52,784 nucleotides of DNA, taken from IMG/VR virus record IMGVR_UViG_3300036760_000035, positions 1-52,784 of that record. The stretch is one strand, 5' to 3'. Position 1 is the stretch's first letter. Each line of letters opens with the position of its first letter. The translations under genes and the position numbers were made by a program. This DNA is from a virus (taxonomy: Duplodnaviria; Caudoviricetes). Shown in pieces: positions 1 through 52,784 of the stretch. The notes under the pieces were generated by a model, which made no database searches, was not told the origin of the DNA, and worked only from the letters and a program-made list of their open reading frames with translations.

Positions 1-127
1 ATAAGCAAATCATTCTCTGGAAGCACAGGAACAATTTCTGGAATAGTAACACCTGTTATACCAACGATTGCGCGTGTTATAATGAAAGCTGGTAGAGCGA
101 TCAGAGCATATATTCCTGGTGGAACAA
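1..127. repeat. Terminal direct repeat, copy 1 (circular assembly overlap)
   Basis: 1-127 is identical to 52658-52784 and lies inside an ORF that reads through the junction. Confidence 0.95.
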
Positions 128-144
128 GAAGGATATAACTCAAC

Positions 145-213
145 ATGGCTTACGAATTAATAAATTCAATAGCACAGTGGAACGCCGAAGGAGTTCAACA
201 TGGCAAGTGGTAA
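145..213 (+). CDS. Leader mini-ORF A (MAYELINSIAQWNAEGVQHGKW) overlapping the start of gene 200..700
   Basis: AAGGA upstream of ATG 145; homologous to the mini-ORF at 31797. Confidence 0.55.
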   Translation: MAYELINSIAQWNAEGVQHGKW

Positions 214-700
214 TAGAATTGCTGTATTTATCCCATATGCAAATGAGCCTACGGCAACGAACTTTGCCACTATAAATTTAAGGAATCAACACCCAACACT
301 TAATTTCGACGGAACCACAGACGAAGAGACGATGTTCTCAGATGTGCTATCTCCTGCTTATTCCGGTGGCGGGTTAACAATAAATACCTGGTGGTTATTT
401 ACATCTGCAACTTCTGGTAATCTCAGGGTACAGGCTGCTATTGAAAGAGGAGATGTGTCGTCTCTTGATATAGACTCGGATTCATTCGCTGCTTTTCAGA
501 GTGCTGGCGGAACAGCACCAGGGACTTCGGGACAGTTTATAAAAGTAACCATCACCCTTACAAGCGGAGCCCAAATGGACTCACTTGCCGCAGGGGAGCC
601 TTATCGCTTGAAGATACGCCGAGACGCTGATGGAACATCCGGTACGGATGATATTACGACTGATGCTCAGTTATATATAGTAGAAATTAAGGAGACATAA
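200..700 (+). CDS. Putative virion structural protein (beta-rich)
   Basis: AAGGAG RBS; lies in the structural operon between two fibre genes. Confidence 0.65.
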   Translation: MASGNRIAVFIPYANEPTATNFATINLRNQHPTLNFDGTTDEETMFSDVLSPAYSGGGLTINTWWLFTSATSGNLRVQAAIERGDVSSLDIDSDSFAAFQSAGGTAPGTSGQFIKVTITLTSGAQMDSLAAGEPYRLKIRRDADGTSGTDDITTDAQLYIVEIKET

Positions 701-1768
701 ATGTCTCGCCTTTTTGATGATGTTGGTAGTACAACTCTGGACTCAGCGGTTGTCCCAATAACCGATTATCCATTTACCATAGCCTGTTGGTTTAAAAGTG
801 ATGATATAACAATCAATCAGACATTATACGAGATTTCAAATTCAAGCGATATAGGTAACAGATTTAGACTTTCGGCAAGAGGAGATCTCGCCGGTGATCC
901 AATACGTTTCAATATGAAAGATGGGATCACTATAAGAAATGCAGATTCCACCACAGGTTTTTCTGCCAACACATGGACTCATGCTTGTGCTGTTGGGCGA
1001 TCTGCTACAAGCAGAGATGTATATATAAACGGTGGAGATAAAGGCTCAAATACTGGTGCCGGAACACCAACAGGATTAAACGGCGTTTCGGTAGGTGGCA
1101 CCGCAGATTTGGCAAGTTTTATGTCAGGAAATATAGCAGAGATAGCTGTGTGGAACATTGCTTTAACAGATGCAGAAGTAGCATTGTTAACAACTCGTAT
1201 ATCTGCATTCTTAATGCATCCAGAATCTTTAGTTTCTTATTGCAGATTAATAGGAACACCAACCGAGGAGCCAGATATCATTCTTGGATTTGGACTTGTT
1301 GATCATGGAACGACCATAGCTGATCATCCTCCAATATTCTACCCATCCCGTACGTCAAGAGGATTGGTATTTGATATAACTGGTACAAATTATACCCAAA
1401 ATATAGCAGGGGCTCCTGGCGATCTTCTCGGAGCACTAACCATACAGACCAACAAAGTAATCGCAGGCACACTTACTTCTATGTCTGGTTCGATTGGGAA
1501 GTTTATTTATAAATCTTTCTCAGGTACGATGGGTGCTTTAACAGGTTCCGCGTCTTCTCTCCGGGTTATAGTCATTGAATTAACTGGAGTAGTCGGAGCA
1601 TTGACTGGTGGCGTCACAAAGCGAACAAATAAAGCACTGGACGGAATAACCTCAACTGTTAGTGGAAGTTTAACTATACTGGCAAAGGCTGTTCCCTATG
1701 TTATAATGAAAGCAGGTTGGGCAACTATTATTACTAAAATAACCGGGGGTCGAAGTAAGGATCAATAA
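701..1768 (+). CDS. LamG/concanavalin-A-like domain fibre protein with 19-aa stalk repeats
   Basis: FTIACWFK, WTHACAV, VYING and GNIAEIAVWNIALTDAEV are LamG-type motifs; C-terminal repeats are shared with gene 50891. Confidence 0.8.
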   Translation: MSRLFDDVGSTTLDSAVVPITDYPFTIACWFKSDDITINQTLYEISNSSDIGNRFRLSARGDLAGDPIRFNMKDGITIRNADSTTGFSANTWTHACAVGRSATSRDVYINGGDKGSNTGAGTPTGLNGVSVGGTADLASFMSGNIAEIAVWNIALTDAEVALLTTRISAFLMHPESLVSYCRLIGTPTEEPDIILGFGLVDHGTTIADHPPIFYPSRTSRGLVFDITGTNYTQNIAGAPGDLLGALTIQTNKVIAGTLTSMSGSIGKFIYKSFSGTMGALTGSASSLRVIVIELTGVVGALTGGVTKRTNKALDGITSTVSGSLTILAKAVPYVIMKAGWATIITKITGGRSKDQ

Positions 1769-2925
1769 TGAGTATTATACTTAATCAAGATCTTGACCTC
1801 CTGCAACTAGATGCACTTATTGCCGACGGCTGGACTACGCTTAAACTCTATGCAGCAAATTCTCCAGACGGTAACTTCACCGATTCCTCAGCAACTGTAT
1901 CTCCGACGACTCTTGCATTACTGTTGACTGCTGAGGAGCCATATAGAAGCACGTTCACGCATGCCTCCGGCAATGCTGCTCAGTATTTTAAGATTGTTGC
2001 CTATAATGGCGCTGCAACATCTAACCTGAACGACGCAAAGACTTTTCATGGCGGCGGGGGCACAACACTCCAGATGATTCGACAACGAACCGGCAAGGCC
2101 ATGAAACTATTAGAGACTGGTACAACAACTGCTGGCGGTGGTACGACTACCGCGATATGCACAACTCCATCTTTTACCAGACACAGGGATAACTATTATG
2201 GTGGTGGCTCCACATCAATAGATGGATGGATATTTCATAACCTTTCTACGCATGAATGGTCAGAGATCTCAGGGTGGGTAGCATCTACTGGCACGTTTAC
2301 ATTTGGTGCCATAACATCCGTTGGAAACGGAGAAAACTTTGAAGTTCTTTCCAGGTTTACACCTAATGAGTACAGGGATGCTATCAATTGGGCCATCTCA
2401 TATTGTTTCCCTAAGCTATCTGTTCCAATCATAGACATATCTATAACAACAGTTGATGATGTATACACATATGATATACCTAACAACATTAAGATTATCA
2501 ATAAGGTAGAGATAGAATCTGATTCTAATCCTGATTCCACTGCCCTATCAACACGCGGGCAGCCATGGAAGCAGATACCATATGTTCCTTACGATGACGG
2601 ACTACAGCGCAAGATAGAATTTAAGCGCAACAAAGATTTTGATGTTAGCCGAAGAATAAGAATCACTGGTACATCTATGCTTAACCAAATGTACAATGAT
2701 AATGACTACTGCGAGATTATAGATCCACAGTTAGACCTGCTATGTTACGTGGCGGCGCACAGGCTTTACGCTCAGCTTGCTAATACGGACTCTGCCAGCG
2801 ATATAGATAGATGGAAGGCCCAGGCAAATTACTATCTTTCCATGTATGTTGATGAATCAAAGTCCAAGGGTTCAAGGCGCAAGGCTAAGAAGATATGGCA
2901 AGCAGAAGCGCAATGGTCTGGTTAA
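1768..2925 (+). CDS. Putative head-tail adaptor / tail tubular protein A-like
   Basis: Position before the large tail gene; adaptor-like C-terminal helices (YRDAINWAI...LLCYVAAHRLY). Confidence 0.5.
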   Translation: MSIILNQDLDLLQLDALIADGWTTLKLYAANSPDGNFTDSSATVSPTTLALLLTAEEPYRSTFTHASGNAAQYFKIVAYNGAATSNLNDAKTFHGGGGTTLQMIRQRTGKAMKLLETGTTTAGGGTTTAICTTPSFTRHRDNYYGGGSTSIDGWIFHNLSTHEWSEISGWVASTGTFTFGAITSVGNGENFEVLSRFTPNEYRDAINWAISYCFPKLSVPIIDISITTVDDVYTYDIPNNIKIINKVEIESDSNPDSTALSTRGQPWKQIPYVPYDDGLQRKIEFKRNKDFDVSRRIRITGTSMLNQMYNDNDYCEIIDPQLDLLCYVAAHRLYAQLANTDSASDIDRWKAQANYYLSMYVDESKSKGSRRKAKKIWQAEAQWSG

Positions 2926-4878
2926 ATGACAGACCAATCCTACCCTTATGATGTAACTTTCACAACTGGCGGTGTCACCTACGGATTCATGCTGACTACG
3001 CCACCAGGTAAGAGTAAAACAATTTCAATACAAGAAGCTTCGCCAGTACCGGCATATAGTCTTGATCGTGCCGGTACACAGGACTCGCAGTCGTACCAGA
3101 ATTTTGCACCAGGCGTTGATACTCCATTTTCTATGAGCACGTTTGCGGGCGGGGCTGGGAAACTAGAATTCAATGCAGATGATCCAATGCGTTATCTCTA
3201 TTCAACAGGAATAGTAACACATGTTGACGGGAAGGCATATCTTGCTCCTTCCGCAGCCAGCATTGTAACTGGTGCAGCTACGGCAAGTATTGATTTGTAT
3301 ACAACTTACATGAATCCTACGACTTATGTCAGATATGACTTTGCTGTTATTGGCACTGGCATTTACCGTAGGCCAGCAACAGACAGCACAACCGCGTGGA
3401 CGCTTGTGTATACAGCGGCATTCGCTATTACAGATTTTAGGATTGTAGACGGGCTTGGCGTGATCTGCACTCCGTCAAGTACCAATGCCGCTATCGACTA
3501 CCTTACACAAGCAGATGTCACAGCGGCAGCTACATGGACGCCGACATCTAGAAACCATTCTGTATTCTCTAATGGAAATAAACCTAAGTTCATTAAGCAA
3601 GTCCGAGGGACAGCATTTGCTTTTGTAGATCCAAATAGGGTTTACTTCAATGTAGATATCACAGCGGACACCTGGCTTGGGCCTATAGACACATCATTAG
3701 AAGGCAACATCTCAGGCCCTCCGGGAGATGAGTCTTATTACGGAGTAGGGCTGCACGCAGTTGGCGACTTCTTATTCATAATCAAACAAGATGCTATCTA
3801 CTCAATTGATTCTCAGCAAGAAGTACTTAAGATTATCTGGCAATGGGAAGACAGGCCGAGTGAATATAACTTCAAGTATTTCTCTTCAACAGAGGAAGAG
3901 TTTATTTTCTGTGCTGCTAATGAAGTATATGTTTACAAACCAACAACCGGTGCAATGCCAAAGTTAGAAATAGCTACCCAAGACGGATTCTCAACTAAAG
4001 AAATTCTTGGTGTTACTAATGACAACCAGTATATTTATGTACTTGCCAAAATAGTAGCAGGTAATATTAGTTCTAATACAAGAGTGGCTCTATTTCGCTA
4101 TTATAAAAGTGGAAAGAAATGGGTGCCGGAGATTGTCTGGGAAGACATATCTCTAACAAATAAAACATACGGAAGAATCTTTGCTTCCCCTAATGGCATA
4201 GCTACTCGTGTTTATTGGGGATTGGTAACAAGCGCAGCGGTAACGCGTACATTTATTATGGATGTTGTGCCAGAGTGGGATGAGACAGCTTCTTCTAACT
4301 TTACATCTTCTGCAACGATTTATACAAGCATCGCACGATCTGGTTTTCCTGGCCTGCACAAGCGACACATCTACATTAACATGGATGCGTTAAATCTTTC
4401 TACCAATAATACAATTGCAATTAAATATTCTATAGATGATGGCGCTACATATACAACATTGGCTACTGGCACATCAGCAGAGACATCTTCTAATTATGTT
4501 AATATAGAATCGAAGAGTCTTATACTTGCATTCACTCTAACAAGTCAGAATGGAACGGTTACTCCTGTTCTTAAGGTATTCGACCATCATCAACGAGTCA
4601 GGTTTAAGTATCTTGAAGCTATTCAAATAGGCGTTAGAATAGGAAGATTAATAGAAACACGTAATCGTGGAAAGATTAACGATGACCTTGATACTCAATG
4701 GGATAATATTAAGACACTAAGAACAACAGAAGATCAGATAGTATATAAAGATTTCCTTGGTAATTCATTCAATTGTAGTGTAGACGCGATTGGCGTGGCG
4801 CCAAGCAGACACCAGGATGTCGGGGACTATGAAGAGGAAGCATCCTTAATCATAACTCGCGCAGATATCGGTGCTTAA
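2926..4878 (+). CDS. Putative podovirus tail nozzle/stabilisation protein
   Basis: 650 aa, beta-rich, with an SIDDGATY Asp-box-like motif; position after the adaptor. Confidence 0.55.
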   Translation: MTDQSYPYDVTFTTGGVTYGFMLTTPPGKSKTISIQEASPVPAYSLDRAGTQDSQSYQNFAPGVDTPFSMSTFAGGAGKLEFNADDPMRYLYSTGIVTHVDGKAYLAPSAASIVTGAATASIDLYTTYMNPTTYVRYDFAVIGTGIYRRPATDSTTAWTLVYTAAFAITDFRIVDGLGVICTPSSTNAAIDYLTQADVTAAATWTPTSRNHSVFSNGNKPKFIKQVRGTAFAFVDPNRVYFNVDITADTWLGPIDTSLEGNISGPPGDESYYGVGLHAVGDFLFIIKQDAIYSIDSQQEVLKIIWQWEDRPSEYNFKYFSSTEEEFIFCAANEVYVYKPTTGAMPKLEIATQDGFSTKEILGVTNDNQYIYVLAKIVAGNISSNTRVALFRYYKSGKKWVPEIVWEDISLTNKTYGRIFASPNGIATRVYWGLVTSAAVTRTFIMDVVPEWDETASSNFTSSATIYTSIARSGFPGLHKRHIYINMDALNLSTNNTIAIKYSIDDGATYTTLATGTSAETSSNYVNIESKSLILAFTLTSQNGTVTPVLKVFDHHQRVRFKYLEAIQIGVRIGRLIETRNRGKINDDLDTQWDNIKTLRTTEDQIVYKDFLGNSFNCSVDAIGVAPSRHQDVGDYEEEASLIITRADIGA

Positions 4879-4880
4879 CT

Positions 4881-6383
4881 ATGGCATCTCTTATCGAACG
4901 AAGAATCAATGAACTACAGAATCTAGTTCAAGAGTTAATTGACACTGCTGGCCAAGCGTCGCCCCAGGGCGCCGGTACTCTCAGTAAATCTGTCATCAAG
5001 GGTAAGTCTATTATCTCTTCGATGATAGATGTAGACACGCTTCACTCAGTTCAGGCGAAGACTGGAGACCTCACCGTTACTGGTAATATCACAATGTCAA
5101 CAGATGACAAGGCGATACGTGCCGGGAAGACAGTTTATAACGATACTTCTAATGCAGGATACTGGCTTGGTGTTCATGCTGCTGTTGGATACTTTAGAAT
5201 AGGTAATGCTGTCCAACAATTACTCTGGGACGGTACTAACTTAACAATCTCTGGCGGAATCACCGCCACGTCTGGTGTTATAGGTGGATGGACAATCGGC
5301 GCAGCAGATATCCATGCCGGATCTGGATCTACCTATACTCAAGTATCTTCCGCTGGTGGGTCAACACCAGCATTCTCTGCTGGATCTGCCACAGTTACAG
5401 CAGCACCATTTATGGTTACGCAGTCCGGAGCTATTACCGCTATTTCTGGATCAATAGGTGGGTGGACAATTGATTCAACATCAGGATTCATTCTTGGGTC
5501 GGGCGCGACAACAAGAGGTATAGCTGTCGGCTCTACTACGTTCTATGCTGGTAGTGCAACTCCTTCTTCTGCGCCATTCAGCGTGACCTCAGCGGGCGCG
5601 TTAACGGCCACATCAGCAACTATCATTGGTACGATTACAACAGGCAATATCACAGCTACGGGAGGAACTATCGGTGGCGTAACGATTAACGCCACATCAT
5701 TATCTTCTACTGGCTGGACGCTTACAAATGCTGGTGTGATGACAAGTACATCTGGCACCATTGGTGGATTAACAATAAGTTCCACCGCATTAACTGTCCC
5801 GTCTGGGGTTAAGTTAAAATTTGGAATAGGGGCATTAGATTATCTTAATGATAATCTTCTTCACTTTGAATTATCCAGTTCGCTTATTGGGAAAATTGAG
5901 TTTAAGAACGGTAGTGAAGTTACCTACACAGATCTTCAAGTAAAAGCTTCATCAACTGTTGGACAAATGTCACTAAGAACACGTGGCACAACCAATCGCT
6001 CTGGGATAATTACATTAAACGGTGGCAATACAAATGCTACAACCAACGTCTCGATTGCGGCGATAGATTCAACTCCTGCCACCCGTTCTGGACTTGATCT
6101 TAACGCTGCTGGCACCTTGTCATTAGCAACATATAACACGTCTGGTGTAGCGCAAGGATCGCTTAATCTAAGCCTGGGAGACCAGTCGCTTAAGTTACCA
6201 GACGCGGGGGGTGCCTATTCATTCCAGATACAGGATTCAGCAGGGGAGATACAGTTTGGAGTATCTTCCAATGGCGCATTGATATACCCGGACGCCGATA
6301 CCACAGCCGCTGGCGGGTATAATGGTCGTATGCCTATATTCGTAAATGGTGTACAGAAATACTTACATTACTTTAATGCCTAG
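4881..6383 (+). CDS. Tail fibre/spike protein
   Basis: Repeated ATSGxIGGWTI and APFxVTxxG motifs typical of phage fibre shafts. Confidence 0.75.
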   Translation: MASLIERRINELQNLVQELIDTAGQASPQGAGTLSKSVIKGKSIISSMIDVDTLHSVQAKTGDLTVTGNITMSTDDKAIRAGKTVYNDTSNAGYWLGVHAAVGYFRIGNAVQQLLWDGTNLTISGGITATSGVIGGWTIGAADIHAGSGSTYTQVSSAGGSTPAFSAGSATVTAAPFMVTQSGAITAISGSIGGWTIDSTSGFILGSGATTRGIAVGSTTFYAGSATPSSAPFSVTSAGALTATSATIIGTITTGNITATGGTIGGVTINATSLSSTGWTLTNAGVMTSTSGTIGGLTISSTALTVPSGVKLKFGIGALDYLNDNLLHFELSSSLIGKIEFKNGSEVTYTDLQVKASSTVGQMSLRTRGTTNRSGIITLNGGNTNATTNVSIAAIDSTPATRSGLDLNAAGTLSLATYNTSGVAQGSLNLSLGDQSLKLPDAGGAYSFQIQDSAGEIQFGVSSNGALIYPDADTTAAGGYNGRMPIFVNGVQKYLHYFNA

Positions 6384-6392
6384 GAGAAGCTA

Positions 6393-6641
6393 ATGCAAGA
6401 AGGACAAGATCATGATCTTCTTATCAGAATTGATGAGAAGTTAACCAACATGATTCTTTCATTTAGTAATTTTCAGAAACAAACTTCAAATGAATTGAAA
6501 GAATTATGGATAGAGATTGAATCTATTAAGCTTGAAAACAAGAGCCAACAAGGATTCTTCTCCGGAGTTAAGTTTGCATGGGCGATACTCGGAGCCCTTC
6601 CCCCAAGTGTCATTTTATTAATCTTTGGGGTGAATAAATAA
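6393..6641 (+). CDS. Small coiled-coil plus C-terminal TM protein (lysis-associated, holin-like)
   Basis: DHDLLIRIDEKL N-terminus, hydrophobic C-terminus, coupled to the lysin gene. Confidence 0.55.
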   Translation: MQEGQDHDLLIRIDEKLTNMILSFSNFQKQTSNELKELWIEIESIKLENKSQQGFFSGVKFAWAILGALPPSVILLIFGVNK

Positions 6642-7399
6642 TGTTACGCGGAGTAGATGTAAGTAACTATGATTTCTCTACCTACGATGCTGCTTGTTTT
6701 AAAAATAAAATAGATTGGCTAGCGATTGGTTGTCAGCGAGAAGATTACGCTGTTATCATGGCCAGTGCCGCTCGTGCAGCAAGCATACCTATTTTATGTA
6801 CGTATGCTTTTCTTTACTTTGGTTTTAATGGTTTCATGGGATTTGACGATCTCATTAAACTTGAAACAGAAAAGGCTATACGAGTAGCAAAGCAATTCGA
6901 CATAGGATATGTGGCCCTGGATGTAGAGGCAAGCGGAGTTAATGAGCGTAGCGGGGTAACTCCAGATGAGCGCGTCTCGAATCTCGATCGCGCAATTTCT
7001 ATGGTTCTCGCCGCTGACTTAAAAGTAATTATCTATACTGGAAAATATTACTGGCAAGGGAATATGGGATCTGTGAACAGATCTGAGTTTCCTCTGTGGC
7101 ACGCCAGCTATTGGGATGACGGCCACTATCAAAGCGAAGTAGACTACTGGTTTGGAAAGCCGGTAGCAATACATCAATACACAAGTTCATTCAATCTTTG
7201 TGGTAGAAATAGGGATGCCAATGTTCTCTTTGATGAATCATTATTATTAGATAAGGAAGAAGAAATGAAGGTAGAAGAACTCAATCAAGCTATGGTTATG
7301 CGATTTAATCTTATCAGATTAGCATCTGATACTACTGATTATGGATATATAAAACTTATTAAGATTATAGATCTTCTTAAGAAGAACAATTTATATTAA
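6641..7399 (+). CDS. Endolysin, GH25 muramidase
   Basis: GVDVSNY, ALDVE (DxE), IYTG, LWHASY, IHQYTS and DAN motifs. Confidence 0.85.
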   Translation: MLRGVDVSNYDFSTYDAACFKNKIDWLAIGCQREDYAVIMASAARAASIPILCTYAFLYFGFNGFMGFDDLIKLETEKAIRVAKQFDIGYVALDVEASGVNERSGVTPDERVSNLDRAISMVLAADLKVIIYTGKYYWQGNMGSVNRSEFPLWHASYWDDGHYQSEVDYWFGKPVAIHQYTSSFNLCGRNRDANVLFDESLLLDKEEEMKVEELNQAMVMRFNLIRLASDTTDYGYIKLIKIIDLLKKNNLY

Positions 7400-7524
7400 T
7401 TCTATTCTCTCTCAATCTCAAACCTCACACGGCACATTGTATGTCCGGTGGCCCACACAAGCAACCAACTAACGAGCAATCAAGCACGAGCCCTCTGCTT
7501 CAAGCGACGGGCTAAAGAAAGATC

Positions 7525-7553
7525 TTGCTTGCCCCGAGGGCTTAGGGTATACT
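7525..7553 (+). promoter_or_regulatory. Promoter TTGCTT-N17-TATACT, probably leaderless
   Basis: ATG 7561 lies 7 nt after the -10 box and has no SD. Confidence 0.65.
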
Positions 7554-7560
7554 ATCACCC

Positions 7561-8313
7561 ATGGTGGCTAAAAGCTTCGTAACGATCTCAGACATTCACT
7601 ACCCTTACCAGGACGCTGCGGCTCTTAAGTTGGTCACGATGTTCTTGAAGGATTTCCATCCTCACGAACTTTATTTTAACGGTGACATCTATGACATGCC
7701 GCAGATCTCCAAGTACTCCATGAGGCGCGCTGAGCTACTTAAGACGACTTCCGTACAGGAACACCTTGATATAGGTAACGAGGGCGTGGCGCGCCTTGTG
7801 GATGCAGCAGGGGCACGTAAGAACAGGTTCACTCTTGGGAACCATGAGGATAGATGGGAGATGTATCTTGGCTCGGAAGCCAAGGCTTTAGCGAGTCTGC
7901 GATGCCTTGAATTTGACAAGGTGTTCCAACTCGACAAGATGGAATGGAAGAAATATGGAGACGGATTTTGGCTTAACGATAGACTTTTCCTGTATCACGG
8001 TACCTTCATCAATGTCAATTGGACTGATACTGAAAGACAACGCATTGGTGCTTCGACAATTACTGGACATATGCACAAGCAGCGAGTTACATATCACACC
8101 GATAGGAGTAAAACATATAAAAGTATCGGACAAGGATGCTTGTGTAAACTTGATCCTCCCTATCTCAGAATCCCGCCAAACTGGCAACAGGGATTTGCAT
8201 ACGGATACCTTATGGACTCTGAAAAGTTTATCACTAAGGAAGTTGAAATTATAGAGGGAGATGGCTATAAATGGATGATGCCCGAGGGCAAACTATACAG
8301 AGTGAAACTCTAA
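7561..8313 (+). CDS. Calcineurin-like metallophosphoesterase
   Basis: SDIH, GDIYD, GNHE, HG and GHMH motifs. Confidence 0.9.
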   Translation: MVAKSFVTISDIHYPYQDAAALKLVTMFLKDFHPHELYFNGDIYDMPQISKYSMRRAELLKTTSVQEHLDIGNEGVARLVDAAGARKNRFTLGNHEDRWEMYLGSEAKALASLRCLEFDKVFQLDKMEWKKYGDGFWLNDRLFLYHGTFINVNWTDTERQRIGASTITGHMHKQRVTYHTDRSKTYKSIGQGCLCKLDPPYLRIPPNWQQGFAYGYLMDSEKFITKEVEIIEGDGYKWMMPEGKLYRVKL

Positions 8314-8345
8314 ATTTAGGTATGAATTAACTAGTAGGAGTATAA

Positions 8346-8978
8346 ATGGTTAAGAAACTCAGTACGCATATGATGCTCGTCGTTGACAGGTCTGGCTCTA
8401 TGAATGGATTGGATAAGATTGTTTCTGATGGCATTGAACTCAATGTTGCCCAGGCAATTGCGGCGGGCAAGACTAACGTCAGTATATGTAGATTTGATCA
8501 CTCCATTGACTTCCCATATTGGGAGAAGGTTGCTGCCAATGTTGGACGCGTAGACTTCAAGCCTCGCGGGAGCACAGCTATGCTTGATGCCGTTGGCCGC
8601 ACTCTTGATGCTGTACAAACAAGTGATAAGAAGTATGATACCTATCTTATGGTGATTATTTCTGATGGATATGAGAATGCTTCAACAAAAGAATCATATG
8701 AATCTATCCAGAAGAGAATTCTTGATCTTACAGGAACAGGTATCTGGACATTTTCCTATGTAGGAAGCAATCAGAACCTTGCAGATATCTCCAGAAGACT
8801 GGCCATTCCTATTAGGAATACTCAATCCTGGAGAAGTGATCCAATTGGAACACAGATAATGGCTGCTGCTTCCGCAAGTTCTGCCGGTGAATACTTTGCC
8901 GCACGTGGCGACGGACTCACAGCTTCGTCATCGTATAATAGTGAAAAGAATGAAACACCAACAGGAGACAATAACTAA
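8346..8978 (+). CDS. von Willebrand factor A domain protein
   Basis: MIDAS motif DRSGS, GSTAMLDA and ISDGYEN. Confidence 0.88.
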   Translation: MVKKLSTHMMLVVDRSGSMNGLDKIVSDGIELNVAQAIAAGKTNVSICRFDHSIDFPYWEKVAANVGRVDFKPRGSTAMLDAVGRTLDAVQTSDKKYDTYLMVIISDGYENASTKESYESIQKRILDLTGTGIWTFSYVGSNQNLADISRRLAIPIRNTQSWRSDPIGTQIMAAASASSAGEYFAARGDGLTASSSYNSEKNETPTGDNN

Positions 8979-9163
8979 TGGCCTACGACAGGGCAGCCCC
9001 AAACAAAACAAAGATAGCCTATCTTCTTAAGGAAGATAATCAAGACGAGAATGTGAGACAACTTGTTGATGCACTTGCTAAGATTCTTAACAAGAACGCA
9101 GCTACAATTCAGTCTGATTCTGTATCTACCCTTGTAACAGCCCTTGGCAGCGCCGGGGTATAA
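8978..9163 (+). CDS. Hypothetical protein
   Basis: AGGAG RBS, TAATG coupling. Confidence 0.7.
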   Translation: MAYDRAAPNKTKIAYLLKEDNQDENVRQLVDALAKILNKNAATIQSDSVSTLVTALGSAGV

Positions 9164-9221
9164 CAGTGAAATACACAGTTGAAACCCTTCATGGTTTCAA
9201 CAGGAGGTAGGAAACACCACT

Positions 9222-9551
9222 TTGCGTACTTCCTCGCCGTCAAGAAATCCTGTTAAGGTTTCTAGCCATGCTTTTTCATGCGATGATTGCGGTAGGCAAT
9301 GGACTGGCTCCGGTCAGTGTCATTGCACCGAGTGTCACAAGCATTTCAGCACGGAGTTAAACTTTGATCTACACCGTATGTTTGCGACCAAGGCCGAGAA
9401 CTGGAACAAGAGAAGGTGTATGACCATGGCGGAAATGGCTACGCTAAAACGCAAGTCTGGCAAGCCAGTATTTGCAGTATCGGAAGGGCCATTTGGCACA
9501 ACGTGTGTCGGATGGAGTGCCGACTGGCAAGTAAAATTAGAAGGAGAATAA
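9222..9551 (+). CDS. Phage zinc-binding protein (FDxHR type)
   Basis: CDDC...CHCTECHKHF...FDLHR...C; AGGAGG RBS. Confidence 0.7.
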   Translation: MRTSSPSRNPVKVSSHAFSCDDCGRQWTGSGQCHCTECHKHFSTELNFDLHRMFATKAENWNKRRCMTMAEMATLKRKSGKPVFAVSEGPFGTTCVGWSADWQVKLEGE

Positions 9552-9552
9552 T

Positions 9553-9729
9553 TTGGCTAACACAAGATTAGTTGCAGAGCTACTTAAAAGATACCATTCT
9601 AACTTTGAAGAGCGAGCCCTGGCGGACTTTATCTTTCAATGGCTAGGAGTAGAGCATCCATGGGCGGATAACTTATCCGTAGAGGATATCCAAACAGAAT
9701 TAGATGAGTGTCTTGTTTATGCAGTTTGA
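9553..9729 (+). CDS. Hypothetical protein, 58 aa (MANTRLVAELLKRYHSNFEER...)
   Basis: TTG start after AAGGAG; fills the gap; below the ORF-track cutoff. Confidence 0.6.
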   Translation: MANTRLVAELLKRYHSNFEERALADFIFQWLGVEHPWADNLSVEDIQTELDECLVYAV

Positions 9730-9748
9730 ATTTAAAAGTTCTAACGCT

Positions 9749-9949
9749 ATGCTTAATAGCCTTAAACGAACGCTTGCAAAGTTCGAAAGAGACGTTACTT
9801 ATCTGTTTGGAGCCTCTGCTGGTGCCCAGGGGTTACTCAATCAAACATCACCAGACTGGCACGCAATATGGACTGCTGCCGTAGCAGCAGCGGGATTGGC
9901 TGCATATCGTTTAATTAGAGATGCGTGCTCTGGCGTACCACCTGCTTAA
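9749..9949 (+). CDS. Small membrane protein, holin-like
   Basis: Two hydrophobic segments (DWHAIWTAAVAAAGLAAYRL); likely start ATG 9749. Confidence 0.5.
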   Translation: MLNSLKRTLAKFERDVTYLFGASAGAQGLLNQTSPDWHAIWTAAVAAAGLAAYRLIRDACSGVPPA

Positions 9950-9988
9950 ACGCCAAGTTCACGGTCGCAACTTCTAAGTTGCAACGTT

Positions 9989-10023
9989 GAAGAAGGGCTG
10001 AGATTGGATCTCAGCCCTTCTTC
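9989..10023. terminator. Bidirectional terminator hairpin
   Basis: Perfect 16-bp stem GAAGAAGGGCTGAGAT-tgg-ATCTCAGCCCTTCTTC where the two arms converge. Confidence 0.85.
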
Positions 10024-10183
10024 TAGTGCCTATCTATTAGGGCGGTATCTCATTGTATCTGTATCTCCACCCCTTCTTATCCTAAAGCATCTTTGATGTA
10101 CTTTCCCTTCTTGCCAGAGAATCCATTCTGATGTTCTAATTCTCGTTTCACAAACCCTGCACGTGTCAGTCTCGAAACTATAT

Positions 10184-10531
10184 TCATCGACTAATGAAAA
10201 GTCCGCCAATATCTATGTCTCCTTCCTCCGTAAAGCAACTTCGGAGACCTGGTAGAATTTCTTTAAGTGTTGCGCTCTCCCTTCCACCGTTCATAAAGAT
10301 CCAGCCCCTGACACACATCTCAAATGCTTCTTTCGGTGTTCGTCCATGAAATGTCAGTGATGGATACTCGTATCCATTCTCATCTAGAAATCCGAATCTC
10401 CATTTAAGTTCGAGCCCTGGTTGGAATGAGAATCTTCCGAACCATTCCGTCGTCGGTGGTGGCTTTCCTTCCTCTTGAACAGGCCCCCCGAAATCTAATC
10501 CATGTGGGAACGGATATTCGTCTTCATCCAT
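10184..10531 (-). CDS. Hypothetical protein
   Basis: ORF in the minus-strand gene run. Confidence 0.6.
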   Translation of the reverse strand: MDEDEYPFPHGLDFGGPVQEEGKPPPTTEWFGRFSFQPGLELKWRFGFLDENGYEYPSLTFHGRTPKEAFEMCVRGWIFMNGGRESATLKEILPGLRSCFTEEGDIDIGGLFISR

Positions 10532-10651
10532 CAGGCATTTAACTTTCCTTTCAATTAAAAAATATGTCTATATCGTGTGTGATAAGTATGTACCACATTA
10601 CGTATATCCACCAGAGAATAAGCCAGAAGAATAATATTGGATTATCCAAGC

Positions 10652-10981
10652 TTATCCACTTCCACCCTCCTCCCTTACTTCCATAGACCAGAGTTTATTA
10701 TAGATTGCATTACATGATCGTTGCAGTGTTTCTGAGATGAAGGCAATATCTGCCCCATTCTCCCACATCTGAAACATGATCATTATTTCATCGCTGCCCC
10801 ATGGCTTACCGCTCCTGGTTGTTTCCATGGCATCATCTGGATCTTCCACGAAGTCTTGTGGCCGTATAACGAACGACTGTGTGCCATGATAGAGACAGAC
10901 TGGCTCTCCAAATTCTAAGAACATCTCCTCCCCGCACACATTTTCCGTCCATTCGTTCTTGAAGCTGCAATGGTCTTTCAA
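10652..10981 (-). CDS. Hypothetical protein with C-terminal Myb/HTH-like motif
   Basis: GGAGG RBS; KPWGSDE...ISETLQRSCNAIYNKL. Confidence 0.6.
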   Translation of the reverse strand: MKDHCSFKNEWTENVCGEEMFLEFGEPVCLYHGTQSFVIRPQDFVEDPDDAMETTRSGKPWGSDEIMIMFQMWENGADIAFISETLQRSCNAIYNKLWSMEVREEGGSG

Positions 10982-11159
10982 TAAGAGCCTCCTCCATCAA
11001 TCTTTGTTTTAGATATACACATGCATCAAGCATCTCTTCGTAGACATCTAATAGGGCATTCCTTCCATTGAATGTCGTTAGTGGTCGGTGGTATGTTTTC
11101 ATGCCAAGTTGGTTTCTTGCTTCTATATCCTTGATTAATTCTGGGAAGACTTTATTCAT
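10833..11159 (-). CDS. MazG-like / all-alpha NTP pyrophosphohydrolase-like protein
   Basis: R..LG.KTY...L...EEMLDACVYL motif of this phage family. Confidence 0.55.
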   Translation of the reverse strand: MNKVFPELIKDIEARNQLGMKTYHRPLTTFNGRNALLDVYEEMLDACVYLKQRLMEEALIERPLQLQERMDGKCVRGGDVLRIWRASLSLSWHTVVRYTATRLRGRSR

Positions 11160-11201
11160 TCACTACCATTATTCCAGGAATCCACTCGTGCTTGTGATCG
11201 C

Positions 11202-11678
11202 TCACGGCGTCACCTCCCGCGCGTCGTAGGCGGCGAGGGCGTCTTCCACCCAAGACATGTGCCCAGCGGCAATGCCTTTGCGTATGCACTTCACCACGGC
11301 CCGCGTAAGAGACAACTCGCGCTCCGCCGTCTCCAGTTCGTCGAGCAAGCGAACGACGGCCGACAAGCACGACGGCCCGCTTCGGACACACCCCGCGTGT
11401 TCGCTACGCCACGTCGCCCGTTCCTCTGCTGTGATCATGCTGTGCCTCCCTTGCGATAGTCCGCTGTTTTCTCTGGGCCGGTGTCTTTTTGTCTCTCCTA
11501 ATTTGCTATGTTCTTTACTCCATTCTTTTCGTGCTTCGTCTAACTCTTCACGAGAGTAATAATCTTCAATGCTTATTCCGTGTTCTTCTGCGATTTCATC
11601 CCAATCTAATAAATTATCCGCTTTAATATTATCAATCACATAATCATGGATGAAAGGAATATCAGTCATTATTATCAT
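11202..11678 (-). CDS. Chimeric hypothetical protein; the GC-rich 3' half has its own start (MITAEER...)
   Basis: Abrupt GC shift and internal GGAGG-ATG near 11438. Confidence 0.55.
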   Translation of the reverse strand: MIIMTDIPFIHDYVIDNIKADNLLDWDEIAEEHGISIEDYYSREELDEARKEWSKEHSKLGETKRHRPRENSGLSQGRHSMITAEERATWRSEHAGCVRSGPSCLSAVVRLLDELETAERELSLTRAVVKCIRKGIAAGHMSWVEDALAAYDAREVTP

Positions 11679-12003
11679 CTTTATCAGTAAGATTGCAGAA
11701 GTAATCTACAATAGCCTGTACCTGTTCTACGGTTTGGTATCCAGCTACATTGGCGCTGATATCCATCCAAGTCCAGTGTGACCAGCTTACTGATAAATCT
11801 ACCGGCCATGCCGCTACTTCAAATTCGAAATAATCAAATGGACTGGGTAGAGTTTTGCGCGGCGCGCTATAGTGATATTTGCTGGCCTGGATGCTGACCA
11901 TATGATCTCCACATTTGATAGCTTTCCAAATCCTATAACCTTCTTCTGTGTTTTCAGATATCACGCCTTCTTCTATAATACGATCTCTAAAATCTATTTT
12001 CAT
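11662..12003 (-). CDS. Hypothetical protein
   Basis: GGAGGAG RBS; ATGA overlap with thyX. Confidence 0.7.
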   Translation of the reverse strand: MKIDFRDRIIEEGVISENTEEGYRIWKAIKCGDHMVSIQASKYHYSAPRKTLPSPFDYFEFEVAAWPVDLSVSWSHWTWMDISANVAGYQTVEQVQAIVDYFCNLTDKDDNND

Positions 12004-12707
12004 TCTACTCCTCCAAGAGATGGTCTTCCATTTTCATTCCAGGCATTCCAACAGTGGGGGAACCAATCTTCTAGTAATAGTTCCACTTCCCCTGCTGCTT
12101 TGCGAATCTCACTTTGCGCGTGTATGTCCGTGCGTAACGAGAGGAAGTTAAATAAGCTTCGCAGATTAACAGTCCAGATGAAACTAGTATAAGTATTGAC
12201 AGGTAAAACAATACGCGCCAGTTCCTTTGCAATTCCTTCCTCCAACATTCCTTTGTATTTGTAGTATGCTCCGAGTGAGTTCACCTTGATTACATCTATA
12301 ATATCTTTTATCAGAAATGTATTAGATATATTCTCATATTCGTAACTCATGTTCTTTCCCTTTTGAGAACGAACTTCATCTTCTGATGGTAGCCAGAATT
12401 TAGGTTCGTATTCCGTATATCTGGCACTTTGTTCATTAAATGAACTGAATCTATGTGTACGCCATTGCCGTTCTACAAAGATTGGTACGCTTATTTTGAA
12501 AGACATGATTGCATGCTCGAATGGCGTACCATGTCTATCAGCAATCAATCTTGATAAGAGAGCAAGATCTTTGTCGTCAATTTTAGTGTGTTCCCTATTT
12601 AATGATATCCTGGCGGAATTGACAATGGATAAATCTGTGCCAAGTGTATCTTGGTGAGTGACATACATTTCATTTGAGAAGATAAGATTATCATTCAACA
12701 TATGCAA
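12000..12707 (-). CDS. thyX: FAD-dependent thymidylate synthase
   Basis: IVNSARIS, HGTPFEH, RQWRTHRFSSFNEQSARY, KELARIVLP, NLRSLFNFLSLR and HAQSEIR motifs. Confidence 0.95.
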   Translation of the reverse strand: MHMLNDNLIFSNEMYVTHQDTLGTDLSIVNSARISLNREHTKIDDKDLALLSRLIADRHGTPFEHAIMSFKISVPIFVERQWRTHRFSSFNEQSARYTEYEPKFWLPSEDEVRSQKGKNMSYEYENISNTFLIKDIIDVIKVNSLGAYYKYKGMLEEGIAKELARIVLPVNTYTSFIWTVNLRSLFNFLSLRTDIHAQSEIRKAAGEVELLLEDWFPHCWNAWNENGRPSLGGVE

Positions 12708-12766
12708 CCTCTGGCTCTTGATAGATTGAAGTTACCACTTCATAGTTATCCCATTGAAGATCTGCG

Positions 12767-13117
12767 TCACAAGAGGAGCGATTCCACAAATTTGTTCTTC
12801 GCCTCCTCGCTGCTTTCCCTGTCCCACTTGTCAACATCGAGTAACAGAAAATGTCTACCAGGAATCCCTCTGCCATAGTGGAATGTGAAACACACGACTC
12901 CAACTTTTCCGCTATTAGCAGCCGCGTTAACGTCCGCTTGTGAAATGGCTTTTCGGAATTCAGCAGAGTAATCTTGAAAATTACGATACTTGGATTCTGC
13001 AACAAAATATTCCCCACTTATGTCTGCATGTGAAGTTCCTTGTGATGGATGTCGCCTCCCCCCCAGGCGACTTGCCCACCATCGTTCTGCTTGTTTCCAA
13101 GAATTAGATTGAGTCAT
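12767..13117 (-). CDS. PD-(D/E)xK Holliday-junction resolvase-like nuclease
   Basis: WKQAERWWA...GGRR...ADI...VAESK; likely start at MTQSNSW. Confidence 0.75.
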   Translation of the reverse strand: MTQSNSWKQAERWWASRLGGRRHPSQGTSHADISGEYFVAESKYRNFQDYSAEFRKAISQADVNAAANSGKVGVVCFTFHYGRGIPGRHFLLLDVDKWDRESSEEAKNKFVESLLL

Positions 13118-13601
13118 TATAGTCTTCGCCGATGTTGTAAGTACATCCTTGTTTTCTACAGTTGCCAGCAGCATCAGTATCATGCATATGTGGATGGATA
13201 GGACATAATTCTTTTGCTGATTCGAAGACTACATTGTATTCTGTTGCCATTTTCTGTAGTTCATATCCAACAGAGATTCCTAGAGTGCTGTTATTTACCA
13301 ATACCCTGTTTAGGGCAAGGGATACACCCTCTCGCCGAGCGTAGGAATCATGCTTAGAGCACACGGCCTCCCCTACACCAACAGTGAGGCCGTTTTCTTT
13401 TACAAGGATGAGCGTCTTCCCCCCTCTGACTGCAACATCCCATTCAATAAAGTGTTTGTCTGCTGCCTTCTTGTCAATTGGCATAGATCCATTGTAGCCA
13501 AAGTTCTTGATATCTTCTTTAAGATACCTGTAGTGTTTAACGCAGATTCCGTAACCAGCGCTTCTAATCGCCGCGATAAGTGTTGCGTTATTGATAAACA
13601 T
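13104..13601 (-). CDS. Conserved phage hypothetical protein
   Basis: RGGKT...GEAVCSKHDSYARREGVSLALNR motif common in phages. Confidence 0.65.
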   Translation of the reverse strand: MFINNATLIAAIRSAGYGICVKHYRYLKEDIKNFGYNGSMPIDKKAADKHFIEWDVAVRGGKTLILVKENGLTVGVGEAVCSKHDSYARREGVSLALNRVLVNNSTLGISVGYELQKMATEYNVVFESAKELCPIHPHMHDTDAAGNCRKQGCTYNIGEDYNDSI

Positions 13602-13604
13602 TAT

Positions 13605-13787
13605 CTAATAATCTTCCTCCTGTTCAGATTCGACCCAGAATGGATCACACCAAGATTGTTTGTAATTATGCTCCTCGCAATATGGACACCTATCTTCTTT
13701 CCCGCATCTTGAACAATAAGGATTTGTAGAGGTATTGTAATTTGCTACCCATTTATGCCCAATGATATAGCAAAGAATCTTTTTCAT
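13605..13787 (-). CDS. Small Cys/His protein (DUF1660-like)
   Basis: MKKILCYIIGHKW...CSRCG. Confidence 0.6.
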   Translation of the reverse strand: MKKILCYIIGHKWVANYNTSTNPYCSRCGKEDRCPYCEEHNYKQSWCDPFWVESEQEEDY

Positions 13788-14282
13788 TTATGATTCTTCT
13801 CGCTTACAGTTCCAATACCATTTCTGAGTCTTATTAGAGCGTGCAGGCTTGCCATCAGACCACTCAGGAATAACATTCATGTCTTCGACAACTTCTCCGT
13901 ATCCGCACTTCATTTTGCCTTTCTTGAACTTGTGTTCAATAATGCGTGCGTTTCCATGGTCGGGACACTTCCATCCGCCTTCTGTCTGGACGTTATTTCC
14001 TGCCGCAACAGAAGCATTGCTTCTGAATCGAGGAAGCATACCGTGTTCCTCAGCGGATTTCACAATGAATTGCAGGACGCCAATCTCTGCGCCAATGACA
14101 GCATCAACTTCTGATTCAGAGTTATCATTGATGTCTGAAAGGAATACGTTAATTTGCACATCGTATCCATTAACCTGCCCGGCGATTGTGTATTTCGGCC
14201 ATTCGTTAGATTCCAAGTTTATCCTCCAGGTATTTGTCTCTAAGTTTAATCCTATGATATCAGCTACTTGTTCTTTAGTCAA
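13788..14282 (-). CDS. Hypothetical protein with C-terminal Zn-binding motif
   Basis: GGAGG RBS; CPDHG...C...WYWNC; next to the exonuclease. Confidence 0.6.
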   Translation of the reverse strand: MTKEQVADIIGLNLETNTWRINLESNEWPKYTIAGQVNGYDVQINVFLSDINDNSESEVDAVIGAEIGVLQFIVKSAEEHGMLPRFRSNASVAAGNNVQTEGGWKCPDHGNARIIEHKFKKGKMKCGYGEVVEDMNVIPEWSDGKPARSNKTQKWYWNCKREES

Positions 14283-14348
14283 CCTTGATATCGCTAGCCT
14301 CCATTAGATGCTTTTCAATATGGCAAATAGATCATCATATCTACTCAT

Positions 14349-15296
14349 TTAGTTTTCCTTACATGCCTGAATCAAGTTACAACCTCCGCACGGGTTAAAC
14401 GTTCCTGTCAGCTTCTGATTGGGGCCTCCCCATATGGACTTCGGATCTACATTCGCCTTCTCCAATTCTACGTACTGATAATCTTTATTCATGTAAAGTG
14501 GGGGAACCGGTAGCCTGTTCCGAATTGCAGATGGCACACCTGCTCCAATTATGTCGTATATACTATCATGCACAAACATGATATTCTTTGCAATGTCTTG
14601 TTCAAGACTGACATACTCGATATAGAATGTTAGAGAGGCGTTTCCCCCTTTCCCAAGGAACGGGTCGTTCTCGAACACCTTCATTATGTCCTTTGAAACG
14701 ATTAAGAATAACCCTTGTTTGAGACCTGAGCCCGCTAATTCTGCTTGCAACTGAACATACCAGCCTGGTTGCGATGCCTTAATTCCTTCAAATGGAAGTT
14801 CGGGAAAACCACGACGTAACCATTTCCCATTACGAAAACCAGACATCTTGTATGCAGTTGACTTAACAGAAACAAGTGTTGGAGATCCAAGAAGCTTGAT
14901 AGATGCATCTGATGTTGATGCCATTGAGTTACCCAGATAAGAAGGAATCTGAGTACCCAGCAGGGGCCAACCGGCGCAATGCAATGTTGCAAGAGCCGCA
15001 ACTTCTATGTTGTGCCCTAACCAGAAGGTGAACTTTGTTGAACCAGAGAATTCTTCTTTATCGTAACCAAGAAATGATAGAGCAGTAGCACGAGTACATC
15101 CAATTGATTTCGCCATACCAAATGCATTCCTTCCATCTGGCATGATGTTCTCGTGGCCAGTCAGCATTTCTTTGTTTTTGACTGCCATCAACTCATCATA
15201 TTTATCGACCCAACGCTTCCATTCAGGATCATCCCACACTCCGCCATGTTGCTTCCACCAGTTCTCTAGGGCTCCTGCTATTGGATGTACAAACAA
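14349..15296 (-). CDS. Cas4-like PD-(D/E)xK exonuclease
   Basis: 1+3 Cys pattern (GCTR...PCGGC.....C), G..IE, SD...SVKS and QLQ motifs. Confidence 0.7.
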   Translation of the reverse strand: MFVHPIAGALENWWKQHGGVWDDPEWKRWVDKYDELMAVKNKEMLTGHENIMPDGRNAFGMAKSIGCTRATALSFLGYDKEEFSGSTKFTFWLGHNIEVAALATLHCAGWPLLGTQIPSYLGNSMASTSDASIKLLGSPTLVSVKSTAYKMSGFRNGKWLRRGFPELPFEGIKASQPGWYVQLQAELAGSGLKQGLFLIVSKDIMKVFENDPFLGKGGNASLTFYIEYVSLEQDIAKNIMFVHDSIYDIIGAGVPSAIRNRLPVPPLYMNKDYQYVELEKANVDPKSIWGGPNQKLTGTFNPCGGCNLIQACKEN

Positions 15297-15330
15297 TTAT
15301 TTGTCCTTTCGTCACATCTTGTGCAATATA

Positions 15331-16146
15331 TCATTTTGGGCCGTACCTCTGCCATTCTCCTTTCACAAGTCGATCAAGTTCTATCAACGGAAGTGCGGGG
15401 GTGCAATACATCTGGTTCCATGCGTGCATCAATCCATCAATAAGACCTGGATCATATGGAAATCGTTTGATAAGCAATCCGCATAGCTGTGCCGCTTTGT
15501 GATTCCGCCCGCCTTCTTTTATTGGCATGCATAATTCAGATGCCCAATTTGATGGACGCTCAGACATTACTTCATATTTAGCACCAATAAGTTCGAGGAC
15601 ATTATGTATGCCCCCTAGCTTAAATTCCATAAGTTTGCCATCTGGAAGGAATGTGTATTGAGTACTATTTGGATGAACGCTGGGAGGGGCAACTACATAT
15701 CCACCCTCTTGTTTAAGGTGGTGTAGTTTATCATTAACTCTGAATGTTGATGTCCTTGCGTGAATATCTGGCTTGAAATAAACATGAAATCCTTTACCAG
15801 TTGTTGCGGTCAGGCAATTAGAAAAATCTGGAGCAGCTTCCAAGAATGACATGTATGTTTGCACATCATCGAAATCAAGTACCGCTAAGCCGCTTACTCT
15901 GCCTGTTACAACACCAATGTTATTGAATCCTGTGTTGTGCCTAAACCAATTATCAATTTCAAAGTTCGTAGCACGTCTATCCATATAGGATAGCCAGCTT
16001 ATAATAGACGGCTTCTTATCTCGGAACTTTAACGGGATTACGCTCCAGCCTTTAACATCATAAAATTCAAGATGTTGCTTCATCCTTTCTTGATACTCAG
16101 GCAAGGACGTACTCACGAGATTCTCCCTCGTCTTCATCGCTATCAT
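15331..16146 (-). CDS. Bifunctional DNA primase/polymerase (Prim-Pol plus PriCT-like)
   Basis: GWSVIPL, KKP, NIGVVTG, VLDFD, TGKGFHVYF, GGYVVAPPSVH and EGGRN motifs. Confidence 0.92.
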   Translation of the reverse strand: MIAMKTRENLVSTSLPEYQERMKQHLEFYDVKGWSVIPLKFRDKKPSIISWLSYMDRRATNFEIDNWFRHNTGFNNIGVVTGRVSGLAVLDFDDVQTYMSFLEAAPDFSNCLTATTGKGFHVYFKPDIHARTSTFRVNDKLHHLKQEGGYVVAPPSVHPNSTQYTFLPDGKLMEFKLGGIHNVLELIGAKYEVMSERPSNWASELCMPIKEGGRNHKAAQLCGLLIKRFPYDPGLIDGLMHAWNQMYCTPALPLIELDRLVKGEWQRYGPK

Positions 16147-16474
16147 CTAAAATAACTTCCCTTTTCTCCATTGGAATCTTTTCAATTATTGGTGGTTTTT
16201 CGTGGTTTTTTTTGGAGGAGATAAATGAATTAAGATTATATCCAAGATCGGCAGCTTCGCACATAGAGCAGCACCATGTTAACTTAAGACTAGATGAACT
16301 TTTGCCGGGGAAATATGTTGATTTACATCGCTTACAAGTCAGTACCCCGACTATTGTTATATCGTCCCTTTGATTCTTTGATAACACGGCTTCTATTGTC
16401 ATAAACTTCCTTATGAGCCATCTTAATATGCTCATTAATATACCACCTTTGACGGCGCCTGCCGGTAGAATCAA
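16097..16474 (-). CDS. Hypothetical Zn-finger protein
   Basis: CKRC...CCSMC; likely start at MSILRW. Confidence 0.55.
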   Translation of the reverse strand: MILPAGAVKGGILMSILRWLIRKFMTIEAVLSKNQRDDITIVGVLTCKRCKSTYFPGKSSSSLKLTWCCSMCEAADLGYNLNSFISSKKNHEKPPIIEKIPMEKREVILDDSDEDEGESREYVLA

Positions 16475-16562
16475 TGTGTTCGAAGCAAATTGGGCAAACC
16501 ATATTGAATTACTCCGTAATTCTACTGTGTAATAGAATTTTAATTCTATGTACCATGTTCAA

Positions 16563-17480
16563 TTAGTCTATGTCCACAGACGAAAGTGCACGGGCGCGAA
16601 CGTTTCCAACAGCACGATTCATATCTGGGTGGCCTTTCCGGAATCCCATTTGCTCGGGCGTCGTGTCAAATGCATCAATGTCCATGAGGCACTGGAAGCA
16701 GATCCCATACTCATCATTGACCTCTCTCCAGTATACATTAAGTCCACACATAGCGCACTCGTCAAACAGATTTACATCTTTATGACCATTCTTTGCAAGC
16801 GCACTAGCCAGGGTTTCAGGCTTAGCAGGCGTCTTACCTTCATAGATTGTTTTTACCCAATCCTCATCTGCCCAATCATACATACTGGCATATGGATAGG
16901 ACATGTATCGTTGGGTCTTTTCTTTATATCCGTCGTTGGAAAACCACCGCTTATTTAGCGTGTCTTCCTCTCCTTGCTCTCGATTGACGAAAAGAATATC
17001 TCTTTTATTAGTAAGAAATACTATCTTATTCCAATTTCCAATGAATGCTTGAATCATTCGCATGATTCCTTCATTATATGGAAAGTTCCTTGGCATATGC
17101 ATAAGCATCATGTCAACAAATAACTTTGTGTCAGAGCGCGGATCACCGTCTGGTGATGCCCATTTAGGCAACATGATAATTCCGTTGTGAACCATGACCG
17201 TTGAGTCATTAACGATGAACGGATGAACATTTTCAATTGTCTTCTCTCCATGCGTTCCGATTCTAAAATGAATCAAGAATGGAGTTTCTTTGGAATAGAG
17301 ATTAAAGTCAGCGGTGAATTTCTTTAATAGGGTACCCACCTTCAAGAAATGCCTTATCACAATTTTGTTTTCGTGATTGACAAAGGCATAACCCTGACCG
17401 TCCGGGTTGTTTCTGGCCATCGCCCGGATCTCTGCTTCTGTTATATTACCTTTGGGGAAAATGACAGCTATAGTACACAT
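16563..17480 (-). CDS. Class II (Ntn) glutamine amidotransferase
   Basis: N-terminal MC, NPDGQG, HFRIGTHG, HPF, HNGII and SDT motifs. Confidence 0.9.
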   Translation of the reverse strand: MCTIAVIFPKGNITEAEIRAMARNNPDGQGYAFVNHENKIVIRHFLKVGTLLKKFTADFNLYSKETPFLIHFRIGTHGEKTIENVHPFIVNDSTVMVHNGIIMLPKWASPDGDPRSDTKLFVDMMLMHMPRNFPYNEGIMRMIQAFIGNWNKIVFLTNKRDILFVNREQGEEDTLNKRWFSNDGYKEKTQRYMSYPYASMYDWADEDWVKTIYEGKTPAKPETLASALAKNGHKDVNLFDECAMCGLNVYWREVNDEYGICFQCLMDIDAFDTTPEQMGFRKGHPDMNRAVGNVRARALSSVDID

Positions 17481-17483
17481 ATT

Positions 17484-18812
17484 TTACCACTTCTCCGTAG
17501 TTTTTGCAAGGTTAGGATACCTATCTGCATTGTTACGAATGAATCTTAGAAATGTATCCTCGTTGATTGTATCCTGGAAAATTTGATTCCTTTCTCCCCT
17601 ATCAACCGGAACCTCGTCCAACCCCAACGGGTCAGAATATTGGTGCAACGCATAACAAAATTCAATATCTTTCAGAACCTTTTGTGGATTGAGATTTCCC
17701 TTAAAGATTCTTAACTCAATAGTTGCATCGTTCTGGAGATTCGCCGCGACATATCTGTCATAATTCCCAGCCTTAAGCTTGGCTCGTGAAATTAAATCGG
17801 TTCTTTCTGTTTCTGTGAACCTGGCGAAACTTGATGATCGTTCTGCAATACGTTCACAAAATGATTGATTGTTGTAAAGAAATGAAAGAAATCTCCACAA
17901 GCCAACTTCCTCAAATGCATCCTTGGAAAGATGAATATGAATTCCACAATTCTCTTGTGAATAAGAAGCACATGTTCTTCCAATTTTTCCGAGATTTGAA
18001 ATAAGAATGTTACCTGGATCCTGCCAGTATTCTAACGATGCAGGATGAGATACAATTTCAAATCCATTTACGAGTGAGCCATCGTTCTTAAGATAACAAA
18101 ATGGCTTTAACATTTCTGCAATAGGCATAGCCACTGTTATTGCGTCTGAATATCTTCTGCACTCTACTTCAAGTTCTATACCACTCCATAGAACAGGCAC
18201 AGGCCCTTCGGTTATAAGCAGCGTTCTATTATCAGCAAAGAATATTGGTTGTGGTCTGTATGAATAGGAGTTGATCACACGTGGCCGACAGTTACGGCAT
18301 AACGTTGTAATGCCGGGGACGTGGTTTCTTTCTTCGCGGTCATCTTCATCTTCATCTTCATCCCAGTCACGCTCAGATGAGTATGGTTCTAGAGATTGTA
18401 TAGATTCTTGGAAATATCTAGCACAGTCCTCGCATCTTATGAATGGAACTGTTGATCTGTTTATACATACTACACAAGCAGCGCGATATCTGCCACCAAT
18501 TTCATATTCTGCGAACTCGTTAGCCCTTAAGTAAAAGTGTTCGCTTAATTCGCAATAATAGTGAGCGCGTGAGCATCTGGTACATAATCGTGGCGCAGTG
18601 TCTCTGTTATCATAATGTTCTTCGGTATCGCAAAGGATAAAGCTAGTAACCGCAGCGCGGCCGCAGAGGTGGCAGTGTTGTATAGGGCGAATAAGTTCTA
18701 CGAGTTCTGCTATTGCAAGGTGTGTACATTGTCTAAAGATGAGCCTATCTAACGATACGCAGCGCAACTCTGGAATAAGGTCGTTCACTAGTTGACTAGG
18801 CATACTGTTCAA
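17484..18812 (-). CDS. Putative amidoligase (COOH-NH2 ligase, glutamine-synthetase-like fold) with N-terminal Zn fingers
   Basis: GIELEVE, DGSL..GFEIVSHP, CGIHIHLS, RY.A.N and TIELRIFKG motifs. Confidence 0.85.
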   Translation of the reverse strand: MNSMPSQLVNDLIPELRCVSLDRLIFRQCTHLAIAELVELIRPIQHCHLCGRAAVTSFILCDTEEHYDNRDTAPRLCTRCSRAHYYCELSEHFYLRANEFAEYEIGGRYRAACVVCINRSTVPFIRCEDCARYFQESIQSLEPYSSERDWDEDEDEDDREERNHVPGITTLCRNCRPRVINSYSYRPQPIFFADNRTLLITEGPVPVLWSGIELEVECRRYSDAITVAMPIAEMLKPFCYLKNDGSLVNGFEIVSHPASLEYWQDPGNILISNLGKIGRTCASYSQENCGIHIHLSKDAFEEVGLWRFLSFLYNNQSFCERIAERSSSFARFTETERTDLISRAKLKAGNYDRYVAANLQNDATIELRIFKGNLNPQKVLKDIEFCYALHQYSDPLGLDEVPVDRGERNQIFQDTINEDTFLRFIRNNADRYPNLAKTTEKW

Positions 18813-18818
18813 CCACTG

Positions 18819-19049
18819 TCATTTGATACCTCTAAAAAGCCTTGACCATGATTGATTAAACCAATATATCTTGATTTTTATAGTCCGACCACCTAAAAAA
18901 CAAAGATCTTTATAGTGGATGTTATGCCAAACATTATAGTGTCTTTTGGATTTAATTGACAATCCACGCATTGACCAGCGTATATTGTGAAATCTTTTGC
19001 CTCGATACCAGAAAAATCTAATCGTTGTCATTCTTGACATCCTTCGCAT
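18819..19049 (-). CDS. Small basic hypothetical protein
   Basis: ORF in the tightly packed early run. Confidence 0.45.
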   Translation of the reverse strand: MRRMSRMTTIRFFWYRGKRFHNIRWSMRGLSIKSKRHYNVWHNIHYKDLCFLGGRTIKIKIYWFNQSWSRLFRGIK

Positions 19050-19210
19050 CCATTGATTTCACACCCCGATATTTTAAGATAGCACTCAAGGCATATCATG
19101 CCATCATAAGTAACATTAGTATTTTTACACTTAGAACATAGTATTGTTTGATTAGTTGTGTGCATGTGCTTGATTCCTTTTTCACACAAGATACAGCTAA
19201 GTGGTGGCAT
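19028..19210 (-). CDS. Small Cys-rich hypothetical protein
   Basis: Several CxxC pairs. Confidence 0.55.
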   Translation of the reverse strand: MPPLSCILCEKGIKHMHTTNQTILCSKCKNTNVTYDGMICLECYLKISGCEINGCEGCQE

Positions 19211-19781
19211 TTACATGCTCCATGTAAAATGGATATGTAACTGAAAATCCATTATTCGTCATAAACTCGGTAATCGGATTGAATAATCGATAATTTTCAG
19301 ATGTTGGAGAGAGTTTAAACAAAACAGCATCCAAGAATGCTAATGCTTTTTCTAGATCACAAGCGAGAACATCTGCGATTTCGTACTGGGTGGCTGTAAG
19401 ATTTTTGATATCTGTGTTTATATATTCAATAATCTCGTTTAGTTTTTCAACAATTTTGTAATCAATATCATCTGAGTTTATTATAGTTACTGGTGCTATT
19501 GGTGTAGGATCAACAGAATCGACAGTTAGAATTGCTTGCGTCGTATCATGATTTGATCTAAAACAGGCAAGGCAATGATGTGTCATCCATCCGTCGTGAC
19601 AACAGATACATTCGGAAACAAAATCTGATCCACTAAACGCGAAATACAGCCTGTCTCGTTCTGATTGCACATCTGGTTGGTGATGGTGTAGAATAAGTCC
19701 AGGCTGTGTTGCTTCCGAAGAGGCGATCCTCGCTGAAATGGAATAGTGGGGATTGTTAACAGGCATTATTGCTCCTTCCAT
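19197..19781 (-). CDS. Hypothetical protein
   Basis: AAGGAG RBS before MPVNN. Confidence 0.65.
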   Translation of the reverse strand: MEGAIMPVNNPHYSISARIASSEATQPGLILHHHQPDVQSERDRLYFAFSGSDFVSECICCHDGWMTHHCLACFRSNHDTTQAILTVDSVDPTPIAPVTIINSDDIDYKIVEKLNEIIEYINTDIKNLTATQYEIADVLACDLEKALAFLDAVLFKLSPTSENYRLFNPITEFMTNNGFSVTYPFYMEHVNATT

Positions 19782-19850
19782 TCTAGTAATTCTATTTGAG
19801 TATCAGTGAAACCAATCTTTTCCATTAAGATTCTCCTAGTTTGTAAACGC

Positions 19851-19886
19851 AGAAATAGACTCGATACTACTATCGAGTCTATTTCT
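19851..19886 (-). terminator. Hairpin terminator
   Basis: Perfect 16-bp inverted repeat AGAAATAGACTCGATA-ctac-TATCGAGTCTATTTCT. Confidence 0.75.
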
Positions 19887-20147
19887 TAGACAACAAGAAT
19901 TTGCTAGAAGCGTTTGTTATTCCTCATTATTTTCCCATGTGTGATGACAAGTGCAAGAGCAGATAAATTTCCTCCCCCTCGTTTGACTGTATTCTTGGAT
20001 GCAGTAAGAATGAAATCCAAAGTAACAGCTACCGAACTCAATTCTCTTGATTTTCACGAGTTCCACCCCATTTCTATGATGAACATCCAGATTGCGAAAG
20101 CGGCTACGAGGAGCATCTTGTTACTGATATACATTATCTGCTAATTC

Positions 20148-20477
20148 CTATCGCAAGTTGCAATCTTGCGATTGCAATAGCATCAGTCTTGAGCGTTCTC
20201 GTTCTTCATTAAATGGTAATGAACGACAAAGGTTGATTTCTTGTTTGATTATCAATAACGCATCTTCCTCTGAATTGCACGCCTTTCCCACCCATGCTTG
20301 TTGTGGCGGAGCGTTTTCATTCACAAGCTGACTTGCATGCCAACGTGGCGAAACTTGTCGAGAAAAAGACCAGGGCCAGAACAGAGATAAATCTCTGCTG
20401 TAACAAATTGCATATCCTTCTGAGACAAGTTTGATCGTGTGCGAGTCTATACACTTTGCATTTGATAGATCGCTCAT
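20148..20477 (-). CDS. Hypothetical early protein
   Basis: GAGG RBS, TAATG coupling. Confidence 0.6.
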   Translation of the reverse strand: MSDLSNAKCIDSHTIKLVSEGYAICYSRDLSLFWPWSFSRQVSPRWHASQLVNENAPPQQAWVGKACNSEEDALLIIKQEINLCRSLPFNEERERSRLMLLQSQDCNLR

Positions 20478-20707
20478 TATGCATCAAACCTCTCAACATC
20501 AGCAAGAAAGAAATTATTGTAGTCATTGGTATGTTTAACGATGTAGCTTTGTCCATCATCAAGCGGAATCTGAATCATCCAGTGTTGACTGTTATCATAA
20601 GTTTTCAGTGCTTTGAGGATTGATTCCGGCGTCCAATCATCAACAAGAACATAGTGATCGTGATCGCCACACTCACAATTGATCTTGACGTAAGTATTCA
20701 TGACCAT
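20477..20707 (-). CDS. Hypothetical early protein
   Basis: ORF coupled to the next gene. Confidence 0.6.
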   Translation of the reverse strand: MVMNTYVKINCECGDHDHYVLVDDWTPESILKALKTYDNSQHWMIQIPLDDGQSYIVKHTNDYNNFFLADVERFDA

Positions 20708-20777
20708 TTTATGAAAAACTTACTTGCACCATTTTCGAGAGTTTTTTTCGGCCATTGTTGACTGTTGTCATAAGCTT

Positions 20778-21038
20778 TCAATTTATGATGCCTTGATCGA
20801 TGAGTGCCTTGATCATATCTTCACATCCGAGTTTGTAGATACACAACCATTGACCTACCCCGTTTACCAAATTGCTGGCGAATAGATTCGACGCAGCAAC
20901 CCGGTTTTTGATACTCGCCACCGGGGCGATTTCCAACAATTGCTCGCGGCGCTCATTAAGCAATAGCTCAATCATGGTGTTCATTTCTTCATTCATTCTT
21001 ATCGAGAGCATCCATATGGTTGCTTCATTCGGAGTCAT
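20778..21038 (-). CDS. Hypothetical early protein (MTPNEATIW...)
   Basis: AAGGTG upstream of the internal ATG. Confidence 0.6.
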   Translation of the reverse strand: MTPNEATIWMLSIRMNEEMNTMIELLLNERREQLLEIAPVASIKNRVAASNLFASNLVNGVGQWLCIYKLGCEDMIKALIDQGIIN

Positions 21039-21180
21039 TTCGGCACCTTTCGCATTGTCCATTTCTTACCGTCAAGTCAATGGCATTACACTTGAGACAA
21101 GTGTAGGAATCATTGATGCGCTTGATTTGCTGATTCCGAACATCGGAATTCACAGAGTTTCGATTCGACAACTTAGCCAT
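21025..21180 (-). CDS. Small Zn-finger protein, 51 aa (MAKLSNRNS...CLKC...CERC...)
   Basis: Purine-rich RBS and two CxxC pairs; absent from the ORF track. Confidence 0.55.
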   Translation of the reverse strand: MAKLSNRNSVNSDVRNQQIKRINDSYTCLKCNAIDLTVRNGQCERCRNDSE

Positions 21181-21249
21181 TTCTCTTTTCCCTTTTCACT
21201 TACAGAACGAATGAGAGTTCCTTTTTTCTTTTCTAATCGAATCGCATAA

Positions 21250-21460
21250 CTCCCGCGCGTCAGTCGTGTCAGTAGTGGGGCGCGTCCAGCTGCCCGTAGG
21301 GGAGCCTACACCCGCCAGCGCCCACAAGCTACCCTGACCCCGGAGCAGCTGGAACAGCTGGCCCCCATGGGCGGTCAGGGGACGGGCAAACGGAAGGGCT
21401 CCCCGGTGAAGGGGAGCCCTAGGACGGCCTACGTCGGCGCTGGCGCCCCACCGGGGCGCT
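21250..21460 (-). ncRNA. Candidate structured RNA (or structured DNA element)
   Basis: About 70% GC by manual count of 21301-21420, with at least seven complementary segment pairs; strand inferred from the upstream promoter. Confidence 0.45.
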
Positions 21461-21853
21461 TAGGTGGCGGCCACCTTCACTTTGGGAACCTTGGACGCCA
21501 CGTAGACTTTCTTATGAGTGACCTGTATCACCAGCGTGTCGCCGTCAACGGTGCCAGCTACTACCACGTCACCTGTCTGAGCTAACTTCGTGTTTCGCAC
21601 CGTGAACCCGGCCCGCGAGAATGCGGCCTTGGCCGATGCCGAAACTGCCGCGTTCAAGTGAGTAGCGGCGTCGTAGCAATCGATGGCCGCGAACGGTATG
21701 TGCCATCCACGGTCAATCGACGTTGCGAGCCGTGCATGGTCAGGCATGTCCATGAACCATTCGTAGAGTTCATCGACTATCGCCGGGATTGGCGGGGTAG
21801 CGGACTTCCCCGCGCTCCCCTTTTCGATTTGCGTGACAAGTTCTGTCCTCACT
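21460..21853 (-). CDS. GC-rich hypothetical protein, first gene of the leftward arm
   Basis: GGGAG RBS before GTG (MRTELVTQIEKG...); codon usage unlike the rest of the genome. Confidence 0.65.
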
Positions 21854-21906
21854 GTGATAACTCCCGCATGGCCGCATCCATATCGATGCCGCGCCTTGCA
21901 CAAACA

Positions 21907-21936
21907 AACTTACAGTAAGGGAATCTCAGGTGTCAA
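21907..21936 (-). promoter_or_regulatory. Sigma70-type early promoter TTGACA-N18-TAAGTT with TG extension
   Basis: Minus strand reads TTGACAcctgagattcccttactgTAAGTT. Confidence 0.65.
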
Positions 21937-22029
21937 TCACCAATCTTTGCCTGTGCCAAATCTCAGGTTGACTGGCCGTAGGCGATTGCCTGGCCTTGGG
22001 CGGGGGTGGGGCATCATTACGCCTTTGTA

Positions 22030-22745
22030 GGAATAGTGTTGAGTATAGGAACGGCATTCCTTTGTCAGTGTACTGCTACCGTCATGGACGGTCTGCTATC
22101 GCAATGCGATTAGCCGTAGTGAACCTGATACTTATATAACAATCGTCGGGAGTGCATGGAAAAGAATAGTACACCATTGCATACTGTTGCAGTTGCAATA
22201 CTTTGCAATTAGATACTTGGAATACTGCTAGGAATACATAGAATAATAATTATTCCACTCTCTAATGCCCGGTAGGGGATTGGCTATTAGCCCTTGGTTT
22301 TGGCGGAGAGAGTACTCTAGCATACATCTTATGATTCTAGCATACATCTTATGATTCTTTTGTGTACCTTTGATCATTGTTATCATAGTACCACTATCTT
22401 AATTTTATATATATAAATTAATAGATAGTAGATTTAGAAGAAGAAGATTTATATAAAAGAGAATATAGAATAGGAGCCCTGGAGGGCTCCCTGTTGTCTG
22501 TACGGCCGATGGTACCTTTATAGTTTAACATAGAGATCAGGGCTTCACAGTAACAGGCTTAGAAATTCAGGATAAATTCAGGTTGGCACAAGCTAGCCCT
22601 AAACAACAGGGCTCCTAACCGCCCATCAGGGCGGTATCTCGCGCCCGCAGGCGCTATTACAGTCGCAATCTGCAACTGTGCCAGCGTAATAGGAACGCAA
22701 CATGTAAGGGGTTGCTTGGAGTCTTGACTAGTGTTACCGTGGGAA
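22030..22745. other. Non-coding divergent control region (candidate origin and/or genome end)
   Basis: No ORFs; tandem repeat, AT-rich palindromic tract at 22400-22420, clustered hairpins at 22473-22680. Confidence 0.5.
22316..22358. repeat. Tandem 20-bp repeat (TCTAGCATACATCTTATGAT x2)
   Basis: Exact duplication in the non-coding control region. Confidence 0.9.
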
Positions 22746-22768
22746 ACATGAAGACTATGGGGGAATAG

Positions 22769-23164
22769 ATGAAAGTAAATTCAACGATTGTTGGCATATA
22801 TGGCTCTGAGAGTTATGAAGATCTTGTAGCAGTAAACGAAGTAATCACTCATTGCCTGAGTGATGATTATGTTATAGTTTCCGAAGGCCACCCCGGGCCA
22901 GAGAGGTATGCTGGGTTATTGTTAAAGGCACGTTGGGCGGAAGACCGCGTTTGCAGCGGTGGACATTTGGTTGCATATCCAGATCAATGGATGGATATAA
23001 TTAATATAATCTTCTGGAATTACACCGATGATAACATCAGAACCTTTATAAAGAATTCTCAATATCGGGGAGACTTTGGTTACGTCATTGCAGATGATAT
23101 GTGTACCAATTTCCCACGTGTTCAAAGAATTGAAGATGTTGACGTGGATAAATTCTATGACTAA
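22769..23164 (+). CDS. Hypothetical protein (possible SLOG/YspA-like fold)
   Basis: VGIYGSESY...IVSEGHPGPE resembles the SLOG pattern; weak. Confidence 0.5.
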   Translation: MKVNSTIVGIYGSESYEDLVAVNEVITHCLSDDYVIVSEGHPGPERYAGLLLKARWAEDRVCSGGHLVAYPDQWMDIINIIFWNYTDDNIRTFIKNSQYRGDFGYVIADDMCTNFPRVQRIEDVDVDKFYD

Positions 23165-23321
23165 GTTAACAGAAAAAGAAAAAGGATGGATTCGCAAACA
23201 TGCAGAGAACGGTTATTCTTCTTCTCCTGATGTAATCATTCAGTTGCTCGATGAGTTACAGGAAGCGCAAGAAGAGTTAGGGCAACAAAAATTACTACAG
23301 GATACAAAAACACGTGGTTGA
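23157..23321 (+). CDS. Small hypothetical protein (MTKLTEKEKGW...PDVIIQLLDELQE)
   Basis: Internal ATG; Ead/Ea22-like P.v..LLDEL motif. Confidence 0.5.
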   Translation: MTKLTEKEKGWIRKHAENGYSSSPDVIIQLLDELQEAQEELGQQKLLQDTKTRG

Positions 23322-23544
23322 TAAACAAGACATAGGTGATATCGGGCGAGAGGTTCAGATAGCCTTGTTTAAAGTAGTACCAGCACTGTTTGAACCAAAA
23401 GCTGAGAACCAATGGGTTCTCTATAAACTTATGGAGAAGCCATCATGGAAGGCCATCATTGACGAGGGGTGGATAAACTCTCAACCGGGAATTGATTCTC
23501 AGGAATGGGATATTGCCCGTCCCTGGTTTTTGTTCTATAACTAG
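23314..23544 (+). CDS. Hypothetical protein
   Basis: ORF overlapping the upstream stop. Confidence 0.55.
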   Translation: MVDKQDIGDIGREVQIALFKVVPALFEPKAENQWVLYKLMEKPSWKAIIDEGWINSQPGIDSQEWDIARPWFLFYN

Positions 23545-23584
23545 TAGAATCACAATTCTACGTGGTATACTTAAGCTAATATAG

Positions 23585-23658
23585 CTGGGTGTATTTCAGC
23601 CTGGAAGAAGACTCGCTTTGGGAGCGAGTAGTCGTTGGTTCAAATCCAACCACCCAGA
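23585..23658 (+). tRNA. tRNA-Pro(UGG)
   Basis: CTGGGTG/CACCCAG acceptor, CTCGC-TT TGG GA-GCGAG anticodon arm, GGTTCAAATCC T-arm; TGGTATACT -10 upstream. Confidence 0.92.
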
Positions 23659-23687
23659 AAATCAAATTAACTTAAGGAGTACAGATT

Positions 23688-24515
23688 ATGGTGAGTGAAT
23701 TTAATGGAGCGGCTGCGCTCTTTAAGGCTCAGGGACTTGACAATACAATTGAGATTGCAGACTCGAATGGCGTAGTTCATAAGATTAGAGCGAACTCTAC
23801 AACTGGCGTACTGGAGTTCTACAAGGCTAACGATATTATCCAGTCTGTGGGCAGCCTTGGCAGACAGGATCTCTCTGGCATTAATATCGACGCTGCTAAC
23901 ACAGACGGCGGCATCTTTAAGGCCGGTACGTCTGCGGCAAGAGTTATCGAAGATACTGCTAACATGAAGTTCATGTCTTTCTACTTCGACAACGGCGCGG
24001 TATCCGGCGACAGCAGGGGCATCTATTTACGGCAGTACATTACCGGCGCTGGTGGCGGTGGGGATGCTGCAAGATTCTATGAGACTGTTGAGAATGTCGC
24101 TGCCGCTACAGTGAGAGGGGCTCATATCTCCCTCGATTGGGGTGCATCGGGCAGTTGTACAGGTTTGGGTGTCGCGCTTGAATGTACATTACATATACGA
24201 TCTACAGCAGGTGCCGCTGGCACCATTGCTCCGCTCAAGGTTGCCGTTAACAGCGATGCATCAACATCCGATCCTGTCGGTGCTTCACTGAGCATGATTC
24301 AGGTTGTGAACCAGGGTGACGGAACCGGGGGGCTTGATGTTGATACAGATGCCGCTTTGTTTGCCTTTTCCGGTTTTGCATCAGCATCCGGGACAGCAAA
24401 TATGGTTTCTTCGACAAGTCTTGCAGAACTTCCGGCGTCTTCGATTGGTTTCCGCGTTACTTTTGGCGGGGCCGTGTATTACATCCCGGCAGTCATTTCC
24501 ACACAGTGGAACTAA
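23688..24515 (+). CDS. Putative virion fibre/decoration protein outside the structural module
   Basis: AAGGAG RBS; G/A/S/T-rich beta-helix-like sequence; ends ...GAVYYIP like fibre C-termini. Confidence 0.55.
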   Translation: MVSEFNGAAALFKAQGLDNTIEIADSNGVVHKIRANSTTGVLEFYKANDIIQSVGSLGRQDLSGINIDAANTDGGIFKAGTSAARVIEDTANMKFMSFYFDNGAVSGDSRGIYLRQYITGAGGGGDAARFYETVENVAAATVRGAHISLDWGASGSCTGLGVALECTLHIRSTAGAAGTIAPLKVAVNSDASTSDPVGASLSMIQVVNQGDGTGGLDVDTDAALFAFSGFASASGTANMVSSTSLAELPASSIGFRVTFGGAVYYIPAVISTQWN

Positions 24516-24537
24516 ACCTTACCTTAAGGAGTAGTAA

Positions 24538-24849
24538 TTGGAACTAACAGTAGCAGATCGCCTTATGTTGATTAATCTCCTGCCAACCGCAGGAGATATA
24601 ACCACCCTTAGAATAGTAAGGGATCTACAGACTGAGTTGAGTTTCTCGGAAGAGGAACATGCAGTTCTTAAACTTAAGCAGGATGGCGACAGGATTCAAT
24701 GGGACAATTCCGCCGAGACTTTAAAAGACGTGGCCGTTGGCCCAAGGGGACATCTTCTGATAGCCGAAAGACTACAGGAAATAAGCGACAAGAAGGAGCT
24801 AACACTTACCCAGGTGGCCCTCTTTGAGAAGTTCGAAGCCTCGGCATAG
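24538..24849 (+). CDS. Conserved phage protein, possible fibre chaperone
   Basis: MELTVADRLMLINLLP..GD..TL.I..DL...LSFSEEE; AAGGAG RBS. Confidence 0.55.
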   Translation: MELTVADRLMLINLLPTAGDITTLRIVRDLQTELSFSEEEHAVLKLKQDGDRIQWDNSAETLKDVAVGPRGHLLIAERLQEISDKKELTLTQVALFEKFEASA

Positions 24850-24871
24850 GCTCCAAAGGTAAAGATTCCGC

Positions 24872-24896
24872 AGAGGGGGCCGAAAGGCCCCCTCTT
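24872..24896 (+). terminator. Hairpin terminator
   Basis: AGAGGGGGCC-gaaa-GGCCCCCTCT followed by a T-rich tail. Confidence 0.8.
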
Positions 24897-24900
24897 GCTC

Positions 24901-24929
24901 TTGCTTGAAGTCTCTGGGCGTGGCAGTAT
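24901..24929 (+). promoter_or_regulatory. Putative promoter of the tRNA cluster (TTGCTT-N17-CAGTAT)
   Basis: Same TTGCTTG motif and spacing as at 7525, 22712 and 30756. Confidence 0.5.
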
Positions 24930-24990
24930 AGGAGTTGGGTCGAGCTTAGTAGGGGCGTTTGGGAGCGTCGCTAGAATAACTCCAGCGCAT

Positions 24991-25067
24991 CTCGGAGGGG
25001 CGGGAAAGTGACCGCGCTTGTCTCATACGCAAGATAAATGATGGAGCGTTACCATCCTTCGATACCA
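24991..25067 (+). tRNA. Atypical tRNA with CAU anticodon (Met or Ile2)
   Basis: CTTGT-CT CAT AC-GCAAG; GATGG-AGCGTTA-CCATC T-arm; C1xU72 mismatch; encoded CCA. Confidence 0.75.
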
Positions 25068-25074
25068 ATATCCT

Positions 25075-25150
25075 GCCTTCGTAGCTCAATTGGAAGAGCA
25101 AATCTCTTGTAAAGATTAGGTTGTAAGTTCAAGTCTTACCGGGGGCTCCA
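25075..25150 (+). tRNA. tRNA-Thr(UGU)
   Basis: AATCT-CT TGT AA-AGATT; canonical cloverleaf with CCA. Confidence 0.93.
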
Positions 25151-25253
25151 CTTTTAATAAACATAGGAGAAAGAGATGTCGGGGTTGCAGATATTAATGT
25201 AGACATTGATGAAGTTCTGCTCTGCATTAAGAATTACATCTTAGCTGAACAAT

Positions 25254-25327
25254 AGGAGTATCGTTCAACGGAAGGGCCTTCGTCTTATATACGAATGATG
25301 TAGGTTCGACTCCTACTGCTCCTACCA
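25254..25327 (+). tRNA. tRNA-Ile(UAU)
   Basis: TTCGT-CT TAT AT-ACGAA; GGTTCGACTCC T-arm; A73 and CCA. Confidence 0.88.
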
Positions 25328-25330
25328 AAC

Positions 25331-25403
25331 GCGACGATTAGCTCAGTGAAAGAGCGCTCCAGTGCGAGAGATGACAGGGGTTTGATTCCCCTATCGCCGC
25401 CCA
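25331..25403 (+). tRNA. Degenerate or atypical tRNA-His(GUG)
   Basis: G-1:C73 identity pair and CCA, but a shortened anticodon arm (CTC-CAGTGCGA-GAG) without U33. Confidence 0.55.
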
Positions 25404-25404
25404 T

Positions 25405-25478
25405 TCCCCGTTCGTCTAACGGAAGGACATTAGATTTTGGCTCTAAGAATCGGGGTTCGAATCCTCGATGGGGAACCA
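25405..25478 (+). tRNA. tRNA-Gln(UUG)
   Basis: TTAGA-TT TTG GC-TCTAA; U1-A72; CCA. Confidence 0.9.
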
Positions 25479-25491
25479 ATGATATTATCAC

Positions 25492-25568
25492 GGCCCGTTA
25501 GCTCAGTTGGATAGAGCGAATCACTTCTAACGATTAGGTCGGGAGTTCGAGTCTCTCACGGGCTGCCA
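25492..25568 (+). tRNA. tRNA-Arg(UCU)
   Basis: AATCA-CT TCT AA-CGATT; A20 in the D-loop; GCCA end. Confidence 0.92.
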
Positions 25569-25582
25569 AAGAAAGAAATAGA

Positions 25583-26122
25583 ATGAAAGATAAAGATGAA
25601 TATTACTTCGGAGTTGCTGAGGCAATCAGTAAAGGATCTACATGTCCTCGCTTGCAAGTCGGGTGTGTTCTCGTGTCCCAGGACAGAATCAAATCAACTG
25701 GCTATAATGGAGCGATTGCTGGTAAGCCGCATTGTGAAGATGTTGGATGTTTTATTGTCAGAGATCATTGTGTTCGAGCAATACATGCAGAAAGAAATGT
25801 CTTAGACTACGCAGCCTGGGACATCCATATTGGTGATGTTCTTTATTGTACGCATAAGCCATGCGACTCATGTGCTGCCAGTATTCCAGAGATTCTTACT
25901 GTAAAGTATAAGAATGAATATCCTATTAGGGCACTTAATGCTTCCAGTGAAAATCTGGAAGATTCCAACAGGGATCGTGATGTAACGGCTAGCCTGTCTG
26001 CCTTTCCCTCTGATCCCTCCAACTGTTTACATATGAGCCTGGCAAACTATGTGGATATTCAAAATCGTATATTTATTTCGTGCATTAATTGTAAAAGGGT
26101 AATTATGGAATTGCTAGCGTAG
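25583..26122 (+). CDS. dCMP deaminase
   Basis: STC.R.QVG, TGYNG, HAE and PCDSC motifs; extra C-terminal extension. Confidence 0.92.
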   Translation: MKDKDEYYFGVAEAISKGSTCPRLQVGCVLVSQDRIKSTGYNGAIAGKPHCEDVGCFIVRDHCVRAIHAERNVLDYAAWDIHIGDVLYCTHKPCDSCAASIPEILTVKYKNEYPIRALNASSENLEDSNRDRDVTASLSAFPSDPSNCLHMSLANYVDIQNRIFISCINCKRVIMELLA

Positions 26123-26188
26123 GCCAACGGCAGAGTCAACAGACTTAAAATCTGTATAGTGAGAGTTCGAGTCTCTCCGCTAGCACCA
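26113..26188 (+). tRNA. tRNA-Leu(UAA), short variable arm
   Basis: ACAGA-CT TAA AA-TCTGT; 5-nt variable loop; ACCA. Confidence 0.9.
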
Positions 26189-26194
26189 TATAAT

Positions 26195-26267
26195 GGAACT
26201 GTAGACCAACGGTAGAGTCATGCGCTTTAGAAGCGTATCAGTGAAAGTTCGAATCTTTCCAGTTCCA
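26195..26267 (+). tRNA. tRNA-Leu(UAG), short variable arm
   Basis: TGCGC-TT TAG AA-GCGTA; GGAACTG/CAGTTCC acceptor. Confidence 0.9.
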
Positions 26268-26273
26268 CAAGTC

Positions 26274-26349
26274 AGACTCGTAAGCCAACGGCAGAGCAAT
26301 CCGATTCAAAGTCGGATGGATTTGGGTTCGAATCCCAACGAGTCTACCA
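26274..26349 (+). tRNA. tRNA-Leu(CAA), short variable arm
   Basis: TCCGA-TT CAA AG-TCGGA; AGACTCG/CGAGTCT acceptor; ACCA. Confidence 0.88.
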
Positions 26350-26452
26350 ACTATAAAAAGGAATAACCAATTGCTTGACAGTACTTACAGAGAAGTATTC
26401 ACGGAGCGACCGGCTCCCCTAAATTTGCCTCTTGTGTGTTACATCTCATATA

Positions 26453-26677
26453 ATGCGTAGAAAGAAGTGTTATATTTGTAACATAGAAGACGCCATACTT
26501 CCTGATGTAAAGATGGAAGGATTCTGGGGGAATAATCGAACGGCAGATCATAGAATAAACAGGGTGTGTCTTAGATGCCACTACGCTAGAATCGCTGATG
26601 ATGTGTATGAAACGCTTCTATGCTTTCATGGAACAGAAACAGGCTTATGCCGTATTTGCCATCCAGATACATTATAG
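26453..26677 (+). CDS. Small Cys-rich Zn-finger protein
   Basis: CYIC, CLRC, C.H and CRIC; likely start at MRRKK. Confidence 0.55.
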   Translation: MRRKKCYICNIEDAILPDVKMEGFWGNNRTADHRINRVCLRCHYARIADDVYETLLCFHGTETGLCRICHPDTL

Positions 26678-26790
26678 CAATTAGATTGCTATTGTCAGTC
26701 GAAATTTCAATATCGACAGGTGATAAAATAGATGATTACCATGTTGCAAACGCAAGGTTGTAACTTGCAATATCTTAGATGGAGTTGTAA

Positions 26791-29034
26791 ATGACCTTAA
26801 CTGAAAATGGCAGACTTGTAATGGAGAGAAGAATTTCTCCAAGGGATGCAGATGGCAATCCCACAGAGACACCAGAAGAAACATTTGAAAGAGTTGCCAG
26901 CGCGGTTGCCGCTGGCGATCTTATGTTCGGAAGCACACCGGAGCAGTTAAAGAAAATACATGATAAGTTTTACAGACTGTTATCCAGCCTGGACTTTCTT
27001 CCTAATTCCCCAACGTTAGTAAATGCAGGTAGAGAGATTGGGCAGCTATCAGCCTGTTTTGTTATCCCGGTTGAAGATTCAATGGAGGATATTTTTAATG
27101 CTGTCAAGAACGCTGCGCTTATACATAAAACCGGGGGAGGCACCGGCTTTTCATTCTCCAAACTACGAGCAGAAGGTAGCAGAGTTGATAAGACAAACGG
27201 AATCGCAAGCGGGCCTGTGTCCTTTATGCAGGTATTCGATAAGGCAACTGAGGTTATCAAGCAAGGGGGGGTTAGACGTGGAGCTAACATGGGAATCTTG
27301 CGAATCGACCACCCCGATATCAGATCATTCATTCGAGTTAAAGACGATCTAAAGACCCTTACAAACTTTAATATCTCTGTTGCTGTTACTGACGCATTTA
27401 TGGATGCTCTCGATAAGAATGCTAGATATAATCTTATTGATCCTAAGACGCAAGAAGCGACGGGATCTCTTAATGCAAATGAAGTCTGGCAAGAGATTAT
27501 TCAATCTGCATGGAAAACCGGTGATCCGGGACTTGTCTTCATTGACAGGATTAATGCAAGTAGGGCGAACCCGGTACCATCGCTTGGCCCGATTGAAGCT
27601 ACAAATCCCTGTGGCGAGCAGCCACTGTATCCATATGATTCCTGTAATCTTGGAAGTATCAACTTGTCTAACTTTGTTGAAGAACAAAACGGACGGCCAG
27701 TACTTGACGGCGGCAGGCTGATGGAGACAGTAGAAGATGCTGTGCATTTTCTTGATAATGTGATTGAAATAAATAAGTATCCATTACCAGAGATTGACAA
27801 AGTTTCTAAGGCAATCAGGCGAATTGGCCTTGGGGTTATGGGGTTCGCAGATATGCTTATCAAGCTTAAGATAAGATATGGGAGTAACGATTCTCTTGAA
27901 GTGGCAGAGAATATTGCTAAGATAATTGCAAATACTGCCGACCAGAAATCTACCCAACTTGCATTTGCAAGAGGGGCATTCCCACTATATCCGGTATCTA
28001 TTTACAAGGATACTCCAATAAGAAACTCAACAAGAACAACCATAGCCCCCACTGGAACCATCTCTATTATCGCTGGGTGTTCTTCTGGTATTGAGCCTGT
28101 GTATGCATTTAACTTGATAAGAAGTCATTATCTTGATAAAGATGATCCTTCCAAGCGCCATGAAATGGAAGAATGGCATCCGTTATATGAAGCATGGCGC
28201 CTTGCTCATCCAAATCTCCCCCGCCCAGACTATCTTGTTGAAGCAAAGGACATCTCTGTTTCGGAACATGTTGCGATGCAGGCTGCGTGGCAGCGACAGG
28301 TTGATAACTGTGTGTCTAAGACGATCAATCTTCCTAACAGTGCAGATTATGAATTAGTTGATTTGGCTTACAGAGAAGCCTGGGGGATGGGATGTAATGG
28401 AATCACCATCTATAGAGATGGTTGTAGGGATAATCAAGTATTAAGAGAGGAACCAAAAGATGAACAGTCTACCATATCACATAAAAGCCACAACGAAGAA
28501 GTGGTATTGCCAGACCAGCCTGAGCAAGAAGGAGTGGGCGAACCTACTCCCCTCGACACACTTACCAAAAACAGAAGAGTTTCCATTAGCGATACAAGAC
28601 CTGGTATCATCCATAAATTCCGAATTGGAGATTTTAAGGCGTACATTATTGTTGGAATTTCAGATACTGGATCCCCGCGTGAAGTCTTTATCATTGGAAG
28701 TAAAATCGGAAGCACAACGAGGGGGTACCTTGACTCTATCGGTACCCTCATATCAACAGCCCTCCGCAACGGTATCCCTGTCGAGGCCGTTGTCCAGAAG
28801 CTTATCGGAACTAAATTCGAACCCTCTGGCTTCACTGGGGATGGAGCTATTCCCGTTGCGAGCAGCATTCTTGATTATGTTGGCTTATGGCTTAGGAGCA
28901 AATTTTCCCAACCAGACACTGATAAAGTATTTAAGACAGTGCATGGTGACTTATGCCCTGAATGTGACGCCGGACTTTACTACGGAGAGGGCTGTTTAAC
29001 ATGCGTGTCTTGCGGATACTCGAAGTGTGGCTAA
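26791..29034 (+). CDS. nrdJ: Class II (adenosylcobalamin-dependent) ribonucleotide reductase with C-terminal TSCPD-like domain
   Basis: PNSPTL, SACFV, GGGTG, RRGANM, TNPCGEQ, CNLGSINL, TIAPTGTIS and terminal Cys cluster; no beta-subunit gene in the genome. Confidence 0.92.
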   Translation: MTLTENGRLVMERRISPRDADGNPTETPEETFERVASAVAAGDLMFGSTPEQLKKIHDKFYRLLSSLDFLPNSPTLVNAGREIGQLSACFVIPVEDSMEDIFNAVKNAALIHKTGGGTGFSFSKLRAEGSRVDKTNGIASGPVSFMQVFDKATEVIKQGGVRRGANMGILRIDHPDIRSFIRVKDDLKTLTNFNISVAVTDAFMDALDKNARYNLIDPKTQEATGSLNANEVWQEIIQSAWKTGDPGLVFIDRINASRANPVPSLGPIEATNPCGEQPLYPYDSCNLGSINLSNFVEEQNGRPVLDGGRLMETVEDAVHFLDNVIEINKYPLPEIDKVSKAIRRIGLGVMGFADMLIKLKIRYGSNDSLEVAENIAKIIANTADQKSTQLAFARGAFPLYPVSIYKDTPIRNSTRTTIAPTGTISIIAGCSSGIEPVYAFNLIRSHYLDKDDPSKRHEMEEWHPLYEAWRLAHPNLPRPDYLVEAKDISVSEHVAMQAAWQRQVDNCVSKTINLPNSADYELVDLAYREAWGMGCNGITIYRDGCRDNQVLREEPKDEQSTISHKSHNEEVVLPDQPEQEGVGEPTPLDTLTKNRRVSISDTRPGIIHKFRIGDFKAYIIVGISDTGSPREVFIIGSKIGSTTRGYLDSIGTLISTALRNGIPVEAVVQKLIGTKFEPSGFTGDGAIPVASSILDYVGLWLRSKFSQPDTDKVFKTVHGDLCPECDAGLYYGEGCLTCVSCGYSKCG

Positions 29035-29049
29035 AGAAAGGACTTATTT

Positions 29050-29382
29050 ATGTCAAAGCGCCCAGCGTATAGATCTCCGAAAGACCTGTGTAGGGCATAT
29101 GCCAACATGGCTGAATCTTTTTTGTCTAATCAACAGAGTATCTCTGGTTTACCGAAGAGGTTCAGTGGCTTTGCAACACCGTTATTTGGTGATTACATTA
29201 TGGTCTGGCAATACAATAGCAATAAGTTGATTGGATGTACAATTCTTCATAAGAACAATGCCGTTAATCTTGCAAAGAAATTGTTGGATGCAGTAACTTC
29301 TTATGATTACCTACTTGCATCACAACAAGTTACTGCTAAGCTAGAGGAATCTGCCGATGACGAATCTATCGAACCAGGGTAG
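29050..29382 (+). CDS. Hypothetical protein
   Basis: AAGGA RBS; lies between nrdJ and the helicase. Confidence 0.65.
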   Translation: MSKRPAYRSPKDLCRAYANMAESFLSNQQSISGLPKRFSGFATPLFGDYIMVWQYNSNKLIGCTILHKNNAVNLAKKLLDAVTSYDYLLASQQVTAKLEESADDESIEPG

Positions 29383-30763
29383 TTCTCTATCACCGGCAAA
29401 CGCAGAGGCAGAGCGTCACATAATCGGGGCGCTCGTTCTGTCTCCAGATGAAATATCATTAGCAATGACTAAAATAAACAGGGAGGATTTCTATTACAAG
29501 CCTTACAGTTATATCTTTGATGCACTCTGTCAATTATCGGTTGACGGAAAACCAATTACACCAGATACAATTGCAAATGTACTCTCGGGAAAGCGCCAGG
29601 TTGCGAGCACGGAATCGCTGCTCGAAATGGTGGGAGGCGCTGGAGGAATCATTGATACGCTTACCGGCGTCAGCGCTGGAGAACTTGACTTCTGGATTGC
29701 GGAAGTAAAATCTAAGTCATCTTCTAGAGATCTTCTCAGATTACTTGATTCATCTCGTATTGAACTCCTGAAAGGCGATATCGACGTTGACAACCTGAGA
29801 TCTAAGATAGAAGAACGGCTTATAGCATCCACCGGCACTAAATCGTCCAGTGTATCTATGGAAGTAGCATGTGATGAATTAACAGAAAGGCTGAACAAGT
29901 ATTTTGACAACCCGGATTCAATTCCTGGACTCACTACCGGGTGGCCTAAATTTGATAAAACGATCGATGGATTCCAAGCTGGAAATGTGTCCATTGTGTA
30001 TGCGCCGTCTTCCCGCTACAAGTCTCTATTTGTTGCTAACCTTGGAATGTTATTTGCTAAACAAGGGGTGCCCGGTTTGTGGTTCACTACTGAGATGCCG
30101 CGTGTACAGGTTATGGAACGGCTACTTCAAATTGAATCACAGCTTAATATCAAATGGCTGAGGCGGGACAAGAAGCTTTTTGAATATCGAGAAGATCTTT
30201 TGGTTGCTAAGCGCAGAATCGTACAATATCCGATCTACTTTTGCGATACGTCACACCTTGATGTCGCAGACCTTCGAGCCGAGGTTAATCGTCACAAAAG
30301 GTGGCACAATATTGATTACATTATCATTGATCTTGTAGATCACGTTTCATCCAGCAGCTTCAAAGATGAGATGGTCAATAATCAGCGTGTGGTTATGAGT
30401 TCAATGAAGGCTATCGCAAAAGACTTCGATATTCATGTAGTCCTCGTCTCGCACACGGCCAAAGATCGAGGCGCTCCAGCGCAAGCCGACCTGAATGTTG
30501 AAGAGATGATTGGCTCAGCATCTAAATTTCAGGATGTTGATTGTGCCATTTCGGTTATGCCAGTGAAATTCAACATGGATGGCAGGCTTGTCGGCCTGGA
30601 GAGAGATGAAATCCTTAACAGAATTTCAGATACTGGAACTTTGCAGATGCTTATATCTGTAACCAAGAATAGGCACGGAGAGCTGATACGATATGCAATG
30701 AAGTTGGACTGGAATAGGGGTGGTATATTTGAACCAATAGTTGAACAAAGACTATTTGCTTGA
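29357..30763 (+). CDS. dnaB: DnaB-like replicative helicase
   Basis: EAERHIIGAL, EDFY, GLTTGW..FD..IDG, TEM, IIIDLV, LVSH, QDVD and KNRHG motifs. Confidence 0.9.
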   Translation: MTNLSNQGSSLSPANAEAERHIIGALVLSPDEISLAMTKINREDFYYKPYSYIFDALCQLSVDGKPITPDTIANVLSGKRQVASTESLLEMVGGAGGIIDTLTGVSAGELDFWIAEVKSKSSSRDLLRLLDSSRIELLKGDIDVDNLRSKIEERLIASTGTKSSSVSMEVACDELTERLNKYFDNPDSIPGLTTGWPKFDKTIDGFQAGNVSIVYAPSSRYKSLFVANLGMLFAKQGVPGLWFTTEMPRVQVMERLLQIESQLNIKWLRRDKKLFEYREDLLVAKRRIVQYPIYFCDTSHLDVADLRAEVNRHKRWHNIDYIIIDLVDHVSSSSFKDEMVNNQRVVMSSMKAIAKDFDIHVVLVSHTAKDRGAPAQADLNVEEMIGSASKFQDVDCAISVMPVKFNMDGRLVGLERDEILNRISDTGTLQMLISVTKNRHGELIRYAMKLDWNRGGIFEPIVEQRLFA

Positions 30764-30790
30764 AGATAATTTCCATGTAATAATAAATAC

Positions 30791-31015
30791 ATGGAATATC
30801 CACCATGTTTTGATTCAGAGGAACAGTTTGAGTTATATGTAGATCTTCTCAGGGATACGGAGGAGGACGAAAAGAATTTCTGCCTGGATTGTAATCCAGA
30901 TTATAGACATGCAATGATTAGCCTTGGGCGGTGTATCCGCCCCAAGGCTATTTTTGTGTGCGAAGCAAACGAGGATGACGACCAAGAGGAATCTTGGAAA
31001 GGGCGACCTCGTTAA
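30791..31015 (+). CDS. Small hypothetical protein (PPCF...FCLDC...C)
   Basis: Follows a TTGCTT-type promoter at 30756, apparently leaderless. Confidence 0.65.
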   Translation: MEYPPCFDSEEQFELYVDLLRDTEEDEKNFCLDCNPDYRHAMISLGRCIRPKAIFVCEANEDDDQEESWKGRPR

Positions 31016-31066
31016 ACACGGTATGGTATCATATATATATGAAATTTAATACTAAGGGATATTGGT

Positions 31067-31588
31067 ATGGCTATTAAGTCATTCTATTCACAGAAAGAAC
31101 AGGATGCTATTATAGTTTTCCTTGGGAAGTCTGGACAGAATTATGAGCGGTATTATGAGTTTGTGGAAGCGAATGGTTGGCGGCATTGGTCTAAGTTCTA
31201 CTTCAACAAGTGGTATACTCGACATAGTGATAAGATAAAAATCGCCCGTGCAATTCAAAGAGAATCTATTCAAAAGATCTCTACCTTCGACCGCCCGGCA
31301 AGGATAGACGAACTAGAGAGAACCATAGATCAGATTAAACTTTATCTACGATCTAGTGGAATTAAAGAACATGTGTGTAAAGAGTGTAATGAATTACATA
31401 ATCCACTTAAGCCTGAATTATTTTTGAGAATGATTGCACAGAAGTCTAAGCTATTAGAACAAATCGCAAAAGAGAAGAATGAATGGATGAAAGAGGCCAA
31501 AGTAGATGAACCTGATCTGGGACGATCAATTAGGGATTACGCTTTCAGATCAATTACCGAGAACCAAGAGAAAGAAGACCATACTTGA
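31067..31588 (+). CDS. Putative terminase small subunit
   Basis: Helical protein upstream of HNH and TerL; R..RI.EL...LLEQIAKE pattern. Confidence 0.5.
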   Translation: MAIKSFYSQKEQDAIIVFLGKSGQNYERYYEFVEANGWRHWSKFYFNKWYTRHSDKIKIARAIQRESIQKISTFDRPARIDELERTIDQIKLYLRSSGIKEHVCKECNELHNPLKPELFLRMIAQKSKLLEQIAKEKNEWMKEAKVDEPDLGRSIRDYAFRSITENQEKEDHT

Positions 31589-31796
31589 TAAATCAGTCTG
31601 GGATAAAATCAAAGAAAACTTTGGAGACCGGTGCGCTTACTGTCTTTGGTTTGGAGCACGGCTTACAAGAGACCATATTCAGCCACTGGCGAAGGGCGGG
31701 GTATCCTCTCCAGATAACATTGTCCCGGCATGTCCCGATTGCAATCAGCGGAAAGCTAACAGAAGCTTATTGGAAATTATAAAGGAAATTACTTAG
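31506..31796 (+). CDS. HNH endonuclease
   Basis: CAYC, DHIQPLAKGG and NIVPACPDCN..K; true start may be near 31581. Confidence 0.9.
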   Translation: MNLIWDDQLGITLSDQLPRTKRKKTILDKSVWDKIKENFGDRCAYCLWFGARLTRDHIQPLAKGGVSSPDNIVPACPDCNQRKANRSLLEIIKEIT

Positions 31797-31892
31797 ATGG
31801 TACATAGAATCAAAGATTCTATTACACAGTGGAATTCAGAAAGGATTCAACATGGATCGATTACCCTACCAGGCCTGTCTTCCATATTATGA
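31797..31892 (+). CDS. Leader mini-ORF B (MVHRIKDSITQWNSERIQHGSITLPGLSSIL) overlapping the terL start
   Basis: ATG directly follows the HNH stop; AAGGA upstream; homologous to 145..213. Confidence 0.55.
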   Translation: MVHRIKDSITQWNSERIQHGSITLPGLSSIL

Positions 31893-34392
31893 TGCGCTCG
31901 GATTAGAATTCAAGAATAATAATCCTGCACAGTATGAAGTTCTTATTGGAGATGATAGATTTCCATGCATCATAGGTGGTGAGCGTGGAGGTAAGGCGCT
32001 GGATATAAATACGATCATCCCCACAACGAATGGGATGAAATTTATGAAAGACATAATAGCTGGTGATTATGTCTTCGGGGATGATGGGCTTCCGGCAATG
32101 GTTGTTGCAACATCCGGGATACAGGATAATCGTCCGTGCTCTAAAATAATCTTTGATGATGGATCAGAAATTATAGCAGATGATGAACACGAATGGGCAA
32201 CACAAACTTCTAATGAAAGAAAGAATTCTAGAAGAATAAAGATAAATAAAAAAGAACAACGAATTGTGCAGTCGCCACTAGTTAGTGATAGAAAGTTTGG
32301 AATTAGAACTACTTCTGAAATTTCTAATTCTCTTATTATAACAGGACAAAATAGATCTGATTATGCAAATCATACAATAGTCAATTCTATGCCTGTTCAA
32401 TATGCGAAACAGAAACTAGAAATCGAGCCATATACATTAGGCATATGGCTAGGAGACGGGCACAGCGGCGGAGCGTATTTTACAACAAATGATATAGAAG
32501 TAGTAGAAAACATATCTAAAATTTATCCTGTTAAAAAAGTAAAATCAATATATACCTGGAAGTTTGGTGAAAAAGGAGAAATAATAAAACTTCTTAGATC
32601 ACTAAACATATTCAAAAATAAACACATTCCCACAAAGTATTTAGAATCTTCTATTGAAGATCGTATTAGCCTGCTCCATGGATTAATGGATTCTGATGGA
32701 TATATAGATTCAAGAGGTCAGTGTTATTTTGATAATACTAACAAAAATATAATAGATGGAATAAGAAAACTATTATCGAGTTTAGGGATAAAATCCTATG
32801 TTACAGAATCAATTGCCAAATTATATGGAAAAAACTGTGGAAAAACATGGACTGTTTTTTTTGTTACAGATTTTCATGTTAGTAGAATTAAAAGAAAATA
32901 TGAAAGACAAAAATTATCAGTTGGCAAAAATGCAAAACAAAGATCAATCATATCAATTGAAAAAGTAAAGTCTGTTCCAGTTAAATGTATTGAAGTAGAT
33001 AATAAGTCCCATTTATATCTTGCGGGGGAAACATACATTCCCACCCATAATTCATTCGTTGCAGCGGCGATACTACTGCCACATTTGCTTTTACTTCCAT
33101 TAATAAGAAAAGACAGATTCTTTAATGAGAATGGTAAACCTAAGTTCAACTACCTTGACAAAACAGTCAGGCCGTTGCAGCCAGACTTTGTAATCTTTGG
33201 CCCTAACTATCGCGAGCCACGAATCGAATTTGAGATGGTTGAGACATGGCTCCGTGAGCTAGGCATGATAGCACGCCTCAGTAAGCCCACAGAGGGGGCG
33301 TGGCGGCTCGTGACGAAGGACGGGGTTGTATTGCAGACATGGAGCACTGATGACCCTATGGGTATCCGTGGACTCGACCTGGAGGGGGCTATCGCTGCCG
33401 AGTGTGGCAATATGGAATACGAGTCCATCCTGAGAATCCAGGGTAGAATTTCATCTAAGCGTGGGTTTCTTATCTATGAAGGAACAATGGAGAATTCTAA
33501 AAGATGGTTCGTCAAATTCTCTATCGAAGGCCGCAGGCAGAATAAGTACAGGATTAAGACTTACTCTATTCCTACATGGTGCAATCTCCATGAGTTTCCA
33601 GGAGGCGAGAACGATCCTGAGATACTAAGATTAAAGCAATTATATCCAGAAGACACATGGGCTATGCGTATTGCGGCAGAGCCAATCCCCCCGCGCGAGC
33701 GCGTGATTAACGAGATACACGAAACACATATTAGAAAAGTTAAGTTCCCAAGAGATGATAATGGAAAGATATCTTGCAACATAGAACTCTGGATTGATCC
33801 TGGATATAATCCATCTGCATATGCTGTGTTATGGGTTGCATGGTGGAACACTGATAAAGGAAAGATCTTCTACGTCTTCGACGAATTCTACGAGCAGAAA
33901 ATGCAAACAGAAGATGTGATTCAGAGATGTATACGGCATAAGTTTTATAAGTTCATTAAGCAAGACGGAATTGTAATAGATGTTTCAGCTAAACGTCACG
34001 CCGACGGGAATGAGCCCGCCGTTGAGATATACAGAAAAAGAATGCACAAAGAACCATATACAAAGTACTGGCATGAGAATGCATTGATTGAAAGAATACG
34101 ATCATCTGCTCGTTCCAATCAGATATTTATACATCCTAATTGTTCTGGATTAATAGCAGAACTAGGATTAGGCGAAGAAGTATTTGACAATATGCATCCT
34201 TGGAGATTTCCAATAGGGCGAGATGGTATAATTGTTAGCGATAAGCCAGAAGATAAGTGGAACCACTCATGTAAGGCTTTGGGGTACGGACTTCTAAAAC
34301 ATTTAGGACTTGTTGAAAGACTTGGTGAACGTCCACCGATTCGGAACAGGTTGAAGAAGGTTCATAATATTTTCGATAAAAGGCATCGGTAA
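31852..34392 (+). CDS. terL: Terminase large subunit with intein
   Basis: Walker A GGERGGK/S split by an intein; GLDL....AAE, EGT, IDPG, VFDE and DKWNHSCKALGY; upstream of portal. Confidence 0.88.
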   Translation: MDRLPYQACLPYYDALGLEFKNNNPAQYEVLIGDDRFPCIIGGERGGKALDINTIIPTTNGMKFMKDIIAGDYVFGDDGLPAMVVATSGIQDNRPCSKIIFDDGSEIIADDEHEWATQTSNERKNSRRIKINKKEQRIVQSPLVSDRKFGIRTTSEISNSLIITGQNRSDYANHTIVNSMPVQYAKQKLEIEPYTLGIWLGDGHSGGAYFTTNDIEVVENISKIYPVKKVKSIYTWKFGEKGEIIKLLRSLNIFKNKHIPTKYLESSIEDRISLLHGLMDSDGYIDSRGQCYFDNTNKNIIDGIRKLLSSLGIKSYVTESIAKLYGKNCGKTWTVFFVTDFHVSRIKRKYERQKLSVGKNAKQRSIISIEKVKSVPVKCIEVDNKSHLYLAGETYIPTHNSFVAAAILLPHLLLLPLIRKDRFFNENGKPKFNYLDKTVRPLQPDFVIFGPNYREPRIEFEMVETWLRELGMIARLSKPTEGAWRLVTKDGVVLQTWSTDDPMGIRGLDLEGAIAAECGNMEYESILRIQGRISSKRGFLIYEGTMENSKRWFVKFSIEGRRQNKYRIKTYSIPTWCNLHEFPGGENDPEILRLKQLYPEDTWAMRIAAEPIPPRERVINEIHETHIRKVKFPRDDNGKISCNIELWIDPGYNPSAYAVLWVAWWNTDKGKIFYVFDEFYEQKMQTEDVIQRCIRHKFYKFIKQDGIVIDVSAKRHADGNEPAVEIYRKRMHKEPYTKYWHENALIERIRSSARSNQIFIHPNCSGLIAELGLGEEVFDNMHPWRFPIGRDGIIVSDKPEDKWNHSCKALGYGLLKHLGLVERLGERPPIRNRLKKVHNIFDKRHR
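31996..33051 (+). mobile_element. Intein (352 aa) with LAGLIDADG homing endonuclease, class-3-type
   Basis: Starts ALDINT, ends IPTHN/S; LGIWLGDG and LLHGLMDSDG endonuclease blocks; more AT-rich than the exteins. Confidence 0.92.
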
Positions 34393-34398
34393 TTCTTA

Positions 34399-36330
34399 AT
34401 GCTTCCTCCAGAGGACACTGAAAGTTGTAGATTGCTTATAACCCGGATGGAGGGTTATTACGGTACAATGATGGAATCCTTCGAAGAAGATAATAACTTT
34501 TACGAAGGAACCCTGGAGGACGTGCTTACGCTTCCAGAAGGATTTGCTGTTACCATTCCGCCAACTGGAAGAGCCATCGTAGACGAGGTTGTAGACAACA
34601 TTGAGCCATACGACCTTTTGGTGAATTACTCGCCAAGAGGATTTAGTGTTACTGCTCAGGAGAACGCTGACTCGGTACGCCGCTTCATTAAGAATATGTG
34701 GGGATCGTGGCGACAGTCAAATAATGACATTGACATTCTCAGAGACTTTATTAAGAATCTTGTTAAGAATGGCAAGGCGTGCTTTAAGCTTGTGCCAGAC
34801 TGGACACTCTGGCCTCAGCTTACAGATGATGTTATAGCGGGGCTGGAGATCTCCGGTGGCAAAGGAGCGGTAGCAGAACGCGCGAAGCTTATTCAAGAGG
34901 TTAGAAATAATAACTTTCCCGTAACAGCAAGAAGTCTTGATCCTATGCACATCATGGAAGATCCATCTATGGATGGACGTAAGCTATGGGTAATTGAAAC
35001 ATATCCAACCGATATCACCGAAATAGAAAACAGGTACGCGGAATGGGTAGAGGAGATTCGTAGTTCGCATTTCGCAGGCAACTATGTTATCCGGGAAGTC
35101 TGGACTGCAACCTGGATTGATTGGGATGGCAAGCTAAGAGAAGGTTGGCATTGGATCTTCATTAATAATGTTTGTGTCAATGGAGAGACTGATGACTTTG
35201 GTGAGCATTTAGGCGAGCCAAATATCTATCACGAGATTCCATTTGTTATTAAACACTCCGGCCTCGGGCGCGAGAGCTATGATGGCGAGCCGGAACTAAA
35301 AGCCACTGGCTTTTATTCTCTGCAAGTTAAATCAATGCTTCGTGCTGAGATTCGGAGAGTGTCACAGTTCGATGCACTTATGTCTCAGTTGGCATTTCCT
35401 ATTGTTCTTATCCCAGAATCTGTAGGAGATCTTGATTTAGACTTTAGCCCTGGTGCCATCAATCCAGTTCCAGATGAAGTTCTTGAACACAAGGACAGCC
35501 TGTTCCTACAGGCGAGACTCCCCGCACCAGAGTATTTGCAGTCTATTAACATGATTCAGAACCAGATCGAACGTGGCACTACACAACGCGCCGTTCGTGG
35601 CGCAGGGGTGCCTGGCACAGACTCTGCTGCTCAGTTGCAGATGATTACATCGCAAGCGAAACTGAGACTTGAGCCAATTAAGCGTGCGGCGGAAGAAGCA
35701 GTTGATTCTGTTAATGGATTAGTTCTTAGATACATTGATACAATATTTAAGGAACCAGTTAGCGTCTTCGGGTTAGAAACCGCAGGAGCAGATAAGTATA
35801 CCCTTAAGCCATCGCAAATTAAAGGTAAGTATAGAACCAAGACATCGTTCATGCCTAACGAAGAACAGGTAAAAGAACGGAAACTTGCTCTCGTTACAGA
35901 TGCGATTTCAAAGGCTGGCATGAATCCGTTTGATGCGTATACACAAGCAGGGTTCGAGAATCCAATGGAAATCATTGCAAGAAATCTTGCGTATGAGATT
36001 ATGCAAGAACCTACAATTAAGCGTGCGCTTGCAAAACAAGCTGCTATGGATTGGGGCCTTGACGTTCGTCAACTTGAAGCGGAGGAAATGAAAGAACAAT
36101 TAGAACTTCAATCAGTTGTTCAACAGTGGCAGCAAATGATGAGTGGACAAATGATTCAACCTGGACAATCACAACAACAATCACCTGATCAATCATCAGG
36201 ATTTGGCGGCGCGGGCGGTGGCGGGGGGAACGGCGCACCCCAGACTGAGCAAGCGCCGCAAGCCGTAGGCGCGCCCGTGGGGGGGCCAGCACAGGCCCCG
36301 CCGGGGCTAGGAGCGGGTGATGTCGGATAG
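34399..36330 (+). CDS. Portal protein
   Basis: Directly after TerL; 643 aa; SPGAINPV and G..SA..L motifs; low-complexity tail. Confidence 0.8.
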   Translation: MLPPEDTESCRLLITRMEGYYGTMMESFEEDNNFYEGTLEDVLTLPEGFAVTIPPTGRAIVDEVVDNIEPYDLLVNYSPRGFSVTAQENADSVRRFIKNMWGSWRQSNNDIDILRDFIKNLVKNGKACFKLVPDWTLWPQLTDDVIAGLEISGGKGAVAERAKLIQEVRNNNFPVTARSLDPMHIMEDPSMDGRKLWVIETYPTDITEIENRYAEWVEEIRSSHFAGNYVIREVWTATWIDWDGKLREGWHWIFINNVCVNGETDDFGEHLGEPNIYHEIPFVIKHSGLGRESYDGEPELKATGFYSLQVKSMLRAEIRRVSQFDALMSQLAFPIVLIPESVGDLDLDFSPGAINPVPDEVLEHKDSLFLQARLPAPEYLQSINMIQNQIERGTTQRAVRGAGVPGTDSAAQLQMITSQAKLRLEPIKRAAEEAVDSVNGLVLRYIDTIFKEPVSVFGLETAGADKYTLKPSQIKGKYRTKTSFMPNEEQVKERKLALVTDAISKAGMNPFDAYTQAGFENPMEIIARNLAYEIMQEPTIKRALAKQAAMDWGLDVRQLEAEEMKEQLELQSVVQQWQQMMSGQMIQPGQSQQQSPDQSSGFGGAGGGGGNGAPQTEQAPQAVGAPVGGPAQAPPGLGAGDVG

Positions 36331-36604
36331 AAGACAAGGTACACTTCTAAACCAGGTTAATGAACATGTAAAGAATTTTATGAGTGAAACCAGTAAAACT
36401 TTATCTGGTATGCAGTCATCTAAAATCGGAACTGTTAATCGTAGTGATTCAGAACAACTAGCTTTGTGGGATAAGTTAAAAACTATGGAACCACAACAGC
36501 GCCAGAGTATAATGTTAATGCTAGCCTCTCGTGCAAAACATCAGGGTACCCAAATGGACGCCTGTGAGTTTTGCAAATTTATTGCTAAGCATTCAGGTAA
36601 ATAA
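36317..36604 (+). CDS. Hypothetical protein
   Basis: AGGAG RBS; lies between portal and ejection genes. Confidence 0.65.
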   Translation: MMSDRRQGTLLNQVNEHVKNFMSETSKTLSGMQSSKIGTVNRSDSEQLALWDKLKTMEPQQRQSIMLMLASRAKHQGTQMDACEFCKFIAKHSGK

Positions 36605-36607
36605 ATA

Positions 36608-38947
36608 ATGCCAGATCCAAGCCCAGCAACGATTGCGGCATTGCGAAAAGCGCAGCAGCAAACAAACGCGTCTCCACGAGATTATCCTTCCAACGACGAG
36701 CCGCCGGTGCTTCCATCCGACCCCCCAGATGGTGGTGGTGGGTATGCCCCACATCCAGATTATGCTGCTCAACAAAAGTTGGCAGAAGATCAATTTACTT
36801 ATGGCAAAGAAACTGATAAGTGGACTCAGGATTTTAATACTAATAAGCAGAACTGGCAACAGGCTGTTGACGATAGAGATCAAGCTCTGGCCGTTGGCAA
36901 TCAACAACTAGCTGCACAAAAGCAAGCAGACGCGAACTATTGGGAGGGGAAGACTCTCGAAGTTCAACAGGCCATGAATAACAATGACAATGCTACCAAT
37001 CTACAAAGAGAGGGTATTGCCGCCAGCGCATCTATGTATGGCCATCAGGTAGACGCCGCTGCACAGATACAGGCAGCGGGTATTGCTGCTGATGCAGCAA
37101 GGCAGGCATCCAGAGACAGGTTACAAGCCGATCTCGCCGGGGCGTTTAACGATCAACAGCGTAATGAGATCGTGGCAAGGTTCAATCAAGAACAAGCCGC
37201 TATCGCTAAAATGGAAGATGAAACCAAGCGACAGATTGAGGCTCGCAATGCTCAGGTCGCTGGCTATAACGCCGAGACGAATCGTGCTGACGTTATGGGT
37301 AATCTTGCCCTTAAAAACAATCAATTCATAGCAGAACAAGCGCAAAACCCCAGAGATTTATTCAGCCTCTACTTTACGCAGCGTGGCCTCACCCCAGATT
37401 GGGAAGCCTTACAGGCAGGTAATCCACAACAGGGAGATGCCTTAACTGTTAAGAATCCAATGAATGCCTTTACCCCAGGATTAGCACTTCCAAGCTTTAG
37501 TTCTGCCGCTGGCGATGCATTTGGAAATGTAGGATCGGCAACTGGAAGTGTTAATGTTAAAAACAATCCCTTTGTAACAATGGGCATGGGAACCCCTCCG
37601 CCTGCATCTTCTTCTGGCGGAGGATTTGTAGCTCCGCCCGCGCCATCATTAAACACAACCTATAATCCTCAGAGTGTTGATATGGGTACAGGCCCAGCTC
37701 AGTTAGACGCCCCGAAGCAATATATTGACATTAACCCCGCAGGCAGACAGGGCGGAATCCCGCGCTCGGGATTGCAGCCAGGTCTGAATCTTTCTACTGT
37801 TGGTTCCGACATTAAGGGAAGCGACATTGACATGGGACAAGCGTATTATGATGTTGGCAAAACAAAGCCAATCGGGGCCGATGATGTAATAACAAAAGGA
37901 ACACAGGTCTATCTTGATTATCCTGCTCGTGCAGCCAGCGGTACAGGAGATGGCTTCTCTACTGCTCGGCAATTCTTAACTGGTGATTCTATGAATAAAA
38001 ATCCATTTGCTGGCGGTGCTCGACCTGAGCTAATTGAGAATCCTACAAGAGCACCCATTCGTGTACAAAATACTAACCAAACAAGAAACACTATGGCTAA
38101 TGCTGATTATCCAGGCGGGAACCGCGCGTCGGGGGTGCAATTTTCTCCGGGGCGGATGGCAACAGAGCCAACTCCAAATTCGATGACGCCAGAAATAGCT
38201 TCTATTCCGGGAACCATGTCTACCGAGCCAACTCCAACAGGGACTCACCCTATGAATAATCAGGGAGAGTGGAACTGGCGCGACAGGCCCGCGCCCGCGC
38301 AACGCCCGCATCCGTTCGCGGCACTACTGCAACAGTATCCTCAATTTGCACAGTTCTCTGGCCAACAACAGACACAGCCTGTACAACAGCAGCAACAGCT
38401 ACCTTTTGATACGAGCATGTTGAGTCAATACCTGCCAATGCAATACGCAGGCGCAAACCTAAACCAGGTTATGCGCGGGCGCAATGGCTGGAATCCAATG
38501 ACAAAGACATCATCTGCCGAGCCAGACTGGATGAATATGTTTCAAAGATTTGCATTAGGAACAGATGTATCTGGTGACTATGCAAATGCTGGACTTGGTT
38601 CTTTATACCAACAGTCAAGCGGAAACTCTTATATGAACGGTTGGGGAAACGTTCCAGATAAACTTAGAATGCTTGCAGATTATGGCGCCCCCGTGCCCCC
38701 AGGGGTTGGCTATGCCTCTACTGGCCGCGTAGCGCCTACTCTTAATCTTGCATCTGCGTTTGCTCAACGTGGGGGCGGATCACTGCCTAGTATGCAAGCA
38801 TTATCCAGAATGACTCCTGGAGAAATGCAGAACTACAGGGGATACTCAGAAGGGGTCGTTGGAGTTCCATGGGCAGATACATTAGACTTCTTAGGTAAGC
38901 CAACTCAGCATCTCCAATCGGCGCAACGCTCCGCTGGCGGAATCTAA
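36608..38947 (+). CDS. Putative internal virion / DNA ejection protein
   Basis: A/Q-rich coiled coil followed by P/G/Q-rich disordered sequence. Confidence 0.55.
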   Translation: MPDPSPATIAALRKAQQQTNASPRDYPSNDEPPVLPSDPPDGGGGYAPHPDYAAQQKLAEDQFTYGKETDKWTQDFNTNKQNWQQAVDDRDQALAVGNQQLAAQKQADANYWEGKTLEVQQAMNNNDNATNLQREGIAASASMYGHQVDAAAQIQAAGIAADAARQASRDRLQADLAGAFNDQQRNEIVARFNQEQAAIAKMEDETKRQIEARNAQVAGYNAETNRADVMGNLALKNNQFIAEQAQNPRDLFSLYFTQRGLTPDWEALQAGNPQQGDALTVKNPMNAFTPGLALPSFSSAAGDAFGNVGSATGSVNVKNNPFVTMGMGTPPPASSSGGGFVAPPAPSLNTTYNPQSVDMGTGPAQLDAPKQYIDINPAGRQGGIPRSGLQPGLNLSTVGSDIKGSDIDMGQAYYDVGKTKPIGADDVITKGTQVYLDYPARAASGTGDGFSTARQFLTGDSMNKNPFAGGARPELIENPTRAPIRVQNTNQTRNTMANADYPGGNRASGVQFSPGRMATEPTPNSMTPEIASIPGTMSTEPTPTGTHPMNNQGEWNWRDRPAPAQRPHPFAALLQQYPQFAQFSGQQQTQPVQQQQQLPFDTSMLSQYLPMQYAGANLNQVMRGRNGWNPMTKTSSAEPDWMNMFQRFALGTDVSGDYANAGLGSLYQQSSGNSYMNGWGNVPDKLRMLADYGAPVPPGVGYASTGRVAPTLNLASAFAQRGGGSLPSMQALSRMTPGEMQNYRGYSEGVVGVPWADTLDFLGKPTQHLQSAQRSAGGI

Positions 38948-39084
38948 TGCCGATTAAAAAGACTGCTGGCGGTTTTAAGTGGGGAAGCAAGGGCAAAGTG
39001 TACAAATCACGAAAAGGTGCATCGCGCCAGGCGGCAGCAGCATATGCTAATGGTTATCGTGGAAATAAAAGGGGGAAGAAATAA
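38947..39084 (+). CDS. Small basic protein, 45 aa (MPIKKTAGGFKWGSKGKVYKSRKGASRQAAAAYANGY...)
   Basis: TAATG-coupled; recurrent phage small-protein pattern; absent from the ORF track. Confidence 0.7.
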   Translation: MPIKKTAGGFKWGSKGKVYKSRKGASRQAAAAYANGYRGNKRGKK

Positions 39085-39197
39085 TGCCTGCGAAGAGAAT
39101 GCCAATGAAGATCGCATATAAGAAATGTCCTAAGTGCGGAGACAAGATGCCAATGAGCGCAAAGACATGCCCAGACTGTGGACATAAGTTTAAGTAG
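39084..39197 (+). CDS. Zinc-ribbon microprotein, 37 aa (...KKCPKCGDKMPMSAKTCPDCGHKFK)
   Basis: TAATG-coupled; two CPxCG motifs. Confidence 0.7.
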   Translation: MPAKRMPMKIAYKKCPKCGDKMPMSAKTCPDCGHKFK

Positions 39198-39211
39198 TTT
39201 ATAATTGATTC

Positions 39212-42200
39212 ATGTTAATAGATGAAATTGCTTCTGGTCTAAAAAGATCGTCTGGCTTGTCGCGCAGTGGCTTGTTCTTCAAGCCGCGTAGCGGCTTTGA
39301 TCCTATTAACAGCATGTTCGATAATTCAAATCAGGATCAACCACAGATTGATGATGATCTTTTATCAAAGTTGCGAACGGCAATGCAACAACAGAATGCA
39401 TCTCCGCAAGACGTATATACTCCTCCGCAACAAGTTCCACAATACTTAACCCAGGCAGAGAAGCTGGCGAATATGGATGCCCAGACTGCCAATCTCCAAC
39501 AACGAACGCACGGATACCAAGGCGAGGGGCCAAGGACGCCAGATAGATCCACCCTGGATTTTGCTACACGTGGGCCGCGCCTTGATTATACTCACGATGA
39601 AACACTTTTTCCAACTCAATCACGCGAAAAAAGACTTCACTCCGAAATTCCAGATCCAACGGTGGCAGAGTTACTTGCTAATCCTCCAGAAAATGATGAC
39701 GCAACTATATGGGATCTTCCAAAGGACATCCTCCGAGGATTCTCTTCTGGTGGGGAAGCTGTTAATCAAATAGGCGGACTTGCCACAGGTTTCAAAAAGA
39801 GAGATCTTGGAACCAGTGCACTTGATCAGGTAAGAAGAATCCCGAAGGTTGGCGATCTCGCTGCTGAAATACTTGATGTAGGATTGGCCCCGGCCACATT
39901 GCTAACTATTGGTGCTGGTGGTGGTGTAGGAGCAGGAATACGCGGAGCTACTGCTGCAACAAAGTTTAGCCTTGCTGGTAAAATTGCCGCAGGCGCGGTA
40001 GAGCCAATGACATCTGGCCCACTTCTTAATAGGCTGACAGTTGAGATTGCAACACAAGTTGCCGGGATAGAAGCCAGTAAATATGTCAGTGAGCAACTTC
40101 CAGAAGATATGAATCCCTATGGACGGGTAGGAATAACTCTTACTGCTGGCTTATTTGCTGGAGTTGGAACAGCACACGGGATATCAAGAGCGCCGAGCGC
40201 GGCTCGTAAAGCAGTAGAAAATCCTAAGAACTTTGTATTATCAACTCCTGTCCGCTCTGGCATTGGCTTCGCAGCGGGATACACACAAGCAAAGATAAAC
40301 GGTCAGGATGATGAATCTGCTATTAGAGATGGGTTGGTCATGGCTGGTATTAGTGCATTAACAAAGAGTTTTGATAATAATCGTAATCGTGTTGTTGCTC
40401 GTATTCTGAAAGATACACATGGAGATGTGTTCACAACTACTGTTAAACAAATAGTAGAGAGTCCTAATTTCCCACAGAAGATACACTCAACTGATTTCTT
40501 TAAGATGCTTTCTGGTAAGACAAAGACCGAAGAGTTGCAATGGTCGGGGATTGATGACTTAGTATCCAGGCCAAGGATGCTTACAAAACAAGAGATATTA
40601 ACTCATATTGCTGATCATAATCTTGACATGAAAGAAGTGCAATACGATACCACAGAGGCAAAATACCGTGCTTATGCAGTTCCATTAGATAATGAATTAC
40701 CTGGATCATATAGAGCGTTTTTATTACAATTGCCAGAAAAACCATTTACACCTGAGATTAATTACTCAACTCAGAATTATATAGAATACGCAACGATTCA
40801 AAATTCTGATGGTAGTTATACTTGGTTAAAAAAATATCCTAATGAAAAGTGGGATACAGAGAATTCTACTGCACCTTCATATCATTCACCGGAAGAGTAT
40901 ATTCAATTCCGACAATCAAGAGGGGGCGGAAGTTTCAGACATCCTGATACCTTTACATCTAATCACTGGAGCGGAGAACCTAATGTTGTAGCACACATGA
41001 GGACATCTGATATTCCTAATCCAGACGGTGGCAAGACATTATTTGTCCATGAAATTCAATCTGACTGGCATCAAGAAGGAAGGCGAATGGGTTATGCTGG
41101 CGATACTTATCAAAAATTTATTGATGATGCCAGAAATCAAACAGATAGAAAAATAACACTAAAAGAAGAACTAAGAAGTAATCCATATCATGGAATGGAA
41201 ATACCACAGATAGAAAGTAAGGCCGCTGGCGGGGATAAAGTAGCCATTGATTATCTACAAAAAGATAAAGAATTAACTCAAATTGAAGCGACACTTAAGA
41301 ATTTGAAAGAGAAGAGTTCTACCGCCCTTGAAATATCGGGAGGGCGTAGGGAGTTTCGTCCGCCGCATGGCCCTTTTGAAAAAACATGGCATGATTTAGC
41401 AGTCAAGAGATTATTGAGATATGCCGCCGAGAATAACTACACAGAGATCATGCTTGCGCGTGGTGAGCAAATAGGCAAAGCCTCCATGCTTCCAAAGAAG
41501 TCATGGGGGTTTTATGATAAAACACTTCCAGATTCTTTTGAAAGAATTGGCAAGAAGCTAGGAGTTACAATTTCTCAGAAGGAGTCGGGCAGGGTTGTGA
41601 GATGGATTACTACTCCTGGAACAAGTTCAATGACTATCGAGAAGTTTAATACGATTCTTGAACAGGCTAGAATTTTAGCCACCACAGTTCCAAGTTCTGA
41701 ACATGGTCGTATCTTTGAAATATTTTCAGCATTACTCAGAATTAAAGCAGAGATAGATCTGAGCAGCCGCCCACCACGGCATATCTCAGTAAACTATTTT
41801 AGCGATGAGATAAACCAAACCCCTGGGTTAGCTGAATATCTGGCAGAGCGGGTTGGCGGAACTGCTAAGTCTAAGCCAGTCTATAATCCAGTAGCGATCA
41901 TTACGCCAAAGGCAAGAGATGTTATAACTGGCTCCCCGATTGCAATGTATTTCTCTGGCGGGGATACAGGCACTGCATGGCAGAATCTATGGCATGACGG
42001 CGCTCTGAGCGGTGTAGGAATGCTGTTAGGTGCCACACAGGGGGATACGTGGCAGGAGCGCGCCGAGAACGCAATCATCGGAGGAGTGGCTGCCCCTACG
42101 GCTTGGGGGAACATCATGCGTGGCGTTAGAACAATCAAAGGAACTGCCGTTCAACAACAGCCGAGAGGCGGTATGCTGGGTATGGTTGATCCAGAAGAAC

Positions 42201-45200
42201 TTAGAACACTTAGACAACAGACAATGAGTGCAGATCCCTCTGTTGCCTCTGCTGCCGAAAAAAGGTTAGAAGAGATTGGTAATCAGCAGTCATTAGAGAC
42301 TGTTAGTAGAAATCCCAAAATAGCAAGAACTATAAAACCTGATGAACTTAGTAATGAAGAATTGTTGCAACAGCTAGAGTCAGTTGCTGCGACTATGAAT
42401 GACATAGAAGTTGCAAAGTTAATGATTGAAAAAAACGTTGATGCTTTGCATGATATGAACATATCTAATGCCCAAATGGTAAGAGTGAAAGCTTTAATTG
42501 ATACTCTTCCCCCTGGCGAGCCAGACTTGATGGCTGGTGGTGGGAGATGGACAACTACATTAAAATTAAGTAATAAAATAGAAAATGAAATTCGTAGAAG
42601 AAAACTGTTTAATAGAATTGCAAAAAATACCTATAATGGTAAATACGGGTATCACCTCGACGGATCCATTGACGGCGAGCGGTTCAGTGTGCACGTAGGG
42701 TCAAGTGATCGTATTGATCCTTATATGTGGGCAAAAGACAACAATATGACGGAAGATGAATTTCGTCAATTGCAAACACAGGCACCAGAATCCAATGATA
42801 TTTTGTTTTCAAAACCAGTTATTAATAAAGATATGGAAATAATTAAACTTGGGAATAATCGTGGTGATCTAAGCGATGAACAATTTGACAAATATGTAAA
42901 AGATGTTGATGCAAGACGTGCACAAGAAGGCAAATCTGTCACTGGTCAAGACTATTCTACGATGGCCTTTGCCCCCACAAAGGCTTCTCGTAACACTGGA
43001 GGTATCAGCGCAGGGCAAGTAGCTACAAATGCAGCTGTTGGTGGGATCGTTGGTTTTTCTACTGGCGATGGAGATTTAGAAGACAGAATAAAGCGGGCAG
43101 GCATCACTGCTGGCATGGCAACACTTCTTGGAAACTACGCGAGCATGGGAACAACAAATCCCATGAGAGCTATTGTAAAATCTCAAGTGCAAGTTATAGT
43201 AAGAAAGAACATTCTTAAATCAGTTGGCACGTTTGAGTCAATAGACCCGTCCGATGCGCCATATCACCCGAAGTTTAATCCAGAAGGGAAGATCAGTGAA
43301 ACAACGTTTGCTATATCCCCTGGAGATCTTGAAAAAAGAGTTAAGACAATTGGTAACTATCCAAAGGTCGTTGGGGCAATTGCCGAGAGGCTTGGTATTA
43401 ATCCATCTGCTGCCGCGCATACGCCTATTCAAAAGGCATTGATTGCATATACGCAACTTCGTATTGAGGGTGCTGAGTTAACAAAAGCTGCTGTAACAGC
43501 AGCCCTTGACGGTGTATCTTCTAACATGCTTCTCAGAACGCCATTCGGCAGACTCGGTTCAATATTTCGTACAGATGAAAATCTTGTTATTAAAAGTGGT
43601 GCCTTAAAAGGTAGGGCCGTGCTCGATATTATGGAAACATATGCAACAGAACTAACAAACAGGGGAAACCTTTATGGCCCTGGCGTTGGTGCGTTATTGA
43701 ATAATACTCAAAAGGCATACATAGAGAGTGCTATGCAATTAAGATTAGACTCTGCATCATTGTTAAGAAATGCAGGAATTAATTCAGGGGTGGATATTGT
43801 AAAGGATGGAAAATTCTATTTCCATCGCAATGTTGTAGAAATCGAAGGCACGCGTCTTCACACTCGTTCTGATTCTGCCGCCGACAGATTTTACGATACA
43901 GTAGAAGACGGAGTCAAGAATGGCGTGAACTACTCTGATCCGAGAGAAGTTCTTGGCGCAGAGGTTGCGTCGGCATACGCCGCTGTCGCAGATAAGCAGA
44001 TAGCAGATTTTATTGTTGCACATGGGGTTGACCCTGATACAGTGCTTGATCCTGGACTACGTTTGAAACTTGATAAAGCACAGGTAGATTACAACGCTGC
44101 TGACCGAACGTGGCAAGATGTATCAAAGTTGTTAGAAGCAGATCCAACATCTACTGATTTACAGAAGATAATTGAAGTAGCTCATAAAGAAAGAACAGCA
44201 GCAAATAAAATTCTTCAACTGGAAAAGAAAGCTATAACCGAGGAACTCAGAAGGAATACACTGGCTGAGTCTTCCGGCTTGCTACTCCCGGCTTCAATGT
44301 TTGGAGGAGGCGGAACTGGTAATGTTCATGCATTGCCGTATAAACCGAGGATGGGAACAAATGTTCTTCTTAGACCGGAAGACAGAACATTGCTTATTCA
44401 GAAGCTTGGGCTTCATGGCGTTACGCCATCAAATGACAAAAACTTTATAAGCAACATCGTCATCGGCGTCGGTGGCGTAACGGCTGCTGGCCGCACGACA
44501 CTTGCAGGTTTCGACTGGGGGTTAGCATGGCTGCATCTTGCGCCGGTGGCTGGTAAAAGTCGTAAGGCATGGGCGATGGGAACTGCTGCTAACTTCATCG
44601 CTACTGTTAATCCTGGATTTGAAGCACGATATTTAAGAGATAATATTAAATCAATTGGCGAAATGGTTTCAAAGGGCGGAGTATCAATTGGAGACACTGA
44701 AAGATATCTAAGTAATGAAACCGGTGGGACAATTCCACGGACGCTCAGGCGCGCCGGGGAGCTTCCAGTAGTCGGTAAGGGTATTTCTGTTGCTGTATCT
44801 AACGTCGGCGCCCCGGTATTTAGACACACGCTCGGCAGGTTCGAAACAGGATACCAGTCCGGGTTGCTTGTTGCAAGGCACCAATTATGGAAGTCTATGG
44901 AAAACAGCTACAAGGGAAACGAACAAGGGCTTGGCAGACTTGTCAATAACCTTACTGGCGGATTAAACTCTTCTAAACTTGGTGTTGGGGCAGTACAAAA
45001 AGCATTTGAAGGAACATGGGTTGCGTTCTCCCCGCGCCTGGTCAGATCTTCCGCTGCGCTTATGGCAATGGCAGCACAACCATGGACAAAAGAAGGCAGA
45101 GATGCATTGAAGTCACTGGCAATCCTCGCCGGTGGCGTTACGCTTGCGTATGTTGCAATTGGCAAGGCAATGGGCAAGAGCGACGAAGATATTAAGAATG

Positions 45201-46681
45201 GTCTGAATCCTCTCTCTGGAAAACAATTTCTGTCTCACAAAATTGGAAATGACTGGATTGGTATGGGCGGCCAGATTCGTGCATTTACCCAACTGTTTGC
45301 AGGAACAGGCCGGGCAATGGCTACGGGAAATTGGGATGCATTTAAGTCTACGGACATTCAAGAGAATCCTGTGCTTGCATTGGTGGGCAGTCGTGCTTCC
45401 CCGTCTCTTGGCATGGTGCAAGCTGCTGTAGAAGCTGGTACTGGTGGCAACGTGGATGCGGTTGCATATCAAGACATCAACGGATGGAAAGACGTTGCCA
45501 GGTTATATGGAACATCCTACGTTCCATTCATAGCACAAGCTATAGCCGAAAGACAGGGGCCAACATCTCTAGCGGCGCAGTCAGTTGGACTTAGAACATC
45601 CCACGAAACAGCAACGGAAGTTAAGAATGCCAATTTTGGAGAAATGGGATTTACTGATCAGGATACAGGAAAACCAAAGACTGATATAAAACAAGCAAAC
45701 AAAGAAGAACTAAAGAAGTTCTATGATAAATATCCTGTCGAAAGGGTTGACGATCCTAATGATCAAGTCTCTAACTTTTATCATGCAATGCAGGATTCAC
45801 AGGATAGTTTCATTACTGACTTGAATGCCAAGCAGCAATTAGTTGGGCAGGGAGTTATGTCTCGGAACGAGTTTAGATTATGGTATTCAGATCGCGTCCA
45901 ACAGATGATGACAGAACGTGAACAGGTTGAGAGTATTTATCAACGAACACCAGCAGGTCGAGTGGGTTTCAAGGGAAGCGTTAGTGATTATATCAATAGT
46001 AAGAATATACAATCAGAAGACAAAGCGGTTGCCGATTACTATCAACTCGGCGATACAACATTAGATGCCAAAGGTAACTTTGATTTTGAAAAGTATCAAC
46101 AGGCGAAGGATAGTTTTCTCTCAGGGCTTGATGATAAGACTCGTGAATATGTTGTGCGTTGGGTAGACTCTAACAAACGGCCATTAACAAACAACATTGA
46201 AGAAGATCTTAAAAAGGCACAGGCGGTTACTAAGCCGTATTGGAGATTAGACGATCGTGTCTTTCAAGAATTTAAGAAGAGATCCCCCGTGTTAGCACAA
46301 TTCAAGGACTTGGAAGCTTTCAATAATAAGATGGAGTCTGATGCAAAGAAGGCTGGATTACCAGTTGCTTCTATCAAACAATATTATGCAAGCAAGATTA
46401 AAGACATTAGAAAACTTGATGAAGTAACAGCCTTAATTAAAAAACAGTATAAACTGCAACATCCGTCTGTTGATAAAGCATTAAATGACTGGTATGATAT
46501 TAAGCCTGCTAATGCTCTTGCGATAGTTGCTAATAATCTGGGGTACGGAGATTTGAATCAGTTGGCGGCGCAGACTCTTCCATACACCATCAGACAAAAG
46601 TCCCAAGCGGATAAACTCGCTGAATCTATGGCACTTACACAATCAGGTAGAAGAACACAATCTAGTAGCAGATATAGGTAA
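39212..46681 (+). CDS. Giant internal virion / polyvalent ejection protein (2489 aa)
   Basis: Gly/Ala hydrophobic hairpins plus an H...NVVAHMR.SD...LFVHEIQSDWHQ domain seen in large phage virion proteins. Confidence 0.7.
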   Translation: MLIDEIASGLKRSSGLSRSGLFFKPRSGFDPINSMFDNSNQDQPQIDDDLLSKLRTAMQQQNASPQDVYTPPQQVPQYLTQAEKLANMDAQTANLQQRTHGYQGEGPRTPDRSTLDFATRGPRLDYTHDETLFPTQSREKRLHSEIPDPTVAELLANPPENDDATIWDLPKDILRGFSSGGEAVNQIGGLATGFKKRDLGTSALDQVRRIPKVGDLAAEILDVGLAPATLLTIGAGGGVGAGIRGATAATKFSLAGKIAAGAVEPMTSGPLLNRLTVEIATQVAGIEASKYVSEQLPEDMNPYGRVGITLTAGLFAGVGTAHGISRAPSAARKAVENPKNFVLSTPVRSGIGFAAGYTQAKINGQDDESAIRDGLVMAGISALTKSFDNNRNRVVARILKDTHGDVFTTTVKQIVESPNFPQKIHSTDFFKMLSGKTKTEELQWSGIDDLVSRPRMLTKQEILTHIADHNLDMKEVQYDTTEAKYRAYAVPLDNELPGSYRAFLLQLPEKPFTPEINYSTQNYIEYATIQNSDGSYTWLKKYPNEKWDTENSTAPSYHSPEEYIQFRQSRGGGSFRHPDTFTSNHWSGEPNVVAHMRTSDIPNPDGGKTLFVHEIQSDWHQEGRRMGYAGDTYQKFIDDARNQTDRKITLKEELRSNPYHGMEIPQIESKAAGGDKVAIDYLQKDKELTQIEATLKNLKEKSSTALEISGGRREFRPPHGPFEKTWHDLAVKRLLRYAAENNYTEIMLARGEQIGKASMLPKKSWGFYDKTLPDSFERIGKKLGVTISQKESGRVVRWITTPGTSSMTIEKFNTILEQARILATTVPSSEHGRIFEIFSALLRIKAEIDLSSRPPRHISVNYFSDEINQTPGLAEYLAERVGGTAKSKPVYNPVAIITPKARDVITGSPIAMYFSGGDTGTAWQNLWHDGALSGVGMLLGATQGDTWQERAENAIIGGVAAPTAWGNIMRGVRTIKGTAVQQQPRGGMLGMVDPEELRTLRQQTMSADPSVASAAEKRLEEIGNQQSLETVSRNPKIARTIKPDELSNEELLQQLESVAATMNDIEVAKLMIEKNVDALHDMNISNAQMVRVKALIDTLPPGEPDLMAGGGRWTTTLKLSNKIENEIRRRKLFNRIAKNTYNGKYGYHLDGSIDGERFSVHVGSSDRIDPYMWAKDNNMTEDEFRQLQTQAPESNDILFSKPVINKDMEIIKLGNNRGDLSDEQFDKYVKDVDARRAQEGKSVTGQDYSTMAFAPTKASRNTGGISAGQVATNAAVGGIVGFSTGDGDLEDRIKRAGITAGMATLLGNYASMGTTNPMRAIVKSQVQVIVRKNILKSVGTFESIDPSDAPYHPKFNPEGKISETTFAISPGDLEKRVKTIGNYPKVVGAIAERLGINPSAAAHTPIQKALIAYTQLRIEGAELTKAAVTAALDGVSSNMLLRTPFGRLGSIFRTDENLVIKSGALKGRAVLDIMETYATELTNRGNLYGPGVGALLNNTQKAYIESAMQLRLDSASLLRNAGINSGVDIVKDGKFYFHRNVVEIEGTRLHTRSDSAADRFYDTVEDGVKNGVNYSDPREVLGAEVASAYAAVADKQIADFIVAHGVDPDTVLDPGLRLKLDKAQVDYNAADRTWQDVSKLLEADPTSTDLQKIIEVAHKERTAANKILQLEKKAITEELRRNTLAESSGLLLPASMFGGGGTGNVHALPYKPRMGTNVLLRPEDRTLLIQKLGLHGVTPSNDKNFISNIVIGVGGVTAAGRTTLAGFDWGLAWLHLAPVAGKSRKAWAMGTAANFIATVNPGFEARYLRDNIKSIGEMVSKGGVSIGDTERYLSNETGGTIPRTLRRAGELPVVGKGISVAVSNVGAPVFRHTLGRFETGYQSGLLVARHQLWKSMENSYKGNEQGLGRLVNNLTGGLNSSKLGVGAVQKAFEGTWVAFSPRLVRSSAALMAMAAQPWTKEGRDALKSLAILAGGVTLAYVAIGKAMGKSDEDIKNGLNPLSGKQFLSHKIGNDWIGMGGQIRAFTQLFAGTGRAMATGNWDAFKSTDIQENPVLALVGSRASPSLGMVQAAVEAGTGGNVDAVAYQDINGWKDVARLYGTSYVPFIAQAIAERQGPTSLAAQSVGLRTSHETATEVKNANFGEMGFTDQDTGKPKTDIKQANKEELKKFYDKYPVERVDDPNDQVSNFYHAMQDSQDSFITDLNAKQQLVGQGVMSRNEFRLWYSDRVQQMMTEREQVESIYQRTPAGRVGFKGSVSDYINSKNIQSEDKAVADYYQLGDTTLDAKGNFDFEKYQQAKDSFLSGLDDKTREYVVRWVDSNKRPLTNNIEEDLKKAQAVTKPYWRLDDRVFQEFKKRSPVLAQFKDLEAFNNKMESDAKKAGLPVASIKQYYASKIKDIRKLDEVTALIKKQYKLQHPSVDKALNDWYDIKPANALAIVANNLGYGDLNQLAAQTLPYTIRQKSQADKLAESMALTQSGRRTQSSSRYR

Positions 46682-46734
46682 CACACACAATTAATTGTGA
46701 TACAATAAACATAACATAAATTGGAGGTACCACT

Positions 46735-47601
46735 TTGGCAAAGCGCGCGAATGAACGCGACGAAGTAGATGACGACGTTGACGAAGAGTATGAGGAATAC
46801 GAAGACGAAAACGAAGACGACTATGACGATGACGAACAGGAAGATGAGCAAGAAGATGATGATGAAGAGCTAGACCCTAGAACACAGAAGGCATTTAATG
46901 CTTATCGAGAAGAATGGGAAAAGAAAGTCATTGATCAACTTTCAAGTGGAGATACTAATTCGCCTATCTACAAAGGAATGCAGAAGGTAGTTAGTAAGAA
47001 AGACCAGGAATTAAGAGATGCTCGTAGTGCTCTGACGAGTCTCGCCCAGGAAATCGACAAAGTAAACTCAATCAACGAAACTAATGTAGAGGCAACGAAA
47101 GTAGCCTTCGAGGTTCTTAATGATTTACTTGACGATGATGGGAAAGCCGCACTGGCTAACAGGTTGCAACAACGCGGAAACGAATTAAAGTCGAAGCAGT
47201 TGGAAAAGCGTGTAGAAGCCTTGGGCAACCAGCGACAACAGCAAGGGCAAGGGGCGCAACAACAAGGCGATGAAGATGCTTTTAAGGAGTATCGAAAAAA
47301 GGCAACTCAAACACTTAAGAATCTTGCTAAGAGAGCCGGGGTTGACCCGGAGAGCAGGGATCTAGAGTATGGAGACGAGCAGGAACCATTAGTCGATAGA
47401 ATGGAGAAGTTTGAAAAGTCTCTTGACAAGGCTCTTGAAAAGGGACAGGACGAAAACATTCGAAAGGTGAGGCAAAAGATTACTCCACCCAGGACAAGAA
47501 ATGGAACCGAAGGCGGGCCACAACGAAGGGCTCAGACCGGAAACGATCTTATGAGTGCCGCAGCCGCTGATCTTGTAGCGCAAATGCGAAAACTTATGTA
47601 A
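46735..47601 (+). CDS. Capsid scaffolding protein
   Basis: Very acidic N-terminus and coiled coil; directly before the capsid gene; GGAGG RBS. Confidence 0.75.
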   Translation: MAKRANERDEVDDDVDEEYEEYEDENEDDYDDDEQEDEQEDDDEELDPRTQKAFNAYREEWEKKVIDQLSSGDTNSPIYKGMQKVVSKKDQELRDARSALTSLAQEIDKVNSINETNVEATKVAFEVLNDLLDDDGKAALANRLQQRGNELKSKQLEKRVEALGNQRQQQGQGAQQQGDEDAFKEYRKKATQTLKNLAKRAGVDPESRDLEYGDEQEPLVDRMEKFEKSLDKALEKGQDENIRKVRQKITPPRTRNGTEGGPQRRAQTGNDLMSAAAADLVAQMRKLM

Positions 47602-47613
47602 TAGGAGAAAGTT

Positions 47614-48645
47614 ATGGGAGTAGTTCTCAATCTCGTTGATGTTCAACGTAAAAAGATGAAGGCTAAAGACCCTGCTGGCGCTGCTGTTGTGGAACAGTTT
47701 ATTCAAGAGTGTGACATTGCTGCACTTCTTCCGTTTGAAACATTAGGCACGACCGAAGTTTCACATCGTAGAACAAATTCAATTCCAACAATCGGATTCA
47801 GACAGGGTAGAGGAACATCCTTCGGCACAGTTGCCGGTACAACAACCGACAAGGTTATGGATGCAGTATTCGACATGGGTGCCCAGGTCGATGCTGACAA
47901 GACTGATATCATGGACAAGGAAGCCGGTGATATCATAGGCGATAGAATTAAGGAAGCAACACGTGGAATGACGTGGACATTCCTCGATTATTTCTACAAC
48001 GGCGATCACGCAGTCGAGCCACACGGCTTTGAGGGCGTCAAGGTCAGACTTGCCAATCTTGGCGCTGGCCAGATTGTTTATGGTAATGCTTCTAACGCGG
48101 AGCTAGATGTTCGCGCATCTGCTTCACCTTCTGACGCAACACTGTATACATTCCTCGATAAGATCGACGAGACGATTGATCAATGTGACGGACACACGCC
48201 AGATATTGCCATCACAAGTTCTGACTTCATTGCAACACTGAGAAGTGTGCTAAGAAGACTTGGCAAGTATACAGAGAGACCGCTCGAAGGGCCTGGTAAG
48301 TTCGGTGACAATAGACGGAGAACATCCGCCAATCTGGTCAATCAACCAGTTCTTATCTACCCGGAGGAAAAGGGCGTCAAGTGGTATGACATGGGATTTA
48401 AGGCAGACCAAACAACGAGAGTTGTTGGTATAGAAACAGTTAACTCTGTTGCCTGCCGTCCGGTGGTTTTCCTTAAGATTGGTAAGCCATATCTTTATGG
48501 AATCCAACAATACGATATAACAGTGTCTAAGGCTGAGAAGCTTGACGACGGTGTTACTTTCAGAACAACAATCGACTGGCCCGTGGGTCTTCATCATGTT
48601 CATATTAAGAGCATGTCGAAACTTGCTGGCGTCAGAGTGGCATAA
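47614..48645 (+). CDS. Major capsid protein
   Basis: 343 aa after scaffold; LPF, P..GFR, FYNGD...P..FEG and RTTIDW.VGL patterns; AGGAG RBS. Confidence 0.85.
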   Translation: MGVVLNLVDVQRKKMKAKDPAGAAVVEQFIQECDIAALLPFETLGTTEVSHRRTNSIPTIGFRQGRGTSFGTVAGTTTDKVMDAVFDMGAQVDADKTDIMDKEAGDIIGDRIKEATRGMTWTFLDYFYNGDHAVEPHGFEGVKVRLANLGAGQIVYGNASNAELDVRASASPSDATLYTFLDKIDETIDQCDGHTPDIAITSSDFIATLRSVLRRLGKYTERPLEGPGKFGDNRRRTSANLVNQPVLIYPEEKGVKWYDMGFKADQTTRVVGIETVNSVACRPVVFLKIGKPYLYGIQQYDITVSKAEKLDDGVTFRTTIDWPVGLHHVHIKSMSKLAGVRVA

Positions 48646-48656
48646 GGAGGAGTAAA

Positions 48657-49100
48657 ATGAGAGATTCAAGAATCACGCTATTCGCCGGACTGCCAGTCAC
48701 TATCAACTCGGCTATAACAACAACCGGTAGCACACTTGATTTCAAGGCTGGCGTGGGCCAGTATGTCGGCGATTACTTTGAGGGGTCTCCCGGAAGCCTT
48801 CCGGTAGAGTTAATGTTCTCCAGTATTACCAGTACAAATAACAATGCCGTAGTCACATGGGAAGTTTCTGATAATGGTTCAAACTGGGTAGTGGATCAAG
48901 AGATTTATAGCGGTGAATTATCTGTCACCATGGGAACACTTGGAACCAAGGTCATTCTTCCAACAAGGCTTAATACCCCAAGGCGGTATGGAAGATTGAA
49001 GGTAGTTACGTCAGGAATGTCTGGTAGTTCCTTCATTCTTAACGCCTGGGTAAGCGACGGCGTTACAGACTTTGCTAGGGCAACTCAGATCAGAGTTTAG
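48657..49100 (+). CDS. Capsid cement/decoration protein (Bbp16-like)
   Basis: Follows the MCP; MRD...F start and RRYGRL motif; AAGGAGGAG RBS. Confidence 0.65.
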   Translation: MRDSRITLFAGLPVTINSAITTTGSTLDFKAGVGQYVGDYFEGSPGSLPVELMFSSITSTNNNAVVTWEVSDNGSNWVVDQEIYSGELSVTMGTLGTKVILPTRLNTPRRYGRLKVVTSGMSGSSFILNAWVSDGVTDFARATQIRV

Positions 49101-49126
49101 TAACTACGACATTTAGTAGAATAATT

Positions 49127-49150
49127 GGCCCTTGAAAGAGGGCCTTTATT
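49127..49150 (+). terminator. Terminator after the capsid genes
   Basis: GGCCCTT-gaaa-GAGGGCC followed by TTTATT. Confidence 0.75.
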
Positions 49151-49190
49151 CATATGTTATAATAAATGTATCTAAAACAGGGGTATAATT

Positions 49191-49550
49191 TTGATCGCTA
49201 GAAAAAGACACGAGGAAGCCACCACAGATGGTAAGTACCTCTATATTGTAGAAACATTCCTGCGAGATCCGGCGACGTTAAAGATTGATTATACGAAGCA
49301 ATCGAAGTTCACAGGGAGGCGACTAGGTGTCAACTTTGTAAACGGCAAAGGAAAGACCAAGCACAGAAATAAGGCAATCTATTTCTCTGGTGTACTGGAG
49401 TACCGAGTCTCTCTTAACAAAGAAGATAAACCATGGATAGAGATTGACGAAGATGGACAGAAGAATACAGAAACCCTCGGGGACGATGACGAACTGTATT
49501 TGACAGAGGAAGAGATTGAAGATGATGAGAGTGTGTTAAGTGGAACGTAA
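49191..49550 (+). CDS. Hypothetical protein with acidic tail
   Basis: ORF after the capsid terminator. Confidence 0.65.
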   Translation: MIARKRHEEATTDGKYLYIVETFLRDPATLKIDYTKQSKFTGRRLGVNFVNGKGKTKHRNKAIYFSGVLEYRVSLNKEDKPWIEIDEDGQKNTETLGDDDELYLTEEEIEDDESVLSGT

Positions 49551-49797
49551 CAGATTGCCGAAGCCTGTTCCTGTTCAGCGAGAAGTGTTTGAGGATATGC
49601 CAATGATAGTTGTGCCACCCGAACCACAGACCGTGCAGATGGACATCCAGGCACTGGCTAACCAATATAACATTCTTACTAATCTTGTTTCTGAAAACAT
49701 ACAATTGAGACAATACGTAGCCAAGCTAGAAGAGGCAGTGAAGCTTCTCCAGCTTACGCAAAAGGGAGAAGCTAATGGCGAGACCAAGACAGAATAA
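49540..49797 (+). CDS. Hypothetical coiled-coil protein
   Basis: Overlapping coupling with its neighbours. Confidence 0.55.
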   Translation: MERNRLPKPVPVQREVFEDMPMIVVPPEPQTVQMDIQALANQYNILTNLVSENIQLRQYVAKLEEAVKLLQLTQKGEANGETKTE

Positions 49798-50074
49798 TGG
49801 AGAATTAGGCACAGCACTTGTAAGAAACGCAACTACGGTTGTTGTTTCTGGTGCTGGTTTTTTGGGCAGGTTAGTCATTCATACAGTTGCATCTTCGACT
49901 ACAATTATTATTTATGATGGAATTACAGCGTCAGGGACAATCATTTATTCCTGGGTTGCTGCTGACGGGAAGGTTGATCTTGAATTGAATTATCCGTTCT
50001 CTACTGGATTAACAATTGTTATGTCAGATCATGCAACAGCAGGAGTTATTACATACGGAAAGGGAGCAAGTTAA
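49775..50074 (+). CDS. Putative small virion protein
   Basis: G.G.LG...I...YDG..ASG...F..GL.I pattern; GGGAG RBS. Confidence 0.65.
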   Translation: MARPRQNNGELGTALVRNATTVVVSGAGFLGRLVIHTVASSTTIIIYDGITASGTIIYSWVAADGKVDLELNYPFSTGLTIVMSDHATAGVITYGKGAS

Positions 50075-50598
50075 TGAATAAAGCTAAGCAATTATGGAGA
50101 AGGTTATTCTATACTCGTGCCCTTTGGGCGGGAGAGTTGTCTGTTGGTAGCGCCGCGCTGTCGGCGAAGCTAATTCGCGGAGACGGAACAGTTAAGGACT
50201 ACGGTGTTATCTGCCGCAAGAAGGTAACTGGAGCGTTCGTTACATTCATCGTTGCAAATATGGTTACTGACACAGCAGAGATTGGTGACTTCAAATACCA
50301 TGGTTCTGGAATTGGAGTAACAGCCGAGGCAAATACGCAGACGGCACTTGTTGATACAACTGGTTGTCCTGCCCGTTCTACCGGCACACAGGTACAGGGT
50401 GGAACAGCCGCTGCGCCTACATATACATCCGTAGGCACACAGGCATATACAACTGGTCTTGCCATTACAGAGCATGCCGTCTTTAGCCAGGTAACATCCG
50501 CTACAATGATGGATCGTAGTTTGTTCTCTGCTATTAACGTTGTCAATGGTGACTCGATCCAATTCACTTATGTTCTCACGATAAATGCCGAGGCATAA
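50074..50598 (+). CDS. Putative virion structural protein
   Basis: AITEHAVF...DRSLFSAINVVNGDSIQFTY pattern typical of tail-associated proteins. Confidence 0.7.
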   Translation: MNKAKQLWRRLFYTRALWAGELSVGSAALSAKLIRGDGTVKDYGVICRKKVTGAFVTFIVANMVTDTAEIGDFKYHGSGIGVTAEANTQTALVDTTGCPARSTGTQVQGGTAAAPTYTSVGTQAYTTGLAITEHAVFSQVTSATMMDRSLFSAINVVNGDSIQFTYVLTINAEA

Positions 50599-50621
50599 TA
50601 CGTAAGTAAACCGGAGGCACG

Positions 50622-50891
50622 ATGCCAAACATTCGTTCACAACGAATTGATAACACTGGTTTAGAGATCATCGCGAGTGATGGACGAAGTATCTCCATCA
50701 CTCGTGCAGATGTGTTTGCACATTTTGATTCTTTGAGTGGTGGAAAACCAGCTAAGATAACTGCAACTATACAATGGGTGAAAGATCAGATTGTGTCGGC
50801 GTTAGGAGAAGAACAAGTCCCGGTGGTTATTATGGATTTTACATGGCATGACGTGAAGGGTATTGATCGCTTCTCGTTTAATGATATCTAA
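50622..50891 (+). CDS. Hypothetical protein
   Basis: GGAGG RBS; coupled to the fibre gene. Confidence 0.65.
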   Translation: MPNIRSQRIDNTGLEIIASDGRSISITRADVFAHFDSLSGGKPAKITATIQWVKDQIVSALGEEQVPVVIMDFTWHDVKGIDRFSFNDI

Positions 50892-52784
50892 TGGCCTATC
50901 AACAAATTACTGGTGCCGAGACGGGCGACTTCTCTGAGGCCAACGCCACCTCCGGGACAGTTTCTGTCCAATCCACTACCAAGCGCACCGGCAGTTATGC
51001 TTATCGCCTAAACCCAACTGCGGGCGGTGGCTATATAGAGTTCAACGGTTTCGCCGCCAACGGCAAAATGGCTAGCTTTGGCGCTAGTCAATGGGCGACA
51101 TTCTACATTAGATTTGCCTCTTTGCCAGGGGCCTCTGCGGAGCTAGGTCGCTTCCACGAATTGACCGGCTCAGGCAATATGGTAGCCAGACTATTTGTAG
51201 ATGCGTCTGGGAATCTTACTATTCAGGGCAACGGTGTGGCAAGCGGGACAGTAGCGACGTTATCGGCCAACACCTGGTATCGCATAGACTTCCGCGCTGC
51301 TAATGCGGGCACTTGCGGGGTAGCTGTAGATGGTGGCGCAGAGACTACAGTCACCGGAGCAGCACAGGTGGTTAACTTCTTCGCCGTTGGAAATACCGGC
51401 GGTGTTGACACCTATGATCTCTTTGTTGACGACATTGCTGTTAATAATGCAGGCTATCCAGGTAACGGGTTTGTAACTTGTCTGCGCCCAATAGGCGCTG
51501 GCGCGCTTGGCGAATGGGGTAATGGTACTGGCGCCACCTTCGCCGAAGTAGACGACGCTGCGCCTGGGCACGATAGTGACACTACCTATATCGGCGCCTC
51601 AGCAACAGAAGACAATCAAGATTCAACGTTTGATATGACCAGTTCATCCACGGCTGGAATAACAGGAGTAATAAAATCTGTTAAATCTTCGGCTGTAGTT
51701 AGAACAGACTCTACAGCCGGCACAAGTGCTATTTTCTTAAAGACTATTGCTAATGGCACTAACGAGGCAACGGCCGCTGAGGCGACAACTACTTATACCC
51801 TTTGGGGAAAGTTATTCGACGCTGATGTAGGCGCTGCCCCATGGACAACAACGGTTTTAGATACGCTTGAAGTTGGAGTCGGGGCCAATACAATCGCGCA
51901 GGCCCAGCGATGCACAGCAATTTACGCTTGCGTATGGTGGAGTCCGTTAAACTTATCATCATTATCTGGTACCGCTGGAGCGCTGACTGGTACCATTGCA
52001 AGATTAACCAATAAACCACTTACCGGGGTAATGGGCGCACTGACCGGAGCACTGGCCAAATTAACCAATAAAGCTCTCTCAGGGGTTGCCGGGGGGATCA
52101 CGGGTGCGATCACAAGGCTGACAAATAAAGCGCTGAATGGGATCAACGGTGCGTTAACAGGAATATTGCAAACTGTTTATATTCCTAGCGGAACGTTGTA
52201 TTTCCAGAATGTTGCAGGAGCAATCAGCACATTAACTGGCGCAATCGCATTACAAACGAACAAAGCATTATCAGGGGCGACGGCAGCAATAACTGGAACT
52301 GTCTCCATGTTAACGAGCAAGGCGCTCTCAGGAACTATGGGTGCGCTCACAGGCATTGTAAACAAGCTAACAAAGATATCACTCTCTGGCACAGTCGGTG
52401 CGACGGCAGGATCTCTTGTGAAAAAGACACTCAAATCATTAACTGGTTCTGTCAGTACATTATCTGGAACATTAGCACGGTTTACAAGCAAATCCCTCCA
52501 TGGCATAGCAGGATCGCTAACAGGCGCTTTATCTACTCTCAGGTTTGTGTCCATATCCCTTTCGGGCACCATGGGTACATTAACTGGATCCTTAACAAGA
52601 TCCACATTTAAAAGTGTTGTTGGTATAGTTGGTCTTACTGGAACTATAAATAAACTCATAAGCAAATCATTCTCTGGAAGCACAGGAACAATTTCTGGAA
52701 TAGTAACACCTGTTATACCAACGATTGCGCGTGTTATAATGAAAGCTGGTAGAGCGATCAGAGCATATATTCCTGGTGGAACAA
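50891..52784 (+). CDS. Virion fibre/appendage protein, ~634 aa, spanning the circular junction (stop TAA at 136-138)
   Basis: Missing from the ORF track. ATG at 50891 overlaps the upstream TAA (MAYQQITGAETGDFSE...). The frame stays open to the window end and continues at base 1 to ...IARVIMKAGRAIRAYIPGGTRRI*. Beta-rich N-terminal half plus ~13 copies of a 19-aa repeat. Confidence 0.85.
   Translation, partial: MAYQQITGAETGDFSEANATSGTVSVQSTTKRTGSYAYRLNPTAGGGYIEFNGFAANGKMASFGASQWATFYIRFASLPGASAELGRFHELTGSGNMVARLFVDASGNLTIQGNGVASGTVATLSANTWYRIDFRAANAGTCGVAVDGGAETTVTGAAQVVNFFAVGNTGGVDTYDLFVDDIAVNNAGYPGNGFVTCLRPIGAGALGEWGNGTGATFAEVDDAAPGHDSDTTYIGASATEDNQDSTFDMTSSSTAGITGVIKSVKSSAVVRTDSTAGTSAIFLKTIANGTNEATAAEATTTYTLWGKLFDADVGAAPWTTTVLDTLEVGVGANTIAQAQRCTAIYACVWWSPLNLSSLSGTAGALTGTIARLTNKPLTGVMGALTGALAKLTNKALSGVAGGITGAITRLTNKALNGINGALTGILQTVYIPSGTLYFQNVAGAISTLTGAIALQTNKALSGATAAITGTVSMLTSKALSGTMGALTGIVNKLTKISLSGTVGATAGSLVKKTLKSLTGSVSTLSGTLARFTSKSLHGIAGSLTGALSTLRFVSISLSGTMGTLTGSLTRSTFKSVVGIVGLTGTINKLISKSFSGSTGTISGIVTPVIPTIARVIMKAGRAIRAYIPGGT
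52658..52784. repeat. Terminal direct repeat, copy 2 (circular assembly overlap)
   Basis: Identical to 1-127. Confidence 0.95.

Follow-up and report, generated by a model that had tools for sequence, protein, structure and literature searches.

Three homologous leader elements with conserved pairing before gene starts in one phage genome

Two short stretches of a sediment phage genome, each placed just before the start of a different gene, resemble each other, and the question they raise is what has been kept between them: an encoded peptide, a folded RNA or a DNA site. The window analysed here is the complete IMG/VR virus record of 52,784 bases; its first 127 bases are identical to its last 127, so that the genome comprises 52,657 bp. 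One sequencing run (DNA, sediment metagenome) carries the phage and is probably its source sample. Plus-strand genes extend from about 21.4 kb, around the record ends, to 9.9 kb and include a ribonucleotide reductase, a helicase, a 173-aa ORF, an HNH gene, TerL with a LAGLIDADG intein, a major-head-protein-like gene, a 2489-aa ORF and fibre-like genes, while a minus-strand block at 10-21 kb holds replication-type genes. The genome contains both an intein and an HNH gene. It has long ORFs in the standard code and eight tRNAs, none of which is a suppressor.

A direct count confirmed the gapless 40/59 match between positions 145-203 (copy A) and 31797-31855 (copy B) that the initial annotation had reported, and translation of the two mini-ORFs agreed with the peptides quoted there. 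Both copies open with an ATG 55 nt ahead of the next ATG (at 200 and 31852), and the downstream gene lies in the +1 frame. The opening ATG had been placed just past the upstream stop codon, which holds for copy B, where it abuts the TAG at 31794-31796; in copy A it follows the TAA at 136-138 by 6 nt. The mismatches in codons 7-20 indeed spare the second codon position, but within the 59 nt they number ten and not nine. A weak similarity of copy A extends about 12 nt upstream of the core.

Pairs of 59-nt stretches with at least 40 matches were absent from all ten block-shuffled genomes, against 12 such pairs in the real genome. We read the other 11 as tRNA genes, fibre-gene repeats or low-complexity runs, a reading in which only the tRNA positions come from tRNA/Rfam search results. 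Among the 2278 pairs of gene-start leaders (-55 to +4 around 68 crudely called gene starts) A and B ranked first with 40 matches, compared with 29 for the runner-up and a mean of 17.6 (sd 3.6). The pair still ranked first when the SD/start part was left out (25/38 versus 20). The A-B match exceeds chance, confirming the element as real and non-random.

An nhmmer profile made from A and B alone matched a third stretch over its full length, on the minus strand (copy C, Table 1); all other matches had E values of at least 0.96. Copy C begins 6 nt past the TAA that closes a GATase-like gene and reaches as far as the ATG of a 56-aa ORF, which belongs to the replication-gene block, so the element is not limited to two late genes. 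It carries a 1-nt deletion after codon 6 and a TGG-to-TAG change. Covariance model R1 scored A, B and C at 87.6, 90.3 and 88.7 bits, all three being its training sequences, and the three-copy model detected no further significant copy across the window (next best E 0.38). Possible partial copies at 9158-9202 and 24501-24511 were not significant (covariance-model E 2.6), with about 2.5 exact 11-mer matches estimated to occur by chance.

In all three copies the element fills the gap between the stop codon and the ATG of co-oriented genes, a distance of 55-61 nt. The upstream stop lies 0-6 nt from the first start codon, AUG1 (B 0, A 6, C 6), and AUG1 lies 55 (A), 55 (B) or 54 nt (C) ahead of the start of the downstream gene, AUG2, which is preceded at 6-9 nt by an SD. 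ATGG stands at both ends of every copy, and the second ATGG is the real start. All three mini-ORFs are in frame with the stop codon of the upstream gene. Together the three copies make up a small homologous family within the phage genome, each about 58-70 nt long.

Table 1. Positions of the three elements, their mini-ORFs, predicted hairpins and neighbouring genes in the window
Feature	Position	Strand	Remarks
Element copy A	133..203 (core 145-203)	+	40/59 to B, 38/58 to C
Mini-ORF A	145..213	+	22 codons (MAYELINSIAQWNAEGVQHGKW, stop); stop 9 nt past ATG 200; follows 634-aa fibre-like gene
Hairpin 1, copy A	148..173	+	Outer stem GCU/AGC; inner stem GAAUU/AAUUC, register shifted 1 nt relative to B and C
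Hairpin 2, copy A	177..199	+	Encloses SD GAAGGAG (187-193); ends 1 nt before ATG 200
Downstream gene A	200..700	+	166 aa, no family match
HNH gene upstream of copy B	31506-31796	+	HNH family match
Element copy B	31786..31855 (core 31797-31855)	+	49/58 to C, 40/59 to A
Mini-ORF B	31797..31892	+	31 codons; ATG abuts TAG of HNH gene; stop 38 nt past ATG 31852
Hairpin 1, copy B	31800..31825	+	11 pairs, one bulge, 3-nt loop
Hairpin 2, copy B	31829..31851	+	Encloses SD AAAGGA (31840-31845); ends 1 nt before ATG 31852
TerL with LAGLIDADG intein	31852..34392	+	Start 31852 fixed by conserved N-terminus of relatives
GATase-like gene upstream of copy C	16563-17480	-	TAA at 16565-16563
Element copy C	16499..16568 (core 16556-16499)	-	nhmmer profile from A and B only, E 9e-6; 49/58 to B, 38/58 to A
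Mini-ORF C	16509..16556	-	15 codons (MVHRIKILLHSRITE, stop); stop TAA (16511-16509) 6 nt before ATG 16502
Hairpin 1, copy C	16529..16553	-	From predicted fold and alignment
Hairpin 2, copy C	16503..16525	-	Loop holds SD GGAG (16515-12)
ORF downstream of copy C	16332..16502	-	Putative, 56 aa (MVCPICFEH...), no Pfam match

Each copy is predicted to form two stem-loops in tandem with an invariant CACAG(U) linker between them; hairpin 1 begins at the G of the first ATGG, and hairpin 2, which holds the SD, stops 1 nt short of the second ATG. The stems are AU-rich and short (8-11 pairs); the linker and stem bases make up the invariant blocks, and the loops vary. A three-way alignment contained 19 pairs, of which 5 had changed on both sides, and 89.5% of the 57 cells were paired. 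This result was matched by 5 of 500 shuffles, with slid controls reaching at most 47%, and is to be read as coming from three sequences, two of them close, and from a structure derived from B. The ten differences between B and C (nine substitutions and one indel) comprise six at unpaired positions and four that keep a pair, and none breaks one. Imposing the B structure on C gave P values of 0.001 and 0.005 under two substitution models with 50,000 simulations each, which is the strongest test of the set and, within these models, points to conservation of the fold. In copy A, hairpin 2 and the hairpin 1 outer stem are intact, and the inner stem has re-formed one register off; in the register of B, copy A breaks 5 of 18 pairs (P 0.07-0.21). 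Hairpin 2 of copy C appears in the alignment-based structure and in the MFE structure of the 69-nt stretch and is missing from the MFE structure in 81-nt context. Fold z-scores were weak (-0.7 to -1.7). In the aligned copies it is the pairing that has been kept, and not the peptide.

We then compared the three junctions with those of related phages. TerL homologues reach at most about 65% identity. Querying IMG/VR with a TerL C-terminal pattern yielded no match; alignment of 30 homologues then gave 80 loci, and 16 IMG/VR loci with a TerL relative were inspected. In the six closest, all with an HNH gene upstream, the HNH stop overlaps or abuts the TerL start, and one of these reads TAG-ATGGAT, the window sequence minus the 55 nt. 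At the remaining ten loci the gene before TerL is not an HNH gene, and it likewise abuts TerL. In the relative G001, the GATase-like ORF overlaps the start of the next ORF by 1 nt, and the small ORFs after the GATase gene are not alike in G001 and the window. Of the two library matches to the 56-aa ORF, the one examined (P0082) was a tandem-repeat protein and silent on the start codon. Relatives of gene A (29 loci, 32-50% identity) follow other upstream genes and lack the leader; a LamG-domain gene (701-1768 here) comes next in 17 of these loci. The compact TerL and GATase junctions of relatives without the insert indicate that the element was copied into these junctions in this lineage. A paralogous fibre gene elsewhere in the window ends, at the junction 1740-1770, in the AAGGAT C-terminal motif that also precedes copy A; a real gene start comes directly after it there, so that ATG 145 occupies the place expected of a gene start. 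With three copies before three unrelated ORFs, co-oriented with transcription and absent from relatives, the initial description of a portable module at gene starts holds.

Searches for copies elsewhere were negative. The covariance model found no match at E <= 0.01 in 98 related loci totalling 658,649 bases (best E 0.4), and whole records of five TerL relatives contained no element match. The three-copy consensus matched nothing in IMG/VR or in GTDB genomes, and the hairpin-1 pattern nothing in IMG/VR. A short core pattern found one IMG/VR stretch and 16 in GTDB, all scoring 14-22 bits (true copies 88-90) and without hairpin 1. A DNA-level search of GenBank phages with two stretches returned no match, and with Rfam 15 at gathering score the window yielded eight tRNA matches and nothing else, the elements included. 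Contigs of the sediment run over 16000-32500 had no variant, gap or joint at B and C, at the resolution of contigs, which cannot show rare variants.

On balance these results weaken the peptide reading of the locus and strengthen a structural one, from which a function can be proposed. The reading we tentatively favour is a lineage-specific copied leader cassette that would act in cis on the mRNA at translation initiation, with the mini-ORF as a relay. The element would be a self-contained translation-initiation leader on a polycistronic mRNA. Ribosomes finishing the upstream gene could restart at AUG1 and read the short relay mini-ORF (15-31 codons) through both hairpins. Terminating either 6 nt before AUG2 or 9-38 nt after it, they would hand initiation on to AUG2, which has its own SD, or clear it. 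The hairpins and the single-stranded linker may fix the local fold of the start site independently of the upstream gene.

In support of such a leader, a mini-ORF opens at AUG1 and ends near AUG2 in all three copies, and stop and start lie a few to a few tens of nucleotides apart throughout, as is typical of translational coupling. Coupling by reinitiation or RNA unfolding over such distances is treated as established in the available text of PMC12548453. SD occlusion, proposed in the initial annotation, stands in so far as a hairpin encloses the SD; strong occlusion is unsupported. In the three downstream genes, opening the RBS was calculated to cost 8.2, 6.7 and 6.65 kcal/mol, compared with a genome median of 6.6 (ranks 16, 32 and 33 of 69), and such ordinary values argue that the SD is not unusually occluded. 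In a thermodynamic model, holding the first 18 nt unpaired moved the paired probability of SD2/AUG2 from 0.58 to 0.59, 0.50 to 0.48 and 0.60 to 0.59. An ermC-like switch is therefore not supported, as the modelled ribosome on AUG1 left SD2/AUG2 pairing unchanged in A, B and C. For AUG1 itself, the SD is poor in A (13-nt spacing) and lacking in C. Counting against the cis-leader reading, it is not evident what regulation the three downstream genes would all require.

The main rival, which we consider doubtful, is a silent or selfish insert: a neutral or selfish micro-insertion or recombination joint, in which a 54-55-nt unit reaches stop-start junctions through microhomology or a hairpin-dependent DNA process. 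The unit would repeat the ATGG context and be tolerated since it brings its own SD and start, and the hairpins would serve copying at the DNA level and not expression; a cassette-shuffling role like that of the PeSLs discussed below is counted here. In its favour, the element is missing from both the junctions and the whole records of relatives, ATGG stands at both ends of all three copies, and the flank of copy A has 9 nt (TCAACATGG) in common with the element end. The RBS supplied is ordinary, as a silent insert would predict. The genes after A and C differ from those that relatives have there, gene A together with the LamG gene is found in diverse phages after different upstream genes, and the same genome bears an intein and an HNH gene. 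On the other hand, there are only three copies, 16-35% diverged and none identical, and each points in the direction of transcription and stands in exact phase with the start codon. The Y1/HUH transposase family PF01797 had no match in the phage record, whereas control genomes were positive. No element-free variant was seen in the contigs of the one sediment run, probably the source sample.

An unlikely further reading is a phage micro-mobile 'start cassette' of a new kind. Here the 54-55-nt unit would copy itself into stop-start junctions, duplicating the ATGG context of the start, with the hairpins kept as signals for this copying, and would be either harmless or expression-setting through its hairpin-framed SD, new start and relay mini-ORF. 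If true, it would be a translation-level counterpart of the PeSLs and of the gene 60 bypass cassette.

Quite unlikely, in our view, is an mRNA site for a trans-acting factor that would recognise the CACAG(U) linker, either an intercistronic site of RNase processing or stabilisation or the operator of a translational regulator. The invariant blocks in the linker and stem bases, the variable loops and a structure kept without strong SD masking are all consistent with such a site, and REP-type palindromes near stop codons are reported to affect ribosomes and mRNA cleavage in the available portion of PMC12306157. Against it, no candidate factor was identified, the stems are short at 8-11 pairs, and no Rfam family matches.

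The initial annotation had read the A-B similarity as selection on a leader or arrest peptide (SIxQWNxExxQHG) gating the downstream start, or fused to the gene by a +1 frameshift, and this now appears very improbable. Its support comes from A and B, in which the frame is open. Their substitutions are conservative in the mini-ORF frame, where the BLOSUM62 score of 63 is unusually high (P 0.001-0.007), and second codon positions take 3 of the 20 mismatches (hypergeometric P 0.043) and none in codons 7-20. Residue identity is unremarkable (P 0.11-0.33) and equal across frames, at 10/22 in the mini-ORF frame versus 9/21 in each of the others. Of the ten mismatches in codons 7-20, four each form one side of a compensatory base pair, and codons 2-6 differ at nine nucleotide positions. 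Copy C keeps the nucleotide sequence of the element and both hairpins but is frameshifted and has TAG for TGG; translation of its mini-ORF gives MVHRIKILLHSRITE, so that the peptide is lost there, and selection for it as the feature common to the copies is not supported. The peptide-level pattern matched no stretch in IMG/VR. A looser pattern had 17 metagenome matches, among them sets of four and two identical contigs, none with the upstream ATG, hairpin 1, other similarity or a matching context; we read them as chance, about 17 being expected for a guessed database size. We infer that the function does not lie in the amino acids that the mini-ORF encodes. The BLOSUM62 signal resists explaining away, and for this reason the peptide reading is retained at low probability.

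The fusion variant found no support in the relatives. The TerL N-terminus M-[DN]-R-L-P-Y begins at the same start in 19 of 30 aligned relatives. The other 11 comprise eight with the same aligned Met and a variant of the motif, two truncated sequences and one that opens with another short N-terminus. Of the relatives with the motif or a variant, three carry N-terminal extensions made by the gene caller. A +1 frameshift adding an N-terminal tag was rejected, since TerL relatives begin at the residue aligned with AUG2 and have no homologous extension, and all six HNH-bearing relatives leave no room for one. Stop-codon read-through or recoding, a candidate given the in-frame mini-ORFs, was rejected because none of the eight tRNAs is a suppressor and the ORFs are long in the standard code.

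A DNA-level signal before selected genes, whether a promoter or an operator for a duplex-DNA-binding protein, is very unlikely: hairpin 1 comes close to a perfect 11-bp inverted repeat in B and C and one sigma-70-like match (9/12) overlaps copy C, but that match is within shuffle expectation, the element strand has no promoter-like site at A or B, the ATG phasing is exact, no T7-like RNA polymerase was among ten proteins scanned, and the half-sites of hairpin 1 differ between A and B/C yet stay complementary, which favours a folded strand over a sequence-specific duplex-DNA binder. No terminator-like site lies in the three element regions, and no promoter or terminator fitted all three copies.

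Phage operons are packed stop-to-start, and little is known of how new genes are wired into the translation chain when cassettes are swapped. A copied leader that carries a ribosome-binding site, a start and a fold of its own would offer a simple means of wiring swapped genes into operons, and a handy natural part for operon building. The element is also a second, unrelated example beside the start-associated repeats of cluster K mycobacteriophages, which remain without an assigned function fifteen years after they were first described. Its setting, three copies in one uncultured sediment phage without a known host or close relatives, limits the practical weight.

The architecture had no match in Rfam 15 or the sequence collections searched, and our literature search covered the analogues named here. 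The initial statement that no equivalent had been described was too strong, as SAS/ESAS (PMC3203893) and PeSLs (PMC2839356) are presented in the available parts of these papers as start- or junction-associated phage repeats. The closest described analogues are the SAS/ESAS of cluster K mycobacteriophages, the PeSLs of T4-type phages and REP elements, and the element is a member of none of these.

As the available text of PMC3203893 (2011) describes them, SAS are within-genome repeats in one orientation that lie a few nucleotides before starts, contain the SD and are tied to gene gaps of more than 50 bp, with an inverted repeat (ESAS) just upstream. They have a 13-bp consensus 3-7 bp from start codons, number 11-19 copies per genome and precede non-structural genes only, and the role proposed for them in translation initiation is unproven; ESAS are 17-bp inverted repeats with a half-site consensus common to the copies (same source). 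The element likewise is an asymmetric SD-containing repeat, co-oriented and before starts at gaps of more than 50 bp in all three copies. However, the 13-bp consensus (at most two mismatches) has four matches in the window, none at or near the three elements, and three copies compare with 11-19. In contrast to ESAS, the hairpin-1 arms vary between A and B/C by two-sided changes, with no common half-site, and pairing alone is kept. A mini-ORF and a second ATGG are not described for SAS in the part of PMC3203893 available.

PeSLs, the promoter-early stem-loops of T4-type phages, combine a strong sigma-70-like promoter with a GC-rich terminator stem-loop, according to the accessible text of PMC2839356 and PMC4122927, and mark places of gene insertion or swapping (PMC2839356, same limit). 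Both they and the element are short composite cassettes repeated at gene boundaries that join expression signals to a stem-loop. The element, however, has neither promoter nor GC-rich terminator and is built around an SD and a start.

REPs are host elements present in hundreds of copies and spread by RAYT transposases. Y1 (HUH) transposases move hairpin elements of the REP/PATE type; the phage lacks a Y1 transposase gene in the PF01797 search, leaving a host-encoded enzyme as a possibility, and REPs do not carry the SD and start of the next gene. The likeness lies in repeated imperfect palindromes between co-transcribed genes near stop codons, and effects of REP/BIME on ribosomes and mRNA stability are reported (PMC12306157, available portion).

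Translational coupling through a short upstream ORF resembles the element in stop-start proximity, in a short ORF ending near the start and in RBS structure, on the available account in PMC12548453; iraD/CsrA is one such case (PMC5574718, part available). The known cases differ in being single loci and not a repeated, copied cassette, and the RBS here is no more masked than the genome average.

In leader-peptide attenuation of the ermC/cat type, paired segments lie after a leader ORF and the last hairpin holds the second SD. The element shares this layout, and B and C allow an alternative 2:3 pairing to be drawn. In contrast, its peptide is not conserved in C, the alternative fold leaves SD2 unexposed, and there is no evident inducer logic.

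The 50-nt bypass insert of T4 gene 60, part of a mobile cassette in the available text of bioRxiv 10.1101/2022.08.31.505936, shares with the element a length of about 50 nt, a 5' hairpin, an SD-like element before the resumption site and matched end codons. An endonuclease gene adjoins that insert, and copy B follows an HNH gene. On the same partial account, the gene 60 insert interrupts a coding sequence and depends on ribosome hopping, whereas the element precedes an ORF and ordinary initiation at AUG2 suffices. By analogy with these systems, the element would work most like a start-associated repeat combined with short-ORF coupling.

Two further sites in the window resemble the element core, the 58-nt or so two-hairpin leader lying between one gene's stop and the next gene's start (see table). 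At the first the resemblance was weak and partial: ACACAGT is followed by a perfect 9-bp hairpin with a TTCAAC end and then by AGGAGG, and the covariance model of the three copies did not return the site as a significant copy (E 2.6). The second is an 11-mer identical to part of the core, formed by the final codons of a gene (..STQWN-stop) and followed downstream by AAGGAG and a TTG start at 24538. By chance, approximately 2.5 exact 11-mer matches to the core are expected.

Behind copy C, a 56-aa ORF overlaps the next, Zn-ribbon-like ORF by ∼70 nt in a different frame. The same layout was found in G001, the relative compared at this site (L146, 2400-2850), with ORFs of 64 and 102 aa overlapping by 53 nt; the 56-aa and 64-aa ORFs are dissimilar despite the shared arrangement. 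Such an overlap could represent genuine overlapping genes or a frameshift site. A separate 40/59 repeat corresponds to a coding motif (..Y-D-N-S-Q-x-W..) common to two small adjacent genes, which are probably paralogues. None of the eight tRNA genes in the window encodes a suppressor.

Gene A (166 aa, no family) forms a pair with the following LamG-domain gene, which is kept in 17 of the 29 loci with gene A relatives; the upstream genes vary, and the carriers are diverse uncultured phages. Both fibre-like genes share a C-terminal VIMKAG..GG motif and end with an AAGGAT SD serving whichever gene comes next. TerL carries an intein with LAGLIDADG homing-endonuclease domains, inserted past the Walker A motif; most TerL relatives (about 470-530 aa) are intein-free.

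Features of the window by position
Feature	Position	Strand	Context
Core look-alike	9158-9202	+	directly past stop of gene 8978-9163, ahead of FDXHR zinc-binding-domain gene 9222-9551
11-mer	24501-24511	+	end of gene 23688-24515
56-aa and Zn-ribbon-like ORFs	16097-16502	-	after copy C
40/59 repeat	20566-20624 / 20739-20797	-	
tRNA genes	23585-26349		Pro, Thr, Ile-UAU, Gln, Arg-UCU, 3x Leu
Gene A/LamG pair	200-1768		
Fibre-like genes	50891..138 and 701-1768		
Fibre-gene similarities	75-98 / 1699-1722 and 120-145 / 1745-1770		
TerL intein	31996-33100		
SAS matches	22467, 22609, 24118, 40064		

The element was also compared with SAS, the start-associated 13-bp repeat of cluster K mycobacteriophages. 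Allowing ≤2 mismatches, none of the window's matches to the SAS consensus fell at the three elements; the window holds four such matches, a number reached in 0 of 100 shuffles.

Follow-up and report, generated by a model that had tools for sequence, protein, structure and literature searches.

A GC-rich multi-helix non-coding element at the end of a foreign-looking island in the early region of an uncultivated phage

Background

What does a strongly structured, GC-rich stretch of DNA do when it separates the first two genes of a phage's leftward early operon, and where might it have come from? The window analysed here is the whole of IMG/VR record IMGVR_UViG_3300036760_000035 (52,784 nucleotides), a 52.8-kb uncultivated phage genome that is rated complete and closed by 127-bp terminal repeats. 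The record derives from a sediment metagenome, and the sequence is present in one run only, a DNA run that is its probable source; no RNA run is listed for this stretch. No lysogeny genes were detected. A whole-genome Rfam search at gathering thresholds returned eight tRNAs as its sole matches, all of them reading A- or G-ending codons, a set that suggests a host GC-richer than the phage and a possible source of GC-rich DNA.

A first-pass annotation, made from the letters of the DNA, had described a multi-helix element with mutually exclusive pairings in an otherwise AT-rich genome, and had proposed a put-like antitermination RNA, a riboswitch, a ribozyme or an anti-defence RNA controlling read-through into the early arm. 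It was right to place the element immediately behind the leading gene of the leftward arm, whose stop codon lies at 21460-62; the genome, at 43.7% GC, is only moderately AT-rich. The locus is also near a switch of gene orientation and GC skew.

Results

The element is the tail of a GC-rich island

The interval 21250-22020 forms an island of 771 bp with 61.2% GC, against 41.0% and 41.8% in its flanks (20000-21249 and 22021-22768, respectively), and is foreign-looking in composition compared with the genome. It comprises a GC-enriched leader, the orphan gene ORF130 and the structured element as a 3' tail (Table 1). That the element is the tail of a compositionally foreign island that also carries a gene had been overlooked in the first-pass annotation. 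The left edge is sharp, with GC rising from 33% to 73% at 21250. In the leader, a perfect TTGACA, an 18-nt spacer and a weak TAAGTT are visible by eye on the - strand; a promoter scan of that strand over 21853-22300 called no promoter-like site for the cassette.

ORF130, which heads the leftward early arm, has 58% GC and shows coding periodicity (GC1/2/3 of 0.60/0.47/0.68). A word-indexed search of 5.8 billion proteins returned only the self-match, and an exhaustive HMMER search of 1.84 billion representatives returned the protein itself and, as matches judged spurious, two long repeat proteins (22 and 7 stretches). No relatives were found in IMG/VR or JGI metagenome loci, and there was no match in PHROGs or PADLOC; the best PDB sequence match had an E-value of 0.05. 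Weak leads pointed to DUF6950 (Pfam E-value 0.057; Atlas 0.86). A single-sequence AlphaFold2 model reached a pLDDT of 36 and was unusable.

Table 1 Features of the island and its surroundings. Coordinates are those of the + strand of the window; bp, base pairs.
Feature	Coordinates	Strand	Details
Island leader	21853-22020	-	54% GC; TTGACA at 21938-33 and weak -10; two ACCTGAGATT copies 37 nt apart
ORF130, orphan gene	21460-21852	-	130 aa; GTG start; GGGAG 8 nt upstream; TAA stop
Structured GC-rich non-coding element	21272-21462	-	about 190 nt; core three-way junction 21310-21448
Next downstream gene	21025-21180	-	51 aa; CxxC...CxxC; AT-rich; 69 nt after element
Direct repeat ATAACTCCCGC	21246-21256 and 21857-21867		11 bp; 2 exact copies in genome
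First hairpin, GCGCCCC-GGU-GGGGCGC (RNA)	21443-21459	-	arms 21443-49 / 21453-59, 7 bp; starts at base right after ORF130 TAA
Closing helix H1	21275-83 / 21443-51	-	9 bp; base-pair probability 0.76; distal arm 21275-21283
Helix H2	21313-22 / 21436-45	-	10 bp; closes core domain; base-pair probability 0.82
Arm A	21332-21380	-	H4 (21332-39 / 21373-80, 8 bp) enclosing hairpin H9
H9, CAGCTG-gaa-CAGCTG	21346-51 / 21355-60 (21346-60)	-	inside H4
Arm B, hairpin H5, AGGGCUCCCC-UUCACC-GGGGAGCCCU	21395-404 / 21411-20	-	10 bp perfect; followed by UCCGUUUG
Crossing pairing	21291-97 / 21382-88		7 bp; in first-pass annotation
GTAGG	21296-300		complements CCTAC at 21305-09 and 21428-32
Further perfect stem	21285-93 / 21345-53		9 bp; absent from first-pass annotation
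Further perfect stem	21299-306 / 21397-404		8 bp; absent from first-pass annotation
Further perfect stem	21401-08 / 21449-56		8 bp; absent from first-pass annotation
Hub segment	21275-21306	-	perfect complement of 21443-51, 21345-53, 21382-88 and 21397-404

A very sharp GC edge in a record known from one run of a sediment metagenome might be produced by an assembly that spliced foreign GC-rich DNA into the phage contig, and one contig of a second assembly ended at 21007, leaving the island uncovered, though such a gap carries no evidential weight. Against this, an internal insertion of 0.77 kb in a complete record with terminal repeats requires two false joins, and the 11-bp repeat is too short for a k-mer assembler error. 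The second assembly carries ORF130 on a contig of 8337 bp, far longer than the island, although probably from the same sample and not independent biology. All of the 31-mers sampled from 21000-22100, both edges included, were present in the contigs of the probable source run (113/113). An artefact is therefore considered very improbable.

The element is non-coding and its fold is non-random

The element has 72-72.9% GC with no codon periodicity (GC1/2/3 of 0.74/0.70/0.74), and on these flat values a protein-coding function was rejected. Past the TAA, the frame of ORF130 continues for 88 codons without a stop, and + frame 0 is likewise open, but neither is periodic. The GC content of the element exceeds that of its own gene, which speaks for a structural role of the high GC.

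All pairings of the first-pass annotation were recovered, and the helices 21291/21382 and 21313/21436 do cross by their coordinates. Perfect stems in 21250-21470 were counted and compared with 1000 dinucleotide shuffles. There were 11 stems of at least 7 bp (3.2 expected) and 7 of at least 8 bp (0.95 expected), numbers reached by none of the shuffles, while the 4 stems of at least 9 bp (0.28 expected) and the 2 of at least 10 bp (0.08 expected) were reached in 1/1000 and 2/1000, respectively. Direct repeats of at least 7 nt were at chance (4 observed, 3.2 expected, matched by 376/1000 shuffles), and an explanation by low complexity or repeated motifs was rejected on this ground. The excess in minimum free energy was weak on the 221-nt span, with z-scores of -2.03 on the + strand (7/200 shuffles as good) and -1.67 on the - strand (15/200). 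It was larger on spans whose bounds were picked after seeing the fold and are biased in its favour, at -2.9 (+) and -3.1 (-) for 21272-21462 and -4.3 (+) and -3.85 (-) for the core 21310-21448, where 0-1/300 shuffles did as well. Comparison with dinucleotide shuffles thus confirms a GC-rich, multi-helix, non-coding element with a non-random fold, its inverted repeats lying far above chance.

The two strands fold equally (-123.0 and -122.4 kcal/mol) and contain few G-U pairs (5 and 2), so that nothing in the fold distinguishes RNA, or the - strand, as the form that acts; the - strand was assigned solely from the direction of the operon. The same symmetry, with only perfect Watson-Crick stems, would suit a DNA-level element, a folded single-stranded or cruciform site such as a recombination or insertion site of a 611-bp unit, or a replication signal near the divergence point. 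The unit is bracketed by the two ATAACTCCCGC copies, one at the sharp left GC edge and the other just upstream of the ORF130 start, as left by integration of a circle through a single short-homology crossover. In addition, the 12-mer CTCCCGCGCGTC occurs both in the element region and at 11214-25, where a second GC island has its 3' edge. The chance expectation of the 11-mer pair within a 1.1-kb region is roughly 0.1 by our own estimate, the 12-mer has an E-value of 0.02 pairwise but 0.57 genome-wide, and the right-hand GC edge lies near 22020, away from the repeat. Neither GTTRRRY nor RYYYAAC core sites occur in 21230-21480, iterons are absent, and no integrase, recombinase or reverse transcriptase was found among the subset of ORFs scanned against Pfam. 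A DNA-level role is on balance unlikely.

A retron, a diversity-generating DGR system and a phage attP site were each rejected, there being no reverse transcriptase or integrase in the scanned ORFs, no long template/variable repeat pair and no tRNA fragment.

Predicted folding of the leftward transcript

On the - strand, predicted base-pair probabilities were 0.82-0.99 for helices H2, H4, H5 and H9 (0.99 for H4 and 0.91 for H9). The hairpin directly after the ORF130 stop had a predicted probability of 0.99 early in synthesis and 0.07-0.08 in the full transcript. The competition that the first-pass annotation saw between this hairpin and the closing helix thus appears as a predicted exchange, in which 21443-59 yields to 21275-83 / 21443-51 once the distal arm exists. 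Pairing of 21401-08 with 21449-56 was predicted to be transient during synthesis. The more general claim of mutually exclusive pairings was borne out by prediction only for this exchange: the alternative or crossing helices 21291/21382, 21285/21345, 21299/21397 and 21401/21449 all had equilibrium probabilities of about 0 on the - strand, and of the four sites complementary to the hub only 21443-51 was predicted to be populated.

H5 is the most terminator-like part of the element and was predicted to form in every folding state examined, with a probability of 0.98-1.00 at all transcript lengths containing the whole of it. These values were the same with or without a ribosome mask, and a translation-coupled attenuator, in which a ribosome at the stop codon would act on H5 through 21456-49, was therefore unsupported. 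With only 4 U among the 8 nt that follow its stem, H5 fails the U-tail rule of the terminator scan, which called no site on either strand of 21250-21470; by its rules no canonical intrinsic terminator is present. No U-run follows any of the helices, and each strand has a single TTT. On the - strand, H5 nevertheless resembles the other hairpins at gene ends and points of convergence in this phage, which have perfect stems of 8-16 bp and tails with scattered U. Hairpin promoters of the N4 type were also considered; a 2489-aa ORF had no family match and gave no evidence for a virion RNA polymerase.

Searches for known RNA families and for relatives of the element

Rfam searches by E-value over 20500-22800 and 21230-21480 returned only noise. 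The best match, CC2171, scored 17 bits against a gathering threshold of 75 (E-value 0.1) and covered one hairpin; all others had E-values above 1. A known RNA family in Rfam 15 (riboswitches, ribozymes, antitermination RNAs, sRNAs, CRISPR repeats) was accordingly rejected, nothing being near its gathering threshold, and no positive evidence emerged for any of the classes named in the first-pass annotation. That annotation had also suggested collecting homologues for covariation analysis, and none were found in viral, metagenome or genome collections. Pattern searches of IMG/VR returned three unrelated terminator hairpins and then no matches. Two exact patterns of the element gave 0 and 0 matches in GTDB genome contigs (185,579 species), in exact-match scans that are insensitive. 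One 21-mer match was found in JGI metagenomes, in a locus whose left flank was at chance (277/500 shuffles) and whose right flank shared a 13-mer reached by 6/500 shuffles; the locus scored 13.8 bits (E-value 0.53) against a covariance model of the element and contained no Rfam matches. This was treated as a chance match. The element is single-copy in the phage genome, and the neighbouring genes used as probes for relatives gave no match.

A novel regulatory or trans-acting RNA, such as a folding switch, a processive antitermination RNA, or an anti-defence or decoy RNA made early, has several features to recommend it. The complementarities outnumber those that can form together, and both GGGGAGCC (forward at 21298 and 21410, reverse at 21397) and GGGGCGC (forward at 21277 and 21453, reverse at 21443) occur as two forward copies and one reverse copy, a logic of alternative pairing; the predicted exchange and the transient pairing fit the same logic. 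Placement after the first early gene recalls putR, which is placed some 270 nt downstream from PR (PMC9378689). But the architecture is unlike put, the four alternative helices are predicted to be essentially unpopulated at equilibrium, and the indifference of H5 to the ribosome mask predicts no translation-coupled switch. An expression platform (U-tract or sequestration of a ribosome-binding site) is absent after the element, the next ribosome-binding site being 69 nt away in AT-rich sequence; there is also no Rfam match, and a singleton offers no covariation. We regard a novel RNA of this kind as improbable. Control of read-through into the early arm, as first proposed, fares somewhat differently, in that the position between gene 1 and gene 2 fits some effect there, but nothing specific speaks for a switch or for antitermination.

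A single relative of the phage was found with the capsid protein as probe, used alone and as an alignment; the two capsid proteins are 66% identical. Its genome is syntenic with that of the phage except for the interval 18134-25595, and this 7.4-kb early region shows no similarity between them. The relative carries neither the element nor ORF130; as the whole of this region is dissimilar, it shows no clean empty site. Where the phage has its cassette, the relative has three GC-rich first early ORFs (about 55-62%) of a different kind, and these end in a perfect hairpin of 12 bp. Taken with the cassette described here, this indicates that a GC-rich early cassette with a strong 3' hairpin recurs at this position. 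Unrelated GC-rich first early genes with hairpin ends in the only two members of the lineage point to a capture hot spot.

The element might instead be a functionless passenger, a set of intergenic hairpins of the donor (REP-like, or a terminator cluster) that was brought in with ORF130, has not yet eroded and does nothing specific here. Its stems are perfect and symmetric between the strands, as those of young DNA palindromes should be, its island is foreign in composition, the early region changes rapidly (7.4 kb dissimilar to the only relative), and the tRNA set hints at a GC-richer host as the source of the DNA. A dispersed family should, however, leave copies, and beyond the chance 21-mer none were seen in the genomes of 185,579 species, IMG/VR or JGI with the exact-match scans used, insensitive as these are. 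A tail of 73% GC behind a gene of 58% is also unusual for neutral intergenic DNA. A passenger is possible, if rather unlikely.

Discussion

The explanation that we tentatively favour, at less than an even chance, is that the phage acquired a moron-like cassette and that the structured RNA tail of this cassette serves in cis as a 3' end, terminator or stability barrier. A small GC-rich cassette, made up of the leader, ORF130 and the 190-nt multi-helix tail, would have been gained horizontally and now head the leftward early operon. The tail would most likely be active as an RNA within the leftward transcript, acting in cis. There it would fold constitutively into a stack composed of a closing helix of about 16-19 bp, two stable arms and a GC hairpin of 10 bp whose tail contains U, and this stack may generate the 3' end of the ORF130 message or shield it. 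Terminator-like blocking of transcription, obstruction of 3' exonucleases and processing of a double-stranded site are the candidate mechanisms, and in each case the acquired gene would be insulated from the resident early genes downstream. The analysis shows the non-random fold, the lack of coding, the foreign composition and the absence from the one relative; we infer the activity of RNA rather than DNA, the relevance of the - strand (from the direction of the operon) and the function as a barrier. Against a barrier, a single hairpin would suffice for termination, as in the relative, and 190 nt with five helices exceed the need.

More speculatively, the element might be the first example of an undescribed class of early-transcript RNA, a closed three-way junction of about 190 nt in the tail of the first early message, made as soon as infection begins. 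In it the 3' hub (21306-21275) would refold earlier hairpins. The RNA would act on host machinery, whether as an antiterminator of the processive kind, as a decoy for nucleases or defence, or as a cap that resists exonucleases, and not just as a terminator. We consider this quite improbable.

If the tail is functional, captured cassettes would carry an elaborate RNA 3' module in addition to a gene, and this module would set the expression of the new gene and its insulation from the early operon, a little-studied side of moron domestication. The present value of this singleton element is that of a well-defined candidate for probing, not of a result.

Comparison with known systems

Integron cassettes consist of an ORF and attC, a folded recombination site usually 57-141 bp long. 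The island resembles them in having a promoter-poor small ORF followed by a region of imperfect palindromes, the unit being bracketed by a short direct repeat. It differs in having no core sites on either strand of 21230-21480 and no detected integrase, and in a structured region of 190 nt that exceeds attC.

Hairpin terminators poor in U-tracts, termed I-shaped, occur in GC-rich bacteria. Like an intrinsic terminator, the element presents a 10-bp GC hairpin (21395-21420) after a gene, as at other gene ends in this phage; unlike one, this hairpin has only scattered U residues behind it and is embedded in a larger closed fold.

The RNase III sites between the early genes of T7 each consist of one bulged hairpin some 60 nt long, and REP/BIME sequences are 3' stabilisers of E. 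coli mRNAs, REPs being dispersed repeat families. The likeness lies in a stable intercistronic or 3' structure in an early polycistronic transcript, of a kind that delimits and shields mRNA 3' ends, and the predicted coaxial stack of H1 and H2 (about 16-19 bp) nears the length of an RNase III substrate. The element is multi-helix and, unlike REPs, single-copy, and it is not known to match either system in sequence or architecture.

The HK022 put RNAs are about 70 nt long and form two stem-loops in a V shape with bulges, non-canonical pairs and a triplex; they bind the zinc-binding domain of the beta' subunit of RNA polymerase and suppress downstream terminators (PMC9378689). The element, like putL and putR, would be a cis RNA downstream of an early promoter, and like putR it follows a first early gene. 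It is set apart from put as described there by its length of about 190 nt, by a closed three-way junction that contains five perfect GC helices, and by the lack of any detectable similarity.

Morons are characterised by deviant GC content together with a promoter and terminator of their own (PMC3594210). The cassette described here lies in an early arm, in a phage where lysogeny genes went undetected, rather than in the late operon of a prophage; neither a sigma-70 promoter nor a canonical U-tract terminator was predicted, and a multi-helix 3' domain of 190 nt stands in place of a single hairpin. The likeness lies in the deviant GC content itself and in the plan of the unit: a short insertion of differing GC, not present in the related phage, with one small ORF followed by a strong stem-loop region.

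A GC-rich early gene and its non-coding tail

The element forms the tail of a GC-rich island and is no isolated GC spike. GC content rises from 33% (21181-21249) to 73% (21250-21459), then passes through 58% over ORF130, the orphan gene heading the leftward early arm, and 54% (21853-22020) to 42%. ORF130 shows the codon periodicity expected for a real gene out of a GC-richer background. Periodicity is flat in the 210 nt 3' of it (GC1/2/3 0.74/0.70/0.74), which are therefore non-coding. The ORF130 frame stays open for 88 codons past its TAA (21196-21459, minus strand), spanning the element and part of the AT-rich spacer, with no coding periodicity.

Gene calling found ORF130 in the IMG record and again in a second assembly, where its contig is 8337 bp long, and 113/113 sampled 31-mers of 21000-22100 were present in the contigs of that run. 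The run is probably from the same source sample, so it speaks against a mis-join yet adds no independent biology. Contigs of that run placed along the window left the island uncovered, which carries no weight either way; an assembly artefact was considered very improbable.

The left GC edge coincides with one copy of an 11-bp direct repeat, ATAACTCCCGC (21246-56); the other copy is a short distance upstream of the ORF130 start (21857-67), and these two are the only exact ones genome-wide. This pair could be the scar of an insertion via crossover at short homology. Against this, the right GC edge is approximately 150 bp beyond the repeat copy, and the chance of an 11-mer recurring within 1.1 kb, about 0.1 by our estimate, is not negligible. 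Also upstream of ORF130, two exact copies of ACCTGAGATT stand 37 nt apart (21922-21968, minus strand), one overlapping a perfect TTGACA; an operator or promoter role is possible. Across the genome the motif shows no clear enrichment (8 matches with at most one mismatch versus 4.1 expected). A second GC-rich island (approximately 11190-11440, minus strand; up to 70% GC per 100 nt) lies inside the ORF at 11202-11678, and the 12-mer CTCCCGCGCGTC is common to its 3' edge and the left edge of the ORF130 island (E 0.02 pairwise, 0.57 genome-wide). This island codes for 78 aa, opening with a separate ATG and a GGGAGG motif and sharing the frame of an AT-rich N-terminal half; no family matched the segment.

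Excess of self-complementarity

The pairings that led the first-pass annotation to propose a non-coding RNA or switch were all found at their coordinates, together with further perfect stems at 21285-93/21345-53, 21299-306/21397-404 and 21401-08/21449-56. Stems in 21250-21470 were counted against 1000 dinucleotide-preserving shuffles. Perfect stems of at least 7 bp numbered 11 (3.2 expected) and of at least 8 bp 7 (0.95 expected), counts reached by 0/1000 shuffles in each case; there were 4 of at least 9 bp (0.28 expected; 1/1000) and 2 of at least 10 bp (0.08 expected; 2/1000). Direct repeats were at chance (4 versus 3.2 expected, with as many in 376/1000 shuffles), and the stem excess is thus specific to self-complementarity and no by-product of repeated motifs.

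Thermodynamic significance varied with the chosen bounds. Over the approximately 221-nt span first proposed, folding exceeded that of shuffled sequence only weakly (z -2.03 on the plus and -1.67 on the minus strand; 7/200 and 15/200 shuffles folded equally well). Bounds trimmed after the fold was seen, and so biased toward it, gave z -2.9 (plus) and -3.1 (minus) for 21272-21462, and -4.3 and -3.85 for the core 21310-21448 (0-1/300 shuffles). The fold is statistically real, and the observation was confirmed.

Predicted fold of the leftward transcript

One nested structure dominates the predicted ensemble of the leftward, operon-sense RNA, comprising two closing helices and two arms. Pairings that cross this structure or compete with it (21291/21382, 21285/21345, 21299/21397 and 21401/21449) had predicted probabilities near 0 in this RNA. 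Folding energies were alike on the two strands (-123.0 and -122.4 kcal/mol, with 5 and 2 G-U pairs), so that sequence alone cannot tell the active strand, nor RNA from DNA. A DNA-level recombination or replication signal would share this symmetry; such a signal was judged unlikely.

Features of the window and of the related record G001
Feature	Position	Strand	Details
ORF130	21460-21852	-	130 codons; GTG start, GGGAG 8 nt upstream; GC1/2/3 0.60/0.47/0.68
H1, closing helix	21275-83 / 21443-51	-	pairing probability 0.76
H2, closing helix	21313-22 / 21436-45	-	pairing probability 0.82
Arm A: H4 enclosing CAGCTG hairpin H9		-	probability H4 0.99, H9 0.91
Arm B: H5, 10-bp hairpin		-	probability 0.99
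Eight tRNA genes	23585-26349		Pro-TGG, Thr-TGT, Ile-TAT, Gln-TTG, Arg-TCT, Leu-TAA, Leu-TAG, Leu-CAA
GC-rich first early ORFs of G001	L009 (a stretch of G001) 15726-16876 = G001 33726-34876		unrelated to those of the window

Stepwise folding of the lengthening leftward transcript was also predicted. The earliest hairpin to form was 21459-21443, whose first base is directly past the ORF130 TAA; it was replaced by H1 only after synthesis of 21283-21275. A transient 21456-49/21408-01 pairing appeared while H5 was unfinished, and H5 had a probability of 0.98-1.00 in all states after its formation. Masking 21474-21447, mimicking a terminating ribosome, abolished H1 and left H5 unaffected, so the prediction does not support a translation-coupled attenuator working through H5.

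Searches for relatives

No Rfam family came near threshold, and the element was placed in none. A search of ORF130 against 5.8 billion proteins returned only itself, and among 1.84 billion exhaustively scored representatives the only other matches were two long repeat proteins, judged spurious. Functional leads for ORF130 were confined to sub-threshold DUF6950 signals, and its single-sequence structure model was unusable. Pattern scans for the element, which match exact words only and have little power to detect diverged copies, gave three unrelated terminator hairpins in IMG/VR, zero matches in GTDB genomes and one exact 21-mer match in JGI metagenomes (contig L011). The flanks of this match were at or near chance, and with a covariance model built on the element it scored 13.8 bits (E 0.53 in 123 kb); it was treated as a coincidence. 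The 21-mer and a collinear 13-mer as in the element (L011 1683-1803) sit within over 600 nt that hold no convincing ORF or Rfam match and may themselves be an unannotated RNA. These searches leave the element a singleton. The first-pass proposal of a novel RNA with a regulatory or trans-acting role was rated improbable.

The sole related phage record, G001 (53.8 kb; capsid protein 66% identical), is syntenic over nearly the whole genome, with similarity absent for window 18134-25595 (G001 39538-30626). It carries no copy of the element, ORF130 or the adjoining early genes. Its own first genes past the AT-rich divergence region, in the corresponding position, are three different small ORFs of approximately 55-62% GC, then a single 12-bp perfect hairpin, GAAAGCGCCGAT-GAAA-ATCGGCGCTTTC, and approximately 500 nt without ORFs. 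A GC-rich first early cassette with a strong 3' hairpin thus recurs in the lineage with unrelated sequences.

Genome context

As an IMG/VR virus record the window is complete (52,784 bp, 43.7% GC), with 127-bp direct terminal repeats. Genes run rightward from approximately 22.8 kb and leftward from approximately 21.9 kb down to approximately 10.2 kb; those recognised include the terminase large subunit, major head protein, class II ribonucleotide reductase, DnaB, primase-polymerase, ThyX, dCMP deaminase and endolysin. No INPHARED phage was similar at the DNA level, tRNAs excepted. All 8/8 phage tRNAs read A- or G-ending codons, and such a set suggests a host GC-richer than the phage. Such codons are used less in ORF130 (9/39) than in late genes such as terminase (152/302).

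The 846-aa terminase carries a LAGLIDADG homing-endonuclease (intein-like) insertion at 32019-33169, an AT-rich stretch (26.6% GC at 32501-33000) unmatched in the G001 terminase. For the 2489-aa ORF of the structural arm (39212-46681), neither Pfam nor PHROG gave any match. A perfect inverted repeat of 23 nt, by its length far beyond chance for 53 kb, occurs 6.4 kb apart inside a 94-aa early ORF (20994-21016) and inside the ribonucleotide reductase gene (27399-27421), in different reading frames; one contig of the second assembly ends at 21007, within the first copy. Three features mark the divergent intergenic region (22316-22490, 22608-22615), namely 20 bp duplicated exactly in tandem (22316-22355), a stretch very rich in AT and the hairpin GGAGCCCTGGAGGGCTCC; the region may serve as an origin or in regulation. 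The octamer AGGGCTCC has 7 genome copies versus 0.96 expected, 5 of them within 21395-22615.

Interpretation and comparison with known systems

Morons are defined by deviant GC content and their own expression signals (PMC3594210). The island layout best fits an acquired cassette of moron-like kind, whose tail would act in cis at the RNA level. The tail would then be a barrier that forms or protects a 3' end, by pausing transcription like a terminator, by blocking exonucleases or as a site of double-strand processing, and would set the captured gene apart from the resident early genes. On the leftward strand, H5 resembles the phage's other gene-end hairpins (perfect 8-16 bp stems, scattered-U tails, no U-runs), and the GC content of the tail (73%) above that of its own gene (58%) suggests selection for stability. 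A 3'-end barrier is therefore favoured, albeit tentatively; against it, a U-tract is absent, the structure exceeds the needs of termination and folding has no strand asymmetry.

Much of the element's prominence is explained by its setting, a foreign GC-rich island within an early region of fast turnover. The tail could also be a functionless passenger derived from the donor's intergenic palindromes, a possibility we hold doubtful. The element is a reasonable candidate for probing, at present neither a demonstrated ncRNA nor a demonstrated switch.

With no U-tract, the element is not a canonical intrinsic terminator. The put-like reading of the first-pass annotation was not borne out: HK022 put, as described in PMC9378689, is approximately 70 nt with two bulged stem-loops, an architecture that the element does not have. 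It also differs from attC, whose core sites it lacks. In its action the element would be closest to the terminator of a moron, or to an intercistronic structure for processing or stability, with REP elements and the RNase III sites of T7 as possible analogues.
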